From: a candidate division WOR-3 bacterium
Lineage (GTDB): Bacteria; Hydrothermota; Tepidihabitantia; SM23-42
DNA length: 64,000 nt
Assembly (NCBI GenBank): GCA_020353055.1
Contig: CP070686.1
Coordinates: 94,804 to 158,803 of the forward strand
Direction of reading: 5' to 3'
Both the position numbers and the translations under genes were made by a program. The notes under the pieces were generated by a model that ran no database searches, was not told where the DNA came from, and saw only the letters and a list, made by a program, of their open reading frames with translations. Each line of letters opens with the position of its first letter. Within the stretch, counting starts at the first letter, position 1. This document shows positions 1 to 64,000 of this stretch, in pieces.

Positions 1-369
1 CCCCTGGGCGTTCTGAGGAAAAGCTCCCGGATAAAAACCAAAAGAATCGCCTACATAATACGAGTATTCGCGGGGCACCCGGTACCAGTCGGTAACCTCG
101 CTCGTCTGGCTTATCGTGAATCTACCGTAGGAAACCTCCCGGTAATAATCTCGGAGTGAAGTCGTATTATCAAAATAAATGAGCGAATCAAATGATAGGC
201 TTGTGTACTGGTGCTGATTATCCGCGAAATCGACGAGCAAAACCAATGCTTTCTTTTCACCAACTGGCTTTGGGATTCGCATTACACCCGCATTCATCAG
301 ATGAGGATATTGGGGGGCAATACGTCTTACTTCAAGATACGGATTGGGAGGCATGAAAAAGACCAAAAG
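1..369 (-). CDS. Partial CDS (N-terminus only; the gene continues beyond position 1): secreted M6/InhA-like metalloprotease
   Basis: My own translation of the minus strand gives MLILSLLVFFMPPNPYLEV...KALVLLVDFADNQ...SLRDYYREVSYGRFT. That is a signal peptide followed by the N-terminal motif pattern of M6 (immune inhibitor A) peptidases. The frame stays open to the window edge. It is absent from the ORF track because there is no stop inside the window. Confidence 0.4.
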
Positions 370-645
370 GCTGAGTATCAGCATGGTCTATTATACGTAA
401 CGAAATGTTAGTGTCAACGCCCTCATTTTCTGTATCGCATTCACGGTTCCGCATACATAACAAATGATCCGAGCCATTTTCCGAGCAGCCTGCCATTCCC
501 GTAATTGGGTAATAATTTACTCAATTTGCGAAAATTAATGCCTATGTCTAACAATTCTTTCCGAAAAAGCATTAAATATCGCGCCATTCTGCCGCCAAAA
601 CAGGAATGGATTTTGCTATATTATCTAGTGGAGAATGGAGGTATT

Positions 646-1197
646 ATGGGTAATAATTCATTTATGAATCGACGACCAAGCCGGAAGAAAAGACACGGCT
701 TCACATTAGTTGAATTGATGGTCGTCATCACGATCATCGGTATCGTGGCATTGATTGCCATACCAAATTTCGCGAGCATGCAGCGGAGGGCACGAATACG
801 CAGTGCGACCCAGCAAATCGCACAGCACTTCAAAATGATAAGAGAAAGAGCCCTGTCATCGAGTGGTACTTATCAATTCAGCTTTCCCGACCAACACCAT
901 TATCGTTTGCACCGACCTGATGGTTCGATGAAGGATTTCAGATTAGGCGGAAGCACCGGGGGCAAGGTACACTTCGGGGGTGTCGGTGTTGCTGGTCAAC
1001 CACCAGAAGCGAGTATGGCCGCACCAGGAGCCGGCGGCATCGATTTTCCTGGCGGCATACTCATCATCGACGCGCGCGGAGGTGCGACAAGCGGAGTCGC
1101 TTATGTTACTGACGGAAGGGATAATTACGCAATCGGCATAAACCGCCTGGGCAAGATCGCCATCTACGAATATTCTGGCGGTGCTTGGAATCCTTAG
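646..1197 (+). CDS. Type IV minor pilin / pseudopilin, FimT/GspH-like
   Basis: Prepilin class III leader and cleavage motif: KKRHG|FTLVELMVVITIIGIVALIAIP. A GGAGG lies 7 nt upstream of the ATG at 646, and I take that internal ATG of ORF 505..1197 as the start. Confidence 0.65.
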   Translation: MGNNSFMNRRPSRKKRHGFTLVELMVVITIIGIVALIAIPNFASMQRRARIRSATQQIAQHFKMIRERALSSSGTYQFSFPDQHHYRLHRPDGSMKDFRLGGSTGGKVHFGGVGVAGQPPEASMAAPGAGGIDFPGGILIIDARGGATSGVAYVTDGRDNYAIGINRLGKIAIYEYSGGAWNP

Positions 1198-1208
1198 AGG
1201 AGGCGAAA

Positions 1209-1661
1209 ATGAACAAATTTAACAAAACGAAGTCCGGCGGCAAGTTAGTATCAGGCAGATACGGTTTCACGCTAGTCGAGGTGCTCGTTGCGATCGTCGT
1301 CCTTGCCATCGGCGTGCTGGCAGTGTCAAGGCTCACCGTCATGGGAGTTCGGACGAGCACGCTCATGAATCGGCGCATGTATGCGCGAGATGTCTTGAAC
1401 CGCTACCATGAAGAGATCATGGGATTACCGACGCAGGACTCGATACTTCGCTATCTCAGTTCAGCTGACCTCAATGATACCATCAACCCCGATTACGAAA
1501 GAACCGAGATAGTAGGTGGTGGTCTTTTTCGCATCGTATGGAACATCGCGGACAGTGTCATCGGAACCATCCCGGATGCACGTTTTAAAACGGTACGGCT
1601 TCACGTGATGTGGCCTCATGCCAGACGACCGTTATCTTCCGATTTAATAAAACGCTACTAA
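1209..1661 (+). CDS. pilV: Type IV pilus minor pilin PilV-like
   Basis: N-terminus GRYG|FTLVEVLVAIVVLAIGVLAV is the typical PilV prepilin motif. An AGGAGG lies upstream of the ATG at 1209. First gene after FimT-like in the operon. Confidence 0.65.
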   Translation: MNKFNKTKSGGKLVSGRYGFTLVEVLVAIVVLAIGVLAVSRLTVMGVRTSTLMNRRMYARDVLNRYHEEIMGLPTQDSILRYLSSADLNDTINPDYERTEIVGGGLFRIVWNIADSVIGTIPDARFKTVRLHVMWPHARRPLSSDLIKRY

Positions 1662-1667
1662 GGAGGA

Positions 1668-2663
1668 ATGATGCAATTTTCCATCCATAATTTGAAAACT
1701 TCGAATGCTTCCATCCTACGCCGGGCAGAGAGGTCTGGAATGACGCTCGTCGAGTTGATGATCTCCCTCGTTATTTTGATGATCATTCTGGGTGCCGTAT
1801 ATTCGATCCTCAATCTGCAGCAAACGAAATCGATTCAAGTCACGCGTACTACGGTGCTGCAGACCGATGCCCAGGTTGCGTTCACCCTGGTGAAATGGGA
1901 TCTGCTCCTGGCTGGACTGGGCTACCCGTATGAAGAGCAAGATGCACTGCAGTTAGCAAATATAGGATCGGATCTTACGCTCAAGGGGGTCGGCCTGGGG
2001 TTCGAGATGAGCCGCACCCAGTGGAGCTACCTGCTCGACAACGTCGATGGTTCGACACTACCGGTGCGAAGATGGGAAGACACCCTCGCCAACTTCCGGG
2101 TCGGTGATACGATTATTGTCATAAACGAAGTACGTGAAGCATTGTACCAGAATCTGATCATCACCGGCATCGATACGTTCACGTATTATGACCCGATATG
2201 GAGCAATCCCACCCGTGGTCTCCGCCTAAATATTGGGCCCTCAATAACTGCGCGCGCTGGCCTCATGGTCTTCAGACGTAACTCCGACACCTATTATAAT
2301 GGACTTACATACACCCTGGCAGGCGACACGCTGATGCGCGGCAATGAGGCACTCTTGACCAATGTCGAAGCGATCCAGTTCCGTTATGGCATCGATACTG
2401 ACAATGACGGCATAGTCGAATCCTGGGGAGCAAACAACAATCCCCCATTCAACAATAACTATTCTGACAAATGGGCGGTAAGATTCACCATGGTAGTATC
2501 ATCCGATCTCATCTCCGGATACACGTCACCCGATGATTCGATAACCATCGAAGATGATCCGCCGTACACGTACACACTAGATCTTTACCAGAAACGGAGG
2601 AAACGCGCAATTCTCAGCAGCGTCGTCTTTCCCCAGAATCTACAACCGCCGGAGGGATTATGA
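1668..2663 (+). CDS. pilW: Type IV pilus assembly protein PilW-like
   Basis: N-terminus SGMTLVELMISLVILMIILGAV is prepilin-like. AAGGAGG ribosome-binding site. Position and size match PilW in fimU-pilVWXY1 operons. Confidence 0.6.
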   Translation: MMQFSIHNLKTSNASILRRAERSGMTLVELMISLVILMIILGAVYSILNLQQTKSIQVTRTTVLQTDAQVAFTLVKWDLLLAGLGYPYEEQDALQLANIGSDLTLKGVGLGFEMSRTQWSYLLDNVDGSTLPVRRWEDTLANFRVGDTIIVINEVREALYQNLIITGIDTFTYYDPIWSNPTRGLRLNIGPSITARAGLMVFRRNSDTYYNGLTYTLAGDTLMRGNEALLTNVEAIQFRYGIDTDNDGIVESWGANNNPPFNNNYSDKWAVRFTMVVSSDLISGYTSPDDSITIEDDPPYTYTLDLYQKRRKRAILSSVVFPQNLQPPEGL

Positions 2664-3136
2664 AAACCAAAGGAATCAAGAATCACGAATCAGGTATCGC
2701 CCTGTTAGCGGCGTTAGCAACGATGATTATTATCCTGATCGTCGGCTCCTTAGCCTTATACGTCGTGATCCGCGGTATGAGCGTAACGCGAGGCCAGGTG
2801 ACCTACGAAACAACGTACGAGGCAGCCATTGCCGCGCTGGAAATCGGCAAGGCAAAGGCAGAAAGTCTCAATACATTCCTGGATGCGGCGCCATTCATGA
2901 CTGATACTGTGCAATTGGGCGGATACAAAGCGACGGTGACGGCCGAACGAACCTCGGCGCAGGTTATTACGATGTCTGGGACGGCGATGAAATTTGCCCG
3001 CGCCCTCGCAGGCCCGGGTTCAACGCCAGCGTCAGGTAGTTACCGAACTTATTACATAAGTGCGACAATAGTCGGCCGAGGCGGTGAAAGAGTCGGGGTC
3101 GAGGCTCTGCAACGCTACACCGTGCAGGCCAATTAA
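2660..3136 (+). CDS. pilX: Type IV pilus minor pilin PilX-like
   Basis: N-terminal hydrophobic segment ESGIALLAALATMIIILIVGSLALYVV resembles the PilX N-domain. Its ATG overlaps the pilW stop as ATGA, indicating translational coupling. Confidence 0.55.
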   Translation: MKTKGIKNHESGIALLAALATMIIILIVGSLALYVVIRGMSVTRGQVTYETTYEAAIAALEIGKAKAESLNTFLDAAPFMTDTVQLGGYKATVTAERTSAQVITMSGTAMKFARALAGPGSTPASGSYRTYYISATIVGRGGERVGVEALQRYTVQAN

Positions 3137-3152
3137 TATTAAGGAGGATAAG

Positions 3153-6100
3153 ATGCACAAGATTACAGGTTATCACAAACCATCACTCATACTTATCGTA
3201 GGCATACTGCTGCTCTTCACAGCGCAGAGTAAGGCACAGGACACGACCGCAATCGATACGGCTTTCTGTTGTTTTCCGCCCTTCACCTGGAAGACACCCA
3301 CCCCTAACATCATGATCATACTCGATAACTCCGGCTCGATGGCCGACCGCGCTTACACAACAACGACTATTGTGCAGGGCACCGCGGCCGATACGATAAG
3401 ATACTATGGATATTTCAACCCGGACAGCAACTACCTCTGGGACGTGAACCGCTGGCGCGCTGACCCGGCAGGAATAATGCCCGGACATATCATGAACTGG
3501 GCAATAATGAGCCGCGGCGATGTTGCTAAGAAAGTGCTGATCGGCGGCCGGGGGCCATCGACCTTCGTTGCTATGTCTAACCCTAACCCGGTAAGACTGG
3601 AGAGTGAAGGACGGGGCAGTTGGACCGTTTACTACCGCTCGAACCTCGGCCAGGATGACAATTACAGCATGATCACCGTGACCCATGCTGTTGACCCCAT
3701 GCTTAGTCGGGTTTCGGTCACCCGAGTCGGTAACGGCCCCTTGCCAACCGAACCTGTGCACGATGTGCAGGTCGATGTACCCAGAGCAACCTGGGGAGGC
3801 GTCCTAGCCCAACTCGCGGACAAAGACGGTGACGGATTCTGGGATGAGAACGCACCGCGATTCGGTCTGGCCGGATTCAACTACGGACCGGGTGGTTTCT
3901 GGGACGGCTATGATGAAGGCAGCGGAACTTTTGCAGATAACGGTGGCGGTTTGGTCGGCGGTAGCGGCTATATCGGCGGATTTTTGTACACCGATCTTTA
4001 CCAAGACATAAGAAACGTCGAATTCAGAACCTGGACCCCGGTAGGCGAATGTTACTGGGAAATGCTGCGGTATTTCTCCCAGGCAGCGGCATTCTACAGC
4101 AACAATGATTACACGGTCGGACCGGTAACGGTCAGGGATCCATGGTATGAAAAATCAATTCCCGGTCCCAGCAACTGGAGCAAAATGACACCCTGCCGTA
4201 AGAGTTTCATTCTCCTTATTACTGATGGTCAGCCGAGAATGGACCTCCATGTGCCGGATAACAGTACATTCGACATGCCCGGTGCTACAAATTTGCGGTC
4301 CTATGCCACATATGCAGGATCTGGTATCCCTAACGGACCGAACCTGGCAGCATACCCGGATAACGGCTCCAATTATCTTATTCACCTGGCATACTACGGA
4401 AACATCAACGACCTGAGACCGGATAGTGTACCGGATGTTGCAGAATGGCGCAACAGAAATCTGCCTGATTTTCAGAACGTGACGCTGTTCGGCGTTGCTG
4501 CTTTTGAGAGCAACTTTACCTTAGAGCAAGCCTGCAAATTCGGCGGGTTCGTGGATAACAACAACAATAAAAGACCAGACCTGCAGATCGAGTGGGACAA
4601 TAACTTTGACAACATACCTGACAACTATTTCGAAGCCGAGGATGGGTACAAATTCGAGGAAGTATTGATAAAAGCTGTCATGGAAATGATGTCCCGCGTT
4701 GCATCCGCCTCACCGGTTGCAGTCGTCACCACCGGCTCTAAGACCGGTGGCCAGGCCATCCAGTCCCAGTTCTACCAGGTCAAATTCTTCCCGGACGGTG
4801 AAATGGTAGACTGGCTCGGTACGACCCATTCTCTTTGGCTCGATCCGTTCGGTTTGTTGCGTGAAGACACGCACACCGATGCTACACTCAACCTGTTCGA
4901 TGACTATGTCGTCAACATGATCTCGCATCAAACAGGCGTGACCATAGTGAGATACCGTGATCTCGACGGCAATGGCCAGAACCTCGACTCGGTGGGCATG
5001 GCCGACATCGACGACCTCGTACCGGTGTGGGATGCCGGCGAATGGCTATTGAACGTCCTACCAGAAGAAAGAAGAATCATAACCTTTGTCGACGTCAACA
5101 AAAATCACAGTGTGGAACCAGGCGAAATAGACAGTTTCACCACAGCCAATGCTACGACACTACGCCCGTACCTCGGTGTGTCAACCGATGCCCAGGCCGA
5201 CACGGTAATACGATACGTCCGGGGACAGGACTTCCCAGACCTCAGATCACGAACCGTCGGAACAAATACATGGAAACTCGGTGACGTTATCAATTCTGGT
5301 CCAGGTTTGGTCGGCCGTCCGATCGAACGTTATGATTTCATTTACGGCGATGCTTCTTATGCTCAATACTATAACCAGTATCGGGGACGCCGGCAGGTCG
5401 TATACGTCGGCAGCAATGACGGCATGCTTCATTGTTTCAATGCCGGCATTGTAGAAGCAGGGGATGATGCGACTGCTCCAATGTCGCTCGATCCTGCAGG
5501 TTATGCTCTGGGTGAGGAACTATGGGCGTATATTCCGTACAACCTGCTGCCCCATCTGCGGTGGTTGAAGAGTCTGCGCTACCGCCACTGTCACACCTAC
5601 TATGTCGACTTGCGTGCCTATGTCACCGATGCTCAGATATTCGACTCAAGTAATTCGAAATATCCAGGTGGGTGGGGGACATTGCTCATAGGTGGCATGC
5701 GGCTCGGTGGATTTCCGATAACTACACAGAACGATACCTGCAGCTCCGCGTATTTTGCCATCGATGTAACTGATCCGGTGAATCCAGAACCACTCTGGGA
5801 ATTCACGGCTCCTGGTCTTGGCCTGACCGCATGCTACTCCACCGCTGTCAAGGTAGATTCAACCTGGTATCTGGTCTTCGGCTCAGGACCCCAGAGCTGC
5901 TCTGGTGAATCTGCTCAGAACGCCAGAATATTCATTGTCGATCTGCTGACCGGAGCGCTCCTGCGTACGATCGTCGTACCTGATGCTGGTTCGTTCATCA
6001 CCAACATCTTTGCCTGTGACTGGGGCATCGATTATACGGTCGACCGGTTGTATTTTGGCGATGCATTTTTCGTCGGACCGCCGACAAGAGCATGGCGCGG

Positions 6101-6815
6101 CAGGCTCTACCGCATCCTCACCAATGACAACCCTGATCCCAACACCTGGACCCTCAGCATGGTCATGGATGTACAGCGTCCGGTTACAGCCGAGGGCAGT
6201 GTTTCTACGGATGAATACAATCACCTCTGGGTTTACTTCGGTACGGGACGTCTGTTCAGTGAGTTCGACATCGCTGATACAACTACACAGCAGTTGTACG
6301 TCGGTTTCCGTGATGATACGGTGCACACCACCGACCCATTCCAGCTGTACAACGTGACAGATGTCAACATCGACACGCTCGGCAATGTGATTCTGGGCGG
6401 CGGTTCGGTTATCACATTCGATTCTTTGAAGACGCTCGTTAATGAAGAACTCGGATGGTACCGGTGGTTACCAGCTGGAGAAAGAACCCTCACCGCGACC
6501 TTGGTGATGGGCGGCGCTGTGCTTTTCACGACTTTCAGTCCCACCGAAGATATCTGTTCCTACGGTGGCACGGCAAAACTCTACGCCCTCTACTACCGGA
6601 CCGGCACCGCGTACGAGGAACCGTTCCTTGGTGCGACCGGGAACATCAACAATATCTCGCTCGACCTCGGTTCAGGAATGCCTTCCGAACCTGCTCTCTA
6701 CGTTACGGCCGATCAAACAAAGGTATTTATTCAGGTGGGCGGTGTGATAGTATCACCGGAAACAGGAATTCCCGGCCTTCCCAGGGGCGGCGTAATACTC
6801 TGGAAAGGAAGATAA
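3153..6815 (+). CDS. pilY1: PilY1/PilC-like type IV pilus tip adhesin with N-terminal vWA domain
   Basis: About 1220 aa with a signal peptide. The vWA MIDAS motif IMIILDNSGSM is present, as is the PilY1 family signature VVYVGSNDGMLHCFNAG. A DKDGDGFWDEN calcium-binding-like loop is also present. AAGGAGG ribosome-binding site upstream of the ATG at 3153. Confidence 0.8.
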   Translation: MHKITGYHKPSLILIVGILLLFTAQSKAQDTTAIDTAFCCFPPFTWKTPTPNIMIILDNSGSMADRAYTTTTIVQGTAADTIRYYGYFNPDSNYLWDVNRWRADPAGIMPGHIMNWAIMSRGDVAKKVLIGGRGPSTFVAMSNPNPVRLESEGRGSWTVYYRSNLGQDDNYSMITVTHAVDPMLSRVSVTRVGNGPLPTEPVHDVQVDVPRATWGGVLAQLADKDGDGFWDENAPRFGLAGFNYGPGGFWDGYDEGSGTFADNGGGLVGGSGYIGGFLYTDLYQDIRNVEFRTWTPVGECYWEMLRYFSQAAAFYSNNDYTVGPVTVRDPWYEKSIPGPSNWSKMTPCRKSFILLITDGQPRMDLHVPDNSTFDMPGATNLRSYATYAGSGIPNGPNLAAYPDNGSNYLIHLAYYGNINDLRPDSVPDVAEWRNRNLPDFQNVTLFGVAAFESNFTLEQACKFGGFVDNNNNKRPDLQIEWDNNFDNIPDNYFEAEDGYKFEEVLIKAVMEMMSRVASASPVAVVTTGSKTGGQAIQSQFYQVKFFPDGEMVDWLGTTHSLWLDPFGLLREDTHTDATLNLFDDYVVNMISHQTGVTIVRYRDLDGNGQNLDSVGMADIDDLVPVWDAGEWLLNVLPEERRIITFVDVNKNHSVEPGEIDSFTTANATTLRPYLGVSTDAQADTVIRYVRGQDFPDLRSRTVGTNTWKLGDVINSGPGLVGRPIERYDFIYGDASYAQYYNQYRGRRQVVYVGSNDGMLHCFNAGIVEAGDDATAPMSLDPAGYALGEELWAYIPYNLLPHLRWLKSLRYRHCHTYYVDLRAYVTDAQIFDSSNSKYPGGWGTLLIGGMRLGGFPITTQNDTCSSAYFAIDVTDPVNPEPLWEFTAPGLGLTACYSTAVKVDSTWYLVFGSGPQSCSGESAQNARIFIVDLLTGALLRTIVVPDAGSFITNIFACDWGIDYTVDRLYFGDAFFVGPPTRAWRGRLYRILTNDNPDPNTWTLSMVMDVQRPVTAEGSVSTDEYNHLWVYFGTGRLFSEFDIADTTTQQLYVGFRDDTVHTTDPFQLYNVTDVNIDTLGNVILGGGSVITFDSLKTLVNEELGWYRWLPAGERTLTATLVMGGAVLFTTFSPTEDICSYGGTAKLYALYYRTGTAYEEPFLGATGNINNISLDLGSGMPSEPALYVTADQTKVFIQVGGVIVSPETGIPGLPRGGVILWKGR

Positions 6816-6822
6816 GGAGGAT

Positions 6823-7131
6823 ATGATGAAAGGAATAATACTGCTCCTACTGGCATTTTCTCTATGCCTCTTTGCTGACGAAACGTTTTTGGGTATGGTC
6901 CACGGTATAGAAGGCGACTCGCTCGTACTGGTCGACGGTCTCAGGATCTACGTGCAGAACGCCAGTGCATCGTTGGTCCACAAAAATAGATCCATCGATC
7001 CACAGAATATCTCCTTTCCTTTTACGGCCTCGCTCGTTACGGACAGGAAGAGCCGGACAGGAACCAGAGCCTACGTCAGGATCGAGCAGCTATACGAAGT
7101 GAAAAAAGGCCAATTGATCGCGAAGGACTAG
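6823..7131 (+). CDS. Small lipoprotein, hypothetical; co-transcribed with pilY1
   Basis: Signal peptide with lipobox (LLLAFSLC). AAGGAGG ribosome-binding site. Follows pilY1 directly, in the slot that some operons give to PilY2 or PilE. Confidence 0.45.
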   Translation: MMKGIILLLLAFSLCLFADETFLGMVHGIEGDSLVLVDGLRIYVQNASASLVHKNRSIDPQNISFPFTASLVTDRKSRTGTRAYVRIEQLYEVKKGQLIAKD

Positions 7132-7145
7132 CGCGTGAACGATCC

Positions 7146-7180
7146 GGGTGTCAGGGCGTGAATACCACGCCCTGACACCC
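7146..7180. repeat. Perfect 15-bp stem, 5-nt loop GC-rich hairpin
   Basis: GGGTGTCAGGGCGTG-aatac-CACGCCCTGACACCC. No downstream T-tract. Sits between the pilin operon and the next gene. Confidence 0.6.
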
Positions 7181-7205
7181 ATCCACAAATATGAAGGAAC
7201 CCGCA

Positions 7206-7233
7206 TTGACATACCAGACTATCTATCTATACT
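7206..7233 (+). promoter_or_regulatory. Sigma70-type promoter (TTGACA-N16-TATACT) for the 7253 gene
   Basis: Read directly from the sequence. The -35 and -10 hexamers are near consensus and about 20 nt upstream of a GGAGGTG ribosome-binding site. Confidence 0.4.
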
Positions 7234-7252
7234 CTAATAACGGAGGTGAAAA

Positions 7253-8155
7253 TTGAAAACATCTATTATCGCATTTGTTGTAATTCTTGCTCTCCTTACC
7301 GCGGCGTGTGGCGGCAAGAAAGAAGAGGATGCCGCCTCAATCAATAACGCCCCGGTCCTGCAAAGCGTAACATTGCTTCCGCTGAATCCGAACGTGCATT
7401 CAGAGATAACCGCGCGAATCCTTGCATCGGATAAAGACGGTGATCCGATCACCTACGAGGTAAAATGGTTTGTAAACGGTGATGAAATCGGAGAAGGCAT
7501 GTCATTCACCTATCCTGATATTAAGAAAGGAGATCAGATATTTGCCGAGGTTACGCCATACGACGGTAAGATATACGGCGATGTGATGAGATCCGGCGAA
7601 GTAATGATAGGTGGCGTGCCGCCCAGAATTGTTTCGGTCTCAGTCATACCTGAAATAGTCTACGTAACCACACAACAGATCACACTTGATGCGCTCTTCG
7701 AAGATGCGGATCAGGACGAGATAGATCTTATTGTGCACTGGCTGGTAAACGACGAAGTGCTTTCCAATACCACCAATGTACTCCAGCTCAGCCCCCTGGG
7801 ACTGAAGAAGAACGATGTGATCACCGGCACAGCGTTTGCTGATGACGGCGATGACCGTTCTGAACCATTCCCTTTTGAAATCACCATTGCCAATTCACCA
7901 CCTGCGTTCAAAATGAAAATCGACTCGGTGAAATGCGCCACTGACAGCGTTCATTACACACTGCCCATTTTTGACCCGGACGGAGACCCACTATCCTTCG
8001 AACTTCTGGATGCACCGTCCGGCATAATGGTCGATGCAGAAAAGGGCATCATCTACGGAAGTGCCGGTCAAACCAGTGTTTTCGAAGTCTTTGTACGTGC
8101 CGTCGACCCCGAGGGCGCGTATCTTGATGCCCAATTCACACTCGCGGCAAAATAG
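7253..8155 (+). CDS. Lipoprotein with tandem Ig-like repeats and a C-terminal putative Ig (He_PIG/cadherin-like) domain
   Basis: TTG start after a GGAGGTG ribosome-binding site. Lipobox LLTAAC. Three ~90-aa internal repeats share the pattern (V/I)xWxVNGDEI. The C-terminus carries FDPDGDPLSFELLDAPSGIMVDAEKGIIYG, which is He_PIG-like. Confidence 0.55.
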   Translation: MKTSIIAFVVILALLTAACGGKKEEDAASINNAPVLQSVTLLPLNPNVHSEITARILASDKDGDPITYEVKWFVNGDEIGEGMSFTYPDIKKGDQIFAEVTPYDGKIYGDVMRSGEVMIGGVPPRIVSVSVIPEIVYVTTQQITLDALFEDADQDEIDLIVHWLVNDEVLSNTTNVLQLSPLGLKKNDVITGTAFADDGDDRSEPFPFEITIANSPPAFKMKIDSVKCATDSVHYTLPIFDPDGDPLSFELLDAPSGIMVDAEKGIIYGSAGQTSVFEVFVRAVDPEGAYLDAQFTLAAK

Positions 8156-8183
8156 CGCGAACTTTTAGCGCAGAAAATTTCCA

Positions 8184-8227
8184 AAAAAATGCGGTCGGTT
8201 TCCTCCGACCGCATTAATCTTTTTATT
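8184..8227. terminator. Bidirectional rho-independent terminator
   Basis: AATGCGGTCGG-tttcct-CCGACCGCATT, flanked by an A-run on one side and a T-run on the other. It can terminate both the 7253 gene (+) and the ferredoxin gene (-). Confidence 0.7.
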
Positions 8228-8241
8228 CCCGAAATATGAAT

Positions 8242-8448
8242 TTATTTCTTTGGATGATCCGGATCAGAAACGCATGCATCAACCGGACAGACTGCAGCGC
8301 ACTGAGGCTCATCAAAATGACCCTCGCACTCAACGCATTTGTTGAAATCGATGACGTATATCGGGTCTCCTTCCGTAATTGCCTGAACTGGGCATTCGGG
8401 CTCGCATAACCCGCAAGCAGTACATTCATCATTGATCTTGTATGCCAT
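8242..8448 (-). CDS. 2x[4Fe-4S] ferredoxin
   Basis: Two CxxCxxCxxxCP motifs: [12 protein letters not shown] and [18 protein letters not shown]. 68 aa. Confidence 0.85.
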
Positions 8449-8600
8449 ATTGCCTCCTTATTTACTGCGGGGATTATAGCCATTTAGTATGGTCTTGTCA
8501 AGAGAATAGCCCGGGCCGCTGCTTTGGAATAAGAAATGACGGTCGCAGTAATAGCCAAAAACACATGACCAGGAGAGCACCGAACACGCCTGTGGCGCTC

Positions 8601-9278
8601 TCACGAAAGTTTGCTCAGACTTACAAGCGCTAACGGCATTCTTTCAAGGGGCGTGGACAAATTCGTTACCTTGGCGGTAAAACCCTTCTTTTTCATAATG
8701 GATTCGGCGCGACGAAGTTCATCATCAATGCTCTGTGATTTAAAGAAGAGAGCTTCGCCGCCCGCAACGAGCAACTTGTCGATGACCCGCGTCAAATCGG
8801 CAATTTTCCCTACTGCTCTCAGCAACAAAAGGTCGAACCCCGCGCCCGAAAAATCCTCTGCCCTTTCGTTCCTCACTTCTATTCTTTCCAGGCACAGCGC
8901 GTTTATCAGCGATCTTAAGAATTCTGCCTTTTTACGTTTGGATTCGAAAATCACCAGTTCGAATTTGGGCAGCACGATTTTCAATGGAATCGAAGGGAAT
9001 CCCGCACCGGCGCCAACGTCGCATACCCGCCCATGATCTCGCACATATGGGAAAGCAGCCAGAGAGGGAAGAAAATGTCTTCTGCTTATGCGTTCATAAT
9101 CCCCGTGTGACAGGAGATGCAGTCTACCGTGATAGGAGTAAAGCATGTTGAGATATTGTTCAAAGCGCTCGATCATGTGTGCATCAAATTCTATGTGGAG
9201 TTGTGTAAGACCACTTTTGAGTTCATCTATCTCGCGGTCGACATTCCTCGACTCACTACTCGTTTTCTTTGATGTCAT
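8601..9278 (-). CDS. rsmG: 16S rRNA (guanine527-N7)-methyltransferase RsmG
   Basis: SAM motif VCDVGAGAGFPSIPLKI. Overall GidB-like length and order of motifs. Confidence 0.8.
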   Translation of the reverse strand: MTSKKTSSESRNVDREIDELKSGLTQLHIEFDAHMIERFEQYLNMLYSYHGRLHLLSHGDYERISRRHFLPSLAAFPYVRDHGRVCDVGAGAGFPSIPLKIVLPKFELVIFESKRKKAEFLRSLINALCLERIEVRNERAEDFSGAGFDLLLLRAVGKIADLTRVIDKLLVAGGEALFFKSQSIDDELRRAESIMKKKGFTAKVTNLSTPLERMPLALVSLSKLS

Positions 9279-9981
9279 CCCAAACAGTATCCATCTCTTC
9301 GAGACCTACATCAGCGATATCCTTGCCCTTACTCTTCAATTCCTGGAGAACCTTTCTGAACCGCCCGACAAATTTCTTGTTGGCATTTCTCAAGGCGTCT
9401 TCGGGATCGATATTCATATGGCGCGCCAGATTAACGCAAGCGAACAAGAGATCCCCTATTTCTTCATAGCGCGCCGGCTCTGCGCTTTTCTCGACCTCGA
9501 CGATCTCTTCACGTACCTTCTCCAGAGGCCCATCATGTGTGGACCAGTCAAAACCAAGTCTCGCCGCCCTCTCCTGAATTACCTTTGCCGCCAAAAGCGC
9601 CGGAAGGATCTCTGGTACACCGGCAAAGATATCCTCCTTGCTTTTGTGCCAGAATTCCAATACGGCATCCTCATCCTTCAATTCTCTTTCCCCAAACACA
9701 TGCGGATGCTTACCGCGATATTTCTTAATCGCCGCATCTAAGAGGCTATCGAAATCCACCCTGCCTTCCTCTTCCACGATCCGCGCAAGAAACATGGACA
9801 AGAATATGACGTCGCCGATCTCCTCAACGATCGCAGCGAGATCGTCTTCAGAGATCGCCTGGACGAGTTCATAGGATTCCTCGATCACTTTACTTTTCAA
9901 AGATTGCAGAGTCTGGGACTTATCCCAGGGGCACCTGTCTCGTAGGGTCTTTACAAGATCAAAAAGTTCATTCAACTTCAT
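9256..9981 (-). CDS. mazG: Nucleoside triphosphate pyrophosphohydrolase MazG
   Basis: Tandem MazG EExxE motifs: ESYELVQA...EEIGDVIF and EEIGDLLFACVNLAR. Confidence 0.75.
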   Translation of the reverse strand: MKLNELFDLVKTLRDRCPWDKSQTLQSLKSKVIEESYELVQAISEDDLAAIVEEIGDVIFLSMFLARIVEEEGRVDFDSLLDAAIKKYRGKHPHVFGERELKDEDAVLEFWHKSKEDIFAGVPEILPALLAAKVIQERAARLGFDWSTHDGPLEKVREEIVEVEKSAEPARYEEIGDLLFACVNLARHMNIDPEDALRNANKKFVGRFRKVLQELKSKGKDIADVGLEEMDTVWDDIKENE

Positions 9982-10013
9982 AACAATCTGATTTTGTCGA
10001 GAGCAATGCAGAT

Positions 10014-10682
10014 CTATTCTTCTTCATCAACCTGCATCGTTTTACTGAGGTTTCTCTCCTGAAAATCCGTATAGAAATTTTCCTCGAAATTCAAGCAGCA
10101 AAGAAGCTTGCCGCATACACCTGATATTTTGCTCGGGGATACATAAAGTTTTTGTTCTCTCGCCATACGCAAGGAAATCGATTTCAACTCGTTCAAGAAT
10201 GCAGAGCAACAAAGATTCCGTCCGCATGGGCCAATTCCGCCGAAGAGTTTTGAATAATCGCGGACGCCTATCTGCTTGATGACAACGCGCTTGTTTAATT
10301 TCTGGGAAATATGGCGGTGGAGTCTCCGGAATTCCAGTCTCTTCTCAGCCGTGAAATAGAACATCACCCGCTCTTCATCAAACTGGCAGTGGCAATATAC
10401 TGGTTTCATCGCCACCCCAAATTCATCGACCGCCTTCTTGAACTCAATTAGGCAATAATCCTCATACTCCTGCAGTTCCTGCCTCTTCTGGAGGTCTTCT
10501 TGGGTCACCCTGCGTATGACTTCTCCGTATACACCTCCGGCTTCCTCTTTCTGAAGGGTGAGCACTTTACCGATATCGATCCCTTCCTTACTCTTCAATA
10601 TAACATGCTCACCTACTGCACAGCCCGTATCGCTACGGCAGAACTCAGCGCGGAAAGGTGTAATAAGCAATTGATAGATCAT
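10014..10682 (-). CDS. PSP1 C-terminal domain protein (YaaT/RicT-like)
   Basis: GPCGRNLCCSAFL...GVCGKLLCC Cys pairs, characteristic of the PSP1/YaaT family. Confidence 0.65.
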   Translation of the reverse strand: MIYQLLITPFRAEFCRSDTGCAVGEHVILKSKEGIDIGKVLTLQKEEAGGVYGEVIRRVTQEDLQKRQELQEYEDYCLIEFKKAVDEFGVAMKPVYCHCQFDEERVMFYFTAEKRLEFRRLHRHISQKLNKRVVIKQIGVRDYSKLFGGIGPCGRNLCCSAFLNELKSISLRMAREQKLYVSPSKISGVCGKLLCCLNFEENFYTDFQERNLSKTMQVDEEE

Positions 10683-10978
10683 TTCTTGTGTATCAGATAT
10701 ATTTTCTCGTCTTTCTTGATCATTCCCAAATCTTCTCGAGCCTTGGTTTCAATAAGACTACCCTTTTTGTATTCATCAATTCTCTGCTTCAACACATCAT
10801 TTTCCGCACGGAGTATTATCTTCTCCTTAGCCAATCTCTTCTCCTCAAAAATTGCGTCGGCAAATCGATAGACCCTTCTGCCCAAGTAGAACAGCGGCAC
10901 GGCGAGAACAGCAGCAACAAGAATTATCTTGTATCGTTTAGATGTCCGCTTGCGCCGTCGTTTCATGACTTTATACAA
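10679..10978 (-). CDS. Septum formation initiator FtsB/DivIC-like
   Basis: Basic N-terminus, one TM helix, then a coiled-coil (ENDVLKQRIDEYKK). 99 aa. Confidence 0.45.
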   Translation of the reverse strand: MYKVMKRRRKRTSKRYKIILVAAVLAVPLFYLGRRVYRFADAIFEEKRLAKEKIILRAENDVLKQRIDEYKKGSLIETKAREDLGMIKKDEKIYLIHKK

Positions 10979-11048
10979 ATTAAATTATACGGATAATAGA
11001 AAATTTGTCAATAAACGCAACATTGTGGCTTGCGTATAATGAACATCT

Positions 11049-12467
11049 TCAGCGATTGGAATAATTCCTGCCGTTGCGAATTATCAGTCCCACGAACTGA
11101 GCAATGCGAACCTTCGCAGATTGTCTAAGATAGTACATGAGAGCGCCGAGCGGCTGTCCTCTCGGTTCCTGAACCCAACTCAAGGGAATGTGCGCGGTCC
11201 AGCGTAACAATCCGGTTAACCCGAATAAGACCTGCTCTGGGTGTAGATACAGACCAAACAACTCAACTGACCCCGGCAGGAAGAACCCGGAGAGCAGCAT
11301 TGTAACCATCATCGCAGTTCCTGAGAAAGCACCGAGAATTCCCGAGTAGATCTGACGTCTCTCCCTCGGGGCAATGGACAGAACAAAATTCATGGCAACG
11401 ATATTTGTGCCCGACCACATTATACCCGACGTCATCGCTTCCAGGTAGAGAATCCAGGTGTTATTCGTGTTAATAAACAGCCACACTAATGGATTGATCC
11501 CACCCAATATGATAGCGACTCGCATCGCTGTTTTATTGCCGAATCTATCAATGATCATACCCCAGGGCCGAAGCGCCAAAATTGCTGCCACGGCACTGAT
11601 CGTGCCATAGATTTGAATGTCAACGAGAGACATATGTAATTTCTGAATCATAAAGGGTTGCCAGAACGGCGACCCAATCCCTAATGCCAGCATCCACCAA
11701 AAACTATAGACAAGGAATTTACGGAAATTAATATCACGCATCGGTTTCATTAACATTGATCCGATATGCTCCTTTTCGATTTCTTTTGGGCGCTCCGGCT
11801 GCCGTTTCAGAAATGTCACGCCAAGAAAACCGAAGATCGCGGCGATCACGAACACAAGCACGAATGCAATATCAATATGATCAATCGAAAAAAAGCCAAC
11901 GTTCTTGATCGTTACAAACTTCTCAATTAAACCCTTGGTTTTTGGATCGAAGATGTCAACGAAGGCTCCCAGCACGTAACCGATCAGCAAACCTCCGATC
12001 ATGAAATAACGGGAGCGCCAGGAGAAAAATCTCCCCCTTACACGGTCAGGCACCATATCTGAGATCCAAGCTATCCAGGCATTAGTACCCATGGCGTGCA
12101 TCGAAGTACTTATCGAAAGCAGCAAGAGGAAAACCCAAATCCCCGCATATCGGGGGAACAAGAAGGGAAGAATTCCATAAAGGATGGTGAGTGCGCGGCC
12201 CGCTGTCGCCAGTTTGATTATGATCTTTTTGCGGGACGTTCCCCGCCGGGTGATCATAATTCCGAATGGTTGGAAGACAAGTGCCAATTGGCCGATGGCA
12301 GCAAGTAACCCCAAATGAAATGGCATGGCGCCGAGCAGCAAGGCGAATCTTGTGATAAAGGCACTGCCCACACTTGCCAGTGCAATATAAATCTGGGTAT
12401 AAACACCCTCGGTTACAGAAAATCTTACGGTATGACGAAGCTCGGATGACCTGCCGTCATTAGCCAT
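11049..12467 (-). CDS. MFS transporter
   Basis: Twelve or more predicted TM segments and an MFS-like motif (DRVRGRFFSWR). Confidence 0.65.
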   Translation of the reverse strand: MANDGRSSELRHTVRFSVTEGVYTQIYIALASVGSAFITRFALLLGAMPFHLGLLAAIGQLALVFQPFGIMITRRGTSRKKIIIKLATAGRALTILYGILPFLFPRYAGIWVFLLLLSISTSMHAMGTNAWIAWISDMVPDRVRGRFFSWRSRYFMIGGLLIGYVLGAFVDIFDPKTKGLIEKFVTIKNVGFFSIDHIDIAFVLVFVIAAIFGFLGVTFLKRQPERPKEIEKEHIGSMLMKPMRDINFRKFLVYSFWWMLALGIGSPFWQPFMIQKLHMSLVDIQIYGTISAVAAILALRPWGMIIDRFGNKTAMRVAIILGGINPLVWLFINTNNTWILYLEAMTSGIMWSGTNIVAMNFVLSIAPRERRQIYSGILGAFSGTAMMVTMLLSGFFLPGSVELFGLYLHPEQVLFGLTGLLRWTAHIPLSWVQEPRGQPLGALMYYLRQSAKVRIAQFVGLIIRNGRNYSNR

Positions 12468-12711
12468 GAATCGTCAAAGATAGACAATTTTACAGCGATG
12501 TCAATATTCAATAATCCACGCACTTGAATCATGTGGTTTTTGGTGTTCTTTGCATATTTCGCATTTTGAATTGCGAATTTCGAAATTTCAAAAGACGTTA
12601 GTTTCGTTGGCACCGCTAATACCGTTTACCCGCTATTTTCGACATTACTCTATCTGGTGGACGTCAATTGTTTCAACGATAATAACGATACTAGCGGAAT
12701 TAACGGACACA

Positions 12712-12749
12712 ACGAAAAAGAAAGGGGCGGCCTCAGCCGCCCCTTTTGC
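12712..12749. terminator. Rho-independent terminator downstream of the giant adhesin gene
   Basis: GGGGCGGC-ctca-GCCGCCCC, flanked by a T-run on the + strand and an A-run (so a T-run on the - strand). Confidence 0.7.
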
Positions 12750-12768
12750 CTGCATATTTTAGTAATGA

Positions 12769-15700
12769 TCACCGAACGTGGATGATTTTCCTGGTATCTT
12801 TCAGTTCATCGGTCGTTATGCGCATGAAGTAAACACCCTCGGCCAACCGGCGTCCAAGATTATCAGTCCCCTGCCAGTTAACAACATAATAACCCGGTGC
12901 CTTGGTTTCGTCGATGAGCGTCTTGACCCGCTGTCCAGCAGCGTTGTAGATCGAAATGTTCACGTGCATGCTCTGTGGCACACCATACTCGATCCGCGTC
13001 AACTGGCTGAAAGGATTGGGTCGATTCTGGTTAAGGAATACATGATCGGGTATCATTCCAATCAGGTTGTTCTCGTTGATACCGGTAACCGTAAATGCGT
13101 AGTAACCGGTCAACGGATCCTGACCCGTATTCTGCAACCATGACATATCCTGACTGAACATGTAGAACTCGATCAGTGTATAACTGGAATAACTCGGTAT
13201 CGTGTAGTAGTAGGTGTTGCCAGAAATGCTGTCGTGCGTTACGTACGTGAACGATCCACCGTCCGCACGATAGCCGAGCGAATCATACTCCAAGCCGCTC
13301 CAATCTGTGATGTCGCTCGAAACGGGCCACGGTCCGCCAACCAGAGAATCATATGTCGTGTTCAAGTAGGCAGGTCCACTATAATCCACGCCAATCGTGA
13401 CTTCGTTCGAGTAGTAAGACATCGTATCGGGCGCCGTATAGTTTGCCTTCACCACGTAGTAATACTGGGTTTCGTTCGTGAGCACACTGTCAACGAGCGA
13501 ACTCTCCGAGGTTGTACCAACCGAAGTGTAAGGTCCGCCCTGTGTCGTGCTGCGTTCCACCTCAAAATTGCTGATGCCCAGAATTCTTTCCAATAAAGTC
13601 TGACCAGCAGCAACATCCAGTGGTTCCGGCACGACACTTGTCAACCGTCGATTCATGGCTCGCTCAGTGCCGAACTTGGTCTTACCGGAACTGTACGGCA
13701 AAACCACACTGCTCGAAACGCGGCGCGAAACAACACCCTCGGTAGTAGGTGGAATGTAACTGACGACTGCAGTCGTGAAGAAATCATAACCACTCGGCAG
13801 CCATCCGCTACCCTCGTTGTATTTGCTGCGCGTCGTGTTGGCGCCGGCATCACACAGTATCCACGGCGTATCGTCACCCAACCACTCATATCCAATATGA
13901 AAATCGCCGTCGACAACGATGTTCTCGCCCGAGAGATCGAACACCTCGGCATTAGGATATGTTTGAGTGTTAATTACCGTATCCAAGAACAACACCGTAC
14001 CCGGATAGCCGGACCCGTCATCCGCCCAGACATAGAAGGCGAAAGTGTCCGTATGCGTATAGAACGTAATCGAAGCCGCTTCTAATTTACAGGGCGTATG
14101 CTGAGGAGTGAACTGCGTGGACACCATATCGCCAGAATCAGATGACCAGTAATATGTGATTCCAGTGTGATAGGAAAGCTCCTCACCCGGCGGCAACCAG
14201 CCCAACAACACCGTCGTATCGGCCTGGCCCTCAGCCGTGAGATCGGTCGGCGCCATCGGTGAAAGTACCCAGAAACTCTCGGTAGCGCTGGTCGAACTGT
14301 TCATCGAGTTATCAACCGCCTTTACGTAGTACTCGACCACCGTGCCTGGTGCCTGAGTCGGCATTTGATACGCAAAGGTATCACCGCTCACGCCCACGTT
14401 CCCGACCGCTGTGATCGTATCATTGACTACGTAGTACAATGAGTCGGCAAGGATACCAGATGCATCGGTTATAACGGCGCTGACGCCATATGGACCAGGA
14501 CCATAAGTATTACCCTGCAGTGTAACGAGTGTTATGTCTGGACCGGTTGTATCCGCCAGGAAGTCGAGCCTGAAATCATCGACATACCAATACATCTCAT
14601 CTGTAGCCACGTAATTGAAAGCGACCTTGACATCCGACTGACCGGTGACCAGAGAGGTCACATCGAAACTCTCTATACCCGAAGAATCGGCATTCGAGTA
14701 TATGGCAACCGTCTGCCAGTGCGCCCCGCCATCCGTGCTCAACAGCACCCGGCCCGAGTCGAGGTTAGAGGTAGTATAATCATTATAATAGTGCCAGTAT
14801 GATAATGTATAGGTGCCGCCACTATTCGAACAGTCGAGCCGTGGCGAGATCAACCAGTCGTCGCTGGTTTCAACCGGAGACCAGTAAATGCGGGCCACAT
14901 TGCTGCTCGTAGTCGAATAGTAGTACTTGTGCCAGTCATTGTTGTTGACGATGTTCGGCGTCTCGGTTCCACCATCGATGATCACCCAGCCGCATTGTGG
15001 AGGACTCGTCGAATTCAACCAATCCTCTTCGAAATCCTTATAAAACGGCGGCACATGAGCGAACGGACATACCGCAAAGGTAATGCTCGTCGTGTCGTTC
15101 GTAGCATCCTGGTCACCCGGCAATTTCGTACCCGCCCAGAGTGTTATGTCCCCTGAACTCGAAGGAACGTATTTCGTTGAAAACGTGAAATCATCGGTCT
15201 GGCCGATCAAGAGTGAACCGGTCCACGTCTCGGTCGTCGTGTCCGCACCGCCATCCGTGAAGAACACCGGCGTCGTCGTCAGCGGATTCAGACCATAATT
15301 CCTTACTGTCGCTACAACCTCGAGACTATCGCCAACAAATAGCGGCGGATTGAATGGCGCGATCGCATTAACACCAGCATCGGTCATTGCCGCGGTAGCC
15401 GTTGTCGTAAAGATCCAGACTGAATCAATGAACATCCGGTAACCCGACTTGCTCACCGCGAGAAATCCAATATACAGATCCATGTTCGCGGCAAAGTCAC
15501 CGATCTCGACATCGAACACGCGCCAGGCATCCATAGTATCTACGCGGTCAAAGCCGGCAACAGTCGTGTAATTGACGTCATCGAACGAGTATTCAACATA
15601 TATGGAATCGTTCTGAGTCGCATAACCATCATCGCCGAACATATAAAAGCGCAGCATTACCTTCTTCGCCGAAGGACCGATATCGAATTGATGGGTCCGC

Positions 15701-17451
15701 AGGCGCGCCATATAACCGGCCGATGCACTGTAACTGTTGTACCCGGCAACTGCGTAACCTTCAAGAACGGGTGCCGTAGGAAGAGTTGGCGATGTATACC
15801 GTTCCCAGTTATACGTACCAGAAAGTATCGTTGCCGCCCAGCCCTGCGGAGGAAAATCGAGCACGTTGAAGCCGGATGCTGCCACCGTGCTGTCATCATA
15901 GACTTCCATATGCAAGATTGCAGTGTCATTAGCAGGATTTTCATCACCCCCGAGCATCGTGTATACATACAGCGTGTCCCAACCGAGAGTATTGAACGTT
16001 ATCGGTATCTTCACTGAATCAGTAGTGGCTGGAGAAAGCGTTCCGCTGTATACCACACTGCCACTCGCCGGGTTGGTCTGGAAAGAATATCCTACACTGA
16101 ACCCCGTCTGTGCGGCCGTACCTGAATTTGTGATGCTGACCGTAATCGTATCCTGCAGATTGATTATCGACGTCGGATTGTGCAACATCGCATAGTTGAC
16201 ACCGAGATCGTTGGTATACCAGACCTGCTCTGCCTCGTAAATATCATAGTAACCGGCAATCGCGATCTCATCATTCGCTGTACGGTACTTGTCCACGTCT
16301 CCTATATCGATGCCATAACTGGTTCCACCTGGTGAGAACAGCGCCTGCTCGCCCCATGTCGAACCAGAGCCGTAGACAACGCGAACTTCATATGGCGATG
16401 TGCTGGTCACATAAGCGATTTCATCACCCGGATTCTCATCCAGGCAATCACCGACATCAATTTCATAGATATACAGATAGGCCGGAGGCGTGTAACAGGC
16501 ACGGTAGGACCAACTCGTACCCGAACCATAAACTTCGACTATTGCACCATAGTCGTCCGTATAGGTTCCACCGCATCCGATCGCTATCTCGTCTCCCGGA
16601 TGGCTGGCATCGAAATCGCCAACCTCTACTGCATACATATTGAAATCAACAGGAGCCATGAGTATCTGATACAGATCCCAGGAGCTCGTACCAGAGTTCC
16701 ACATTATTTCCATGACTTCTGCGGAACCAGTCGGACCGTAGGTAACTGCCACGATCTCATTACCAGTGTGACTGGCATCAAAATCGCCGATCGCCACGCC
16801 ATAACAGGTGGTGCCGTTACCGTCCCACAGCCGGAGCGTATCCCAACTAGTGCCATTCCAGTACGCTCTCATCACCGCATATCTGTTCGTATAGATTATT
16901 TCATCGGCATAGCCGTCGTTGTTCGCATCGCCGATTTTGATATCATAGATATAACCGTAGGTGCCGTTGTAAGTAATAATCGTATCATCCACATTCCAGC
17001 CCGTGCCGGTCCAGTATTTCCATAGCATGTTGTACGGGGAACTGGTCCGACCAAAAATAAGATCATTATCGCCGTCACGGTCGACGTCGCCGATTGCCGC
17101 CGAATAAAATCCAGTCCCGGGTTGATAGATTGTATCAGCGATCCATCGATTTTCTATAGGTGTGGTCGATGAGGTCGAAGTATCGGTCATGAGCATGACG
17201 TTTCTCGGTGATGCAGACGAGACACTGAAAAGCCGTATCGTATCGTCAGTAGCACTTTTTATCTTCGTGCCGATAATGATATCCCGCAAGGTGGCAGTAC
17301 CGTCATACAACTTGGTGTTCGACCAATTGGCGCGGGTCCCGAACGACGTAGCTGCATACACCGGTCGAAAAGCATCATCACCCTTTTGAGCCCACGCTGA
17401 TGATATAACGGCCACCATCAGCAAGAGCACCATCAATGATTTACTCATCAT
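12769..17451 (-). CDS. Giant secreted FG-GAP/VCBS-repeat adhesin-like protein with T9SS C-terminal sorting domain
   Basis: Signal peptide. Multiple FG-GAP repeats (IGDVDRDGDNDLIFG, VGDFDASHPGDEIAI and others). C-terminus NPFSQLTRIEYG...ISIYNAAGQRVKTLID...GVYFMRI matches a T9SS type-A CTD. Confidence 0.8.
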   Translation of the reverse strand: MMSKSLMVLLLMVAVISSAWAQKGDDAFRPVYAATSFGTRANWSNTKLYDGTATLRDIIIGTKIKSATDDTIRLFSVSSASPRNVMLMTDTSTSSTTPIENRWIADTIYQPGTGFYSAAIGDVDRDGDNDLIFGRTSSPYNMLWKYWTGTGWNVDDTIITYNGTYGYIYDIKIGDANNDGYADEIIYTNRYAVMRAYWNGTSWDTLRLWDGNGTTCYGVAIGDFDASHTGNEIVAVTYGPTGSAEVMEIMWNSGTSSWDLYQILMAPVDFNMYAVEVGDFDASHPGDEIAIGCGGTYTDDYGAIVEVYGSGTSWSYRACYTPPAYLYIYEIDVGDCLDENPGDEIAYVTSTSPYEVRVVYGSGSTWGEQALFSPGGTSYGIDIGDVDKYRTANDEIAIAGYYDIYEAEQVWYTNDLGVNYAMLHNPTSIINLQDTITVSITNSGTAAQTGFSVGYSFQTNPASGSVVYSGTLSPATTDSVKIPITFNTLGWDTLYVYTMLGGDENPANDTAILHMEVYDDSTVAASGFNVLDFPPQGWAATILSGTYNWERYTSPTLPTAPVLEGYAVAGYNSYSASAGYMARLRTHQFDIGPSAKKVMLRFYMFGDDGYATQNDSIYVEYSFDDVNYTTVAGFDRVDTMDAWRVFDVEIGDFAANMDLYIGFLAVSKSGYRMFIDSVWIFTTTATAAMTDAGVNAIAPFNPPLFVGDSLEVVATVRNYGLNPLTTTPVFFTDGGADTTTETWTGSLLIGQTDDFTFSTKYVPSSSGDITLWAGTKLPGDQDATNDTTSITFAVCPFAHVPPFYKDFEEDWLNSTSPPQCGWVIIDGGTETPNIVNNNDWHKYYYSTTSSNVARIYWSPVETSDDWLISPRLDCSNSGGTYTLSYWHYYNDYTTSNLDSGRVLLSTDGGAHWQTVAIYSNADSSGIESFDVTSLVTGQSDVKVAFNYVATDEMYWYVDDFRLDFLADTTGPDITLVTLQGNTYGPGPYGVSAVITDASGILADSLYYVVNDTITAVGNVGVSGDTFAYQMPTQAPGTVVEYYVKAVDNSMNSSTSATESFWVLSPMAPTDLTAEGQADTTVLLGWLPPGEELSYHTGITYYWSSDSGDMVSTQFTPQHTPCKLEAASITFYTHTDTFAFYVWADDGSGYPGTVLFLDTVINTQTYPNAEVFDLSGENIVVDGDFHIGYEWLGDDTPWILCDAGANTTRSKYNEGSGWLPSGYDFFTTAVVSYIPPTTEGVVSRRVSSSVVLPYSSGKTKFGTERAMNRRLTSVVPEPLDVAAGQTLLERILGISNFEVERSTTQGGPYTSVGTTSESSLVDSVLTNETQYYYVVKANYTAPDTMSYYSNEVTIGVDYSGPAYLNTTYDSLVGGPWPVSSDITDWSGLEYDSLGYRADGGSFTYVTHDSISGNTYYYTIPSYSSYTLIEFYMFSQDMSWLQNTGQDPLTGYYAFTVTGINENNLIGMIPDHVFLNQNRPNPFSQLTRIEYGVPQSMHVNISIYNAAGQRVKTLIDETKAPGYYVVNWQGTDNLGRRLAEGVYFMRITTDELKDTRKIIHVR

Positions 17452-18042
17452 TCCTCCTCATTGTCTTTTTATGAAGTAATTACTCGCTGTGTTTCTCATT
17501 GTGCGGTCGCGTAAGCCACAACACTATTGTTGTGGCTTTCTTATTTGAACTTCCTTCGCATGCTCTCATAGTACAATCCGAGCATTACGAAGGTCATTTA
17601 CAAGCTTCTCATACCCAAATTCTCTATGCTCCATGCACCTCCATATGATATTATGCGCGTTGGCGCGCTCCGCTTGGCACTCCGCCCAATTTCAGTCTCT
17701 TACCCTTTCGTGCAGGATGTATGCTCTACTATTCAATCACAAAACCAGAGATTATAGTATATTGACCCAGACTGTCAATAGCCTATTTAGTCAATAAAAT
17801 CAATATTCAACGCGATAGAGGCAAGAGAACCCGCTCGCCCGCGGAAAGCATTGACATTTACCCCGAAGCTGACAAGGATCCGGGCTCTATCGCGTACACC
17901 CGTGTTCCCTTCCAACGACGTGCGCTCAATCTACGATATTTGGTTTGTTTTTTTGCGCGAAATTAAGGAAGTAAAGACCCTTTACTATACAGTGACCCGC
18001 GACTGCGAATTCTGGCAAATGAAAAAATGTCTTATAGAAAAT

Positions 18043-18489
18043 CTACAAATCCAGAGCGGCGCTACCCAATTTGACGCCACGCACCGAACTGGCAATAACA
18101 TAGACTCGCTCGTTATTGCTCTGGGGATCGACCGGGATAATAAAGAAACCTTTACGGTTCTTGCTGTAGCCAAGACTGATCCCACACATCACCTCACCGT
18201 CGTTGAATTCTATCTTTATCTTTATACCCCTGAGGTTGGTCGTATCTACTTCATCGAACCGCTTTTTTTCCTTATAGTTTGCATTGCCTTCCAGGGTCTT
18301 TACAAAGAATATTGCCTTCAAGTTTGGACAGAAAACTTCGGTTATCTTTCCCTTATCCTGGGCTAACTCAGAGTTAATATGGAATGAATCTTTCACCGGA
18401 TTAAAATCGTGCGTGTACCCTTTGAGTAAACGCCCATCCTTGAAGTGCACAACAATACGATTTCTCTCGGTAGTCACCCCATTCATCAT
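18043..18489 (-). CDS. Conserved hypothetical protein, paralog A of a two-member family in this window
   Basis: GAAGGAGG ribosome-binding site 6 nt upstream of the internal ATG. 148 aa. Roughly 55% identical to the protein at 21844..22287 (shared RIVxHFKDxRLLKGYTHDF ... GFFxIPVDPxSNNERxYV). Confidence 0.6.
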   Translation of the reverse strand: MMNGVTTERNRIVVHFKDGRLLKGYTHDFNPVKDSFHINSELAQDKGKITEVFCPNLKAIFFVKTLEGNANYKEKKRFDEVDTTNLRGIKIKIEFNDGEVMCGISLGYSKNRKGFFIIPVDPQSNNERVYVIASSVRGVKLGSAALDL

Positions 18490-18554
18490 ACAAACCTCCT
18501 TCGTAGAAATGATATTCAAAATTTGCCACATGTCAACAACTCACGCAATAACTT

Positions 18555-20024
18555 GTGACCTTATCATATGATTGCGTTGACACCGGTGAATATTCCCTTA
18601 TAATACCCTTCCATAATACACCAATGATAAGGAATAACCGAGAACGACCACTTCAAACCGAAGGTGTTAAAACCCTACTCGGCAACCCCAGAAAGGCGAT
18701 CATAAAACTCTCCATCCCCATGATCGTCGCGATGTCGGTACAGACCATCTATAGTTTCGTTGACGCGATATGGGTATCCGGCCTCGGGCCGGATGCACTA
18801 TCGGCAGTTGGCTTCTTCTTTCCTTTTTTCTTCATGATAATTGCACTATCAACCGGACTCGGTGTCGGCGGCGGCGCGGCCATCTCACGACGCCTCGGCG
18901 CTCAGGACAAGCCGGGTGCTGACAATGTGGCTGCACATTCAATGGTCATGCTTCTCATCGCTTCTATTTCTGTCACCCTTCCTTTCTTCTTCCTCGCCGG
19001 AGAGATCTTTGCGCGCATGGGTGCCGGAAGGGTCGCCCCCCTTGCAGCCACATACGCTCGTGTTATGTTCCTTGGCACGATCATCATCTTCTTCGCTCAT
19101 GTCACAAGTGCCCTACTCCGCGCAGAAGGCGATGTCCGAAGAGCGATGTACGCAATGATCGGGGGCGCGGGACTTAACATTATCCTGGACCCGATTTTCA
19201 TCTACACACTGCATCTGGGTGTAGCCGGCGCAGCATGGGCATCGATCATATCGATGTCAGTTTCCTCTTCTATGTTATTCTATTGGGTATGCATCAAACA
19301 CGATACCTATGTAGCGATAAGGTTAAGAGGTTTCCGCTTTAGTAGGAATATTATTGGTGATATCCTTCGCGTGGGCTTACCCGCATCAATAATGCAGATC
19401 ACCATGGCCTTCTCCGTTTTTCTCTTGAACCTCATCGCGGTCAGGGTAGCCGGAACCGACGGCGTCGCGGTATTTACCACTGGCTGGCGCGTTGCAATGT
19501 TCGCTTCACTCCCGCTCCTCGGGATGGCAACCGCTGTCGTATCGGTGTCCGGTGCCGCATTCGGTGCCCGTGAATTCAATAAACTCGACACCGCACACTT
19601 GTATGCTCTGAAAGCTGGAATTATCATTGAACTACTCGTGGCTTCGATCACGTTCATCTTTGCCGGAACGATAACTTCACTGTTCACGATGACCAAAGAA
19701 GCAGCGCGGATATCTGACGACCTCATCGTTTTCCTAAGAACGATGTGCGTGTATTACCCGGCTGCCGCCCTTGGTATTCTATCCTCGGCAGTCTTCCAGG
19801 GAATCGGCAAAGGAATCTATTCTCTTATCGTCACCATGGTGCGCACAATTGTTCTGGTCGCACCGCTCGCGTATCTTCTGTCGATTCACATGAACATGAA
19901 ATTACCCGGCATCTGGTGGGGAATCGTTGCCGGTAATACGATCGGAGGTGTCATTGCTTTTACCTGGGCGCGCTACACAATTCGAAGAATAAAAAACATT
20001 AATAAGAACAATGAGGCCACCTGA
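18555..20024 (+). CDS. MATE family efflux transporter
   Basis: Twelve TM helices. MATE N-terminal region SIPMIVAMSVQTIYSFVDAIWVSGLG. The true start may be the internal M at 18624. Confidence 0.75.
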   Translation: MTLSYDCVDTGEYSLIIPFHNTPMIRNNRERPLQTEGVKTLLGNPRKAIIKLSIPMIVAMSVQTIYSFVDAIWVSGLGPDALSAVGFFFPFFFMIIALSTGLGVGGGAAISRRLGAQDKPGADNVAAHSMVMLLIASISVTLPFFFLAGEIFARMGAGRVAPLAATYARVMFLGTIIIFFAHVTSALLRAEGDVRRAMYAMIGGAGLNIILDPIFIYTLHLGVAGAAWASIISMSVSSSMLFYWVCIKHDTYVAIRLRGFRFSRNIIGDILRVGLPASIMQITMAFSVFLLNLIAVRVAGTDGVAVFTTGWRVAMFASLPLLGMATAVVSVSGAAFGAREFNKLDTAHLYALKAGIIIELLVASITFIFAGTITSLFTMTKEAARISDDLIVFLRTMCVYYPAAALGILSSAVFQGIGKGIYSLIVTMVRTIVLVAPLAYLLSIHMNMKLPGIWWGIVAGNTIGGVIAFTWARYTIRRIKNINKNNEAT

Positions 20025-20046
20025 AAAGGGGTTTCTGAGAGAAGGT

Positions 20047-21747
20047 CTAATCGGGACCACTCAACATGAGCATTTTTGCCAATTTGAGAGGAATTGAACC
20101 GTGACCGAGTAATTCGTCATGAAATTTTTTCAGATCAAAATTATTACCTCTCAATTCTCTGTATTCTTCCAGCAGATCCTGTATCTGTAATTTGCCAACC
20201 AGATAACTTGATGGCTGTATCGGATTACTGATATATCTCTTGATCTCGCGCGCGTAATATGCTTCACTGCCGCCGAAAGTATCAACCATGAACCGCAAAG
20301 CATCTCCATAACTGAAAGCACCTGTCTGTAATTTAACATCGACGATGATACGCGCTGCCCTGTATCTCACACCTTCCAGTGCGTTGATCAGAGCACCGAT
20401 CGTATCTTCGTAAAGGCCGCTTCTCGCCATCATCTCCTCACAATAAAGCGCCCAACCTTCAACAAAGAAAAAAGTACGAAAGCCCCTGCGTATGGACGAG
20501 GGATGACTATTCGCGATTGACAATTGAAGGTGGTGACCAGGATATGCCTCGTGGACTGCCGATCCACGAAACCAACGATTATATATGTAGTTATAAAAGT
20601 ATTCTGCATCCTCCAATTCAAATCTTCTCGGAAGGGGCGGTGTGTAGAAATAACTCTTCCGGGATCTATCAAACGGACCGGGTGGCATCATGGCCACACC
20701 TGGAATCAACCCTAAAAGGAATGACGGTGTTTCGACGAGCTCGATCTCCCCGATCCACTCTGGTACGGTCACTAATTCCGACCCAGCCACAAATTCCCTT
20801 AAGTCACTCAGTTCCATCTCGCGATATTGCACAACGGACTGCGGCCCAAAATCAGACGGCAGCGTCACCATCTCCTGGCGTGATAGTTCAAGCATATCGC
20901 TTAGGTTATCAATCATAGTAGCAGTCCAGTCGAGGTAGTATGTGCCGATCTTTAGTATGCTGTCTGCGGTTATGTCAACAAGGTGTATGTTGTGTAACTT
21001 GTAGTTGTAGTTATCTTCACCCAGAGCGAACATACCATCCTGGGCCTGGTTTTTCTCCAACCAGTAGGTAAAAACCATCATGGACGCGACCGCTTTCGTT
21101 TTTGCCTGTCGAAATTTAAGCCTACTTTCCTGACTTAATGAATCCTTGTAATATTCAAACATATCTTCAATGAACCGCTCACCCTCGGTCAACTGGTTGA
21201 TCGCCGCATCACACAGGATATATGATGGCTTTTTCAAGTTTTGCCTGGCTGTCTCGAGGAACAATGGCATCTGATTTAAACGGGCAGTGACCGCTGCCAT
21301 CTTGCGTTGTATCGATTCGGCGTAACGAATCATAATTGCGTGAATACTGACTACACAGGATTGCGAATACAACAGTGGATCGTTTGCGTAGATGTTCGCA
21401 GTTTCGAGGTCGAATATTTCATCATGAAGAGAAGCTCGTAGCAGGTGGTAATCCACCCGTTCTTCAACCGAAAGGACAAGCGTATCCAGAGCGCTGAGTT
21501 CGCTTTGAAGCTGCTTAAACCTGCTCAATTTCCATTTAAGTGTCTTATTGGAATAATCCGGCATATTTGTATCGTGTTTATGAACACCTAAATTCGTGGC
21601 GGCGATGGGATGAAAACTCCATATCTCCTCCAGGATCTCCGTTGCCAGCGAGTCAAGCTCTGGAGACCCTGCTGCCGAGGTTATGGAGACCAGCAAAATG
21701 CCAAGTATCATTAGGGTAATTTTCATGTAATGATAGTAACTGGACAA
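20047..21747 (-). CDS. DUF885 family protein (putative metallopeptidase-like), secreted
   Basis: Signal peptide. HEAYPGHHLQ motif characteristic of DUF885. Paralog of the gene at 29005..30627. Confidence 0.65.
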   Translation of the reverse strand: MSSYYHYMKITLMILGILLVSITSAAGSPELDSLATEILEEIWSFHPIAATNLGVHKHDTNMPDYSNKTLKWKLSRFKQLQSELSALDTLVLSVEERVDYHLLRASLHDEIFDLETANIYANDPLLYSQSCVVSIHAIMIRYAESIQRKMAAVTARLNQMPLFLETARQNLKKPSYILCDAAINQLTEGERFIEDMFEYYKDSLSQESRLKFRQAKTKAVASMMVFTYWLEKNQAQDGMFALGEDNYNYKLHNIHLVDITADSILKIGTYYLDWTATMIDNLSDMLELSRQEMVTLPSDFGPQSVVQYREMELSDLREFVAGSELVTVPEWIGEIELVETPSFLLGLIPGVAMMPPGPFDRSRKSYFYTPPLPRRFELEDAEYFYNYIYNRWFRGSAVHEAYPGHHLQLSIANSHPSSIRRGFRTFFFVEGWALYCEEMMARSGLYEDTIGALINALEGVRYRAARIIVDVKLQTGAFSYGDALRFMVDTFGGSEAYYAREIKRYISNPIQPSSYLVGKLQIQDLLEEYRELRGNNFDLKKFHDELLGHGSIPLKLAKMLMLSGPD

Positions 21748-21843
21748 TGTGTTATGTCAAGGGCAGGCAGAACGCGACTGGCTGCAGTTACACGCTAAAC
21801 ATGGAATGTAAGGTGGTAATTAACGGTATATGTTCAGTTGTAA

Positions 21844-22287
21844 TCAACTCTCGGCTTCGGCGCCAACGCGGACGTCACGAACTCTGTTGGCAACTACATA
21901 TATCCGTTCATTATTGCTACCCGGATCAACTGGTATGACGAAGAATCCTTTACGCCCGCGGCTATATCCGAAACTCGTACCCCGAATCACCTCACCGTCG
22001 GGGAACTCAACTTTGACTTTCAGACCTCTCAGCCCCACCGCATCAACGTCACTGAAATCTTTCTTCTCGATGTAGTCCCTATTTCCCTCGAGTGATTTGA
22101 CGAAGAAAACCGCTTTGAGATCCGAGCAATTGATTTCGTAGACATTCCCTCTATCCACCTCGCCTTCCGAGATCAAATGGAATTTTTCTCTAAGTGGCGT
22201 AAAATCGTGCGTGTAACCTTTAAGCAACCTATTATCCTTGAAATGTAGTACTATACGGTTCCTCACAAACTCCGGAGTCTCTTCCAT
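21844..22287 (-). CDS. Conserved hypothetical protein, paralog B
   Basis: AAGGGGG ribosome-binding site. 147 aa. See paralog A. Confidence 0.6.
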   Translation of the reverse strand: MEETPEFVRNRIVLHFKDNRLLKGYTHDFTPLREKFHLISEGEVDRGNVYEINCSDLKAVFFVKSLEGNRDYIEKKDFSDVDAVGLRGLKVKVEFPDGEVIRGTSFGYSRGRKGFFVIPVDPGSNNERIYVVANRVRDVRVGAEAES

Positions 22288-22454
22288 CTAGCCCCCTTTA
22301 TAAAAACGTGAACAAATGATCCTCCGCTCGCCCAACTGAATAATTATACGAAACCTACACCTAGCGTCAAGATACGTGATTTAGGCTTAAATCTCGTTCT
22401 AAACTTCGGTCGACCGATATGATCACTATGTCACTTACTACACACCGTAACATA

Positions 22455-22482
22455 TTGACTTGATGACCACGCGTCGTATAAT
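22455..22482 (+). promoter_or_regulatory. Sigma70-type promoter TTGACT-N16-TATAAT
   Basis: The -10 hexamer ends 8 nt before the ATG of the 22491 gene, which implies a leaderless or near-leaderless mRNA. Confidence 0.4.
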
Positions 22483-22490
22483 AATAGCGT

Positions 22491-23108
22491 ATGGATAAGT
22501 TCATATTGGTGATCGGCATACTCGGCTCCGCCTTGCTGGTGATTGCCCTGGTCGTGCTGATATACTCAATAATCAGAACAGTCAAAAGAGAAAGAAAGGT
22601 CACAAAATTCATTTACTCCCTGCTCACCTCGATCATCATACTCGCGTTTGCTTCTGCTTTCATATATCTTGCTCTTTTCTTACAGACCTTTTCCCGGTAC
22701 ACCCACGAAGAGAAAATCGGCTGGGTTTATGCCGAAACTGCAAATGATAGTACAAGAGTAACTTATTACGACAAAAGGGGAAACCGCATGCATTTCTTCA
22801 CTACAGCAGGCGATCAATGGGTGATAGAAGGTTATTTCTTGAGATGGGGTACTGTTCTGCGCTGGTTCGGTGCTGGTGCCTATTATCGCGTCACGCGGCT
22901 CAGTGGCCGGTGGGAGAAAGAAGAAGCGAAGATTGTATCAATCTACAGAATACACCCGGAAGAGCAACTCTGGAGATTTCTCCTCAAGCACGCCGAAAAA
23001 ATCCCGGGTGTGGACACCGCATACGGGATCGCAGCATTTCAATACTCAAGTGCGGATACCTTCTATCTGTACATCAACGACACCGGTTTTATTCTAAGAA
23101 AGCATTAA
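22491..23108 (+). CDS. Membrane protein, hypothetical
   Basis: Two N-terminal TM helices, then a soluble domain. No recognisable motif. Confidence 0.45.
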   Translation: MDKFILVIGILGSALLVIALVVLIYSIIRTVKRERKVTKFIYSLLTSIIILAFASAFIYLALFLQTFSRYTHEEKIGWVYAETANDSTRVTYYDKRGNRMHFFTTAGDQWVIEGYFLRWGTVLRWFGAGAYYRVTRLSGRWEKEEAKIVSIYRIHPEEQLWRFLLKHAEKIPGVDTAYGIAAFQYSSADTFYLYINDTGFILRKH

Positions 23109-23177
23109 AGTTCTGCACCCAAAAAGTCGCTGACATTCAAGGCATTGGCCTTATTTCTTTGCCCCAAAAGATATCCA

Positions 23178-24011
23178 TCAATGAGTCAACCCGTAAAGTC
23201 TAACGTCACCATTTGAAGTACCAACATTAATCAAGCTGCCACCGTCCCCAAGCTTGCCCTTAAGCACGGTCGAAGTCACAGAGGTTGCGTTGAACCGGGA
23301 TTCCAGCGCAAGATCCTTCACATATACCTTGCCCATAGACGTTGCCGCATTGATGTCGGCATTCAATTGGTCGTTGATTCGAAGATCTATTGATCCATTG
23401 CTGGTGGTGATGTCAGTACCCTCTTCAGGTATACTGTAAATCTCTACATGGACATCACCATTTGAGGTATGTGCTTCAAGCACTGCGGCCGTTTTCTCGA
23501 TATCTATTTCGCCATTGGATGTCTCCACATACACAGTCCCCTCAACATCCTTTAAATCGATATCACCGTTGGACGTCATCACCTCTGTATCGCCCCGCGT
23601 CCCATTGAGTTCTATGTTGCCGTTTGAAGTTCTCACATTTTGGACAACTAAACTTCGGGGAACTCTGATGGTATAAGTGACTGACACGCGGGTGTTCTTC
23701 TCAAGGTACTTCGTTCGTATGTACATCATATCATCAATGATGACCTCGATATCGACCTTGGATAACTCCTCCTGACCGTGATTCGTCTTCTTCTTTGCGT
23801 AGACCTCGACAAAACCCTCTGTCCACTGACTTATCCTAATGTCTCCATTAGCATTATGAACCTGCATTTGCGTACCAGATGGAACTTCGTAGGTTTCGCG
23901 GAATTCTTCGGTTTTCTCGAAGAAACCGAAGAGAGTATTAGCCACATTACCGGCAACGGAGGGACTGGACAGCTGAGCTGCAAGCAATGTCAATGCAATG
24001 ATATTTGTCAT
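23178..24011 (-). CDS. DUF4097-like putative adhesin (repeated TSNG(D/E)I beta-strands)
   Basis: Repeats TSNGDIDL, TSNGEIDI, TSNGDVHV, TSNGSIDL. GGGAGG ribosome-binding site before the internal ATG at 24011. Confidence 0.55.
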   Translation of the reverse strand: MTNIIALTLLAAQLSSPSVAGNVANTLFGFFEKTEEFRETYEVPSGTQMQVHNANGDIRISQWTEGFVEVYAKKKTNHGQEELSKVDIEVIIDDMMYIRTKYLEKNTRVSVTYTIRVPRSLVVQNVRTSNGNIELNGTRGDTEVMTSNGDIDLKDVEGTVYVETSNGEIDIEKTAAVLEAHTSNGDVHVEIYSIPEEGTDITTSNGSIDLRINDQLNADINAATSMGKVYVKDLALESRFNATSVTSTVLKGKLGDGGSLINVGTSNGDVRLYGLTH

Positions 24012-24256
24012 AAGACCTCCCTGTTTGGTGGAAAAACCACATTTCCTCACGTTATCTTTATAATATGTATACGCAGAAAAGAGCAGAATGTTTCAGTCAT
24101 CATGTTCATGTATGAAGGGAAATGATCTTGCTGGAGAATTCTGAAATGTTGTTATTTCGTACCTAATGACGGCGAGCGCGAATTGACCCTCGCCGCATTC
24201 AGCATTAAGAACGCTATCAATTATGGTCGACGATAAAAATTCGCTGATTCTTTATA

Positions 24257-24463
24257 CTACGAGGCCTTTTTCTTGGACGAGATTCCGAAGATGAGGTACA
24301 AGGGACAAAAGCCGAACACACTGGTGGCAAAGAAAATAATCGCAATAATTCCCAGAATGACTGCCAGGGAGCCCTTCAGCACACCAGCAATGAGCAATAT
24401 CACAATTATCAGAGTGATCAATAACCTGATAACACGATCCCATGAACCCATATTTAACTTCAT
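24257..24463 (-). CDS. DUF2892 (YgaP-like) small membrane protein
   Basis: FGFCPLYLIFGIS motif. 68 aa. Two TM helices. Confidence 0.55.
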   Translation of the reverse strand: MKLNMGSWDRVIRLLITLIIVILLIAGVLKGSLAVILGIIAIIFFATSVFGFCPLYLIFGISSKKKAS

Positions 24464-24554
24464 CTTATCCCCCTTTTATATAAAAGTGGGTGAAAAATAA
24501 CCGAGCCTCCCATGCTGAAACATGAGAGGCTCGAAATCACCCTTCCAAAAAGTA

Positions 24555-25133
24555 TTAGAAATTCTCCGCGAGCACCTCGTAGAATGATTCCGGGTGCTTA
24601 CAGGCAGGGCACTCTTTGGGCGGCTCCGTACCTTCATGCACGTACCCACAATTCCTACAGTGCCATTTTACCGCTGTCTTTTTCTTGAAAACCTCTTTAT
24701 TCGCAACATTCTCTATTAGCTTTCTGTAGCGCGACTCATGGAATTTTTCAACCTTCGCGATCTGCTCGAAAGAATTTGCAATATCATCGAAACCCTCTTC
24801 CTTCGCCACTCTGGCAAAATCCGCATAGATGGTAGTCCATTCCATTTTCTCACCCGCTGCCGCTGCTTCAAGATTCGCTTTCGTATCACCGATAACTCCT
24901 GCCGGATATCCGGCAGTGATTTCAACATCACCACCTTCGAGATGTTTGAAAAACACCTTGGCATGTTCCTTTTCATTGTCGGCAGTTTCAAGGAAGATCG
25001 CACTGATCTGTTCAAACCCTTCCTTACGTGCCTTTGAAGCAAAATAAGTGTAACGGTTTCTTGCTTGCGACTCGCCGGCAAAAGAAGCCAGTAAATTCTT
25101 CTCGGTCTTTGTGCCTTTTATTGATTTACCCAT
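24555..25133 (-). CDS. rbr: Rubrerythrin
   Basis: Ferritin-like diiron ExxH motifs plus a C-terminal rubredoxin-like CxxC...CxxC (CRNCGYVHEG...CPACKHP). AAGGAGG ribosome-binding site. Confidence 0.9.
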   Translation of the reverse strand: MGKSIKGTKTEKNLLASFAGESQARNRYTYFASKARKEGFEQISAIFLETADNEKEHAKVFFKHLEGGDVEITAGYPAGVIGDTKANLEAAAAGEKMEWTTIYADFARVAKEEGFDDIANSFEQIAKVEKFHESRYRKLIENVANKEVFKKKTAVKWHCRNCGYVHEGTEPPKECPACKHPESFYEVLAENF

Positions 25134-25497
25134 ATTAGAACCTCCTTATTTCCTTTCTACCCTTATCTTTTCATAAATAGTCTATTGTCGAGATAAACCA
25201 GCTGACGCTCACCCAGGATAACCGAAATGCTAACGTACTACAAGCATAGCCATTTCTTAACCATTGTCAATAATCCATGAGCGAACCATTACTCAGCCCC
25301 GATCCAATTCACAAAATCTGTCGAATATGCGGCATAACGCGGCTCGTATATTCGCTGGCTGAAATATCCCCATCCTGATCATAGGCAAAGATGAATGCCG
25401 GACGCAGTAAATACACGGCAAATGCATATTTTTTTATCGTCATTCCCCTGTTTTCGAGTATAAAAAGAATTTGCTGTTTGTCAATCAAGCCGGACTG

Positions 25498-25526
25498 TTG
25501 AAAATACAGTAACTATGTGTTATAGT
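25498..25526 (+). promoter_or_regulatory. Sigma70-type promoter TTGAAA-N17-TATAGT
   Basis: Read directly from the sequence. The predicted transcription start lies at about 25532, some 165 nt upstream of the 2H phosphoesterase ATG. Confidence 0.4.
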
Positions 25527-25698
25527 ACTCGGTGCCAAAGAAGAAAATCAAGATCCGTATCAAGAGAGGCATAAAACAGCGCTCACCACATAAGCCAACT
25601 CGTGTCCACAGGGACAAAACAAAATACACACGTAAGGGACGCAGGGCGAACCGGCGACGTAAGGAACTCATCGGGGAATTAAAGAAGAATAAGGAACA

Positions 25699-26235
25699 AT
25701 GAAGGCGGATCGGAAAAAAGAATTGTATTCGCTTTGGCTCATGCCTGCCGGAGAAATCGCGGACCGGCTACAAGCCATGATCATACGATTCAGTCACGAA
25801 CACTCGACGCCCAAATTCAAGCCACATGTTACATTGATCGGAGAATTGAACATCCGTGAAGCCACCGCCATCGCCAGGACACGCGAACTGGCATCGCAGA
25901 TCGAACCATTTATCATCACGCTGGGTGAGGTTACTCATCTTAACCGCTACTTCAGATGCGTTTTCATCAAAGCAGAAAAGACGCCAGAATTGATGAATGC
26001 GCATTCAATCGCACGGGGGGTTTTTGGACAGAAAGACGTAGAAATATATCTGCCACATCTGAGTCTGGTATATGGGGACTTAAACTTTCGAGCAAGGCAG
26101 AGTGTAATCCGCTGCACAGGTCATACGATGAAAATCGAATTTTCTGTAAGAGAAATCTTTCTTTATTACACAGGCGGTATACCAAGAGACTGGCATTGCG
26201 TATCAAGGATGCCGAACGGCCGCAGCATTCGGTAA
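25699..26235 (+). CDS. 2H phosphoesterase superfamily protein (cyclic phosphodiesterase/CPDase-like)
   Basis: Two HxT/SxL motifs (HVTLIG and HLSLVY). N-terminus KELYSLWLMP resembles CPDase family proteins. Confidence 0.65.
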   Translation: MKADRKKELYSLWLMPAGEIADRLQAMIIRFSHEHSTPKFKPHVTLIGELNIREATAIARTRELASQIEPFIITLGEVTHLNRYFRCVFIKAEKTPELMNAHSIARGVFGQKDVEIYLPHLSLVYGDLNFRARQSVIRCTGHTMKIEFSVREIFLYYTGGIPRDWHCVSRMPNGRSIR

Positions 26236-26313
26236 ATCAAGTACAGGCATCCAAGATCACGAGCCCCTGGTTCATAGAATATCATATTCTACAGAGTCGT
26301 AATTCAGATCACA

Positions 26314-27720
26314 TCAACTTATTGTCTTACCGGTCCAGCAATATGTACACAGATTCTTTGCAGGCAGACCGGTCGCTGTCATCATGTCTTCAAGCGTTTG
26401 ATACCTCAACGAGGTGACGTTCAAATCATTCTCCATGGCGGTTATCATCTTTTTGTATTCATCTGAATGAAGATCAAGGTAAGGTTCAACATCATCCAAA
26501 TGTCTTCCATGGAATTGCTTTATTATTCGACGCGCGAACAACTCGTCGAGTTGACGTGTTGAGTAAAGAAATTTGCACGGAAACATGAGGGGCGGGCAGG
26601 CAGGACGAACGTGTACTTCTCTTGCTCCGGCGTTCCAGAGTTTCACTAGCAAATAGTTTTTCAACTGAGTGCCGCGCACAATTGAATCTTCGGTTATCAC
26701 CATTCTCTGGTCCTTTATCAGAACATCGGCCGTGATCTGCTTCATCAAAGCAATTAGATCTCTCGTCTCTTGCGCGGGTGGTACGTAGCTTCTCGCCCAG
26801 CCAGGAGTATACTTGAGAAGAGGGATCTTAACCGGCACGCCCGATTCATGCGAATAACCGTGTGCATACGCCGTTCCTGAATCAGCGATGCCGGCAACGA
26901 AATCAACACGGGCACTATCATTCTTAGCGATGATCCTACCCGACTTCTCCCTGAAAGCTTCAACATTCTCACCTTCATATTCAGACGCCGGGAATCCCGC
27001 ATAGACGAACAAGAAAGTACATAATTGCAGAACGTCATTCGGCCGCCTCAATTGAGTGTATCCCGTGGAGTCCAACAGGACAATCTCACCCGAGCCCAAA
27101 TCTCTTTCGGTCACGAAACCGAGGTTCTTATATGAACACGTCTCAGTGGCGACAAACCAGGCCCCGTCTCTTTTGGCCAGAACAAGCGGCGTGCGTCCGT
27201 ACTTATCACGGGCCGCATAAATACCCTCTCTTCCCAGCAGTAACAGAGACATAGACCCGTCTATTTGTTCATGCATGTAATCGATCCCTTCAACCAGGGT
27301 CTTGCCTTTGTTTATCAATTTTGCTGCTAGTTCGATCTGATTCACTTTGCCACCAGGCATTTCAGAAAAAACAACGCCCTCGTCTATCAACCCGGCGGCC
27401 AATTCATCCTGGTTGTTTATATAGCCTGTACCGCACAGCGCATACTCGCCAAACTTTAATCTCATTATGAGCGGCTGTGTGTCCCGGTCGCTTATCACAC
27501 CAATACCGGCATTGCCCCGCATGTTGATGAAATCAATGTCCTCGCTGAAACGAGATTTAAATTGAGCCCTGGCAATACTATGTATTTTCTTTACGAGAAC
27601 CGTGCCGTCTGAGATGGCTATGCCACCGAACGATGTACCCAGATGTGAATGATAGTCGGTCGCATAAAAAAGGTCATCCCTGCAATCTGTATTTGAAACG
27701 ATCCCAACGATCCCACTCAC
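26314..27720 (-). CDS. Amidophosphoribosyltransferase (PurF)-like protein with divergent N-terminal domain (Cys1 replaced by Ser)
   Basis: GTG start after an AAGGAGG ribosome-binding site. The PRTase domain motifs EDSIVRGTQ and VHVRPACPPLMFPC are PurF-like. The N-terminus reads MSGIVGIV instead of MCGIVGI. Confidence 0.7.
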   Translation of the reverse strand: MSGIVGIVSNTDCRDDLFYATDYHSHLGTSFGGIAISDGTVLVKKIHSIARAQFKSRFSEDIDFINMRGNAGIGVISDRDTQPLIMRLKFGEYALCGTGYINNQDELAAGLIDEGVVFSEMPGGKVNQIELAAKLINKGKTLVEGIDYMHEQIDGSMSLLLLGREGIYAARDKYGRTPLVLAKRDGAWFVATETCSYKNLGFVTERDLGSGEIVLLDSTGYTQLRRPNDVLQLCTFLFVYAGFPASEYEGENVEAFREKSGRIIAKNDSARVDFVAGIADSGTAYAHGYSHESGVPVKIPLLKYTPGWARSYVPPAQETRDLIALMKQITADVLIKDQRMVITEDSIVRGTQLKNYLLVKLWNAGAREVHVRPACPPLMFPCKFLYSTRQLDELFARRIIKQFHGRHLDDVEPYLDLHSDEYKKMITAMENDLNVTSLRYQTLEDMMTATGLPAKNLCTYCWTGKTIS

Positions 27721-27832
27721 TGAGATACCTCCTTTCTATGATCCTCTGAACCCACCGCATAATCCACAATTACTTTTATCCTGGTGGTGTCTATCCTTGG
27801 CAAGCAAGATGCCGAAGGCAATAAGGTAACAT

Positions 27833-27860
27833 ATTATAACTGTGATATTTTTGGGGTCAA
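27833..27860 (-). promoter_or_regulatory. Sigma70-type promoter (TTGACC-N16-TATAAT on the minus strand) for the purF-like gene
   Basis: Found on the reverse complement. It leaves a 5'UTR of about 105 nt. Confidence 0.4.
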
Positions 27861-27904
27861 GTGCAAAGACGAAAATCAATTATCAGAGAATCCAGATGCG
27901 TCTG

Positions 27905-28834
27905 TTAGTCCTCGAATATTCTTACATCATCAAAATGTACTATGCCTGGGGCTCCGTATTCGGTGGCGATCGCGAACGTATCCGCCCACTCGCAAGGAAC
28001 CGCCGGCAGGTCAAATACGACCTGAACACCGTCGATCCACACATTCATAAGGAGTCCAACATAATCTAATGACACCTTTACAGAATACCACGTATCATAT
28101 AACCAAGCCTGGCCAGTGCTATCCTCGACCGCACCGTGAACGTAAATGAGGCCATCAGCGTATTCAAACATAACTCCGTTGTAGATCATGCCACAAGTAG
28201 GATTAAGCAGCGTGAAAAACCCAACCAGCGCGCCTGCCGAATAAGACGAGGGAATCATCAAACTCAACTCATAAGTGAGGTGCTGTATGTCGGCGAGATT
28301 CAACCCCACACCATCGGTCCTGACCCAATCACCAAGCCCACGCAAACGAAAACTCTGCGTGCCGCTGTGCGCGACATCGGCGTCGACATACGTGTGGTTG
28401 CTGCCGGCACCTGCCCATATCTCGAACCAACCAGCATCAGGATAGGCACCAGGAAGATACGGTTCAAAGTCGTCGGCGAAAAGCGTATCTCCGTTGCAGA
28501 CAGTAACCAGAACAGAATCAGAACACAACTCGTTACCCTTCCGGTCGCACGCTGTTGCCGACAGAAAGTGTTCGGTACTGTCGGCAAGAAGAAACGTATT
28601 CCAACAGCAAAAGAACGGCGCCGCAGTGCAAGTATCAATACATATATCATCAACATAAAAAACAACACGCACGGCGTTGTCACTTGTGCTGGCCTCGACC
28701 CTGATTATACCGCTCGTCAGGGAGCCTTCAACAGGATATGTTATGCGGACTTCAAGGGGATCCTCACCGCACTGCAATATCAGTAACGACGCCAGTGATG
28801 CGATCAATATAGATTGCTTCATATATTCTTCCAT
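27905..28834 (-). CDS. Lipoprotein with Ig-like and LamG/jelly-roll-like domains, hypothetical
   Basis: Lipobox LILQCG. Cys-rich N-terminal domain. No catalytic motif. Confidence 0.45.
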   Translation of the reverse strand: MEEYMKQSILIASLASLLILQCGEDPLEVRITYPVEGSLTSGIIRVEASTSDNAVRVVFYVDDICIDTCTAAPFFCCWNTFLLADSTEHFLSATACDRKGNELCSDSVLVTVCNGDTLFADDFEPYLPGAYPDAGWFEIWAGAGSNHTYVDADVAHSGTQSFRLRGLGDWVRTDGVGLNLADIQHLTYELSLMIPSSYSAGALVGFFTLLNPTCGMIYNGVMFEYADGLIYVHGAVEDSTGQAWLYDTWYSVKVSLDYVGLLMNVWIDGVQVVFDLPAVPCEWADTFAIATEYGAPGIVHFDDVRIFED

Positions 28835-29004
28835 TTACTCCTGAGTCCCATCCGGAAAATTCTATATTTGAAACGGCTGCTGTCAAGCGCAGTGTTTTGG
28901 ATGAATGTTGAACTTGACAACTGGAAGCAGGTGCATATTCTATATAGTGGCAAATCTGATAGTATAAGATCGCATACTCATTGACAGACAGAATAGGAGG
29001 TAAA

Positions 29005-30627
29005 ATGTCTCAATTCACGAATTTCGTCGAAAAATATCTCGAATTCAGCTGGAAGACATCACCGATCAGCGCCACGTACGCCGGTATTCATAAGTATGAT
29101 CATGAATTGGATAACGTGGAGAGCGATTTCATACAGGACATTACCAAGAAAAGAAAGGAATATCTCGATGAGCTCGAGGGCATGCCAAGCCAAGAATTGA
29201 GCGGCGAAGACCGAATTGATTGGCAACTACTGAGAAATGATATTGAATCCAGCATAAAGGATTACGAAGAAATCAGATTCTGGAAAAAACAAGCAGCATA
29301 TTACCCAGAACTGTGCGCACATGCAATGTTTATCCTGTCGGTAAGAGAATTTGCACCGCTCGGGGAGCGTTCATCGGCAATACTCTCCAGAATGCGCCAG
29401 GTCCCGCACGTCCTCAAAGAGGGCATCAAGAATCTCGACGATTGCCCGCGGTTGTTCGTAACCCTGGGTATGGAAATGACCAACGCCTGCATTTCCTTTA
29501 TCGAAGACCTTACACCAGGACTCATAAATAGTATTCCCGGATTAAAGAAAAAAATTGAAGACGCAAGCAGAGAAGCCATATCCGCGTTGCAGCAATATCG
29601 CCAGCATTTAGAGACCGAGTTATTACAGAAATCAAGGGGCGACTTTGCGATTGGGAGCACACTATTTGATTTTAAACTAAAGAACGACCACATGCTTTCT
29701 TATGATGCGCAGGATATTCTCGAAATAGGACAAGAAACAAAGAAGAAAACCGAAGAAGCCCTCAGACAGGCCGCGCACGCGATTGATTCTAATAAAGATT
29801 GGTTCGATGTTGTAGGTGACATTAAGAGAGAACACCCGCAAGCATCTGAGCTCCTGCAGACATACAAAAGAGAAATGGAATCTGCCAGGAGATTCGTAAT
29901 CGACAAAGATCTGGTTACCGTTCCTCCTGATGAACATCTGAATGTCATACCAACTCCTTCTTTCAGCCAGCCTATTATTCCATACGCTGCATACATGAAC
30001 CCGGCGCAATTCGAAGAACAGCAGACCGGCCATTTCTATGTCACCCTGGTCGATGAACGGCTGTCCCAGGAACAAAAAGAAGAGATACTCAGAGGCCATC
30101 CAAAATTCGGGATACCGGTCATAGCCCTACATGAAGGATACCCCGGTCACCACCTCCAACTTGTTATCGCCAACAAACTAAAAAACCGACTGAGACGGCT
30201 CCTCGAAACAACGGTCTTCATCGAAGGCTGGGCACTCTACTGCGAAGAAATGATGTACGAAGCAGGGTTCTATGCTGACCCACGCTCGAGACTGCTACAA
30301 CTAAAAGACCAATTATGGCGTGCTTGCCGGGTCATTATCGATGTTGGATTACATACAAAAACGATGACGTACGATCAGGCCGTCGACTTGCTCGTCAAAG
30401 ATGCAAAACTGGAACGTGTGCACGCTCAAAAGGAAGTAACACGCTACACCCTCACTCCGACCCAACCAATGAGTTACCTGATAGGCAAAAAACAGATACT
30501 CGAGTTGAAAGATGACTATCAGAAAAAAATCGGCAGCCGGTTCAACCTGCGCGAATTCCACGACAAACTGCTGAGTTTTGGCTCGATACCTGTATGTTTG
30601 ATCCGTAAAGAACTTGGATTATACTAA
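29005..30627 (+). CDS. DUF885 family protein, cytoplasmic paralog
   Basis: AGGAGG ribosome-binding site before the internal ATG at 29005. HEGYPGHHLQ motif. No signal peptide. Confidence 0.65.
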   Translation: MSQFTNFVEKYLEFSWKTSPISATYAGIHKYDHELDNVESDFIQDITKKRKEYLDELEGMPSQELSGEDRIDWQLLRNDIESSIKDYEEIRFWKKQAAYYPELCAHAMFILSVREFAPLGERSSAILSRMRQVPHVLKEGIKNLDDCPRLFVTLGMEMTNACISFIEDLTPGLINSIPGLKKKIEDASREAISALQQYRQHLETELLQKSRGDFAIGSTLFDFKLKNDHMLSYDAQDILEIGQETKKKTEEALRQAAHAIDSNKDWFDVVGDIKREHPQASELLQTYKREMESARRFVIDKDLVTVPPDEHLNVIPTPSFSQPIIPYAAYMNPAQFEEQQTGHFYVTLVDERLSQEQKEEILRGHPKFGIPVIALHEGYPGHHLQLVIANKLKNRLRRLLETTVFIEGWALYCEEMMYEAGFYADPRSRLLQLKDQLWRACRVIIDVGLHTKTMTYDQAVDLLVKDAKLERVHAQKEVTRYTLTPTQPMSYLIGKKQILELKDDYQKKIGSRFNLREFHDKLLSFGSIPVCLIRKELGLY

Positions 30628-30651
30628 ATAAAGGCTAACCCGAATACCCGC

Positions 30652-31167
30652 TCAGATACGGAGGAAATCCCTGACGCTGTCCAGCAGTTGACGAAAAAAT
30701 TCCATCGCCTCCGGGTCTTTAACTGCCTGGCTCCATATGAATTTGCCAAAACCCACCTGGGCGAGGGCATAGTAGCCAAGGGCGAATTGTCCGATGGCGA
30801 CATACCCCGTTGCGAACTGGCCGATCCCGAATAGTCCCGCGACGGCAAACTGCGCAATTCCGGTCAACCCCAACATGAACTGGCCAAAACCAAACAGCAA
30901 ACCAATGCCGAATTGGGCAAATGTCACAAGGCCTATGCCGAACTGACCGACGGCGATCACCCCTTTTGCCACACGGATCTTGTTTTGTGCATCGCGCCCG
31001 AAGGCGACATGGATCAGTGGATAGCCATAGAAGGTCTGTTTCGATCTCCATTCAAAACCACGGCCCGCCCACTTCTTTTTGGCCGGAAACGGAGCACCGC
31101 AATGCGGGCAATTTACCGCCTCAGTACTGATCTCATTCTGACACTCCCGGCATCGCGCTAGCGGCAT
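30652..31167 (-). CDS. Zinc-ribbon protein with C-terminal tandem (A/G)QF(G/A)xG(L/Y) 8-residue repeat membrane domain
   Basis: N-terminus CRECQNE...CPHCG forms a zinc ribbon. It is followed by about nine 8-aa repeats: GQFGIGLV, AQFGIGLL, GQFMLGLT, AQFAVAGL, GQFATGYV, GQFALGYY, AQVGFGKF. Confidence 0.5.
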   Translation of the reverse strand: MPLARCRECQNEISTEAVNCPHCGAPFPAKKKWAGRGFEWRSKQTFYGYPLIHVAFGRDAQNKIRVAKGVIAVGQFGIGLVTFAQFGIGLLFGFGQFMLGLTGIAQFAVAGLFGIGQFATGYVAIGQFALGYYALAQVGFGKFIWSQAVKDPEAMEFFRQLLDSVRDFLRI

Positions 31168-31182
31168 GGATTCCCTATGCTA

Positions 31183-32169
31183 CTATTCGATACCGACGAG
31201 CGATTTCACGTACTGAAGGCGCTCATACAGTTCGGGCATCTCGCTCTCTTTTTGGCTCAACCTGCCCCGGAACTGCGATACAGATTCAAAATGATGTTTC
31301 TTCATCCATGCTTCCAGGTTACTGAGAATATTCGAGAGGTGTCCGATGCCGTGCTTGTATAAAGTTGAACAAACCTGAACCGTCGAGGCACCAGCAAGCA
31401 GCTGTTTGACAACACCTGTAGCATCATGGACACCCGTCGTAGCGGAAAGGTCACAATCAATTCGACCCGCAAGTAGCGAGATCCAGCGTAGTGATACATT
31501 TATTTCTTCAGGCGTACTGAAGTGGTAACCAGGTACCAATGTCAGCTTGTCGATATTGATATCGAGTTGATAAAATCTGTTGAAGAGCACAAGCGCCGAA
31601 GCGCCCCTACTGCAAAGTTGTCGACCGACGGTTGCGAGTGACGTAAAATAGGGGCCGATCTTCACGGCAACGGGTATCTTCACGTTCTTCTTAACACCTT
31701 CCAGAATATCATAGTAGAGTTTCTCAATATCATTACTACTATGCCGCGGGTCGCTCGGCAGGATTGCCATATTAAGTTCAATGCCATCAGCGCCGGATGC
31801 CTCAAGTCTTCCCGCATAGTCTGTCCACCATTCTGGCGTTATGCAATTGAGGCTCGCAATCACCGGCACCGACACTGCTTTCTTCGCACTTTCCACAAGA
31901 TTCAGATAATCTTGTTCTCCGGTTTGGAGTCCAATTTGCCGGACGTAATCATATGCCTCAGTGTGCCCTGCAAGCCATACATGTTTTTGTATCTCCTTAG
32001 TGTCAGCCTCGATCTGCTCTTCAAACAATGATTTAAGCACAACCGCACCAGCACCGGCATCCGCACAACGCTGAACACCTTCTACAGAATTCACCAAACT
32101 ACAGCTCGCAACGATTAGCGGATTCCGTAATTCAAGTCCCATATAACTTGTTTTCATATCTGCCATCAA
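31183..32169 (-). CDS. Dihydroorotate dehydrogenase family (DHOD/DHPD-like TIM-barrel) protein
   Basis: GLELRNPLIVASC...NCITPEW...KIGP; FMN-binding TIM-barrel family pattern. Confidence 0.55.
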   Translation of the reverse strand: MMADMKTSYMGLELRNPLIVASCSLVNSVEGVQRCADAGAGAVVLKSLFEEQIEADTKEIQKHVWLAGHTEAYDYVRQIGLQTGEQDYLNLVESAKKAVSVPVIASLNCITPEWWTDYAGRLEASGADGIELNMAILPSDPRHSSNDIEKLYYDILEGVKKNVKIPVAVKIGPYFTSLATVGRQLCSRGASALVLFNRFYQLDINIDKLTLVPGYHFSTPEEINVSLRWISLLAGRIDCDLSATTGVHDATGVVKQLLAGASTVQVCSTLYKHGIGHLSNILSNLEAWMKKHHFESVSQFRGRLSQKESEMPELYERLQYVKSLVGIE

Positions 32170-32255
32170 CGACCTCCTTGCCTAGAACAAAAATGAAACC
32201 GCAAAATTATATACTGAAATATGACACAATCAATATGTCTGGCAGTACCGATCGA

Positions 32256-33545
32256 CTATTTCGTTTTTAACTCTTTGAGCTTCTCTATGGCATTGCCGTT
32301 TCTCGGATTCAATTCCAGAGATCTAAGGTAGTTCACTTTAGCCTTTTCGCTTTCACCTGCGGCTAAATATGCTTCACCCAGACTATCGTATGCGTTCCAA
32401 GAATCCGGGAAAAGTGCTACGCAAATTCTGAAAATGCCTATCGCCTGCGCGACATCATTTACCCGTAAATACTGATAACCTCTTTGATTCAAGAGAAATT
32501 CATTGAACTCAACATACTTTGCATGTTTCTTCTTCAAATCGGAATAGATACTACAGGCTGCTTTTAAACCGTCCTCTGACAATATCTCTAGTAAGCTCTC
32601 TGATATATTGAGGTCAGCAGTCCTCAGATATTGGATGACTTCTGAATTCAACCAGTACATCCCATATCCCTCACCGAGAAAGAAAAGATACTCACCATCC
32701 GGCGACAGGCTCGCCCCCTTAGCATACAGCATATTTATATGGTCTCCAATGCTCTTCGCCGTGGTCCACGCATTACCGTGTTTGTAAGTGACATAAAGAC
32801 CGGCATTGGCCTTTTCAGTAACATCCAAACGGTAGAATATCACAAAACCAAGATCCGGCGCAACGTAAAGCACGCGTTCCTCCGCTGTGGTGTTCACCGA
32901 TTCACCAAGACTCGTCGGTTCAGCGTATGCACCATCCTCGATTCTTGTGAAATAGATATCGAAGCCTCCCTTACCACCGGGACGGTTCGAACTAAAAAAG
33001 ATCACGCCATCTCCTGCCATCGTACCGGATATTTCATCGTATGCCGTATTGATCGGATAATCCAGTTGTGCTGGTTCAGACCAACCATTCTCCGATTTTT
33101 CTATAAACCAGACATCAGCATCTTTTGACGCACCCCTTTTGTGTAGGGGCCGCGTCGAGAAAAAATAAATCACGCTGCCGTCTTCCGAGCAGAATACTCC
33201 CCAATCACTGTAATCGCTCGAAAATGGCACTCTACCTGGTTCTGTCCACGTATCATCTATTCGACGCATGAACATTATCGAGCGGCTTCGCCCTTCCACA
33301 GCAGGTAGGGTCTGGTCAGTGAAATATAGTTCGGTGCCGGTGGAAGACAAACTGATACTGCTCTGCAGATGAAAACCGTAATTATTCCAGGCCGAAAATA
33401 TATTCGGAGCGAATGCCTCGGGTTTATAGCCGGGTGTCTTTTGCCCCAAATACTGCCCCCGGAATTCAGATTGTGGGGCTGACTGCGGACGCGAAAACAT
33501 CATCAAAGTACAGAATATCGTGAGTGAGAGCAGAGATTTATGCAT
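32256..33545 (-). CDS. Secreted WD40-like (TolB/PD40) beta-propeller protein with C-terminal TPR repeats
   Basis: PD40-like repeats (SEDGSVIYFFSTR, GDGVIFFSSNR, SPDGEYLFF). TPR-like C-terminus. AGGGGGA ribosome-binding site before the ATG at 33545. Signal peptide. Confidence 0.55.
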   Translation of the reverse strand: MHKSLLSLTIFCTLMMFSRPQSAPQSEFRGQYLGQKTPGYKPEAFAPNIFSAWNNYGFHLQSSISLSSTGTELYFTDQTLPAVEGRSRSIMFMRRIDDTWTEPGRVPFSSDYSDWGVFCSEDGSVIYFFSTRPLHKRGASKDADVWFIEKSENGWSEPAQLDYPINTAYDEISGTMAGDGVIFFSSNRPGGKGGFDIYFTRIEDGAYAEPTSLGESVNTTAEERVLYVAPDLGFVIFYRLDVTEKANAGLYVTYKHGNAWTTAKSIGDHINMLYAKGASLSPDGEYLFFLGEGYGMYWLNSEVIQYLRTADLNISESLLEILSEDGLKAACSIYSDLKKKHAKYVEFNEFLLNQRGYQYLRVNDVAQAIGIFRICVALFPDSWNAYDSLGEAYLAAGESEKAKVNYLRSLELNPRNGNAIEKLKELKTK

Positions 33546-33711
33546 ATTAATCCCCCTATGCCTGATTGCTACCGGCTTCTCCGTGTGGAAACAGGATTCC
33601 AATGTGAACACACATCATGAACTGTAATTATATTATCCTTTCTGTCAAGGCATCGCCAAGTTTATACCTTTACTTTTCCTGGGCGTTCGCTATAATAGTA
33701 TTGGGTGACCG

Positions 33712-35088
33712 ATGATTCATAATTTGAGTTTTCTTCTGATATTGGCTGTGTTATTACCTCAGCTAAGCCCTTCACAAATCACCGAACAAGACACGGTTAC
33801 AAGTGTTAGATACGAGCTCCCAGCAGCTAAGAAGTTGTACTATACCTCTCGATCCAAATTCGAATACACCAATGGTGTTTTTGAATCCAGGGAAACTCTG
33901 GAGATTTGGGTGATGAATAGGAATACAGATGGTAGTTGGCATTTGATTTTACGAAACAGCGAAACCTCTTTGACAACGGACGACCGTGGCGTGATTGAAG
34001 CATCACCCGCAGTAACACACTACGCGGTCTGTGAGTTCTATCCAGACGGACGTTTTGCACGTAATAGGGGCATGGACAATATTTCCCGGTTAGATCTTTA
34101 CCTTCCGAATCTATTCATAACCCTACCGCAGGACTTTTCTGGGGAACAACTGAGATGGGAATTTACCGATCGTCTCTACGGTGAGAAGGACCAATACGTT
34201 GCAGATAAACCGGACACTTCAAACCGGTCATGGATCGTTCATGCTACCCATGAAACACCACTCGATGCCATCTATCAAATGAACCAGAAGGCAGAAATCT
34301 ATATTGATCTATTCGAAAGGATCCCGGTTTATGCGAAAGGCGAGAGCGTAAGAGGATACGGGCGATATGCGGGCAGAGGCACAAGCACAGTATTATTGGA
34401 TTCAATCGTTGATTTGGATACTCTACAGGCACGCCGACATGACTCCGAGTTGATGATTTTCTTCTCGGCCGATTCGCAGTACAGCGCGATCATCGACAGG
34501 GTTGAAGGAAACCCGGGCCAGCTAATGCCCCTGCGTAGAGAAGCCCAAAACCTACTGACCGCGGCAAAAGCAAGGATTACAGTACCCGAAATAAAGACCC
34601 ACTTAATCGAGATGATCGACAATCTGCCAGAGGATTTTGATTATCTGACCGAGCAAATAAACAAACGTGCGAAACTAGTCAATAAGCCTTCGCCACGCTG
34701 GGAAGCCGATGATTTCTCAGGAAAGAAACACTCTCTGGATGAGTATCGCGGACAGGTCATATTGCTCGATTTCTGGTATCGCGGATGTCCCTGGTGTATC
34801 AGAGCCATGCCCATGATCAAAAGAATTGCCGAACATTTCAAGGATGGCGGTGTAGCAATTATTGGTGTCAATACCGACAAGGAACGCGCCGATGCGATTT
34901 TCGTTCTCCAGAGGATGAGTCTGCCGTATGTGAATCTCAGCGGACGCGACCTCATTAAGAAATATGATATCGCGAGTTACCCGACATTCGTTATTATTGA
35001 TAAAAACGGTCTCGTACGCCGGATTTTAATCGGATACGAACCGTTACTCGATGAAAAATTGATCGGTATAATCGAACCGCTTCGCTAA
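33712..35088 (+). CDS. Secreted protein with C-terminal TlpA/ResA-like thiol-disulfide oxidoreductase (thioredoxin) domain
   Basis: Signal peptide. The N-terminal ~330 aa has no recognisable motif. The C-terminal domain carries LLDFWYRGCPWCIRAMP, a CxxC redoxin motif. Confidence 0.6.
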   Translation: MIHNLSFLLILAVLLPQLSPSQITEQDTVTSVRYELPAAKKLYYTSRSKFEYTNGVFESRETLEIWVMNRNTDGSWHLILRNSETSLTTDDRGVIEASPAVTHYAVCEFYPDGRFARNRGMDNISRLDLYLPNLFITLPQDFSGEQLRWEFTDRLYGEKDQYVADKPDTSNRSWIVHATHETPLDAIYQMNQKAEIYIDLFERIPVYAKGESVRGYGRYAGRGTSTVLLDSIVDLDTLQARRHDSELMIFFSADSQYSAIIDRVEGNPGQLMPLRREAQNLLTAAKARITVPEIKTHLIEMIDNLPEDFDYLTEQINKRAKLVNKPSPRWEADDFSGKKHSLDEYRGQVILLDFWYRGCPWCIRAMPMIKRIAEHFKDGGVAIIGVNTDKERADAIFVLQRMSLPYVNLSGRDLIKKYDIASYPTFVIIDKNGLVRRILIGYEPLLDEKLIGIIEPLR

Positions 35089-35173
35089 AGACATAGTAGT
35101 CGATCAACTCAACACAAAAACCATATTTTACTTTTTTCTATTTGTAAGCTCAATCATACAGAAACAGGTGCAT

Positions 35174-37048
35174 TCATTTCTGCGCCATCAGCAAATCGAC
35201 GGAGCGTTTAGGATTAATGAGCAGTAGACCCTCATCATTCGGGCTAGCGCCGCTCTTTATCAGGTCGATAACTTCGGGGGGCGTCAGCGAAGGGTCTATT
35301 GCCAGCAGCTTCGCGGCGAGATTGGCCGCATTGGGCGATGATGCCGAAGTGCCTGAAGCAGCAAGACGTTCGCCGCCAGGCAAATAACTTTCCACTTCAT
35401 AACCGTTCCCGTAAACATCCACCGTAGGGCCGAAACTAGTAAAGGAGGTAACGTCACCCGCTTTGTCTACGGCGCCGACTACGAGTAGATTTGACAGATC
35501 AAAGGACGCAGGATAGTAGTCTGCAAAGGAAACATTGTCGTTATCATTGCCTGCCGCATTCACAAAAAGAATACCGGAGGCTTCTTTCATAGCATTGTAG
35601 ATCGCTTCTTTCTCAATGTCGAACATCTCCCGCGCAAGACGCGCCCGCTCTTCAGCCGTCTCACCAACGCCATTGGCTTCCAGGTCGCTTTCAGTACCCC
35701 TTACTGTTCCACCCCAGCTCATGTTCACGACCCGCACACCATTCGATTTCATGTATTCAATGGTTTCAGTATAATTTTGCGCCATCTTACGTGAAAGCTC
35801 CATGGTCGGGACTTTTGGTATCATATGGTAATCCGTGGTGAACCGCACGGTTAAGAGCCGAGCATAAGGATTACCCTCCACGGCGATACCTGCGACGTGT
35901 GTGCCGTGCATATGCAAGGCAAGCCTGGTGAGTTGTTCAAAAAAGACATTGAAGTCCTCAGGCTGCATCGTACTCATTTTCTGCCTCAAAGCGGATGCCT
36001 CTTCACTGTTTATGGACGACTGAATGTCAAACAGACCTTTTATCAATTTCACCTTTGCCTTCAATTGTACCGCTGTGAACTCCACTGGATACAATATCTC
36101 AGGCGTCTTCTCCTCCTCTATGTCATAAGCAATACCGTGGATATCATCAATGAACCCGTTGCCGTCATTGTCTAATCCATCGACGACTTCCCCGTCATTT
36201 TCAAAAAGCCTGCCCGGGAAAACACCTACATCCAAACCCGTATCCCAAATGCAGATTACGACCGGAGTCAGACCCTCAGATTCATCGAGTTCCACGCTCC
36301 GTTCCTGCCATATGTCAGGTTTTTCGACCCGATGAGCAGCAATATATCTATCAAGGGTCGACACGACAGTCTCTTTGACTGGTAGAATCATGTTCATGGC
36401 ATAACGTAAATTGACTATGCGATATGCGATTTCGGTACTGACTTTACCCGTTTGTTCAACAACCGGTTCGAATTGACCCTTCACAATGCTCATGATCAAA
36501 TTCTCACTCAGTATTTCAGTACTGCCCTTTATCTCTTCAATGCTCTCTTGCACGATATCCCAGGGGAGTGTCTGCAGCCTCTCCGTTAAAAGACCCGCGA
36601 GAAACTCCCTCGATTCAATCCTGTCTACATTTTCCCCATTCCTGTGCCACGCGAGTATCGTTCCGCTTAATATGCCAGTAGTATAACGACTTGCTTCTTT
36701 GTCCTGGAGGGTGCGTATTTTTTCTATCAATTCGAGTGCATCATCATAATTACCCTCCAACATTTCCAGATTCAACAGCACACCATAGAATTTCCTCAGT
36801 GTGGTCCGGTCTTCTATCTCATAGGCATTCAGATCATTCTCGACATCAGTTCGTAACCTTGCCGCAAATGCTGCGAATATGCTATCATTCGTCATCAATT
36901 CTGTAATAGTACCGGATACTTCATAGCTACGCCGGGGCAAATCATCAATGCCGGTGATTTTCTTTCTGGCCTGCTCACCCTCCTGAGAGAGAGACAACCG
37001 AACCAGTAATAGCATCCAAAGCAAGAATACCGACAACCCTCTTCTCAT
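35174..37048 (-). CDS. Subtilisin-like serine protease (peptidase S8), secreted
   Basis: Catalytic triad contexts VICIWDTGLD (Asp), HGTHVAGIA (His) and GTSASSP (Ser). Signal peptide. Long N-terminal extension. Confidence 0.8.
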   Translation of the reverse strand: MRRGLSVFLLWMLLLVRLSLSQEGEQARKKITGIDDLPRRSYEVSGTITELMTNDSIFAAFAARLRTDVENDLNAYEIEDRTTLRKFYGVLLNLEMLEGNYDDALELIEKIRTLQDKEASRYTTGILSGTILAWHRNGENVDRIESREFLAGLLTERLQTLPWDIVQESIEEIKGSTEILSENLIMSIVKGQFEPVVEQTGKVSTEIAYRIVNLRYAMNMILPVKETVVSTLDRYIAAHRVEKPDIWQERSVELDESEGLTPVVICIWDTGLDVGVFPGRLFENDGEVVDGLDNDGNGFIDDIHGIAYDIEEEKTPEILYPVEFTAVQLKAKVKLIKGLFDIQSSINSEEASALRQKMSTMQPEDFNVFFEQLTRLALHMHGTHVAGIAVEGNPYARLLTVRFTTDYHMIPKVPTMELSRKMAQNYTETIEYMKSNGVRVVNMSWGGTVRGTESDLEANGVGETAEERARLAREMFDIEKEAIYNAMKEASGILFVNAAGNDNDNVSFADYYPASFDLSNLLVVGAVDKAGDVTSFTSFGPTVDVYGNGYEVESYLPGGERLAASGTSASSPNAANLAAKLLAIDPSLTPPEVIDLIKSGASPNDEGLLLINPKRSVDLLMAQK

Positions 37049-37260
37049 TTTGCCGCTCCTTTCGTTATCAGCACAAGCTTAGACCAAACAAATTGACTGA
37101 AGTTAGCTTTACAGCGTCCCTTATATTAATACGCAGAAGAAAAAAATAAGTTACACGTATATTGCATGGTGAATATTAAATTGCAGTATTATTCGCCAGC
37201 CGAGTCGCAGTCCCGGATCAATTTCGATATTGCGAAAAATCCCTGAATGTCTCGAGAATC

Positions 37261-37971
37261 TCAGTTCTTAGCCTTGAATCCTGGGTCTTCCTGTTGTTCA
37301 TCGTGAACCGGCTCGATACAATCTGGCTCATTATAGGATGGCGAATTGACTTTCTTTGAAACCGAATATGCCTCCATTTCTGCTGAACTGTACGGTTCGA
37401 GCAAAGGCAATAACACATCAGATTCTTGCACGCTCGTGTCGAGCCAGAGTTTACGGTCATGCGGAGCGATAATGACCGGCATCCGGTTATGAATCGGCGC
37501 CATCAAATCATTTGCGCGTGTGGTGATGATGGTGCACGTCTGGAGAATCTTGCCGTCCTTCGATTTCCAATTTTCGTATAGCCCGGCAAACCCGAAAGGA
37601 CGCTCCTTGCGCAAGTGTACATACATCGGTATCTTTCTCTTGCCATCGGCAAGCTTTCTCCATTCATAAAAACCGTCAGCCACCACCAAACATCGGTGTT
37701 TTTTAAAGGCGCGCGCAAAACTTTTTTTCTGGGATACTGTCTCGGCACGTGCATTGATCATCTTGTATCCGATCGATGGGTCATCTGCCCAGAACGGCAC
37801 CAAGCCCCACCGGAACTTGACCAGACGGTTACCTCCGTTTCCGACCACACAGGCAATATCCTGACTCGGCGCGATATTATAACTCGGTTCGAAAGCCCAT
37901 TGAACTTCATAAATATCGAACTCGTCTTCAATGATGGTGATCGTGCTTTTTCTGACAAATCTTCCGCACAT
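37261..37971 (-). CDS. yedK: SOS response-associated peptidase (SRAP/YedK), abasic-site processing protein
   Basis: N-terminal MCGRF (Cys2 nucleophile) and SRAP family core motifs. Confidence 0.85.
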   Translation of the reverse strand: MCGRFVRKSTITIIEDEFDIYEVQWAFEPSYNIAPSQDIACVVGNGGNRLVKFRWGLVPFWADDPSIGYKMINARAETVSQKKSFARAFKKHRCLVVADGFYEWRKLADGKRKIPMYVHLRKERPFGFAGLYENWKSKDGKILQTCTIITTRANDLMAPIHNRMPVIIAPHDRKLWLDTSVQESDVLLPLLEPYSSAEMEAYSVSKKVNSPSYNEPDCIEPVHDEQQEDPGFKAKN

Positions 37972-38025
37972 ACGGCTCCTTTGATGATGCTGTTTACTAA
38001 AGACCTATGTCAATTCGACTTAGCC

Positions 38026-39240
38026 TTACTTCACAACAACTATCTTCTCTGAAAGTAATTCATTATTATCTTCAAAAACGATGAAATAAATGCCAGGAGA
38101 AAGCGTGTATGATCCGCCATATCCAGCAGCCACTACTCTACCGCTGACGTCGACTATCTTCAGCATTCTTTCGGTATCGACTGTAATCAATCCAAAGCTG
38201 GGATTGGGCGATATCCTGAATGGATGTGCTGCGACTATGTCATCGTGTTCTGCAACACCAACATTTGTCACCGTCACGAGCATGCTATCCCTCTGCGTAT
38301 TCCCGGCTGCATCACCGGCCTCAACAATGACCCAGTAATCGCCGTTCGTGAAATCACTAGTTTCCCAGGCACAGGTTGCATCAGTACTCTCAATGAGGCT
38401 GTCGCCATCAGTATTAGAGACGATGAAAAAATACTCCCGCAGGCTGTAGTTACCCTGTGTATTGCAAGTATAGTCATCCTTATATATGACATCGACATTA
38501 TTTGTGTAATCGAGAACGCCGCAGAAGACAAACGATAGCGTGTTAGGCAGGGAATCAGCACCAAGTATTTCGTATGCAATTCTATAGGGAGTGAGCCGCT
38601 CCCAAACAGGATCGTACAGAGGAAACCCCACATCATCATAAATCCTGGCAACTATATCCACATCGCCGTGAAGATTATCGGGCTGCAGATAATTACTCGT
38701 GTTATTCTCGCAGAATGCGAACTTGTGATCTAAATAAGCGTCTTCAAAAACCGGTTTTGTCGTATCGCCGTACGGCTGGATCAAGAGCAAAGGATTCTGA
38801 ACAAAAGCCCAATCACCATATTGCCATACTGGACCTGCGTCTTTGATGCGCGCAAAGTGCAGATGGTCAAAACCGGTGATCGGCCATTCAACAAGATATC
38901 CGATGAGTTCACCCTCCAACACGTCTTCACCCAAATTCTTATGGTACTGATAAGGATCAATATGCGCGTAGAGCCATGCTTCTACCGAATCGTTGGTTTC
39001 GTAATCGGCAATTGCGAGCCGCCAATGATAATCCCCGGATATGGTGAGCCAAGCCTTCACCACTCCAGATTGTACCGCGTAAACCGGTCGATGAATAGAA
39101 TCAGCCATGACGTCGATGCCCGGATGCAGGTAAGGGGCGCCACCATAAGACTGGTATTCACCCCAGTTGTTACCCAGACCGTGCGTCGTGTCGGTCGGGG
39201 CCAGGGGCCAGCCCGTCGCGATAATGAATAATAGAATCAT
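38026..39240 (-). CDS. M23/LytM-like metallopeptidase domain protein with T9SS C-terminal sorting domain
   Basis: HPGIDV and FDHLHF motifs (HxxxD / HxH). C-terminus ISPNPSFGLITVD...IVDVSGRVV...GIYFIVFE matches a T9SS CTD. Confidence 0.55.
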   Translation of the reverse strand: MILLFIIATGWPLAPTDTTHGLGNNWGEYQSYGGAPYLHPGIDVMADSIHRPVYAVQSGVVKAWLTISGDYHWRLAIADYETNDSVEAWLYAHIDPYQYHKNLGEDVLEGELIGYLVEWPITGFDHLHFARIKDAGPVWQYGDWAFVQNPLLLIQPYGDTTKPVFEDAYLDHKFAFCENNTSNYLQPDNLHGDVDIVARIYDDVGFPLYDPVWERLTPYRIAYEILGADSLPNTLSFVFCGVLDYTNNVDVIYKDDYTCNTQGNYSLREYFFIVSNTDGDSLIESTDATCAWETSDFTNGDYWVIVEAGDAAGNTQRDSMLVTVTNVGVAEHDDIVAAHPFRISPNPSFGLITVDTERMLKIVDVSGRVVAAGYGGSYTLSPGIYFIVFEDNNELLSEKIVVVK

Positions 39241-39848
39241 TCCTGTTTCTCCCACGAGCGAGTTCGTATATCGTATGTTTCAGCAGCACCGGGCAATTGG
39301 ACCACAATGGATTTTCCGTCTGCCGAATAGTACAACTCGCTTGCATACGGAGAAGAGAGGAATTCTGTATCTATAATACTGCCATTTTCATATACAAAAA
39401 GGGTATCGGCGGAAATTATCGCAACATTTTCCCCCTTTGTGCTGCCCGTGAACAATCGGCCAGGTCGGTATATATGAACCAGATTACCATCGTCTGAGTA
39501 CACGAACAGCCCCTCTCTATCTGACGCGAAGAAAATAGAATTATCAGACGAAAATCCAAACCCGTTCGGATACACGAGTTCCTTAAGCATTTTTTCGCGA
39601 CCATCTTGATGATAAAAACACAGACGATGTTCATTCAGAGCAAAAACACTCCCGGTATTGCTAATGAAAAAGGTATTCAGGGTACTGTTGCTCTTCATGT
39701 ACACAACAACATCGTATCGGTCATACAGTACAAAAGATTCGGTCATGAGCTCTGTCCCACCACTGTATTCGACCGATGCCCGGAAGGATCCGTCATCCGA
39801 CTCAACACTTGTTGAGAAGAAAATTAACAGGGTAAGGATCAAAACATT
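39237..39848 (-). CDS. Secreted hypothetical protein
   Basis: Signal peptide from the internal ATG (MNVLILTLLIFFSTSVES). No ribosome-binding site. The start is uncertain. Confidence 0.35.
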   Translation of the reverse strand, partial: NVLILTLLIFFSTSVESDDGSFRASVEYSGGTELMTESFVLYDRYDVVVYMKSNSTLNTFFISNTGSVFALNEHRLCFYHQDGREKMLKELVYPNGFGFSSDNSIFFASDREGLFVYSDDGNLVHIYRPGRLFTGSTKGENVAIISADTLFVYENGSIIDTEFLSSPYASELYYSADGKSIVVQLPGAAETYDIRTRSWEKQE

Positions 39849-40222
39849 CATAGCATGCTCGGGACAAGAAACGCCGCAACGAGTAATTTGACAAATGGAC
39901 ATATCTTCATCGGTACAACCGCCGTTCTCGCACCGGTGAAGAAAGATAAAATCGCCAAAACAACGAGCATGCTAAAGCAAAGCCTGTACACGACTCTGGC
40001 GCCAACTCCCGTGGAGCCAGCTATCAAGGTCACAAAGAAAACCAGCAGGCCGATGAAGATGAGGGTCAGCCCTTCAACGATCCATTCCATGATCACGATA
40101 AATCTGTTGTCGACTGATATCACCCCGAAGCCCCGCACTATCGACATAGTGGGTATCAGATGGGCGATGCCCCAGAGCGTTATTATGCCAGAACCCAAAT
40201 AGAGCAGAACGGTATTAAACAT
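39848..40222 (-). CDS. Integral membrane protein, hypothetical
   Basis: Four TM helices. AAGGAG ribosome-binding site 6 nt upstream. Confidence 0.45.
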   Translation of the reverse strand: MFNTVLLYLGSGIITLWGIAHLIPTMSIVRGFGVISVDNRFIVIMEWIVEGLTLIFIGLLVFFVTLIAGSTGVGARVVYRLCFSMLVVLAILSFFTGARTAVVPMKICPFVKLLVAAFLVPSML

Positions 40223-40252
40223 ATATGTCTCCTTTCCCAGCGAAAATCGAGT

Positions 40253-41299
40253 TCATTCTTTTCCACCCATGACCAGAGTGAGGGCTGCTAATGTTCGATC
40301 TATGTCATCCGCACCTATCCCGTAGTGCGTGACCATACGGAAACGTGTCGTACCAGTAGCCAACGTCATCACACCTTTCTCCGTAAGTTTAGTCACCAAT
40401 TCATCGGCAGTCATCTTATCTGTCTTGATATCAAAATATACTATGTTCGTCCAAACCTTATCCAGTTCTATGGACAAACCGGGAATTTGCGCAATACCTT
40501 CAGCCAGGCGGCGGGCATTCTTATGGTCCTCGGCAAGCCGACTGATCATTTTGCTCAAGGCAACGATCCCCGGCGCAGCGATAATCCCTGCTTGCCGCAT
40601 CCCGCCGCCAAGTAACTTCCGATTCCTTCTTGCTTCGGCAACGAACCCCCGCGCACCACATACGACAGAACCAACCGGCGCTGACAGACCCTTTGATAAA
40701 CAAAACGACAAAGAGTCTACGTGGCGCACCAAATCCATGACCTCAACCCCGAGAGCCACCACGGCATTGAATACCCGAGCGCCGTCAAGGTGTACCTTCA
40801 ATCCCCGACTGTGCGCCAACTCGCAAACCGACGCAATGTAATCACTGTCAAGCGGTGCACCGTAGCACCTGTTATGTGTATTCTCCAAACATATCAACCT
40901 GGTGCGCGGCCAGTGATCATTGATACCCCGTATTGCCGACTCAATATCTTCGATACGCATCTTGCCGTCTGACCCGTTCGCTATCGTGTGCGGATGCACG
41001 CCACCCACGGCCGACATGCTACCACATTCGTTGAGAAACATATGGGATTTGTCGCCCAGTATCACCTCTTCACCACGTCTGCAATGGGTTAACACACATA
41101 CTAAATTACCCATCGTACCGCTACTCACCAGAAGACCAGCTTCCTTCCCCATCAATTCAGCCGAGAACTCCTGCAATTTGTTTATTGTCGGGTCGTCACC
41201 AAAAACATCATCACCCAGTTCTGCGTTGCGTATCGAATCGCGCATTTCTTCCGTCGGCAGCGTAACGGTATCACTTCGTAGATCGATCATTTTCATCAC
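40253..41299 (-). CDS. ltaE: Low-specificity L-threonine aldolase
   Basis: PLP-dependent fold type I. Conserved N-terminus DLRSDTVT and the overall order of motifs for threonine aldolase. Confidence 0.8.
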   Translation of the reverse strand: MMKMIDLRSDTVTLPTEEMRDSIRNAELGDDVFGDDPTINKLQEFSAELMGKEAGLLVSSGTMGNLVCVLTHCRRGEEVILGDKSHMFLNECGSMSAVGGVHPHTIANGSDGKMRIEDIESAIRGINDHWPRTRLICLENTHNRCYGAPLDSDYIASVCELAHSRGLKVHLDGARVFNAVVALGVEVMDLVRHVDSLSFCLSKGLSAPVGSVVCGARGFVAEARRNRKLLGGGMRQAGIIAAPGIVALSKMISRLAEDHKNARRLAEGIAQIPGLSIELDKVWTNIVYFDIKTDKMTADELVTKLTEKGVMTLATGTTRFRMVTHYGIGADDIDRTLAALTLVMGGKE

Positions 41300-41389
41300 A
41301 GACCTCCAAGCGTTTCATACAAGGTAACTCATTTTCAAAATCAATCAAACCACGAGGCCATTTGATTGCAGAAACGGTTGTCATTAACT

Positions 41390-41665
41390 CTAACCCAACT
41401 CTTCGATTCGAAATACGACCTTAGATAAAGGATCCGGGCACTGCCATTCCTGAAGCACGTTCAACATACCCTCGTCCTCTATGTTTCTTATCATGGCGCC
41501 TGAGAGAACAGGCAGAAGGCTACCGAGTGCAAAAATGCAGACACTCTTACCCTCAGACATTTCCAGTTTCGCATCTCTAACGTAGAACTCATCACCTTCT
41601 CTCATCCGGCTGCATGGTCCCTCTGCCTTGACTACGGTAACCTTCAAATCTTTGAATCCCATCAT
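41390..41665 (-). CDS. Small Cys-containing protein (TIGR04076-like), hypothetical
   Basis: 91 aa with conserved Cys residues (GPCS ... CIFALG ... QCPDP). The family assignment comes from my recollection of that family's motif pattern and is uncertain. Confidence 0.35.
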   Translation of the reverse strand: MMGFKDLKVTVVKAEGPCSRMREGDEFYVRDAKLEMSEGKSVCIFALGSLLPVLSGAMIRNIEDEGMLNVLQEWQCPDPLSKVVFRIEELG

Positions 41666-41723
41666 ACCTCGCTTTGAACATAATAAAAAACATTTTCACT
41701 CATAATACGTTTCCCGCGCCCAC

Positions 41724-42098
41724 TTATTTATTTTTTCCGAGATACTGTCGCAGCCACTCTTCAACACCGGCCTTCCTCATCTCACGTAACCTCTCCACTG
41801 CATCTGAGTGATGCTCATATTCCTGCCCCCACTCCTTCAGCGAACCACATGGAAAATCAGAGCACTGCGCACAAAATTCGAGCGCTTTTTCATAAACACA
41901 ACACTGCAGAATTTTGCATTCCGGCGCCCAGTGATTTCCCGTACGGTCCGAACGGCAACCGTCACACCTTATTTTTTCAGTATCAACATTACGTTGCCTC
42001 CAGTAGTCTAACTCCTCGTCGGTTCGCAGACGGATCGGACAACCGTGGCAGTCCAACCCACATGGCGTGAGAAACCAGCGTCTATCTTTGCTCATCAA
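41724..42098 (-). CDS. DUF3795 Cys-rich protein
   Basis: CGLDCHGCP...CDGCRSD...CAQCSDFPCG pattern. Confidence 0.55.
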   Translation of the reverse strand: MMSKDRRWFLTPCGLDCHGCPIRLRTDEELDYWRQRNVDTEKIRCDGCRSDRTGNHWAPECKILQCCVYEKALEFCAQCSDFPCGSLKEWGQEYEHHSDAVERLREMRKAGVEEWLRQYLGKNK

Positions 42099-42135
42099 TA
42101 TACACTCCAGGGTGATTCATCATGGGGCAAACGCT

Positions 42136-42714
42136 TCATCGAATATGGAACCATTTCTCAACGGTAGCGCTTTTGTTCGAATACGCGTCACTTACGTGTG
42201 TCGTAACCTTGTACTTCCCCGCGTCAAAACCGGTAAAGGTATAGGTGAAAGTCAATGATACTTCCGTGTTATGATTCCATGAACCAAAATCGAGGTTGGC
42301 AAATTCTTTCTGGCCACCAAGCACATTACCTTTATCATCTTCGAGCGTAAAATCGGCGACAAACCCAAATTCATAGTAACCTCTTGGATTCCTCTTGAAT
42401 GCGTATCCGACAGGTTCAAGATACAAGTACAATGGTTCACCCGGTGTAAAACTATCTTCTTCCTTGGGTTCGTAAATGCCATAAGAATTATCATCATCCT
42501 CAACAAACCTAACATTCCGCAATAACAAGGGTACTTCCGTCCAGAACAATTCCATAAGGCGGTGCAAGTCAGAATGCGCAGAATAATACTCGCCTTCCGC
42601 AAAATCACCTTTGAATTGCGAAAATGAATTCTCAAAGGCAGATATTGCCTCTTTTCCGGGATTTTGTCCAAATAATAACATTACACTCATGCAAAGAACT
42701 GCAAATACCTTCAT
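42136..42714 (-). CDS. Secreted hypothetical protein
   Basis: Signal peptide. 192 aa. No recognisable motif. Confidence 0.4.
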   Translation of the reverse strand: MKVFAVLCMSVMLLFGQNPGKEAISAFENSFSQFKGDFAEGEYYSAHSDLHRLMELFWTEVPLLLRNVRFVEDDDNSYGIYEPKEEDSFTPGEPLYLYLEPVGYAFKRNPRGYYEFGFVADFTLEDDKGNVLGGQKEFANLDFGSWNHNTEVSLTFTYTFTGFDAGKYKVTTHVSDAYSNKSATVEKWFHIR

Positions 42715-42800
42715 ACATCCTCCTTGTCGGACAAAACCAGGGCACGAAGCATCTCTCTATTAAATCTAGAACCGCAAGGTAGCGGCCGGCATATGGAGAC

Positions 42801-43073
42801 CTACATCATGTCTTTCAGAACCGGCCCTAGTTTGCCCTTAATAGCATCGGAAAGTTCTTCTACCTTCATGAGAGACAGGCAGCAAAATTCTTTGTCCCGC
42901 GACATATTAATAACGACGAACTTATCACCTGGTTTTATTTTTGCCGCTTCCCTTATTTCCTTGGGTAAAACCATCTGTCCCCGCTCGTCGATCGTGACTA
43001 TCGCCTTCACCTCGCAACAACGGGATTCCTTTTCACCGGTGCCGGGCTTTGTCTTACCGTTGTCCTTTTTCAT
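42801..43073 (-). CDS. AbrB/MazE/SpoVT-type swapped-hairpin DNA-binding protein flanked by two CC pairs
   Basis: GGAGG ribosome-binding site 6 nt upstream of the internal ATG. IDERGQMVLPKEIREAAKIKPGDKF is SpoVT/AbrB-like. The unusual CC...CC pairs flank the domain. Confidence 0.5.
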   Translation of the reverse strand: MKKDNGKTKPGTGEKESRCCEVKAIVTIDERGQMVLPKEIREAAKIKPGDKFVVINMSRDKEFCCLSLMKVEELSDAIKGKLGPVLKDMM

Positions 43074-43164
43074 GAAAAACCTCCACTTGGGTCGCACTAA
43101 ATAATCAAAAATATCAGAAAATACTGAATATTGTACCGGCTTCTGGAGGATTGTCAATGATGTA

Positions 43165-44874
43165 TTATTTCATCAGTACCGCTTTTAGTGTGCGCACCGA
43201 TTCGTCGATTTCGAATCTGATGAAATACACGCCGGCAGCAAACCCTTCAGATTTCGGGTTCCAGTTTGCACTATGCAAGCCGCTCGTAAAAGTGGCGTCA
43301 ACCAGCTCCCGGACGCGCCGTCCCGCGGTATCAAACACAATCACGTTCACACGGGCCGCTTCGCCGAGTTCGAAATCAATCGATATGTGCCGGTTGAAGA
43401 CCGTCGGTGTGACGTTCACAACAAAGGGGTGTTGAACCGCGGAGAATTGCTCGTCAATACCTGTCATCCGGTAGCCAACAAATGTTACGTGTCTCGTTTC
43501 ACCGGCCGATAGTCTCTGGTCACCCTGTTTCCAGCAGTACATCAGCACGAAGTTATCCGTAATAACCGCGTCATAACAGTTACTGTCGATAATGACCGCG
43601 CTATCATAGCGAACCGGCAAGAAAGCAAATGGATGGCGCCGGCCAGAGGTTCCGCTGAACCCGGGGTCTACACTATCGTAATTGGCCTCAATCCAGAAAG
43701 TGACGGTGTCTATCAGAGTGCCCGACGTTATATCCAAACCCTGATCCCACCAGGGATCACGCCACGCAAACATTCTGATGTCTGCGGCAGGGTCGCCATA
43801 GTAACAACAAGCGTCGCGGTCATAGTCCAGACCCGTCGGATCCGTTCCGGGTGTATTGTTTATCTGATCGAATAGCAGTTGTTGATTATTTGCATGAAAC
43901 GCCTCCGCATAAGTGTAACGGTCCTGCGCCATTTGTAGAAGACTACCCAGTCCCCAGAGCATATAACCATAGACCGTGGTTGGCATATAGCCGGTCATCG
44001 CGATCGCACCACCTGAACCAAGCCAGCCGTAAGGCATGTAGTTGGGATTACTGGGGTTACCGACAAGGCAATTGCCCATCGCATTATATACTTTGGGATT
44101 GACCGAACTGATATTCTGATTGACCCCAATACGAGGATCTCCGTAGACGCCCCCTGCCTCAGACCTGAAATATCCTTCCAGATCAGGCGTTGGATAGTGC
44201 AACTGCCAGACATCAACATTTCCATGGCCACTCGTTATGAAATAGTCAACCGGGCCTTGTATATTATATCCCAGTATCGTATCATCGATTCCATCATTAA
44301 GATAGTTGACGAGCAGTGTGCACCGGTCATCCGGGCAACGCGGTGGACATATGGTATCGATAATGAGTGACGTATCAGGCAATTTAAATCTTATTCTGTT
44401 ATACTGAGCCTCGAAGGTGGAAATCCCCTGATAGAACCAGCTGTCCCAGGTACAATTCGTACCGCCGAGTATAGTGCGTAACTGCAACGTCTGATTCTGC
44501 ACGATCCTCATCGCATCAGTATGATCATAACCGGTCACGAGACCCCAGATCGCATCACCATAAGGGTCGGCGTCGAGTTCGCGTGTTATAGCCCAAACAT
44601 CATGTACGAATGAAGTCTGTATTTCGTACCAACTCCTTCCGACAAAAGCAATATAGTCGGGCATGTATCCAGCCAATACGCTTTTCACTTCCTGGAGCGA
44701 ATCTTGCCAGACAAAGACCTGACCATTGTGCCTGGCGACCAATGAATCGACAACCTCACTCCAGCCGGCCATGCCATTCGTCTCGGTGCTCACCACAATT
44801 GCATAACGCTGGGCAAATGCGGCAGTCACGAACGCCAAACAGAATGCAACAACCACACTTCTTCTCATATTCAT
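43165..44874 (-). CDS. Clan CD (gingipain/C25-like) cysteine peptidase-like protein with T9SS C-terminal sorting domain
   Basis: Signal peptide. His-Gly (SGHG) and downstream Cys (GNC) spaced as in clan CD peptidases; this assignment is weak. C-terminus ISIDFELGEAARVNVIVFDTAGRRV...GVYFIRFE is a T9SS CTD. Confidence 0.5.
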   Translation of the reverse strand: MNMRRSVVVAFCLAFVTAAFAQRYAIVVSTETNGMAGWSEVVDSLVARHNGQVFVWQDSLQEVKSVLAGYMPDYIAFVGRSWYEIQTSFVHDVWAITRELDADPYGDAIWGLVTGYDHTDAMRIVQNQTLQLRTILGGTNCTWDSWFYQGISTFEAQYNRIRFKLPDTSLIIDTICPPRCPDDRCTLLVNYLNDGIDDTILGYNIQGPVDYFITSGHGNVDVWQLHYPTPDLEGYFRSEAGGVYGDPRIGVNQNISSVNPKVYNAMGNCLVGNPSNPNYMPYGWLGSGGAIAMTGYMPTTVYGYMLWGLGSLLQMAQDRYTYAEAFHANNQQLLFDQINNTPGTDPTGLDYDRDACCYYGDPAADIRMFAWRDPWWDQGLDITSGTLIDTVTFWIEANYDSVDPGFSGTSGRRHPFAFLPVRYDSAVIIDSNCYDAVITDNFVLMYCWKQGDQRLSAGETRHVTFVGYRMTGIDEQFSAVQHPFVVNVTPTVFNRHISIDFELGEAARVNVIVFDTAGRRVRELVDATFTSGLHSANWNPKSEGFAAGVYFIRFEIDESVRTLKAVLMK

Positions 44875-44911
44875 TTGCTACCCCCCTCGGTTTATTCTAA
44901 CGACATTTAAC

Positions 44912-45712
44912 CTACTTGGGTGAAACTAAACGCTCCTTCACATCATTCCAATTCATACTCTTCACTTCTTCCCAGAACCAAGCCTCTGCATCTTCGCGGC
45001 ATTTCTTCAAAGCATTCACATCGCTCACATAATACAACGGATGAAGCCTCTCGACCATTTCCTCCGGCATTTCATAATAAACATAGGTTGTGAAGAACCT
45101 GTAATGCCAGGGAGAACACTTCATTCGCAAAACCTCGACCAACGGACGAAGGATATACCCCAAATAGTAGCTCAAGGCTTCCATCGCATTACCGCGGTTC
45201 AGTTCTTTAAGCACGAGTGCCTGAAACATCTGAAAAGTCGTCTTGTGTCTTTCAAAACGCTTCTTCATTTCTTGAAAATATTTTTCGATGTCCATCGGGT
45301 CATCTTTGACCAATCCAGCTTTGTCAAAATGTACAAGTGGTTCGCCGTGTATACTGTACTGCAAGAATTTTTCCTTGCTCGATTTCTTCATTATGGCAGC
45401 ATCGATGAAGAGAAACGGGCTTGCTTCCTTCAGACGCCAAAAGACCTGCGAATTCCCATGCCACGTCGGCTCGGGTACGCGAAATTTCAGATCGATTTCG
45501 CCCAAACTGCAGAGCGTTTGTTCTATAAGCGTAATAGCGTTTTCGATATGATCGTCATCACACACTACATACAAATCGATGTCCGACCATTCGTCGACCC
45601 GGCCGAAACTTGCCGCTCCAGCCTCCCAGGCTGCGTGCACGTAGTCCGCTTGCTTCAATTTCTTAACGACGACAGCGACAATATCATCGCGATTTAAGTT
45701 ATGTTTATTCAT
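44912..45712 (-). CDS. Nucleotidyltransferase domain protein (ANT(6)/AadK-like aminoglycoside adenylyltransferase family)
   Basis: AWEAGAASFGRVDEWSDIDLYVV, a nucleotidyltransferase GS...D.D motif. GGAGG ribosome-binding site before the internal ATG at 45712. Confidence 0.55.
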   Translation of the reverse strand: MNKHNLNRDDIVAVVVKKLKQADYVHAAWEAGAASFGRVDEWSDIDLYVVCDDDHIENAITLIEQTLCSLGEIDLKFRVPEPTWHGNSQVFWRLKEASPFLFIDAAIMKKSSKEKFLQYSIHGEPLVHFDKAGLVKDDPMDIEKYFQEMKKRFERHKTTFQMFQALVLKELNRGNAMEALSYYLGYILRPLVEVLRMKCSPWHYRFFTTYVYYEMPEEMVERLHPLYYVSDVNALKKCREDAEAWFWEEVKSMNWNDVKERLVSPK

Positions 45713-45741
45713 GCATATTCCTCCCATCTTTTCGAAATCAG

Positions 45742-46488
45742 TCACATATAAGGATTAACCTTCTTCTCTTTATTGATTGTGGTCTGTCTACCGTGTCCAG
45801 GATACACAACTGTTTGCCCGGGCAGTTTCCCCAAGCGCCTAAGCGAGTTGATCATTTCCTCTTCCGAAGACCCGGCCAAATCTATTCTACCCCAAGAGCC
45901 TTCAAGCAAAGTGTCACCGGAAAACACGAGGTGCTCCTTCTCGTAGTACAGGGAAATGCCGCCTCTGGTATGTCCTGGCGTATGGAGCACTTCAAGCTCT
46001 ATACCACCGAATTTTATCCAATCTTTGTCACGCAATGTTCGATCTGCTGGCGGTGATAGTTCTGCCTCCAGAATCACAACCCCGCATCCGGATATCGTGC
46101 GTACCTTATCTGCGTCAACATCAAGTTTTACGATTTCCTCACGGCCACAAACTGGACATCGATGCGGCTTAATGAAAGCCTCAGATTCTTCTGCTCCGCG
46201 CCATGGTTCGATCAGAAGCGGCGCATCATTCGCGTGTATCAATATTTTGGCACCGGTATGTTCCTTGATAGCACGGTTACCAGACGTGTGGTCAGGATGA
46301 CCATGTGTATTCACTATGAATTTTACATTCGCACCCAATTCATCAATGGCATGGATTACACGGTTCGCCTCACCCACCTTCGTTCCGGGATCCACAACCA
46401 ATGCCTCGCGCGATTCCTTGCCCACAAGAATATAGCAATTCGTCGGCAGGTAGCCGACTTGCAGGCATTTCATTTTTATGTCGGTCAT
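45742..46488 (-). CDS. MBL-fold metallo-hydrolase (glyoxalase II-like) with zinc-ribbon insert
   Basis: HGHPDHTSGN (HxHxDH) motif. Inserted CPVCG. Internal start chosen. Confidence 0.65.
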   Translation of the reverse strand: MTDIKMKCLQVGYLPTNCYILVGKESREALVVDPGTKVGEANRVIHAIDELGANVKFIVNTHGHPDHTSGNRAIKEHTGAKILIHANDAPLLIEPWRGAEESEAFIKPHRCPVCGREEIVKLDVDADKVRTISGCGVVILEAELSPPADRTLRDKDWIKFGGIELEVLHTPGHTRGGISLYYEKEHLVFSGDTLLEGSWGRIDLAGSSEEEMINSLRRLGKLPGQTVVYPGHGRQTTINKEKKVNPYM

Positions 46489-46633
46489 ACTTTCAAGCGT
46501 TGTTTTATGTAGTATAATCAACAAGCGGTCTCTTGTCAACGAAAGCCGCCATCTGCTCCTGCTCATTCGCTTTAGGTATGAATGAAAAAGGGGACGGTAA
46601 TGCCGTCCCCTTTTGTGTCTTCCAGGTCAGAAA

Positions 46634-47731
46634 TCAGTCTTCGAATAGTTTCTTGTACTCGCTGTATCCTTCCTTCTCGAGGTCTTCCTTCGGGATGAAA
46701 CGCAGTGATGCTGAATTAATGCAGTACCGGAGGCCGGTCGGCTCAGGACCATCATCAAATAAGTGACCAAGATGAGAATCACCCGCCTTGCTGCGCACCT
46801 CGGTACGTACCATTCCATGGCTCGAATCGACCTTTTCAATGATAGTTTCTTTGTCTATCGGTTTGAAAAAACTGGGCCAACCTGTGCCTGATTCGAACTT
46901 GTCCCTTGAGCTGAACAGCGGTTCACCGGACACAACATCAACATAGATGCCTTCACGTTTATTGTTCCAGTACTCGTTCTGAAAAGGCGGCTCAGTCCCG
47001 CACTGCTGCGTCACTTCGTACTGCACCGGCGTCAACTTCTCCTTGATCTCATCCTGTGGCGGTTTCTCATACGTCTGTTCCTTCTCCGCGGGCACGGTAT
47101 CCTTGTCCTCATCCCAGATCTCTTTCAGAAACTGCTCGCGGCCAGAAAAGAATTTATAACTTTTGTAGCGAGCTGGACTCTTCTTGTAGAAATCTTTGTG
47201 GTAATCTTCTGCCTCATAGAACGCTGTAAATGGCCGGATCTCCGTAACGATCGGTTTATCATATCTTCCCGATTTCTCCAGCTCGGCTTTCGATTCTTGG
47301 GCGATATTCTTCTGCTCATCGCTATGATAAAATATGGCTGTCTTATATTGAGAACCGCGGTCAACGAACTGCCCACCCTGGTCTGTCGGGTCTATCTGCG
47401 TCCAGAAGACATCCACCAATTTCTGGTAGTCGACCTTTGATGGGTCATAAGTTATTTGAACCGTTTCAAGATGCCCAGTCCCGCCACTTGATACTTGCTC
47501 GTATGTCGGATTTTCTCTCTGACCGCCCGAATATCCCGGGACGACGTCGATGACACCGTCCAAATTTTCAAAAGGCGGCTCCATACACCAGAAACAACCG
47601 CCGGCAAAAGTTGCTTTTTCATATTTATCATTCTTGTTCATCACGCTCCCCTTTTCCTCGCCCGCGCTTTCACTTCTGCACACACTTACAGCAAAAAGCC
47701 CGAGCACTGTAGCCAACGACAACCATTTCAT
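46634..47731 (-). CDS. msrAB: Secreted bifunctional peptide methionine sulfoxide reductase MsrA-MsrB
   Basis: MsrA GGCFWCME and Msr[11 protein letters not shown]...RYCINS. Signal peptide. Confidence 0.85.
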
Positions 47732-48054
47732 CTTTTTATCCTCCTATGCATACTTTAGACACTTCTCATAACCACATGGTTCACCCGACCACGAATCGAA
47801 CCCAGTATGCATTGATCCAGGAATCTGGGGAAAAATACTTGCTACCCCTAAATCTTCGCCGTTACTTATTAGCTATTTTTTTTGGATATAGATTTCTGAG
47901 GAACAACACAGTCGATATTATTACCGTAACGAAGAATATAATACCACCTATTCTATCTCCCTTACCCAGATAGCGTGTCGCAAGGCACGACCAGGCAAGC
48001 GCCGAAAAGATAAAACCTATAGTGGTTATTATGTTCATCCCACCATATACAAAG

Positions 48055-49206
48055 TCATTTACCTGACTTCACCAGTTTAACAGCCCTGCTGGTGACCGGA
48101 CTCTGCAAAAAATAAACACCCACCGGCAACTCCCGACCGGCGTCATCCGTACCATCCCAACTCACCGATATCTGATTGCCGATAATAGATACCAGTTCTG
48201 AGAGATCCTTCAGCAATCGCCCGGAAACATCGTATATCCTCAATGCATTTGCCTGATCGTTATCGGTCAACTGGTATCGGATACCAATTCTGCTGCTGAA
48301 GGGATTTGGCCAGACTTCTATTCTTGCCAACTCTACAGTACCGGCCTCATCGCCCAGTATCCCGACCTGGCTGACATCGTATACATATATCGAGTCCAAT
48401 TCGTAGCACGAAACCCAGAGCCGCTCGGTCACCGAGTCGTAGGCAAGTCCTGATGGATACGTTGCGGGATCCGACGCCCACTGGTCAACCCACGCGCTGG
48501 CAGCGAGATTCCACGAATTCACCAGGTTAGAACCGTAGTTGCCATCGCAAGTCAATAATTGCGGTGCAATCCTGGGCAGAAAAGTCAAACCGAACGGACG
48601 GGCATTCGGTGAAGAATAGGTTGCGGCAATCGAATCGATCTGCAGACCGCTGTTAGTATCGATCACAGATATATATGACTGATTACCCAATGCAGCGTAG
48701 AGATATGCGCCATCCCACGCCAGATCAAAAGGATGGGTAGTGGGTGCCGGAAAACTCTTTTCGATACTCATCGTGGCCGTATCCAACTTATAAATATAAC
48801 CAATGATGTACTCTGAATACCAGAGATATTCACCATCCCAAGCAAGACCACAGGAAAAATCATTGATTGCACTGAACGTGTCGATCGCCACGCCGCTGTC
48901 CGGGTGGAGCTTATAGATCTTGGCGCCGTACAGGCTATTCCCGTCGCCGCTATTCGCCGCCCACAAATACTGGCCATCGTATGCCAGACCCCGTATTGCA
49001 CTGTCCGGAACCGGGAACGCACCGATCAACGGTGGAGTCAACCTTAGCACCTCGGCCCCCGTTGATATATTGCTTTTCTGAAAGTGGTGACCGGGTAGAG
49101 ACAAATCATGCTCAGCATATGTCATGCTCCAGCAAATCATGACAAGAACGGGTAAAAATCGATTGCAGAATTCACGCATAACATCCCCTTTCAGTGGACC
49201 GTACAT
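48055..49206 (-). CDS. Beta-propeller repeat protein with T9SS C-terminal sorting domain
   Basis: Repeats GLAYDGQYLW, GLAWDGEYLW, DLAWDGAYLY. C-terminus VWPNPFSSRIGIRYQ...IYDVSGRLL...GVYFLQ is a T9SS CTD. Confidence 0.6.
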   Translation of the reverse strand: MYGPLKGDVMREFCNRFLPVLVMICWSMTYAEHDLSLPGHHFQKSNISTGAEVLRLTPPLIGAFPVPDSAIRGLAYDGQYLWAANSGDGNSLYGAKIYKLHPDSGVAIDTFSAINDFSCGLAWDGEYLWYSEYIIGYIYKLDTATMSIEKSFPAPTTHPFDLAWDGAYLYAALGNQSYISVIDTNSGLQIDSIAATYSSPNARPFGLTFLPRIAPQLLTCDGNYGSNLVNSWNLAASAWVDQWASDPATYPSGLAYDSVTERLWVSCYELDSIYVYDVSQVGILGDEAGTVELARIEVWPNPFSSRIGIRYQLTDNDQANALRIYDVSGRLLKDLSELVSIIGNQISVSWDGTDDAGRELPVGVYFLQSPVTSRAVKLVKSGK

Positions 49207-49220
49207 CTCTCAGCGCAGTG

Positions 49221-49604
49221 CTAATAGCGCTCTGACAAGCCCTGCGTCAAACGCCACGCCGGGGGCTCGGTAATCTCTCCCCAGTATTCGGTGATCTCGG
49301 ATATCAAATCTTCTCTGAACTTAAAAAAAGAAGTAGCATAGAAGCTTTCCTTTTCTTCTTTTGAATAAACGCGCACGATAGAAATTACCAATTCGTTTTT
49401 CGTGACGACGTCGATGACTTCAATATGCCATCTGCCCGGATAATACTTGTTCACGTCAATGAGTTTCTGACTCCCCTTGAACAACTCACGTGTGTTAGGC
49501 CAATAAACAGGACAGTCAGGGTGCAGCAAGGGTGCTACATCGTCGTAACGCGCCTCGTCAAAAATACGCCAGAAATCTCTAACCACCTTTTCATTTTTGT
49601 CCAT
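49221..49604 (-). CDS. SnoaL/NTF2-like domain protein
   Basis: About 127 aa. NTF2-like fold pattern (VRDFWRIFDE...YWGEI). Confidence 0.45.
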   Translation of the reverse strand: MDKNEKVVRDFWRIFDEARYDDVAPLLHPDCPVYWPNTRELFKGSQKLIDVNKYYPGRWHIEVIDVVTKNELVISIVRVYSKEEKESFYATSFFKFREDLISEITEYWGEITEPPAWRLTQGLSERY

Positions 49605-49610
49605 TGTATT

Positions 49611-50369
49611 TCACCGCACATAGCTGGCAGCATTTATGTCGATGCTGCAGCCCGTTGCATGGTCCATCAACCCGCTGGCGAGAAAGACTACGGTCGGTGC
49701 GACGTCTTCCGGTGTTGTCAATTCAACGAGCGATAGCTCTTTCATTATTGAAGCGCTCCCATGTTCCTTTATATACTCGTCAACTATCGGCGTCCTTACG
49801 AACCCCGGGGCAACGACAAAAGACTTAATGTTGTGCTTGCCATAAGCTCGCGCAATCGTCTTGCTCAGGGCGACCATACCTCCCTTGGATGCAGCATATG
49901 CAAAATAATCTTCATAATCCCCCCGGAATGCAGCCCTTGACGCTATATGGATGATCCGTCCTCCATCATGCTTCTTGAAATTATTGATCGCTTCACGACA
50001 CAGCACACCAGCGGCCGTTAGATTGATGGCAATCGTTCTGTTCCATGTTGCCAGCCATTCATCGATTTTCTCATCATTTGGCGACTTTATATAAACGCCT
50101 GCGTTATTGACCAGTACATCGACCCTCTCATATGCATCCAGAACATCGTTGAAGAGTTTCACCGCATTCTTGGGTTCTGACAGGTCGGCATGAAAGGATT
50201 TTGAATCGTTCCCGGCTTCCTCCATGAGTTTTTTTGCGTGTTCGGCGTTTTTGCTAAAGTGAATTGCGACCGTTGCTCCGCAGGCTGCCAGGTGGCGGAC
50301 AATTGATTCTCCGATACCGCCGGGCCCACCAGTCACTAAAGTGATTTTTCCAGTTAGGTCAATCTTCAC
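49611..50369 (-). CDS. SDR family oxidoreductase (FabG-like)
   Basis: TGGPGGIG Rossmann motif, NNAG, and the catalytic YxxxK (YAASKGG). Confidence 0.85.
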   Translation of the reverse strand: MKIDLTGKITLVTGGPGGIGESIVRHLAACGATVAIHFSKNAEHAKKLMEEAGNDSKSFHADLSEPKNAVKLFNDVLDAYERVDVLVNNAGVYIKSPNDEKIDEWLATWNRTIAINLTAAGVLCREAINNFKKHDGGRIIHIASRAAFRGDYEDYFAYAASKGGMVALSKTIARAYGKHNIKSFVVAPGFVRTPIVDEYIKEHGSASIMKELSLVELTTPEDVAPTVVFLASGLMDHATGCSIDINAASYVR

Positions 50370-50443
50370 TAACGTTCTCTTCCCTCAAAAGGAATTTCGA
50401 AAACCCCGCTGATACCACGTAACCAGTTAAAACCCATGTCCAT

Positions 50444-50659
50444 CTAACCGTCTTTCACCGACGGAGCCTTCTTACCAGTAACCTTGGCGAGTATGAAACC
50501 AATGGCGAAACCAATCACGAGCATCAATAAGATCAAGATGATTCGGGACATCAGCAGCCGCCAGAAGAGGAGTTGGATTGGTACCACCTCGGTGTTCTGA
50601 ACGATGAGTATCAACGCAATAATCGCGAGAATGACGATTATTATACTCTTCACTTTCAT
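50444..50659 (-). CDS. LapA/DUF1049-like small membrane protein
   Basis: AAGGAGG ribosome-binding site 5 nt upstream of the internal ATG. Two TM helices. Confidence 0.45.
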   Translation of the reverse strand: MKVKSIIIVILAIIALILIVQNTEVVPIQLLFWRLLMSRIILILLMLVIGFAIGFILAKVTGKKAPSVKDG

Positions 50660-50790
50660 GACTGCCTCCTTTTGTGAATCAAAGTGCAAGGTCAATGAAA
50701 CATGACAAGTTTATAGTGTATTATAAACAACAACGTGGAGATGTCAATCAATGGAAGATAAAATATCCAATGTAGCGGATGGCACTCCTT

Positions 50791-51273
50791 CTAATGCCGG
50801 GAGTGCACTAATGAATATACTGAACTGGCAATGAGCAGGATATAGCAAAACCCAATTGCCACGAGAATTGGGTTAGCCGGCGCCAACACACTGAGGAATT
50901 CACCCAATCCAGATGTGTATCTGCTTAGATCAGGAAAGGGCTTAAGAGGAAATTTCAACAGGAACGGCAACAGTACAAAACAGACGATGGCGGCCGTCAT
51001 GCCAAGAACCACCATTCGATACGCATACAGCCAAAAAGACCGCAAATCCTGAGCCTGGCGTAACGGCAAACGCGCCATTGTTTTATTTTCGATGAAGCCG
51101 GGTTCTAATTCAACTGCAAGTTCATCTTCGACTAGCAGTTCGATTATCATTTCCCGTTGACAAACCGTACAGGATTTCAAATGTAACTCCAATTCCCGTT
51201 TCTGCTCCTCCGTCAATTGACCCATACGATAATCGATTATCTTATCAACATATTCACATGAGTTCATTTTCAT
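50791..51273 (-). CDS. Zinc-finger anti-sigma factor (membrane-anchored)
   Basis: Overlaps the ECF sigma gene. HLKSCTVCQRE zinc-binding anti-sigma motif. C-terminal TM helices. Confidence 0.6.
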   Translation of the reverse strand: MKMNSCEYVDKIIDYRMGQLTEEQKRELELHLKSCTVCQREMIIELLVEDELAVELEPGFIENKTMARLPLRQAQDLRSFWLYAYRMVVLGMTAAIVCFVLLPFLLKFPLKPFPDLSRYTSGLGEFLSVLAPANPILVAIGFCYILLIASSVYSLVHSRH

Positions 51274-51799
51274 AACCCTCTAAATGCCTTCTTAATCGCT
51301 TCCTTGCCCGGTGAATACAAACCTTCACATTGCTTTCGGTCATCTTCATGACTTCAGCAACTTCCCGCAGGTTCAATCCTTGATAATAGGTGAGGGTCAA
51401 CAAAATCCGGTCCCGCTCTACCAGTTTTGCCAACGCATCCTGAATAACCACCCGCCTTCTGGTACTCTGATCCCATTGCCCGTGGAACTCCTTAACCTGG
51501 TCAAAGGATATTGTGGCATGAGACTTTGTTCTGCGATAGTAGTCACGCACAATATTCCGGGCAATCGTACAGATCCACGGGCGGAAATGTTCTCTGCTCT
51601 TGACCTTCTTGATATTCAGAAAAACCTTAATGAACGTCTCTTGTGTTAGGTCCTCACTGGTATGGTAATCGTTGGTCATGCGCATAATAATCGTAAACAC
51701 CAATCCCTTATGAATGGTGATGAGCCTCGTCATCGCCTGCTCATCACCATTCTGTGCGCTTCTTATCAAACATCCGATATCATCGATCTTCGAATCCAA
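51254..51799 (-). CDS. RNA polymerase sigma-70 factor, ECF subfamily
   Basis: Sigma-70 region 2 (DLTQETFIKVF) and region 4 (LREVAEVMKMTESNVKVCIHRARKRL). Confidence 0.85.
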   Translation of the reverse strand: MDSKIDDIGCLIRSAQNGDEQAMTRLITIHKGLVFTIIMRMTNDYHTSEDLTQETFIKVFLNIKKVKSREHFRPWICTIARNIVRDYYRRTKSHATISFDQVKEFHGQWDQSTRRRVVIQDALAKLVERDRILLTLTYYQGLNLREVAEVMKMTESNVKVCIHRARKRLRRHLEGYENELM

Positions 51800-51802
51800 A
51801 GA

Positions 51803-52180
51803 CTATTCTTTTTCTTTCTTCTTGGTTAGAGTATATGCAAGGACCAGCGAAAGTCCAAGCATGCTCACGAAGGCAGCAGATGCCATCATTCCACCCAAAG
51901 CCTCGGCCGGAAGAAAAACCCCCATTAGCGCCAGGCCCACGCCGATACCTATAGTAACGATACCACTCTTCACCAAACCCTTGCCATTCTTTACTCGCGG
52001 AACCTTTTCGGTGCCGAAGAGTTCTTTGACTTCGTCGGGGTTCTTGCCGAGTTCAAGTGCCTTGACCAGCGCATCATAGTGCTTCTTTCTCTTCATATAT
52101 TGAAACCAGATCGCGCCGAAGATGATGACGCCGACCACAAAGAAATTGAAGATCAATGCTATAGAACCAGCCCAATCCAT
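51803..52180 (-). CDS. Small membrane protein co-transcribed upstream of the ECF sigma gene
   Basis: Two TM regions. No recognisable motif. Confidence 0.4.
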   Translation of the reverse strand: MDWAGSIALIFNFFVVGVIIFGAIWFQYMKRKKHYDALVKALELGKNPDEVKELFGTEKVPRVKNGKGLVKSGIVTIGIGVGLALMGVFLPAEALGGMMASAAFVSMLGLSLVLAYTLTKKKEKE

Positions 52181-52312
52181 CGTGCCTCCTTTATGATTAC
52201 ACGCAACAAACCACCATTTGGTTACACCCCCGTTGGGGCAGGTTCCATCTGTCGACGAGAGTACACCTGCACTTCTGCACTTGCACCCTATAAAACAAAC
52301 GCTTTCCCACCA

Positions 52313-53209
52313 TCAAACCGTCGAGTGCTGATGAGCATCTACCACCTTTCTAATCGCCCTTATGTGCTCCGGCGTTGTGCCGCAGCAGCCGCCGATGATA
52401 CCTACACCCGCAGTCAGCAATTCTTTAGCCTTCTCCGCAATGAAATGCGGGGTCTCCGGATAGATGACTCTGCCGTCTTTCAGTTCAGGAATACCTGCAT
52501 TTGACTGGATAATGATCGGGCGCCGCGTGAACTTTTTGTACTCGCGTGCGATAGAGATCATGTTCTCAATACCGTTACCACAATTGGAACCCACGACATC
52601 CGCACCTGCGGCCTCAAGACCTCGGAGTGATTCCTCAATGGTCACGCCCATGATCGTATAGAAACCCCTGGGTATACGATTGAAAGTCATCGTCGCCATG
52701 ACCGGTATGGATTTGAATTCTTTTGCCGCTTTCACCGCGCACGCCGCTTCATTCAGGTCACTCATGGTCTCAATGCAAATCACATCTGCGCCAGCACTGA
52801 TAAGCGCGCCGATCTGTTCTCTGAACACTTCAAACATCTCTGCTGTCTCAACATCACCATATGGTTTAAGAAATTTTCCGGTAGGACCGCAGGAACCTGA
52901 AACATAAGCGCGGTCACCTACTACTTTCTTCACAGCCAGAACCGCATTCCTGTTTATCTGATCGACCTTACCTTCCAAAGAATATTGAGCTAATTTAAGA
53001 CGTGAGGCACCGAACGTATTGGTCTGGATGATTTGAGCACCCGCATCCAGATACTCGCGCGCGATTTCTTCCAGCACAGCAGGTTGTTCCAGATTGAACG
53101 ATTCGGGAGGTTTTCCTGACGCAAGCCCACGCTCCATTATCATCGTTCCAATGGCACCATCGGCAACCAATACCTCATTATCGGACAGGCGACCGAGCAA
53201 TGACTTCAT
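52313..53209 (-). CDS. Homocysteine S-methyltransferase domain protein (MetH Hcy-binding module as a stand-alone protein)
   Basis: C-terminal zinc ligands GGCCGTTPEH. Overall TIM-barrel S-methyltransferase pattern. Confidence 0.75.
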   Translation of the reverse strand: MKSLLGRLSDNEVLVADGAIGTMIMERGLASGKPPESFNLEQPAVLEEIAREYLDAGAQIIQTNTFGASRLKLAQYSLEGKVDQINRNAVLAVKKVVGDRAYVSGSCGPTGKFLKPYGDVETAEMFEVFREQIGALISAGADVICIETMSDLNEAACAVKAAKEFKSIPVMATMTFNRIPRGFYTIMGVTIEESLRGLEAAGADVVGSNCGNGIENMISIAREYKKFTRRPIIIQSNAGIPELKDGRVIYPETPHFIAEKAKELLTAGVGIIGGCCGTTPEHIRAIRKVVDAHQHSTV

Positions 53210-53210
53210 C

Positions 53211-53849
53211 TCAGGATCCGGAAACGAGTTTCTTTATACAATCCACCGCCTGCACGCTATCATAACCGTAAGCGTCGGCACCGATGTGCTCGGCGAACTC
53301 ACCGGATAGCGGGGCACCGCCAATGATCGTCTTTATTCTACCGTTCAGTCCTTTTTCCTTCAACTGTTCAATTACTTTTTTCATGACCGGCATGGTCGTA
53401 GTAAGCAATGCCGACATACCTATGATTTTCGCGTTCCGCTCGACCGCGGTGTCGATGAATTTGTTCGGCGCTACGTCATTGCCTAAATCAATAACCTCAA
53501 ACCCTGCACCTCTCAACATTATCGCAACCAGGTTCTTGCCGATATCGTGAATATCGCCCTGTACCGTACCAATGACCACGCGCCCACGCGACGGTACTTC
53601 ATCTTTGAGAAAAAGCGGTTTCAATATATCCATACCAACATGCATCGCCTTGGCCGCAAGTAATACTTCGGGCAAGAAGATCTCATGTTTCTTGTATCTA
53701 TCTCCGATCACATTCATACCGGCGATTAAACCGTTGTCCAGGATGTCTTTCGGTGCCAATTCGTTATCCAATGCCTGACGTAGAAGTTGACCGATCGTGT
53801 CACTATCGCCACGCTGCATCGCTACTGCAATTTGTTCCAATAGATCCAT
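53211..53849 (-). CDS. Corrinoid (cobalamin)-binding protein
   Basis: B12-binding DxHxxG motif (GDIHDIGKNLV), preceded by a helical cap domain. Confidence 0.75.
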   Translation of the reverse strand: MDLLEQIAVAMQRGDSDTIGQLLRQALDNELAPKDILDNGLIAGMNVIGDRYKKHEIFLPEVLLAAKAMHVGMDILKPLFLKDEVPSRGRVVIGTVQGDIHDIGKNLVAIMLRGAGFEVIDLGNDVAPNKFIDTAVERNAKIIGMSALLTTTMPVMKKVIEQLKEKGLNGRIKTIIGGAPLSGEFAEHIGADAYGYDSVQAVDCIKKLVSGS

Positions 53850-53850
53850 T

Positions 53851-54621
53851 TCACTCCCTTCGACGCTTTTTTGTTGATGCGGGCTGGGTACGCACATCCC
53901 CGGTACCGGACGACTGCCTGAGCCTGCTTATCCTCTCACGGCACGACCGTGTCTCACATTGGCTACAAAATGGATACGCATCCGTGAAAGAGTGTATCTC
54001 AGGGCTGCCAGTAATTAGTACGCCAGAAGCAGATTTCAACGGCTCCATGAGGTAACTTGCACGCAGTGTTATGCCGATCTGCTCGGGCTTAAGATATTCG
54101 AACAACCTCTTCTGCCCGCTGACATGCCAGCCACAATACCCCGGACTGTAGCGCATCACAAGAGCATTACCCCCGATTCCACCGCTACGCCTCAGGGTAT
54201 CGAGAAAGTATGTCTCTACCCTATCAGCCGTCTTTTCGACGCCAGCCGAGGCAACCGAATCCAGCATGCTGCCCAACGCAAAATCTTTGCCAAGAAAATA
54301 TTCGTTGATCCTGTCGTGCACTTCTTGACCTACGGTGACCGCAAAAAGAGCAAGCTTGTCTGCCTTATGAAAAACCTCGGCGACCGGCGTGTCCGGATCA
54401 TTTCGCCCTTCTCCTTTGTACACGAGCTGAAAATCATCTTTGCTGATATCCGATACTAGCCCGGTCGGATTTGCACACGCCATGAAAATTTTTGCCGCAT
54501 GTTCGAAAAGCGAAATAATATTGTCGGACACCTTGGCGCCAAAGGAAATGCCTTGTAGTGCGAATGAATCTTTCTGGCTCGGCGCTATTTCCTGCGCGGT
54601 GATTTCGATCACTTCCTTCAT
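53851..54621 (-). CDS. MetH activation (AdoMet-binding reactivation) domain-like protein
   Basis: RYSPGYCGW aligns to the RxAPGYPACP motif of the methionine synthase activation domain. Its ATG overlaps the upstream stop as ATGA. Confidence 0.5.
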   Translation of the reverse strand: MKEVIEITAQEIAPSQKDSFALQGISFGAKVSDNIISLFEHAAKIFMACANPTGLVSDISKDDFQLVYKGEGRNDPDTPVAEVFHKADKLALFAVTVGQEVHDRINEYFLGKDFALGSMLDSVASAGVEKTADRVETYFLDTLRRSGGIGGNALVMRYSPGYCGWHVSGQKRLFEYLKPEQIGITLRASYLMEPLKSASGVLITGSPEIHSFTDAYPFCSQCETRSCRERISRLRQSSGTGDVRTQPASTKKRRRE

Positions 54622-56105
54622 AAAGCGATTTCAGGCAACCTTTCCATACCACAGCGCTGCGCCTCTCGTAGCATTGTTTTTTTCAATTCCTTTTTCACAT
54701 CCTCGGAAAGACGCGGAGGTTCATATCTATTGAGCAATTTGCTCACTTCACGCCGTCCCCGCTCGAGCAGGGTCAAACTGCCCTCTTCCTGCCACCTCGT
54801 TCGATTTGCCCGGTCAATAATCGCACCAGGGAGACAAAGTTCTTCCCTGAGATACTTCTGCGTATGTTCCGAGATCAACAGATGCTTTTCTTTAAGCAAC
54901 TCTTCGAACCGAGGAAGAGCAGGAAAGTCTTCTTTCGGCTGTATGCCTCTAATCAACCGGAGTGCCATCCCACAGATCTCGTTGTCCAGAACGAGCTTTT
55001 CGAGACTTTGACAACTCTCGAAATCGAGCATGCCCGGTCCAGATATGTTATTTATACCGGCGAGTGCGGCCAGGGTCGCGCCCATCGAGGATTCGAGTCC
55101 TGCCTGCGCATCTAGCTGCTTGGCGTCGCTCAATGAGATATACGCCTGGGTAGGTATGTGGAGATATTTGCCGATTTCATTATAGGCGCAGTCGATCATC
55201 TGAGTGCCGATTGCCCCCATCGGCGTTGTTTCGTAACGGATGTCAAATATCGCCGGCGAACCGCCGTATAGCACAGGCGCACCGGGATTAGTGACCTGAC
55301 TTATCACCAACCCGCTGAGCGTCTCGGCCGTATGCTGCACCAAGGTACCTATGAGTGTCACCGGAGCCATGAATCCTGAAAGAGGCATTGAAATAAATTC
55401 AACAGGTATCGAAGATAAGGCACAGTCAACTACGTTCTGTGATGTTACGTCACTCCATTTCAACGGCGAGGTTGGGCAGCAAGAGAATATTGTGAGTGGC
55501 TTGGCAACCAATTCTTCGGCACTTCCCCGTACCACCATCTGAAGATCCCTCATGATGTTGAACGCCTCGATCGTGAAGGCTCCAGTCACGACCGGTTTCT
55601 CGCAATAGAGCAAACTAAGATAGAGCCGGTAACTATCAGAGATCCTTTCATGAACATCAGAGGGAATGAACGCGGTTGATTGCGACGCGATATTATCCAG
55701 AAGGCTCATCAGTTTGGCGTATTTGACATAATCAGCGGTCAACGGTTTCCTGATTTCTTGAGTTTTTCCGTCCAGTATATTCAACGCCGCGGAACCGGGT
55801 GTGAAATATACGTTATACCCCGAAAGATCGAGCGTCTCATCACCCATAACATCATACAGTTTGACAGAATCGGGTGTCGTTTTCAGTGCTTTGTCGATTA
55901 TGTCATTCGTGAACAACACGTGATTTTTGCTTTTGTCCACACTGGCGCCATGATCCTGTAGCATCGACAGGATGGCGTCGTTATGGATTTCGAACCCGAG
56001 TTTGCATAGAACATCACGAGCCTCGGACATGATCCTTTCGATAGTGGTATCGCTGAGGAATTTGAGAACCGGCCTTGGATTATTCAAATCTTCATTCTTT
56101 AACAT
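54618..56105 (-). CDS. MttB superfamily (non-pyrrolysine) substrate:corrinoid methyltransferase
   Basis: 495-aa uninterrupted ORF with MttB-family TIM-barrel conservation. No in-frame UAG. First gene of the corrinoid operon. Confidence 0.7.
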   Translation of the reverse strand: MLKNEDLNNPRPVLKFLSDTTIERIMSEARDVLCKLGFEIHNDAILSMLQDHGASVDKSKNHVLFTNDIIDKALKTTPDSVKLYDVMGDETLDLSGYNVYFTPGSAALNILDGKTQEIRKPLTADYVKYAKLMSLLDNIASQSTAFIPSDVHERISDSYRLYLSLLYCEKPVVTGAFTIEAFNIMRDLQMVVRGSAEELVAKPLTIFSCCPTSPLKWSDVTSQNVVDCALSSIPVEFISMPLSGFMAPVTLIGTLVQHTAETLSGLVISQVTNPGAPVLYGGSPAIFDIRYETTPMGAIGTQMIDCAYNEIGKYLHIPTQAYISLSDAKQLDAQAGLESSMGATLAALAGINNISGPGMLDFESCQSLEKLVLDNEICGMALRLIRGIQPKEDFPALPRFEELLKEKHLLISEHTQKYLREELCLPGAIIDRANRTRWQEEGSLTLLERGRREVSKLLNRYEPPRLSEDVKKELKKTMLREAQRCGMERLPEIAL

Positions 56106-56168
56106 GGCAAATCTTATTCAGATTACGCTGGATTTCAAGTGGGGAGACAGTTCTCCAATGCAAAACTG

Positions 56169-56585
56169 CTACTCGCCGATCAGTTTTATCAATACTCTCT
56201 TCTTGCGCTGACCGTCAAATTCACCGTAGAAAACCTGTTCCCACGGACCGAAATCCAACTTGCCGTCAGTAACAGCAACCACTACCCCGCGGCCCATGAA
56301 TTGCCTTTTTATATGAGCATCGGCGTTTGACTCACCGGTCAGGTTATGACGGTATCTTTTAGGGTCGTGCGGGATATTTCGCTCTAGCCATTGCAAGAAG
56401 TCATCATGCAGCCCTGCTTCATCGTCATTGATGAAGACGCTTGCCGTTATGTGCATGGCGTTCACGAGACAAAACCCATCGCTTATTCCACTTTCACGCA
56501 AGGCCAACTCGACCTCTGGCGTAATGTTGAGCAGTTCCACCCGCTTCCTTGTGTTGAACCATAATTCTTTTCTGTAGTTCTTCAT
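56169..56585 (-). CDS. yjbQ: YjbQ/UPF0047 family protein (secondary thiamine-phosphate synthase enzyme)
   Basis: [11 protein letters not shown] and the C-terminal LIKLIGE match YjbQ-family conservation. Confidence 0.75.
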
Positions 56586-56590
56586 ATCCA

Positions 56591-56971
56591 CTACTCCCCG
56601 GTTTTCTGACACACATAAAACACGGAACCCTGATACTCGGGATTAGTCTTGAACTCATCGATCTCCCTTTGAACATTCTTCACTACGGAGAGAACGCTCG
56701 CGTTCTTCTTGCATCCGTGAAGGAGCCCGCCGATCCGCCGTTCAATACTTTGCTTTAGTTTATCCAACGCCGTCTGGTCGATGTCGACACCGACAACCCG
56801 CCCTTTGCTTAACCGTGCGAGTTCCAGTGTCACGACCCCGGTCCCGCAACCAATATCGAGGATATTGGGCCCATCTAATCTTGGGAGTATTCCAAAGGCC
56901 TTCCGCGTGAAAGGCAGCAAATTTGTTCTCAAACGATCGCGGTCTATCAAAGATGTTTCATCAGTACTCAT
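56591..56971 (-). CDS. Short class I SAM-dependent methyltransferase-like protein (possibly truncated)
   Basis: Motif [12 protein letters not shown]. Only 126 aa. Confidence 0.4.
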
Positions 56972-57588
56972 AACGGGTCTTCTCGCAATTCACGTTTCTT
57001 GACTCGCCTGACTTCGGTGATTCTTACTGGTGTTTTCAACATCTGTCCATCAGCATCTCCCGCATGTATTTGGCGGACAACATCCATGCCTTCCACGACG
57101 CTGCCGAATGCCGCAAAACCCTCTCCGTCCGGATTTCGCTTGCCATTGAAATTCAATTCGGGCTGGTCGCCGATGCAAATGAAGAATTCTGAACTTGCCG
57201 TACCGGGAGATGCTCGGGCCATTGAAATAACGCCGTCTTCGTGTAATACGCCGGTTTTTTTCGTGCTTTCATGGTCAATCGGAGGCAACCTTAAATCACT
57301 CTCGACAAAACCCATGCCTCCCTGCACAACCTCGATCTTCACTGCATCATGGAGTTGATTATCCAACCTTACTACCCGGTAAAAAAAAGCATCACTAAAG
57401 CGGTTTTCATCAACATAACGCATGAAATTCTTTGCCGTCAATGGCGCCTTGTCTGAATATATTTCAACGATGATATCCCCTAATTCGGTCCGCATTAGAA
57501 CATAAGGATTGACCCGAATACGGGACTGGCAGGCCAGAAGCCCCACGGCAACAAGCAAAAAAGCCCTCCAACATCCATTTTTCTTCAT
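56968..57588 (-). CDS. ppiA: Cyclophilin-type peptidyl-prolyl cis-trans isomerase, lipoprotein
   Basis: Lipobox LLACQ. Cyclophilin motifs FYRVV...GFAAFG. Confidence 0.85.
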   Translation of the reverse strand: MKKNGCWRAFLLVAVGLLACQSRIRVNPYVLMRTELGDIIVEIYSDKAPLTAKNFMRYVDENRFSDAFFYRVVRLDNQLHDAVKIEVVQGGMGFVESDLRLPPIDHESTKKTGVLHEDGVISMARASPGTASSEFFICIGDQPELNFNGKRNPDGEGFAAFGSVVEGMDVVRQIHAGDADGQMLKTPVRITEVRRVKKRELREDPL

Positions 57589-57682
57589 TATTCTACCCTC
57601 ATTTAATCTCCAAGGTATTTTCCATTAGAAAACTCACTCCGCCATTATAAATGAAGCGCAGACACCCAGCCAGACGCGCATA

Positions 57683-58525
57683 CTACGCTATCCTGACCAG
57701 TACCAACCCGGCGACAACCATGAGTATGCCGAGCAATTTCCTGATGGACAGTGATTCCCGCAAGTATACTACACCCAGAATCGAACCGACTACAACGGAC
57801 AATTCTCTTACAGCCACCACATAGCTGACCTGAGCCATCCGGAAGACAAAAAGAATCAACAAATAACCTGCAGTTGCACCCAATCCTATGGCCATGCTGT
57901 ATTTCTTATGCTCCTTCCAGGCAGCAATCAGTTCGCGTCTTCGCACAATAAGCATGTATGGGGTCAGTAAGGCCATGCTAAATAGGATCATCCAGAATAT
58001 ATATATGACGGGATCGATCGCAGCCATCGCCAATTTGTCCACGACCGAGTAACCGATCATGGTAGATCCTACGAGAAAAGCGAACCACAACCCTCTTCGA
58101 CCCTCGATGCCTTTTTCCACACTGGCGCCGATTACAAATATGCCAAACCCAGCGCTGATGATACCACAGAGTCCTGTCAGAGAAACCTTTTCACTGAGCA
58201 CTGCAATCGCTACGATCGCCGTGCCGATGACACCGAAACCGCGAGCCACCGGGTACACGGTCGAAATGTTTCCGTACTTGTAGGCCCGCGATAGGGCAAC
58301 GAAGTAGAGAGCATGAATAACGCCCGTGACAATAACAAAAGGATACGCATGAGGCATAATCGTACCTGAAGCCCTCAAGAGAACGAAAGGCAATAAGACA
58401 ACGCATATGCCTGACATACCGAGATACAGAACGCTCAGATTCCCTGAAACCCTCTTGGCCGTAAAATTCCAAGCGGCATGTAGCAACGCCGACATGATTA
58501 CGAGTAAAAATGCTATGCCAGTCAT
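57683..58525 (-). CDS. EamA/DMT family transporter
   Basis: Ten TM helices and a duplicated EamA-domain pattern. Confidence 0.7.
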   Translation of the reverse strand: MTGIAFLLVIMSALLHAAWNFTAKRVSGNLSVLYLGMSGICVVLLPFVLLRASGTIMPHAYPFVIVTGVIHALYFVALSRAYKYGNISTVYPVARGFGVIGTAIVAIAVLSEKVSLTGLCGIISAGFGIFVIGASVEKGIEGRRGLWFAFLVGSTMIGYSVVDKLAMAAIDPVIYIFWMILFSMALLTPYMLIVRRRELIAAWKEHKKYSMAIGLGATAGYLLILFVFRMAQVSYVVAVRELSVVVGSILGVVYLRESLSIRKLLGILMVVAGLVLVRIA

Positions 58526-58561
58526 CTCGGTTTCGTGCTATTACTCATCTACGCTTGCAGG

Positions 58562-59266
58562 CTACCTTCTGCGCACGAAGTATTTGAGCATCACCCGTGA
58601 ATCATCAATGTTGTCCGTAATGAATGCAGTTTTTAGTAAAGATTCAAATGAATTTCTCTCTTTGTGAATAAGCGGTCTGCCATAATGCTCCTCCAGTCTG
58701 AACATCGTATCAACATAAGGATGTTCAAGATTCGCAATATCCACCACCATCTTCGCGTTCTGCTTTAGCGCACGGCATAACTCTTTTAAGGCATATGTTG
58801 TATACTCAAGTGTATAGTACTCCAGCACCCCGATCACCGTAGCAATATCGAAGTACTCATCCCCGAACGGTAAACTGGTAATATCTGTGTGGTATAAACC
58901 GCCGATCGAAATACGATGCTTTTCAACATAAGCCCGCATCGCACCGATCAGTGCCGGGCTGATGTCAACGCCGTAGTAAACAGAAGGCCAAACATGCAAA
59001 CGATAGTTCGCAAGGTTGGCGCAACAACCAGCATCGAGATAACACATCCCTTCTTTCGGGTCTAAATACTCTTTTATGTCAGGTGCCGCGCTACTACACC
59101 ATTCATCCTCAACAAGCTCATCGTAACCCGGTAATATCTTTATTTCCCCGGGAACAGAATCACGTGGCTCAATGCCAGCCGCAAACTGCGCAGCAGTTAG
59201 GTCATATGCTTTGCCAATCCGCAATAGTTGTTCGTTCATTGAGTGCTTCTGAACCGGGGAAACCAC
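58562..59266 (-). CDS. Class I SAM-dependent methyltransferase
   Basis: Motif I variant YLDAGCCANLANY. Motif II VDISPAL. Confidence 0.5.
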   Translation of the reverse strand: MVSPVQKHSMNEQLLRIGKAYDLTAAQFAAGIEPRDSVPGEIKILPGYDELVEDEWCSSAAPDIKEYLDPKEGMCYLDAGCCANLANYRLHVWPSVYYGVDISPALIGAMRAYVEKHRISIGGLYHTDITSLPFGDEYFDIATVIGVLEYYTLEYTTYALKELCRALKQNAKMVVDIANLEHPYVDTMFRLEEHYGRPLIHKERNSFESLLKTAFITDNIDDSRVMLKYFVRRR

Positions 59267-59748
59267 ATGGGCACAGATTTTATGTAATCCTCATATTCTT
59301 TGCCGAACTTGGAGATCAGTAATCGCTCCTCATACCGGGAAATGACATGGTAGAATACCACAATTACTGCACATAACACCCCAGAAAAAATGGATAGCGT
59401 GAAGGTCAGCAGGCCAAAGTAGAAAAGAACACATCCCAGGTATATCGGGTGTCTGACTCGATTGAATACACCCGCCCTGATGACCGCAGGCTCTTTACGC
59501 TCCTCGCCAAAAACGATACGCATGCCTTCTTTTGCAAAATACACCGCCGCAGCGAGGAAAAGCAATCCCAAAGGTATTCTGATAGATAGCGACACGTATT
59601 GCGCAAGTAAGGTCGAAAAACGTAATATAAAAGAATCAAACACCCATACAATCAAGAAGATGATGAGTAAAATGATCTGGCCCGCATCTCCAAATGGATG
59701 TTCACCCGCCAGGTCTTCTCGATTTTCATGACCCCACTGCCGGCTCAT
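59236..59748 (-). CDS. Isoprenylcysteine carboxyl methyltransferase (ICMT)/phospholipid methyltransferase family membrane protein
   Basis: RHPIYLG ... EExLxxKFGxEYxxYxxxV C-terminal motif. TM helices. Confidence 0.65.
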   Translation of the reverse strand: MSRQWGHENREDLAGEHPFGDAGQIILLIIFLIVWVFDSFILRFSTLLAQYVSLSIRIPLGLLFLAAAVYFAKEGMRIVFGEERKEPAVIRAGVFNRVRHPIYLGCVLFYFGLLTFTLSIFSGVLCAVIVVFYHVISRYEERLLISKFGKEYEDYIKSVPMWFPRFRSTQ

Positions 59749-59758
59749 ACGTCACCTC

Positions 59759-60952
59759 CTATTTAAGTGACTCATCTGCTTCCTCAAGCAGTTCGCCGAT
59801 TGGAATTTTCTGGGGACATTTCTCCTCGCATTCGCCGCATTTAGTACACTGATCTGCCCGGTTTTCGGGTTTGATGAACACTCGGTAGGCCCATCTCGAA
59901 TCTTCAACCGCGTCATACATACATGCGTCATTAAATAATTCCAGAATGAATGAAATCGGTATGTTCTTGGCACAAGGCATACAATAGCCGCACTGACTGC
60001 AGTTCACCTTTGTTCTCGATTGGTAGAATTTCTTTGCCCGGGCATACAGCACCAATTCTTCAGCGGTCAGACTGTTCATGTGCTCTTGCGACGCAAAAGC
60101 GATATTCTCCTTTACCTGTTCCAGGGTGCTCATACCACTCAACAAGCAGCTGACTTCCGGTCTATTCAAAACCCAGCGCAGGGCAAATTGTGCTGGCGTC
60201 TGGTGCCAAGCCGACTTGCTTATGAGATTCGTGACCTGAAGAGGTACATTGTTGGCAAGTTTGCCGCCCCGCAGCGGTTCCATTATCATGACCGCGAGGC
60301 CTTTCTCATGCGCATACTCCAGGCCTTCGATTCCCGCCTGATAATGGTCGTCGACATAGTTGAGTTGAATAAGACAGAACGTCCACGGATAAGCATCAAC
60401 TATCTTCTTGAAGAGTGGCAATTCATCGTGGTACGAGAAGCCTGCCAACCTGATCTTACCGGCCTTGAGCAGTCTATCCAGAAAACGGAGAACATCGTGA
60501 TCGTTCACAGTCTTCCAGCCGTTCTTGCCAAGCGAATGTAACAAGTACATATCAAGATAGTCGACGTGCAAACGCTGTAGTTGCTCGTCGAAATATTTCT
60601 GGGAGTCGGCTTTCGATTTTATCAACCAAACGGGAAGCTTTGTACCCAAATAGATCTTTTGACGGTATCCTTGCTTGAGCGCCTTGCCCAAAAAGACCTC
60701 GCTCGTCTGGCGGTGGTAGGGATACGCGTTATCTACGTAATTGACACCATTATCGATCGCGTAGTGCAACATATGAGTCGCTCTAGTTTCATCGATCTTT
60801 GTCGGATCATATTCATCTATCAATGGAAATCTCATGGCACCAAAACCTAATTGTGATAGTTCAATGCCTGTCTTGCCGAACTTTCGATATATCATATCTT
60901 CTATTTTAGATGCGGGGAGATGGTTGTCAATGAAGGAAATGCGGGAGTACAA
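59759..60952 (-). CDS. Aldo/keto reductase fused to a C-terminal 4Fe-4S ferredoxin domain
   Basis: AKR motifs (GxxxxDxAxxY). The C-terminus carries CSQCGYCMPC...CTKCGECEEKCP. The start could instead be the internal ATG at 60895. Confidence 0.7.
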   Translation of the reverse strand: MYSRISFIDNHLPASKIEDMIYRKFGKTGIELSQLGFGAMRFPLIDEYDPTKIDETRATHMLHYAIDNGVNYVDNAYPYHRQTSEVFLGKALKQGYRQKIYLGTKLPVWLIKSKADSQKYFDEQLQRLHVDYLDMYLLHSLGKNGWKTVNDHDVLRFLDRLLKAGKIRLAGFSYHDELPLFKKIVDAYPWTFCLIQLNYVDDHYQAGIEGLEYAHEKGLAVMIMEPLRGGKLANNVPLQVTNLISKSAWHQTPAQFALRWVLNRPEVSCLLSGMSTLEQVKENIAFASQEHMNSLTAEELVLYARAKKFYQSRTKVNCSQCGYCMPCAKNIPISFILELFNDACMYDAVEDSRWAYRVFIKPENRADQCTKCGECEEKCPQKIPIGELLEEADESLK

Positions 60953-61019
60953 CCCTCACGAATTTTGCTCAAAATTACTTTTGATGTCAGAATTCAGTGT
61001 CCCGGTTTAGTTAAAGAAA

Positions 61020-61574
61020 TTAGGGAGAACTGCCCTGTATTACTACGTACTCCCTCGGCACCTCTCGTGTCAACCAGATACCGCTTTCCGTCTTAAAGAA
61101 TTCAAATCCTTTTTCGTGCATTGCTCTTGCTTGTACTACAACAACAACAGGCTCACCGTGCCTGCTGCCAACCTCAACCGCAGTCTTCTCCTCCTCGACA
61201 AGATGCACATATTGTCTGGTCCCGGGGCCGACCCCTTCACCGTCGATTGATTGCAGGAATTGTGTTGCCGTGCCGTGATAGAGAAATTCCGGAGGTTCAG
61301 CCGGCGCATGCACCGGTGTTACGGGTATTGAGTGACCGTAATTTGCCCGAATTCTTGAGCCATCCTCATCAAAAGAAAATCTCTTCTTCTCACCACCTTC
61401 CACGACTTGACGCAGGATAGGCCTGTCGAGCAGAACACCGGCATCAAATGACTTTTTTATCAATTCACCGACATCTGCCCATCCCTCGCTATCCAGGATC
61501 AGTCCGATCGTCTCAGGTTTGTGCCTTAATACGAGGCTCAGGAATTTACTGATTCTGATGTATTTGCTATCCAT
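61020..61574 (-). CDS. kptA: RNA 2'-phosphotransferase Tpt1/KptA
   Basis: ISKFLSLVLRH...GWA...HGT Tpt1 family motifs. 184 aa. Confidence 0.85.
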   Translation of the reverse strand: MDSKYIRISKFLSLVLRHKPETIGLILDSEGWADVGELIKKSFDAGVLLDRPILRQVVEGGEKKRFSFDEDGSRIRANYGHSIPVTPVHAPAEPPEFLYHGTATQFLQSIDGEGVGPGTRQYVHLVEEEKTAVEVGSRHGEPVVVVVQARAMHEKGFEFFKTESGIWLTREVPREYVVIQGSSP

Positions 61575-61715
61575 TTTTCTCGAAATCTATTCAACTTACC
61601 TACAATAATATACATACGAGGACGTTTGTCAAAGGGTCTTCTCAGCACCTAACATAATCCTTGACATTAGTTCTATATCGTATTATACTATATAGAATAA
61701 CTTAAGGGAGGATCG

Positions 61716-62189
61716 ATGAAAGAGATAAACATGAAAGACGCTGGCCTGGAGCTGCTGGAATCGGCTGATACCGTATATGTAACAACCATCGATGAGGATG
61801 GATATCCGCAGACAAGATGCATGTTCAACCTCCGCAACAAGAGGAAATTTCCCAAACTGATCGATGTCTTCAAAAACCATAATGAAGATTTCATGGTCCT
61901 ATTTACGACCAACACGTCCTCGGAAAAAATCGCTCAGATAAAGAGAAATTCCGCAGTGTGTCTCTACTACTGCAAGCCCGATAAATTCCAAGGCATCATG
62001 CTCTCCGGAGATATGGAAATCGCGAATGACCCCAAAATTAGAGAAGCGCTATGGCATGAAGGATGGGAACGCTATTACCCGAAAGGGCCGCACGACCCTG
62101 ACCATACGGTTCTTCGTATGTATCCAAAAAAAGCCAAGGGATGGTATGAGAGCCGGACTTTCGCCTTCAGACTGAAGGAGACAAAGTGA
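61716..62189 (+). CDS. Pyridoxamine 5'-phosphate oxidase family / general stress protein 26-like FMN-binding protein
   Basis: Split-barrel family pattern (VYVTTIDEDGYPQTR...AVCLYY). AGGGAGG ribosome-binding site. Confidence 0.6.
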   Translation: MKEINMKDAGLELLESADTVYVTTIDEDGYPQTRCMFNLRNKRKFPKLIDVFKNHNEDFMVLFTTNTSSEKIAQIKRNSAVCLYYCKPDKFQGIMLSGDMEIANDPKIREALWHEGWERYYPKGPHDPDHTVLRMYPKKAKGWYESRTFAFRLKETK

Positions 62190-62635
62190 AACAACAGCGC
62201 CAAGGTGGTTTTTTAATTGCGAAGATACATCAAATAGCCGGACGAATATTCGGTGGTAAATTGCGGGCCGCCGGTATTGATTTGAATCCTGCCCAAGGGC
62301 GGATCATGTTCGTGCTCTGGCATACGGACCGGATCCCGATCAACGAACTGGCAAAGAAAACATCACTGGGCAAATCGACACTTACCAGCATGCTTGACCG
62401 TCTCGAGTCATCCGGCTACTTGTCACGCATCCCGTCACCTGACGACCGCCGCACAATACTAATAGAACGAACAGATAAGGACAAGGCATTCGAAAAGATC
62501 TATACCGAATTGTCTGCGGATATGACCCGGCTTTTCTACAAGGAATTCAACAAGAAAGAAATCAATCAGTTCGAAGCCTATCTCCTCAGGATATTTGAGA
62601 ATCTCACCAGATATGAGAACTCAGCAAAGTTTTAG
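62186..62635 (+). CDS. MarR family transcriptional regulator
   Basis: Winged-helix region INELAKKTSLGKSTLTSMLDRLESSGYLSR...DRR. Overlaps the upstream stop. Confidence 0.8.
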   Translation: MKQQRQGGFLIAKIHQIAGRIFGGKLRAAGIDLNPAQGRIMFVLWHTDRIPINELAKKTSLGKSTLTSMLDRLESSGYLSRIPSPDDRRTILIERTDKDKAFEKIYTELSADMTRLFYKEFNKKEINQFEAYLLRIFENLTRYENSAKF

Positions 62636-62664
62636 ACAATGTCTCAACAAGAAGTGGCGATGAA

Positions 62665-63095
62665 ATGGACGATGTGAACAATAGTAGAGTAGTATCAGAA
62701 AAGGCCATCGCAAGTGAGCGTGCTGCGCTCGATCGCTGGGGCAAAGGCGACCCCTGGGGATTTACCGGGATAAGCGCGGATGAAGTAACCTATTTCGACA
62801 TGGGCACTGAAAGACGGCTAGATGGCATAGAATCTTTAAAGCAGCTCTACGCTTCCAGAGAGGGAAAGATCAAAATTGAAAGGTATGAGATGCTAAACCC
62901 CAAGTGCAGATACATGGCGAAACAGCAGTGCTCACCTTCAACCTAATTGGCTATATATGCGATCCCCAAGAACCAATGGAAGAAGTCCACTGGAACGCCA
63001 CCGAAGTATACTGGCGGGTCAGCGGCACACGGAAGATAATTCATACGCACTGGTCTCATACATACGAATCGCCCCAAAGACATACGAAAATATGA
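62665..63095 (+). pseudogene. DUF4440/SnoaL-like protein split by a -1 frameshift near 62901
   Basis: ORFs 62665..62946 and 62904..63095 join into one contiguous DUF4440-like sequence (...ERYEMLNPK|VQIHGETAVLTF...IIHTHWS) if one nucleotide is added before 62904. Confidence 0.4.
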
Positions 63096-63132
63096 TTGTT
63101 TTTCAGATCACAACATCGCTTAGATAAATGAT

Positions 63133-63483
63133 TTAGGTCTTTCTTTTCAACCAGAAATCAAAAGACCTGCCGGGAACAAAGATATCAATGCCTATCGATT
63201 CCTCATCGAGCGCATTAGAGATCGAGTGTGGTTCACTAGACTCAAAATATGCAGCATCACCAGGTTCGAGCGCGGATTCTTTGCCGCCCCCTCCTCTGAC
63301 AAACATCTTACCCTTCAGCACAACACATACTTGCTCGTGCGGATGTTCGTGCAGCGGCGATGAATGTCTCGGCGGTTTTACAAAGTATTCAACCGATATG
63401 TTTTGCTCATCACATACACTTGCGCGCAACCAACCCTTTTCCGGCTCGTATTTTTCAGCATCTTTCAAATGTATGACCCGCAT
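63133..63483 (-). CDS. Cupin domain protein
   Basis: GGAGG ribosome-binding site 6 nt upstream of the internal ATG. Cupin motifs HEHPHEQVCVVLKG and PGDAAYFESSEPH. Confidence 0.6.
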   Translation of the reverse strand: MRVIHLKDAEKYEPEKGWLRASVCDEQNISVEYFVKPPRHSSPLHEHPHEQVCVVLKGKMFVRGGGGKESALEPGDAAYFESSEPHSISNALDEESIGIDIFVPGRSFDFWLKRKT

Positions 63484-63752
63484 GAATAACCTCCATTTTT
63501 CTGCCAGGGCATCTGCTGTATCGGCTTGTGGTTGCATCCATTATTTCTGCCGTCAACAGATATTGCGATACCCACGATAATACTGTAGTCATTTTTTTGA
63601 CTCAAAACCCTGGCTAATTCTCGACATTTCAGTATAGATGAAACTTCCTCCGAGTCAACGTCGAGAGCATAAAATAAGGACCGCAGGATCGAAAAGGATA
63701 TATTGACTTTTTCGAAGACGGCACTATAGTAGTAAGGGATCAACCGGACAGC

Positions 63753-64000
63753 ATGAAAACTGGAAGCCATATCGAAAGCTTTAACCTTTTACCTGGTCGC
63801 CTCATTGCCGGCAAGTATGAAGTGCTCGCTTCCCTGGGCAGTGGGTGGGAAGGTGAAGTCTACCGCGTCAGAGAAAGAAACACAGGAGTCGAAAGGGCGG
63901 CAAAGGTGTTCTTCCCTCAGAGGAACAGACATGAGCGGGCCACGAAATTCTACGCCAGAAAACTGCACAGACTCCGCCACTGCGCTATTTTGATACAATA
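63753..64000 (+). CDS. Partial CDS (5' end only; the gene continues beyond position 64000): protein kinase-like
   Basis: My own translation gives MKTGSHIESFNLLPGRLIAGKYEVLASLGSGWEGEVYRV...AAKVF, a glycine-rich loop followed by AxK. The frame is open to the window edge. Confidence 0.4.
   Translation, partial: MKTGSHIESFNLLPGRLIAGKYEVLASLGSGWEGEVYRVRERNTGVERAAKVFFPQRNRHERATKFYARKLHRLRHCAILIQ

Follow-up and report, generated by a model that had tools for sequence, protein, structure and literature searches.

The locus described here raises the question of what a PurF-like protein does when the residue aligned to the catalytic Cys1 of PurF is a serine. The step that PurF carries out commits the cell to purine synthesis and is regulated, and the enzyme is a drug target. 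Within the window (the whole 64,000-nucleotide stretch of a candidate division WOR-3 genome that was analysed), an open reading frame with a GTG start encodes a PurF-like protein whose N-terminus reads (M)SGIVGIVSN. The initial annotation took it for a glutaminase-dead PurF paralogue rather than the housekeeping purF, offered ammonia dependence, a Ser nucleophile or a non-catalytic role as options, and named two findings that would speak against it, namely a sequencing error at the Ser codon or a different, conserved nucleophile in an already characterised family.

The elements on which that description was built are present in the translated ORF, including the MSGIVGIV start with Ser at the Cys site and the motifs HLGTSFGGIA, EDSIVRGTQ and VHVRPACPPLMFPC, and both the ribosome-binding site and the in-frame stop ahead of the GTG lie at the spacing given for them (Table 1). 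Because this stop is in frame only six codons upstream, an N-terminal extension or propeptide with a hidden Cys is impossible. One detail has to be corrected, as the Ser codon had been given as TCA, but Ser2 is encoded by AGT (27717-27715) and TCA is the codon of Ser9. The GC content of the gene equals that of the window (0.478). The position of the promoter is kept in two WOR-3 relatives (L001 and L082), and among WOR-3 relatives it is the promoter alone that is kept, the 5′UTR sequence being unconserved. There was no Rfam match at E <= 1 in the 5′UTR of the gene and none at the gathering threshold 5′ of the gene in 20 related loci, and a riboswitch or other RNA in the leader was rejected as a pointer to function.

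Table 1. Coordinates in the window of the Cys-less PurF paralogue and its sequence features.
Feature	Residues	Position	Strand	Remarks
Cys-less PurF paralogue CDS	468 aa + stop	26314..27720	-	Stop at 26314-26316; ORF list
C-terminal CTYC, matching CxxC Fe-S ligands Cys437/Cys440 of B. subtilis PurF	Cys458/Cys461	26338..26349	-	
Equivalent of [4Fe-4S] ligand Cys382 of B. subtilis PurF	Cys382	26575..26577	-	98% conserved in family
PRTase (type I phosphoribosyltransferase) domain	229-400	26521..27036	-	Alignments to 1ao0, 6lbp
PRPP-binding loop EDSIVRGTQ	344-352	26665..26691	-	Family-specific Gln352 for canonical Thr
PRTase flexible loop KYTPGWARSYVPPAQETRDLIALMK	303-327	26740..26814	-	K303, R310, S311, R320, K327 invariant (family alignment A1)
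Equivalent of [4Fe-4S] ligand Cys236 of B. subtilis PurF	Cys234	27019..27021	-	98% conserved in family
N-terminal Ntn-fold domain, degenerate glutaminase	1-228	27037..27720	-	Pfam GATase_7 = aa 76-193
Family signature DYHSHLGT	22-29	27634..27657	-	In place of canonical LQHRGQ loop, glutamine pocket
Codon 2 AGT (Ser)	2	27715..27717	-	Aligned to catalytic Cys1 of PurF
Shine-Dalgarno AAGGAGG		27728..27734	-	7 nt 5′ of GTG
In-frame TAG		27736..27738	-	Six codons upstream of start
Sigma-70-like promoter TTGACC-16 nt-TATAAT		27833..27860	-	11/12 match; 5′UTR ~105 nt

Against TIGR01134 purF, the NCBIfam equivalog for EC 2.4.2.14, the window protein scores 175 bits, with a cutoff of 350, and thus lies outside the curated equivalog, in agreement with the initial view that it is not the housekeeping purF. 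Six other members of its family score 179-212 bits, as compared with 430-521 bits for four canonical neighbours. In addition to this low score, the protein lacks the N-terminal Cys and the glutamine and oxyanion residues of the equivalog, whereas the PRPP loop and the flexible-loop Lys/Arg residues are present, with the exception of the last Thr of the PRPP loop, which is replaced by Gln352. We use the name PurF* for proteins with the signature M-[S/G]-G...GTDYHSHLGT...(D/E)DSIVRGTQL...CxYCW, of which the window protein carries DYHSHLGT, RGTQL and CTYCW; in an ordered NJ tree without support values, it clusters with the "MSG" sequences.

In the PRTase domain, 26 of the 41 positions conserved in canonical PurF are kept. 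The family equivalents of the canonical flexible-loop residues R311, R321 and K328 are retained in every member, residues D345, S346, R349, G350, R310, R320, K327, S281 and R257 reach 99-100% conservation in a family that spans Bacteria and Archaea, and the replacement of Thr by Gln352 in the PRPP loop is invariant across the family. Judging from these residues, PurF* is predicted to use PRPP. It probably also binds an Fe-S cluster, as the window protein matches all four [4Fe-4S] Cys positions of Fe-S-type PurF (Cys 236, 382, 437 and 440 in B. subtilis PurF, which we take to be the ligands in 1GPH/1AO0), and in the family alignment A1, C461 is invariant and C458 at least 90% conserved. In the family as a whole, conservation is at least 97% for the four cysteines as for the PRPP loop and the Lys/Arg residues of the flexible loop. 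An AF2 model of the protein (pLDDT 93.4, pTM 0.91) finds its best PDB match by Foldseek in B. subtilis PurF (1ao0, TM 0.84/0.87), gives a Foldseek TM of about 0.8 with E. coli PurF, and resembles PurF over both the Ntn and the PRTase domain.

The N-terminal domain keeps 21 of the 42 positions conserved in canonical PurF, and every catalytic and glutamine-binding position (Cys1, Arg26, the Arg73/Tyr74 loop, Asn102 and Asp127) is lost or deleted in the family. Cys1 becomes mainly S or G, R26 becomes L in 91% of members, Q28 becomes T, the Gln loop (R72/Y73/T75/G77) is absent in 100% of members, and the N102 and D127 positions are variable. In the window protein, using B. subtilis numbering for the canonical residues, R26 corresponds to L27, N102 to T98 with the following Gly kept, and D127 is unconserved. 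With its nucleophile (Cys1), its oxyanion Asn and every glutamine-binding residue gone, PurF* is predicted to be unable to hydrolyse glutamine, its Ntn domain surviving as a fold. This, along with the low TIGR01134 score and the Cys-PurF that often adjoins its relatives, upholds the proposal of a glutaminase-dead paralogue. The former pocket is remodelled and yet strongly conserved (D22, Y23, H24, S25, H26, T29, H47 and N127); within the signature, D22, Y23, H24, S25, H26, L27 and T29 are 88-100% conserved in the family, and of these seven residues all but H26 differ from canonical PurF.

Given that a single substitution separates AGT from TGT, one could suspect a housekeeping purF in which a sequencing error turned TGT into AGT or the start was mis-called, but the chance of this is virtually nil. 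Ser is found at position 2 in 115/115 close homologues (at least 74% identity, from independent assemblies, being those with an N-terminus fitting the family pattern among the 120 matches listed), a genome labelled "candidate division WOR-3 bacterium" at NCBI encodes a 100% identical protein, and the same protein is present in independent NCBI and Logan assemblies. These observations and the upstream stop exclude the error that had been named as a possible refutation; moreover, some 20 further canonical-conserved positions of the N domain are also altered, and the TIGR01134 score is half of the cutoff. A true serine could still act as an alternative N-terminal nucleophile, making the protein a Ser-type Ntn hydrolase and an amidotransferase for glutamine or another amide, and the strict Ser of the WOR-3 clade, its exposure by Met excision and the oxyanion-position Asn kept in some members of the "MSG" subclade are in line with this. 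The wider family speaks strongly against it, as Gly is about as frequent as Ser at position 2 (G 35, S 22, T 4, A 3 and D 1 among 50%-identity representatives; G 34 and S 29 among GTDB loci), with Thr, Ala, Val and Asp now and then and no Cys in any of the family members examined. Furthermore, the Ser2 codons of the family are always AGY, a single transition away from the GGY of Gly, the window protein has Thr98 instead of the oxyanion Asn, and Arg26, the Arg73 loop and Asp127 are all gone. The C1S mutant of E. coli PurF is without glutamine-dependent activity, according to the work cited in PMC3261824. Because position 2 varies (G/S/T/A/D/V), Ser2 is not a conserved nucleophile; it is one of several small residues tolerated there, a lineage-specific neutral choice and not a catalytic substitution. 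We thus reject the Ser nucleophile suggested at first on the family variation and the codon analysis, and consider it largely refuted and very improbable. In a full-text literature search, we found no paper characterising the PurF* family.

The pattern [DE]DS[IL][VR]RGTQL has at least 600 matches in GTDB species genomes, covering both Bacteria and Archaea. The hosts are mostly anaerobes (WOR-3, Omnitrophota, Desulfobacterota, Planctomycetota, Lachnospiraceae, Treponema, Bacteroidales, Asgard and Hadarchaeota); PurF* also occurs in Altiarchaeota and Thermoplasmatota, and the family is mainly bacterial. They include cultured gut genera such as Parabacteroides, Dysgonomonas and Prevotella, as well as Lachnospiraceae and Treponema MAGs, and in databases the members are uniformly annotated as ordinary PurF. 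By its sequence, PurF* forms a very large and ancient group of Fe-S-type PurF paralogues that is so far uncharacterised. A sister Cys-less clade ("MAG...FYQQHLGE") is found in CPR bacteria, Acidobacteria and Aminicenantes, where its gene contexts are uninformative. CPR bacteria usually lack de novo purine synthesis. We considered whether this clade could be the crenarchaeal PurF′, and rejected the idea in view of its hosts. The only relevant literature that we found consists of a note on PurF′ (PMC3261824) and work on NH3-dependent PPAT activity (PMC12017579). The initial annotation had passed over the [4Fe-4S] ligands, the published crenarchaeal PurF′ precedent and how large the family is.

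The genomic context of the window gene gives little guidance. As noted initially, it is isolated from other pur genes: tblastn found no pur gene, carB or second PurF in the 64-kb window, Pfam scans found no pur neighbours from 17.8 to 39.9 kb of the window, and in four WOR-3 relatives the gene likewise stands alone, in variable and uninformative contexts with pur neighbours absent. Across related GTDB loci, purine genes surround PurF* in 13 of 80. In 12 of these it directly adjoins purB, purM, purD, purQ or canonical purF, and in the remaining one (L031), a guaA-purF pair lies 5 kb away. In two Omnitrophota (L011, L012) and one Hadarchaeota locus (L025), PurF* is the only PurF-type gene within a purine cluster with the order purB-purL-(purQ)-PurF*-purM-purD-purE. 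At least 8 of the 80 loci have a canonical Cys-PurF (TIGR01134 430-521 bits) no more than 10 kb away. Five of these (L008, where the gap is 34 nt, L013, L017, L018 and L079) have both genes in one apparent operon, for example, as purF-purM-PurF* in Planctomycetota; in the other 72 loci, canonical PurF was not seen nearby. Finally, PurF* is coupled to carB in 6 loci, by 4-28 nt or via DUF1846, with no carA motif within ±10 kb, and carB without a nearby carA fits an ammonia-using nucleotide module.

The reading that we prefer, while judging its chances to be about even, places PurF* in de novo purine synthesis as a paralogue akin to PurF′ that most probably acts as an ammonia-dependent PRPP aminotransferase. 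PurF* would bind PRPP via the conserved PRTase site, and free ammonia, which we infer to be the nitrogen donor, would displace pyrophosphate to give phosphoribosylamine (PRA). The protein could then give anaerobes of ammonium-rich habitats a glutamine-independent entry step into de novo purine synthesis, working beside the canonical glutamine-dependent PurF or replacing it in some lineages. Of the options proposed at the outset, the intact PRPP site and the location in pur operons speak for ammonia dependence, and a non-catalytic role stays as the alternative. The retention of the PRTase machinery across Bacteria and Archaea while the glutamine site was destroyed also supports this reading, as do the PurF fold and the anaerobe-dominated distribution. 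Several observations count against it. An enzyme dedicated to NH3 would look partly redundant beside a Cys-PurF, since canonical PurF is itself able to use NH3, and the shared loci offer a cooperative or heteromeric role as an alternative. A plain NH3-dependent enzyme would not obviously need the conserved, remodelled pocket. The Gln loop of canonical PurF contributes to the NH3 channel and links the two sites; with this loop deleted and the PRPP-loop Thr changed to an invariant Gln, the substrate or acceptor could differ. The lone WOR-3 gene, with its variable contexts, and the sister clade in CPR bacteria also weigh on this side.

Comparison with known systems helps to place the family. Fe-S-type PurF (B. 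subtilis 1AO0/1GPH, Arabidopsis ASE2 6LBP) shares with PurF* the Ntn fold joined to a type I PRTase, the length, the four [4Fe-4S] Cys positions, the PRPP loop and the flexible loop (TM 0.84-0.87; phmmer E = 1.5e-38), but the window protein is only 24% identical in the Foldseek structural alignment, and PurF* lacks Cys1, R26, Q28, H70, the R72/Y73 Gln loop, N102 and D127, has Gln for the PRPP-loop Thr, scores below the TIGR01134 cutoff and frequently has a true PurF encoded with it. The pairing of glutamine- and ammonia-dependent enzymes has parallels in AsnB/AsnA and in Gln- versus NH3-dependent NadE, where one step is served by an amidotransferase or an ammonia-using isozyme in high-ammonium organisms; in those pairs, however, the NH3 enzyme has no glutaminase domain or is unrelated, whereas PurF* keeps a conserved dead domain. 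Another comparison is offered by the crenarchaeal PurF′ (Brown et al. 2011, Biol Direct 6:63; PMC3261824), a paralogue without the N-terminal Cys encoded near purF and other pur genes, for which the role of an ammonia-dependent PRPP aminotransferase has been put forward as a hypothesis. As described there, it is restricted to Crenarchaeota and has Ala/Val at position 2, in contrast to the mainly bacterial PurF* with Ser/Gly. A functional model for a natural Cys-less PurF is found in the E. coli Cys1 mutants, which lost the glutamine-dependent reaction and kept the NH3-dependent one (Mei & Zalkin 1989, as cited in PMC3261824), although these are engineered proteins with an otherwise intact glutamine site and channel, while in PurF* the pocket is remodelled and the Gln loop deleted. 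Ambient NH3 is, in addition, a recognised nitrogen donor for PPAT (PMC12017579).

Two further explanations have to be weighed against the ammonia-dependent enzyme. PurF forms homotetramers whose nucleotide sites lie between subunits, and PurF* could be a pseudoenzyme partner, non-catalytic or only sensing PRPP or nucleotides, that in a hetero-oligomer tunes the activity, feedback inhibition or PRA hand-off of canonical PurF, or captures NH3 leaking from the glutaminase site of its partner. The loci shared with Cys-PurF are consistent with this, and so are the crenarchaeal purF/purF′ pairs, which show the same pattern (PMC3261824), and the proposed intermolecular capture of NH3 between PPAT molecules (PMC12017579). 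Nonetheless, we find it unlikely, considering the 72 loci with no canonical PurF nearby, the pur clusters that hold PurF* alone, and PRPP-loop and flexible-loop catalytic residues that are near-invariant over two domains, beyond what is usually retained in a scaffold. Also unlikely, in our estimation, is a neofunctionalised enzyme whose phosphoribosyl acceptor is a nucleophile different from NH3, or whose pocket (DYHSH, H47, N127) binds or cleaves a non-glutamine nitrogen donor, so that the product does not arise by classical PurF chemistry. The family-specific, highly conserved polar residues that fill the former Gln pocket, the invariant Gln of the PRPP loop, the deleted Gln loop, the repeated association with carB in the absence of carA and with DUF1846, of unknown function, and the sister clade in CPR genomes would all suit such a change. 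Yet Ntn-type hydrolysis is impossible in about half of the family, which has Gly at position 2, the strongest recurrent context is that of classical purine genes at the normal position of purF, and both a precedent and a candidate substrate are absent.

A bolder formulation, which we regard as doubtful, would make PurF* a distinct enzyme or an obligate subunit of anaerobic nucleotide metabolism, in which the N-domain pocket would bind a new ligand or partner (a non-glutamine nitrogen donor, CarB, DUF1846 or canonical PurF) and the Fe-S PRTase would produce PRA, or a different phosphoribosyl product, along a path missing from current pathway maps. On that view, "amidophosphoribosyltransferase" would be a functionally wrong annotation in thousands of cases, gut Bacteroidales and Lachnospiraceae among them.

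What emerges is a second, apparently glutaminase-dead PurF-type protein that is present in both prokaryotic domains, with at least 600 GTDB matches, and is annotated as the ordinary enzyme. If PurF* is an ammonia-dependent PRA synthase, this would change the modelling of nitrogen economy and purine flux in anaerobes, the genome-based prediction of auxotrophy and the way in which genomes with "two purF" genes are read. If it is instead a partner subunit or a new enzyme, the textbook pathway would gain a component, and the question on archaeal PurF′ that has been open since 2011 would be answered.

The identity of the protein encoded at 26314-27720 is secure. It is a PurF paralogue of the Fe-S type with a dead glutaminase site, and it belongs to a conserved, Cys-less family with ties to de novo purine synthesis. 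We call this family PurF* (signature GTDYHSHLGT). The PurF-like reading frame of the initial annotation, 468 aa from a GTG start, is present with all of its quoted motifs (MSGIVGIV, HLGTSFGGIA, EDSIVRGTQ and VHVRPACPPLMFPC). Its AF2 model is confident (pLDDT 93.4), and the best PDB matches are the PurFs of B. subtilis, Arabidopsis and E. coli (TM 0.80-0.87, 20-25% identity). GATase_7 is the sole Pfam match. Against the curated PurF equivalog TIGR01134 (cutoff 350) the protein scores 175 bits and six other members 179-212 bits, whereas four canonical PurFs encoded beside PurF* members reach 430-521 bits. The leaf order of an NJ tree, read as an ordered listing without support values, sets apart canonical PurF (C-HRGQ-NG-D), several intermediate or Cys-less groups and the GTDYHSHLGT family. 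The latter comprises an "MGG" subclade (Lachnospiraceae, Treponema, Bacteroidales, Desulfobacterales and Asgard archaea) and an "MSG" subclade (Omnitrophota, Planctomycetota, Syntrophia and WOR-3/Stahlbacteria).

What has been lost and what has been kept can be seen in an alignment of 15 canonical PurFs, 96 PurF* members and B. subtilis PurF, whose numbering is used here. Cys1 is retained in 0% of the family, R26 is Leu in 91%, Q28 has become Thr and H70 Val, the glutamine loop R72/Y73/T75/G77 is deleted in 100%, N102 persists in only 11%, and D127 is not conserved; the structural Gly and Pro of the Ntn fold are retained. The PRTase apparatus is nearly whole, including the PRPP loop (D346, S347, V349, R350, G351), the flexible loop (R311, R321, K328), S283, R259, H370 and R372, and strong purifying selection acts on its catalytic residues. 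The Cys residues that correspond to the [4Fe-4S] ligands are also kept (C234 and C382, numbered as in the window protein, at 98%, plus a C-terminal CxxC). Highly conserved and specific to the family are, again in the numbering of the window protein, D22-Y23-H24-S25-(H26)-L27-G28-T29, H47, F54, N127 and Gln352, which replaces the PRPP-loop Thr.

The earlier proposal of a glutaminase-dead paralogue therefore stands in both parts, given the lost glutamine-site residues and the TIGR01134 score, but the option of a Ser nucleophile does not, as residue 2 varies among Gly, Ser, Thr, Ala, Asp and Val. Representatives of the 50%-identity clusters carry Gly (35), Ser (22), Thr (4), Ala (3) or Asp (1), and 65 GTDB species loci carry Gly (34), Ser (29), Val (1) or Thr (1). 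In the family codon analysis, Ser2 is AGY in 39/39 cases and Gly2 mostly GGY, and both lie a single step from Cys TGY and differ from each other by one transition. Position 2 accepts small residues, in keeping with Met excision and packing, and no selection for a nucleophile acts on it. A sequencing error as the source of Ser2 is ruled out: a 100%-identical protein is encoded both on a 2.69-Mb contig of an NCBI genome ("candidate division WOR-3 bacterium") and in a separate, independent Logan assembly, and Ser is present in every one of the 115 homologues (identity at least 74%) whose N-terminus matches the pattern, among the 120 listed.

Around the start, the sequence reads ...TAG AAA GGA GGT ATC TCA GTG AGT GGG ATC..., which confirms the annotated AAGGAGG ribosome-binding site 7 nt upstream of GTG and an in-frame TAG six codons upstream; the Ser2 codon, given initially as TCA, is AGT. 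Several "Cys-less" archaeal PurF calls have been explained by N-terminal extensions or propeptides (Brown et al. 2011, PMC3261824), and the in-frame TAG means that none could bring Cys to this protein. The position of the sigma-70-like promoter is conserved in WOR-3 relatives, the 5′UTR sequence is not, and Rfam comparison of the region upstream of the gene, in the window and in 20 related loci, gave neither a riboswitch nor any other element. The gene has the GC content of the window (0.478). Because the 2H/CPDase gene downstream converges on it, it is a monocistronic unit. As had been noted, it is isolated from pur genes: here and in four WOR-3 relatives it stands alone in variable surroundings. 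The nearby rubrerythrin hints at an oxygen-sensitive lifestyle. A DUF6982 gene also lies near, and a weak DHO_dh match is the sole other nucleotide-related hint in this neighbourhood. Longest-ORF picking gave no ORF for the PurF* match in 9 related loci (e.g., L013, L019, L073), at some of them at least because antisense ORFs overlap it; such ORFs, of ~520 aa, occur in L073 and four other loci and call for caution in automatic gene calling.

Features of the PurF* gene, its surroundings and related loci (L numbers)
Feature	Locus	Position	Strand	Remarks
PurF*	window	26314-27720	minus	
Promoter TTGACC-16-TATAAT	window	27860-27833	minus	sigma-70-like, near-consensus, 11/12 match; 5′UTR ~105 nt
Spurious long ORF	window	25956-26417	plus	overlaps PurF*, out of frame or antisense
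Spurious long ORF	window	26754-27038	minus	overlaps PurF*, out of frame or antisense
DUF885 paralogue, 566 aa	window	20047-21747	minus	~4.6 kb downstream of PurF*
DUF885 paralogue, 548 aa	window	28981-30627	plus	~1.3 kb upstream of PurF*
Rubrerythrin	window	24555-25133		
2H/CPDase-family gene	window	25699-26235		
328-aa protein	window	31183-32169	minus	weak DHO_dh (dihydroorotate dehydrogenase family) match, E 2.4e-13; 3.5 kb from PurF*
carB	L003	11480-14713	as PurF*	4-28 nt away
carB	L036	3378-6587	as PurF*	4-28 nt away
carB	L039	6796-9996	as PurF*	4-28 nt away
carB	L069	365-3565	as PurF*	4-28 nt away
carB	L031	51-1001		DUF1846 between carB and PurF*
carB	L050	6136-9351	divergent	small ORF between
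DUF1846/DUF1846_C, ~500 aa	L003	8456-9979		adjoins PurF*
DUF1846/DUF1846_C, ~500 aa	L007	9625-11169		adjoins PurF*
DUF1846/DUF1846_C, ~500 aa	L015	11630-13231		adjoins PurF*
DUF1846/DUF1846_C, ~500 aa	L031	1005-2516		adjoins PurF*
DUF1846/DUF1846_C, ~500 aa	L052	3127-4599		adjoins PurF*
LOG family (Pfam Lysine_decarbox/SLOG)	L011	4734-5426		nucleotide phosphoribohydrolase-like; in purine operon, purL to purQ/PurF*
LOG family (Pfam Lysine_decarbox/SLOG)	L012	9203-9940		nucleotide phosphoribohydrolase-like; in purine operon, purL to purQ/PurF*
Purine genes, Omnitrophota	L011, L012			purB-purL-LOG-(purQ)-PurF*-purM...purD-purE
Purine genes, Omnitrophota	L008			purL-purQ-purF(canonical)-PurF*, 34-nt gap
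Purine genes, Planctomycetota	L013, L017, L018			purF(canonical)-purM-PurF*
Purine genes, Bacillota genome	L079			purC-purF(canonical)-purB-PurF*
Purine genes	L038, L077			purB-PurF*
Purine genes, Hadarchaeota	L025			purD-PurF*...purB-purM-purL-purQ
Purine genes, Asgard archaea	L037, L046			PurF* and canonical purF tail to tail

Across 80 GTDB loci, neighbours were found by all-against-all clustering and checked with Pfam. Most contexts are variable, and the recurrent neighbours are purine genes (13/80 loci), with a canonical Cys-PurF in 8/80. The gene for the carbamoyl-phosphate synthase large subunit, carB, adjoins PurF* in 6/80. It is normally adjacent to carA; no CarA-type motif was found within ~±10 kb of PurF* in these six loci. 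In a single Parabacteroides locus (L086:10001-13786), genes for an M20 peptidase and for GcvT, the aminomethyltransferase that releases ammonia in glycine cleavage, come after PurF* on its strand. DUF1846 lies directly beside PurF* in 5/80 loci, twice also with carB, an adjacency that may reflect a functional link to nucleotide metabolism; the C. difficile DUF1846 gene has been listed among essential genes without known function (PMC12157513).

Other PurF-like proteins have also departed from the canonical form. A second Cys-less clade, M-A-G...FYQQHLGE...DDSIVRGTQ (P0206, P0239, P0244, P0248 and P0252 in alignment A3; loci L088 and L089), is found in CPR/Parcubacteria, Acidobacteria and Aminicenantes among housekeeping genes, with some members annotated "hypothetical protein". 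As CPR bacteria generally do not make purines de novo, the clade may serve some function other than this pathway. In intermediate proteins (P0175, P0195, P0208, P0210, P0240), Cys1 and HRGQ persist but the oxyanion Asn and the Arg/Tyr Gln loop are gone, which suggests that the glutaminase site has decayed to graded extents among PurF paralogues.

The most economical mechanism is that PurF* would act as an ammonia-dependent PRPP aminotransferase of anaerobes in ammonium-rich habitats. We favor it because E. coli PurF Cys1 mutants, as cited in PMC3261824, retain NH3-dependent PRA synthesis, ambient NH3 is a recognised PPAT substrate (PMC12017579), and strong purifying selection preserves the catalytic residues of the PRTase. 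The linkage to carB without carA fits this model, and so does the fact that PurF* fills the purF slot in L011, L012 and L025. Nevertheless, a simple ammonia model has to contend with the apparent co-transcription with canonical PurF in several lineages, the remodelled pocket conserved in a dead N-domain, the deleted Gln loop together with the Thr-to-Gln change, and the sister Cys-less clade in CPR bacteria. Because of these four points, two rivals are alive, namely that PurF* is a heteromeric or regulatory partner of PurF, or that it has been neofunctionalised and uses a different donor or acceptor.

Compared with B. subtilis-type PurF, PurF* is alike in modelled fold and probably in working, but it lacks the Cys1 nucleophile and the glutamine site and falls short of the TIGR01134 cutoff, all three of which define membership. 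In the literature the nearest concept, likened by its described properties, is the crenarchaeal PurF′, which is also Cys-less, next to pur genes and uncharacterised, and for which ammonia dependence has been proposed (PMC3261824). No paper characterising the PurF* family was found in open-access full text. With E <= 1e-30 to the window protein there are 499 clusters at 50% identity, a number that includes canonical PurFs, and [DE]DS[IL][VR]RGTQL matches at least 600 stretches in GTDB species genomes. Members are encoded by the genomes of named isolates, from Parabacteroides and from Dysgonomonas, and by a Prevotella MAG, and their source annotation is "amidophosphoribosyltransferase". Such a protein would be no surprise in principle to a purine-enzyme specialist; the family is nonetheless strikingly widespread and mis-annotated, is untouched by experiment and offers a hypothesis that can be tested.

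Follow-up and report, generated by a model that had tools for sequence, protein, structure and literature searches.

The 64-kb window analysed here, a stretch of 64,000 nucleotides from an uncultured WOR-3-type bacterium (contig CP070686.1), carries a cluster of four genes at positions 52313–56105 in which an MttB-family methyltransferase stands beside a corrinoid protein, a homocysteine methyltransferase and an activation protein of the MetH type. This combination raises the question of which methyl donor and which acceptor such a cluster connects. A first-pass annotation had read it as a MetH with its domains split into separate genes, acting as a quaternary-amine:homocysteine methyltransferase. 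The four-gene cluster was confirmed, and it probably encodes a self-contained cobalamin-dependent, folate-independent methionine synthase operating as a multi-protein relay.

Organization of the Gene Cluster

All genes of the cluster are located on the minus strand, and each ORF was found at the coordinates first assigned to it (Table 1). The tight coupling proposed for them could be read directly from the sequence: the junctions comprise one ATGA overlap (54621–54618) and two 1-nt gaps, TGA-a-ATG (53853–53847) and TGA-g-ATG (53213–53207). Such translational coupling argues for a joint role of the products in a methionine synthase relay. The mechanical ORF of the corrinoid gene reaches an ATG at 53897; alignment of homologues favours the start given in Table 1. 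The four domain assignments made earlier passed profile searches (MTTB, Met_synt_B12, B12-binding and S-methyl_trans), and the sequence contains the motifs quoted with them: the activation protein has RYSPGYCGW, the corrinoid protein DIHDIG, which matches DxHxxG, and the homocysteine protein GGCCGTT.

Promoter-like sites are no more numerous in the region than in shuffled sequences, so the one preceding the mttB-like gene gives no more than a positional hint. Neither in the window nor upstream of the cluster in 17 related loci was a SAM or cobalamin riboswitch found; a regulatory link to methionine is thus missing, which counts against the proposed function.

Table 1. Coordinates of the methyltransferase cluster and its sequence features in the window.
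Feature	Position	Strand	Evidence or remark
Promoter-like site TTGAAA-16-TAAGAT	56111..56138	-	consensus scan; weak; just upstream of mttB-like ATG
mttB-like gene, pyrrolysine-free MttB-superfamily methyltransferase, 495 aa	54618..56105	-	Pfam MTTB, E = 1.8e-73
Leu325 codon TTG	55131..55133	-	aligns with pyrrolysine-334 of Methanosarcina MttB (phmmer vs 7xcl)
Stand-alone MetH-type activation (AdoMet-binding, reactivation) protein, 256 aa, R157-x3-G161-Y162 motif	53851..54621	-	PF02965, Foldseek
C163 of activation protein	54133-54135	-	invariant cysteine
C219-x2-C222-x4-C227 motif of activation protein	53941..53967	-	invariant in 38 aligned homologues
Corrinoid (cobalamin-binding) protein, 212 aa, cap domain and Rossmann B12 domain	53211..53849	-	PF02607, PF02310
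DxHxxG (DIHDIG) of corrinoid protein	53538-53555	-	motif in sequence
Stand-alone homocysteine S-methyltransferase, MetH Hcy-domain type, 298 aa	52313..53209	-	PF02574
Zinc cysteines of homocysteine protein	C210 52580-52582; C283/C284 52358-52363	-	alignment with T. maritima MetH

Components of the Methyl Transfer Module

The homocysteine protein matches S-methyl_trans (PF02574) with an E-value of 4.8e-70 and 237.1 bits. It scores 189 bits with Thermotoga maritima MetH (Hcy domain, 1q7m), 78 with BHMT, 58 with HMT and 18 with MtaA, and therefore groups with the Hcy domains of MetH rather than with THF/CoM methyltransferases, in agreement with the acceptor proposed by the first-pass annotation. 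The alignment with 1q7m pairs the GSNCG and GGCCGTTPEH segments, and C210, C283 and C284 coincide with the zinc ligands of T. maritima MetH, being at least 98% conserved in 58 homologues. These matches indicate a PF02574 homocysteine S-methyltransferase of the MetH type, with homocysteine as the predicted substrate.

In the corrinoid protein, both the B12-binding_2 (PF02607, 4.9e-23) and B12-binding (PF02310, 5.5e-29) domains were recognized above their cutoffs. The best models are TIGR02370 (207.6 bits, just below its cutoff of 215.3), MtgC (207.6 bits) and those of the MtbC type, compared with 149 bits for the MetH model; scores with MtgC-specific models are far below their cutoffs. The preference for corrinoid proteins cognate to methyltransferases is consistent with a relay.

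The claimed homology of the activation protein to the MetH activation domain was borne out by profile, fold and motif. Met_synt_B12 (PF02965) matches at 1.8e-9 and 37.9 bits against a cutoff of 25, the match being partial (profile positions 119–251). With an AlphaFold2 model of pLDDT 89.3, the best Foldseek match is T. maritima TM0269 (1j6r; E 4e-12, TM 0.83), followed by the reactivation domains of E. coli, Thermus and human MetH (E 1e-7 to 1e-4), and the first unrelated fold appears only at E > 0.1. R157, G161 and Y162, forming the RxxxGY motif of AdoMet binding, are invariant in the homologues. The protein is accordingly classed by sequence and model as a MetH-type activation protein predicted to bind AdoMet.

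Together with the motif C219-x2-C222-x4-C227, C163 makes up a set of four invariant cysteines, at least 98% conserved among 69 homologues from related loci; of the 150 best representatives at 50% identity, 142 contain both motifs. The four residues are absent from TM0269 and from the known activation domains compared here. They may form a metal or Fe-S site.

Active Site of the MttB-Like Protein

The mttB-like product belongs to the MttB superfamily (PF06253, 247.7 bits versus a cutoff of 25, residues 7–482) and is presumed to be the substrate:corrinoid methyltransferase (MT1) of the module. It is equidistant from the structurally known members, matching MtgB (2qne/9yce) with 167 bits and MttB (7xcl) with 164 bits. 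Relatives across many phyla share 69–86% identity with it. The protein is unusually conserved, the median identity between phylum-level groups being 71% versus 45–63% for the partner proteins.

Methanosarcina barkeri MttB (7xcl) has the same fold and the active-site region S-x-SDAK..DxQAG.E..GxGML, with M249 corresponding to M240. The pyrrolysine region, S-Pyl-SDAK in Methanosarcina MttB, reads SLSDAK in the window protein, whose ORF has no in-frame stop. Leucine occupies this position in all 80 homologues and is specified by six different codons. An Rfam PYLIS_3 match at 55034–55133 begins exactly at the Leu325 codon; the strong local similarity to MttB around the active site suffices for this model to match the coding sequence. 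Identity with the true trimethylamine methyltransferase was rejected: TIGR02369 gives 363.6 bits, below the equivalog cutoff of 525, and besides the replacement of Pyl334 by leucine, Tyr364 of MttB is Ser355 here. The two systems differ also in their partners, MtbA and CoM in M. barkeri and a homocysteine methyltransferase in the window.

Glycine betaine is bound in MtgB by Y97, R312, H348 and F356 (Picking et al., 2026, PMC13080624). In the 9yce/2qne alignment, mapped by hand, the corresponding residues are S105, Q320, S355 and E363, each at least 98% conserved in the mttB-like clade, and identity with the MtgB glycine betaine methyltransferase was rejected as well. With all four residues replaced, the suggestion of betaine or carnitine as a donor finds no sequence support, and glycine betaine bound in the manner of MtgB is unlikely. 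That the donor is a quaternary amine is a guess.

Distribution and Conservation of the Module

A close relative of the mttB-like gene is encoded in at least 585 species-level genomes. Of the related loci, 55 could be assessed, their downstream DNA being long enough and free of gaps; 52 of these share the four-gene order of the window and span about 15 phylum-level labels, and this arrangement is far beyond chance. The median intergenic gaps are 6, 40 and 14 nt. The homocysteine methyltransferase gene invariably comes last in the module and follows the corrinoid gene by 4–14 nt in most loci. As exceptions, the activation gene is missing from two loci (L017 and L057) and the mttB-like gene stands alone in a third (L074). 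The most frequent flanking family, present in 11 of 80 loci, is unrelated, and no other neighbour is conserved.

Pfam scans of all window ORFs of at least 225 aa revealed no PF00809, RamA, MetH or MetE, so the earlier statement that the window has neither a pterin methyltransferase nor RamA holds at this length. No betaine transporter was found in the flanks of related loci, 80 of these loci contained neither a pterin methyltransferase nor RamA, and none of the 80 has a pterin-binding protein within 6 kb of the cluster. The module is also distinct from canonical MetH (TIGR02082), as it contains no PF00809 module and each protein scores far below the cutoff of 1010.

Comparison with Known Systems

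The novelty implied for the cluster is not supported: the same cluster and the same hypothesis are already found in a study of Ca. Electryoneota (AABM5-125-24) MAGs, which describes a “novel methionine synthase gene cluster” (Williams et al., 2022, Environ Microbiol, PMC9324843). Its four gene products correspond to those of the window: an MttB/MtgB homologue lacking pyrrolysine, a corrinoid protein, an activation protein of the MetH type and a homocysteine S-methyltransferase. Those authors proposed corrinoid-dependent methionine synthesis from an unknown donor, noted the cluster in diverse bacteria and placed the MttB homologue in an uncharacterised clade apart from MtgB and MttB; their account is one paragraph, purely in silico. 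The window has the same four families co-located, and its cluster is taken to be orthologous on the basis of the published description. That the hypothesis was reached independently speaks for a methionine synthase relay. Ca. Electryoneota genomes with the cluster also encode a full MetH (PMC9324843), so the module need not be a housekeeping synthase. The present analysis adds the wide occurrence of the module, the four invariant cysteines of the activation protein and an active site that lacks the betaine-binding residues. The literature searched contained no biochemical or genetic test of the four-gene cluster.

The view that known MttB systems pass the methyl group only to THF or CoM is out of date. 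In Ruegeria pomeroyi, it is genetically documented that the MttB-family enzyme and the homocysteine module of MtgBCDE share one corrinoid protein (PMC12478193), which shows that such sharing is feasible. As in the window, MtgB, the corrinoid protein MtgC and the homocysteine module MtgE are separate proteins in this system and in the three-part MetH of Phaeobacter inhibens (PMC12478193; PMC5764234), and a single corrinoid protein links demethylation of methylated amines with methionine synthesis. However, MtgBCDE needs the pterin methyltransferase MtgD and is reactivated by RamA-like (DUF4445) and DUF1638 proteins with no PF02965 protein, whereas the window module includes a MetH-type activation protein and has no pterin module or RamA nearby. 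The Ruegeria genes are dispersed, with mtgE usually apart from mtgBCD, in contrast to the tight operon observed here, and they belong to aerobic Proteobacteria whose MtgB acts on glycine betaine. A dual betaine demethylase/methionine synthase of this type was rejected as an identity for the module, since MtgD, RamA and DUF1638 proteins were all absent from the 64-kb window and the flanks.

T. maritima provides a precedent for a stand-alone activation protein, with MetH (TM0268) and TM0269 encoded separately. Its homocysteine module is the best PDB match of the window protein, and the B12 cap and Rossmann domains with DxHxxG and the TM0269-like activation protein are likewise shared. Unlike MetH, the window module lacks PF00809, has an MttB-family protein in first position and is divided into separate genes throughout.

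The Desulfitobacterium hafniense MtgB-MtgC-MtgA and Eubacterium limosum MtcB/MtpB/MtyB-MtqC-MtqA systems also combine a pyrrolysine-free MttB-superfamily MT1 with a corrinoid protein of the same family, but they are catabolic, transfer the methyl group to tetrahydrofolate by a pterin methyltransferase and employ RamA-type ATP-dependent activases. The folate-independent “core” methionine synthases (MesA-D, core-MetE) bypass methyl-THF and are thought to use a methyl-corrinoid protein (PMC7857596; PMC7005905); however, their catalytic domains are of the MetE type (PF01717), they have neither a MetH Hcy domain nor an MttB partner, and the proposed donors are CoFeSP or MtrA.

Proposed Function and Alternative Explanations

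In the proposed relay, the MttB-family TIM-barrel enzyme would use a small methylated compound as donor and transfer its methyl group onto the Co(I) corrinoid protein, and the zinc-dependent homocysteine methyltransferase would pass this group from methyl-Co(III) to homocysteine, yielding methionine and Co(I). We infer this direction of flow, and the physical interplay of the proteins, from the nature and arrangement of the components. Co(II) arising by oxidation would be restored by the activation protein through reductive methylation with S-adenosylmethionine, the electron possibly being delivered via a metal centre held by the four invariant cysteines. SAM-dependent repair of the MetH type, rather than ATP-dependent RamA, is typical of low-flux biosynthetic enzymes (cf. 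PMC5764234), and the MetH-type activation gene here argues for a biosynthetic relay.

The same components could belong to a catabolic MtgBC-type methylated-amine demethylase, whose main acceptor would be tetrahydrofolate via a pterin methyltransferase elsewhere in the genome, the homocysteine module being a side branch fed by the common methyl-corrinoid pool, as has been proposed for Ruegeria MtgBCDE. The dual service of Ruegeria MtgC, in betaine demethylation and methionine synthesis, and the high scores of the corrinoid protein with MtgC and MtbC-type models are compatible with this, and our view of the genome spans 64 kb. It is nevertheless unlikely, given that no pterin-binding protein was found in the 64-kb window or within 6 kb of the cluster in 80 loci, the homocysteine gene is a fixed partner where mtgE of Ruegeria-type marine bacteria is not, repair is of the MetH type, and the loci carry a single mttB-like copy with no transporter or downstream demethylation genes. 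Alternatively, the MttB-like barrel could be a non-homologous substitute for the folate module in a fully split MetH, with 5-methyl-tetrahydrofolate or another methyl-pterin as the donor. A TIM-barrel fold is common to MttB, MeTr and the MetH folate module, each of which activates a methyl-nitrogen for transfer to cobalt (PMC9842639). The small S105 and S355, unlike the residues of MttB and MtgB, may leave room for a larger substrate, and the high conservation of the protein fits a universal intracellular one. Against it, no pterin-binding motifs were found, although this is a weak test, and the presence of a complete folate-dependent MetH in some genomes with the cluster argues for a different donor. 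To our knowledge, no PF06253 member uses a pterin, and we regard such a donor as quite improbable.

There is a slim chance that the homocysteine methyltransferase acts alone with S-methylmethionine, DMSP or betaine, like MmuM, BHMT and Phaeobacter Bmt, leaving the MttB-corrinoid-activation trio to serve an unlinked acceptor. PF02574 does include several cobalamin-independent enzymes, and Bmt, the homocysteine module of a split MetH, makes methionine from DMSP or betaine in vitro without cobalamin (PMC12366255). The window protein is, however, much closer to MetH Hcy domains than to BHMT or HMT/MmuM, its gene invariably closes the module, in most loci right behind the corrinoid gene, and without it the corrinoid relay would have no acceptor methyltransferase in the module. 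Reversed flow, in which the homocysteine-type enzyme would load the corrinoid by demethylating methionine or another methyl-thioether while the MttB-like enzyme would methylate an amine, is hardly credible. Methylthiol:corrinoid methyl transfer exists in methanogens, and many carrier lineages ferment protein and amino acids, but both half-reactions would be thermodynamically unfavourable: methionine donates its methyl group poorly, and quaternary or protonated amines readily give up theirs instead of being formed as products. We know of no precedent for it in either family.

A more far-reaching form of the methionine synthase relay, tentative and rather doubtful, is that the module constitutes a major but so far unrecognised kind of methionine synthase, with a donor unused by characterised MttB-family enzymes and a new metal-bearing Cys4 form of the activation protein. 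The donor would then be neither trimethylamine, as there is no pyrrolysine, nor glycine betaine bound as in MtgB. If so, the module could be the sole route to methionine in lineages where “MttB” is the one corrinoid methyltransferase that annotation pipelines list, and the Cys4 repair subunit, possibly an Fe-S protein, could take electrons without a flavodoxin-type partner.

Components of the Gene Cluster

Four genes in ~3.8 kb code for an MttB homologue, an activation protein, a corrinoid protein and a homocysteine methyltransferase (Hcy protein), and all four minus-strand reading frames delimited by the first-pass annotation are present as it described them. The mttB-like stop codon and the activation start codon overlap as ATGA on the reverse strand, and the next two junctions read TGA-a-ATG and TGA-g-ATG. 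The mechanical ORF start of the corrinoid gene (53897) lies within the preceding gene, and an alignment of 67 homologues favours the ATG at 53849. Pfam and NCBIfam searches upheld the four domain assignments: the MttB homologue matches MTTB (1.8e-73), the corrinoid protein B12-binding_2 and B12-binding, and the Hcy protein S-methyl_trans (4.8e-70), while the activation protein matches Met_synt_B12 in part (1.8e-9) and passes the profile search at 37.9 bits vs. a cutoff of 25. The motifs RYSPGYCGW, DxHxxG (as DIHDIG) and GGCCGTT noticed earlier were each found in the translated cluster.

Positions of the cluster, its sequence elements and other features in the window and in related loci
Feature	Position	Strand	Length or detail
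Four-gene cluster	52313-56105	-	~3.8 kb
MttB homologue	54618-56105	-	495 aa
Activation protein	53851-54621	-	256 aa
Corrinoid protein	53211-53849	-	212 aa
Hcy protein	52313-53209	-	298 aa
mttB-like/activation junction	54621-54618	-	ATGA
Activation/corrinoid junction	53853-53847	-	TGA-a-ATG
Corrinoid/Hcy junction	53213-53207	-	TGA-g-ATG
C163 codon	54133-54135	-	SPGYCGW
C219-x2-C222-x4-C227	53941-53967	-
PYLIS_3 match	55034-55133	-	45.7 bits
PYLIS_3 match, L050	7530-7627
PYLIS_3 match, L006	2858-2957
PYLIS_3 match, L043	4512-4611
PYLIS_3 match, L067	5866-5963
PYLIS_3 match, L039	5119-5217
Palindrome region, L008	~7790-7830		18 bp
Run of N, L001	9790-9889
Run of N, L073	~4020
UPF0047 (YjbQ-like)	56169-56612	-
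Short ORF	56591-56971	-	126 aa
MsrA-MsrB fusion	46634-47731	-
Beta-eliminating lyase (PF01212)	40253-41299	-
PEMT/ICMT-family protein	59236-59748	-
DUF885 paralogue	20047-21747	-	566 aa
DUF885 paralogue	28981-30627	+	548 aa
ORF	43165-44874	-	569 aa
ORF	44912-45745	-	277 aa
T9SS-tailed secreted protein	12769-17451	-
T9SS-tailed secreted protein	38026-39255	-
T9SS-tailed secreted protein	48055-49206	-

The corrinoid protein comprises a cap and a Rossmann domain with DxHxxG; its best-scoring models are those of methylamine/betaine cognate corrinoid proteins (207.6 bits), with 149 bits for MetH. The Hcy protein gives 189 bits with the Hcy domain of Thermotoga maritima MetH and 101-154 bits with other MetH proteins, 78 with BHMT, 58 with HMT and 18-19 with MtaA-type methylcobamide:CoM enzymes. 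Its residues C210, C283 and C284 are conserved and align with zinc ligands.

The AlphaFold2 model of the activation protein (pLDDT 89.3, 38 homologues as input) has as its best Foldseek match TM0269, the stand-alone MetH activation protein of T. maritima (E 4e-12, target TM 0.83), followed by the reactivation domains of E. coli, Thermus and human MetH; beyond these, E rises above 0.1. Residues R157, S159, P160, G161 and Y162 are invariant, as are four cysteines, C163 of SPGYCGW and those of the motif C219-x2-C222-x4-C227, located in a C-terminal extension. TM0269, in contrast, has SPGYGDL, stops short of the extension and lacks all four cysteines. Searching 1.84 billion representatives with a profile gave 5278 relatives, including 266 at E<=1e-30. 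Among the 150 best relatives, all stand-alone proteins of ~190-330 aa, both cysteine motifs occur in 142. This Cys4 signature may form a metal site (Fe-S or Zn) near the AdoMet motif, possibly providing a new route of electron delivery for cobalamin repair.

Active Site of the MttB Homologue

Compared with the PDB entries MtgB, MttB and 4yyc only, the MttB homologue scores 167 bits against Desulfitobacterium hafniense MtgB and 164 bits against Methanosarcina barkeri MttB, and falls under the equivalog cutoff for true MttB. Its Leu325 aligns with Pyl334 (SLSDAK vs. S-Pyl-SDAK), and leucine occupies this position in 80 of 80 homologues, specified by six different codons. The active-site residues of MttB include Met249 and Tyr364 (PMC9842639), and glycine betaine binding in MtgB involves Y97, R312, H348 and F356 (PMC13080624). 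In a mapping made by hand on a printed alignment, in which the loop around S105 is least certain, Met249 is kept as M240, Tyr364 becomes Ser355, and the four MtgB residues become S105, Q320, S355 and E363, each >=98% conserved in the clade. Because Pyl334, Tyr364 and the four betaine-binding residues are replaced, the protein appears to be neither a trimethylamine enzyme nor a betaine enzyme of known type. Its predicted pocket is distinct and strictly conserved; S105, M240, Q320, L325, S355, D361, F362 and E363 would form it.

The Rfam model PYLIS_3 represents the pyrrolysine insertion sequence of mttB. A match above the gathering threshold in the window begins exactly at the Leu codon replacing UAG, and further matches occur in related loci. 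An RNA element was rejected here, the fold being no better than that of shuffles (z = +0.99). The match most likely reflects coding-sequence homology with true mttB, and it demonstrates that mttB homologues lacking Pyl can trigger this Rfam model.

Distribution and Conservation

The MttB homologue is closest to proteins from candidate division WOR-3 (80-86% identity). Scanning 185,579 species-representative genomes with two peptide patterns from the MttB clade revealed that a relative is encoded in at least 585 of them; in the best 80 loci (L001-L080) the MttB homologues are 69-80% identical. According to submitters' labels, these 80 loci come from WOR-3, TA06, Stahlbacteria, Fermentibacteria/Aegiribacteria, Zixibacteria, Ignavibacteria/Bacteroidota, Phycisphaerae/Planctomycetota, Acidobacteriota/Aminicenantes, Cloacimonadota, Elusimicrobiota, Gemmatimonadota, Krumholzibacteriia, Calditrichia, Fischerbacteria and Desulfobacterota.

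Gene order was judged by tblastn with the four window proteins in the 55 loci whose downstream DNA runs for 2.9 kb or more without gaps. In 52 of these the mttB-like gene is followed by the activation, corrinoid and Hcy genes in that order, all on the same strand and separated by medians of 6, 40 and 14 nt. The activation gene is absent in two loci (L017 and L057), with no RamA-like substitute nearby, and L074 has the mttB-like gene alone. Median identities to the window proteins are 73% for MttB, 45% for activation, 62% for corrinoid and 61% for Hcy proteins. The MttB homologue is thus far better conserved than its three partners. Its identity is 71% between phylum-level groups vs. 75% within them, and some pairs from different groups are more than 90% identical. 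Since cross-group identity is barely below that within groups, the data fit strong constraint, a horizontal spread in which the module moved as a whole, or both; taken together, these identities suggest that constraint is strong and that horizontal transfer or mis-binning also contributes. The searches and the survey establish the identity of the components and the conservation of the module.

Apparent cluster losses in L001 and L073 were dismissed as runs of N, representing scaffold gaps or masking, that make the cluster look truncated; one of these assemblies is labelled a complete WOR-3 chromosome.

Proposed Role in Methionine Synthesis

From the MetH, TM0269 and MtgBC families we infer the methyl flow, partner interactions and repair chemistry. 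The MttB homologue would transfer a methyl group from the donor to the Co(I) corrinoid protein, from which the Zn-dependent Hcy methyltransferase would pass it to homocysteine, while Co(II) would be rescued by the MetH-type activation protein via SAM-dependent reductive methylation. Such a relay, with an anabolic role and SAM-type repair, is the simplest reading and fairly probable. The first-pass annotation had proposed the same architecture, which stands; betaine or carnitine, which it suggested as donors for an assay, find no support in the sequence.

In a less probable rival reading the system is catabolic and works with a pterin enzyme encoded elsewhere. Pfam searches of every window ORF >=225 aa detected no pterin-binding methyltransferase, RamA/DUF4445, MetH or MetE, so that the absence of a pterin methyltransferase and RamA noted earlier holds for these ORFs. 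When the 582 flanking ORFs of the 80 loci were clustered into families, no recurring transporter, pterin methyltransferase, RamA or betaine genes were found. The commonest family occurs in at most 11 of the 80 loci, and the recurrent ones (T9SS tails, ABC ATPase, cyclophilin, TPR proteins, permease, SAM methyltransferase, SDR and EamA) have no evident tie to methyl transfer. Repair of the SAM type rather than by ATP-dependent RamA, a single mttB-like copy, the lack of catabolic neighbours and small genomes argue for the anabolic role.

The MttB fold could instead serve methyl-folate; pterin-binding motifs were absent from the window and loci in a regular-expression search, a weak test. The Hcy protein could also be an independent, B12-free methyltransferase, or the methyl flow could be reversed; the scores of this protein lie nearer to MetH than to BHMT, HMT or MtaA. 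The outcomes named in the first-pass annotation as refuting it, such as a grouping of the Hcy protein with methylcorrinoid:THF/CoM methyltransferases, thus did not arise.

The novelty implied by the first-pass annotation did not survive comparison with the literature. The same four-gene cluster, matched here by description, was reported in Ca. Electryoneota, with a pyrrolysine-free MtgB/MttB homologue and with homocysteine S-methyltransferase, corrinoid and activation proteins (Williams et al., 2022; PMC9324843). These authors state that it occurs in diverse bacteria, assigned its MttB homologue to a clade without characterised members and hypothesized a novel corrinoid-dependent methionine synthesis with unknown donor; their MAGs also encode full MetH (PMC9324843). 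The window cluster appears to add one more example to a cluster type that in silico work had described before, and this type is itself a variant, so far uncharacterised, of the relay systems MetH and MtgBC. Genetic work in Ruegeria pomeroyi showed that a homocysteine module and a betaine methyltransferase of the MttB family are both served by one corrinoid protein (Mausz et al., 2025; PMC12478193). That system, however, needs a pterin methyltransferase and RamA/DUF1638 proteins (PMC5764234), none of which is encoded near the cluster here. MttB is not mentioned in the survey of folate-independent methionine synthases (Price et al., 2021), and a literature search found no biochemical or genetic work on the four-gene cluster.

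New here are the breadth of the module and its rigid gene order, the Cys4 signature, the evidence for an MttB active site without MttB-like chemistry or MtgB-like substrate binding, and a warning on routine annotation. The usual database label of the clade, "trimethylamine--corrinoid protein Co-methyltransferase," is probably wrong and already underlies ecological claims on trimethylamine use and even mercury methylation (PMC12484752). If the proposed role is true, many uncultured anaerobes, including WOR-3, Zixibacteria, Phycisphaerae, Ignavibacteria, Aminicenantes, Fermentibacteria and Cloacimonadota, would make methionine with the methyl group of some compound that is not methyl-folate, and their sulfur-amino-acid and B12 economy would be tied to an environmental or intracellular methyl donor. 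Being self-contained in four genes, the cluster makes this hypothesis directly testable by heterologous expression.

Regulation and Genomic Surroundings

At Rfam gathering thresholds, the whole window and 17 related loci contain no SAM or cobalamin riboswitch, which would have tied the operon to methionine, and no matches other than PYLIS_3. Counts of promoter and terminator candidates did not rise above shuffled expectation. The Ignavibacteria-like loci L005, L008, L028, L045 and L046 share a perfect or near-perfect 18-bp palindrome, TACGTAAGTACTTACGTA, ~150 nt upstream of where the mttB-like gene starts, in the spacer that separates the cluster from a divergent MarR-GNAT fusion gene. It is likely an operator, implying lineage-specific transcriptional control by a ligand.

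Upstream of the cluster the window contains UPF0047, cyclophilin, EamA transporter and Tpt1 genes, an arrangement seen again in WOR-3 chromosomes only, so that a WOR-3-type bacterium is the most likely source of this DNA. The UPF0047 gene, directly adjacent to the cluster in the closest WOR-3 genomes only, has its start overlapped by 22 nt by a 126-aa ORF, which is probably a truncated or decayed gene because its similarity to class-I SAM methyltransferase folds is confined to their N-terminal half. Nearby methionine- or methyl-related genes code for an MsrA-MsrB fusion (methionine sulfoxide reductase), a beta-eliminating lyase and a membrane methyltransferase of the PEMT/ICMT family; in other genomes none of them is kept beside the cluster.

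The large window ORFs code for a PilY1-like protein, T9SS-tailed proteins, DUF885 proteins, peptidases, transporters and the like. For two adjacent ORFs, of 569 and 277 aa, Pfam gave nothing at E<=1e-3. The two DUF885 paralogues lie on opposite strands, 7 kb apart. FlgD-Ig/Por_Secre_tail (T9SS) C-terminal sorting domains, which fit an FCB-group or WOR-3 origin, are present on several secreted proteins, one of them 1560 aa long.
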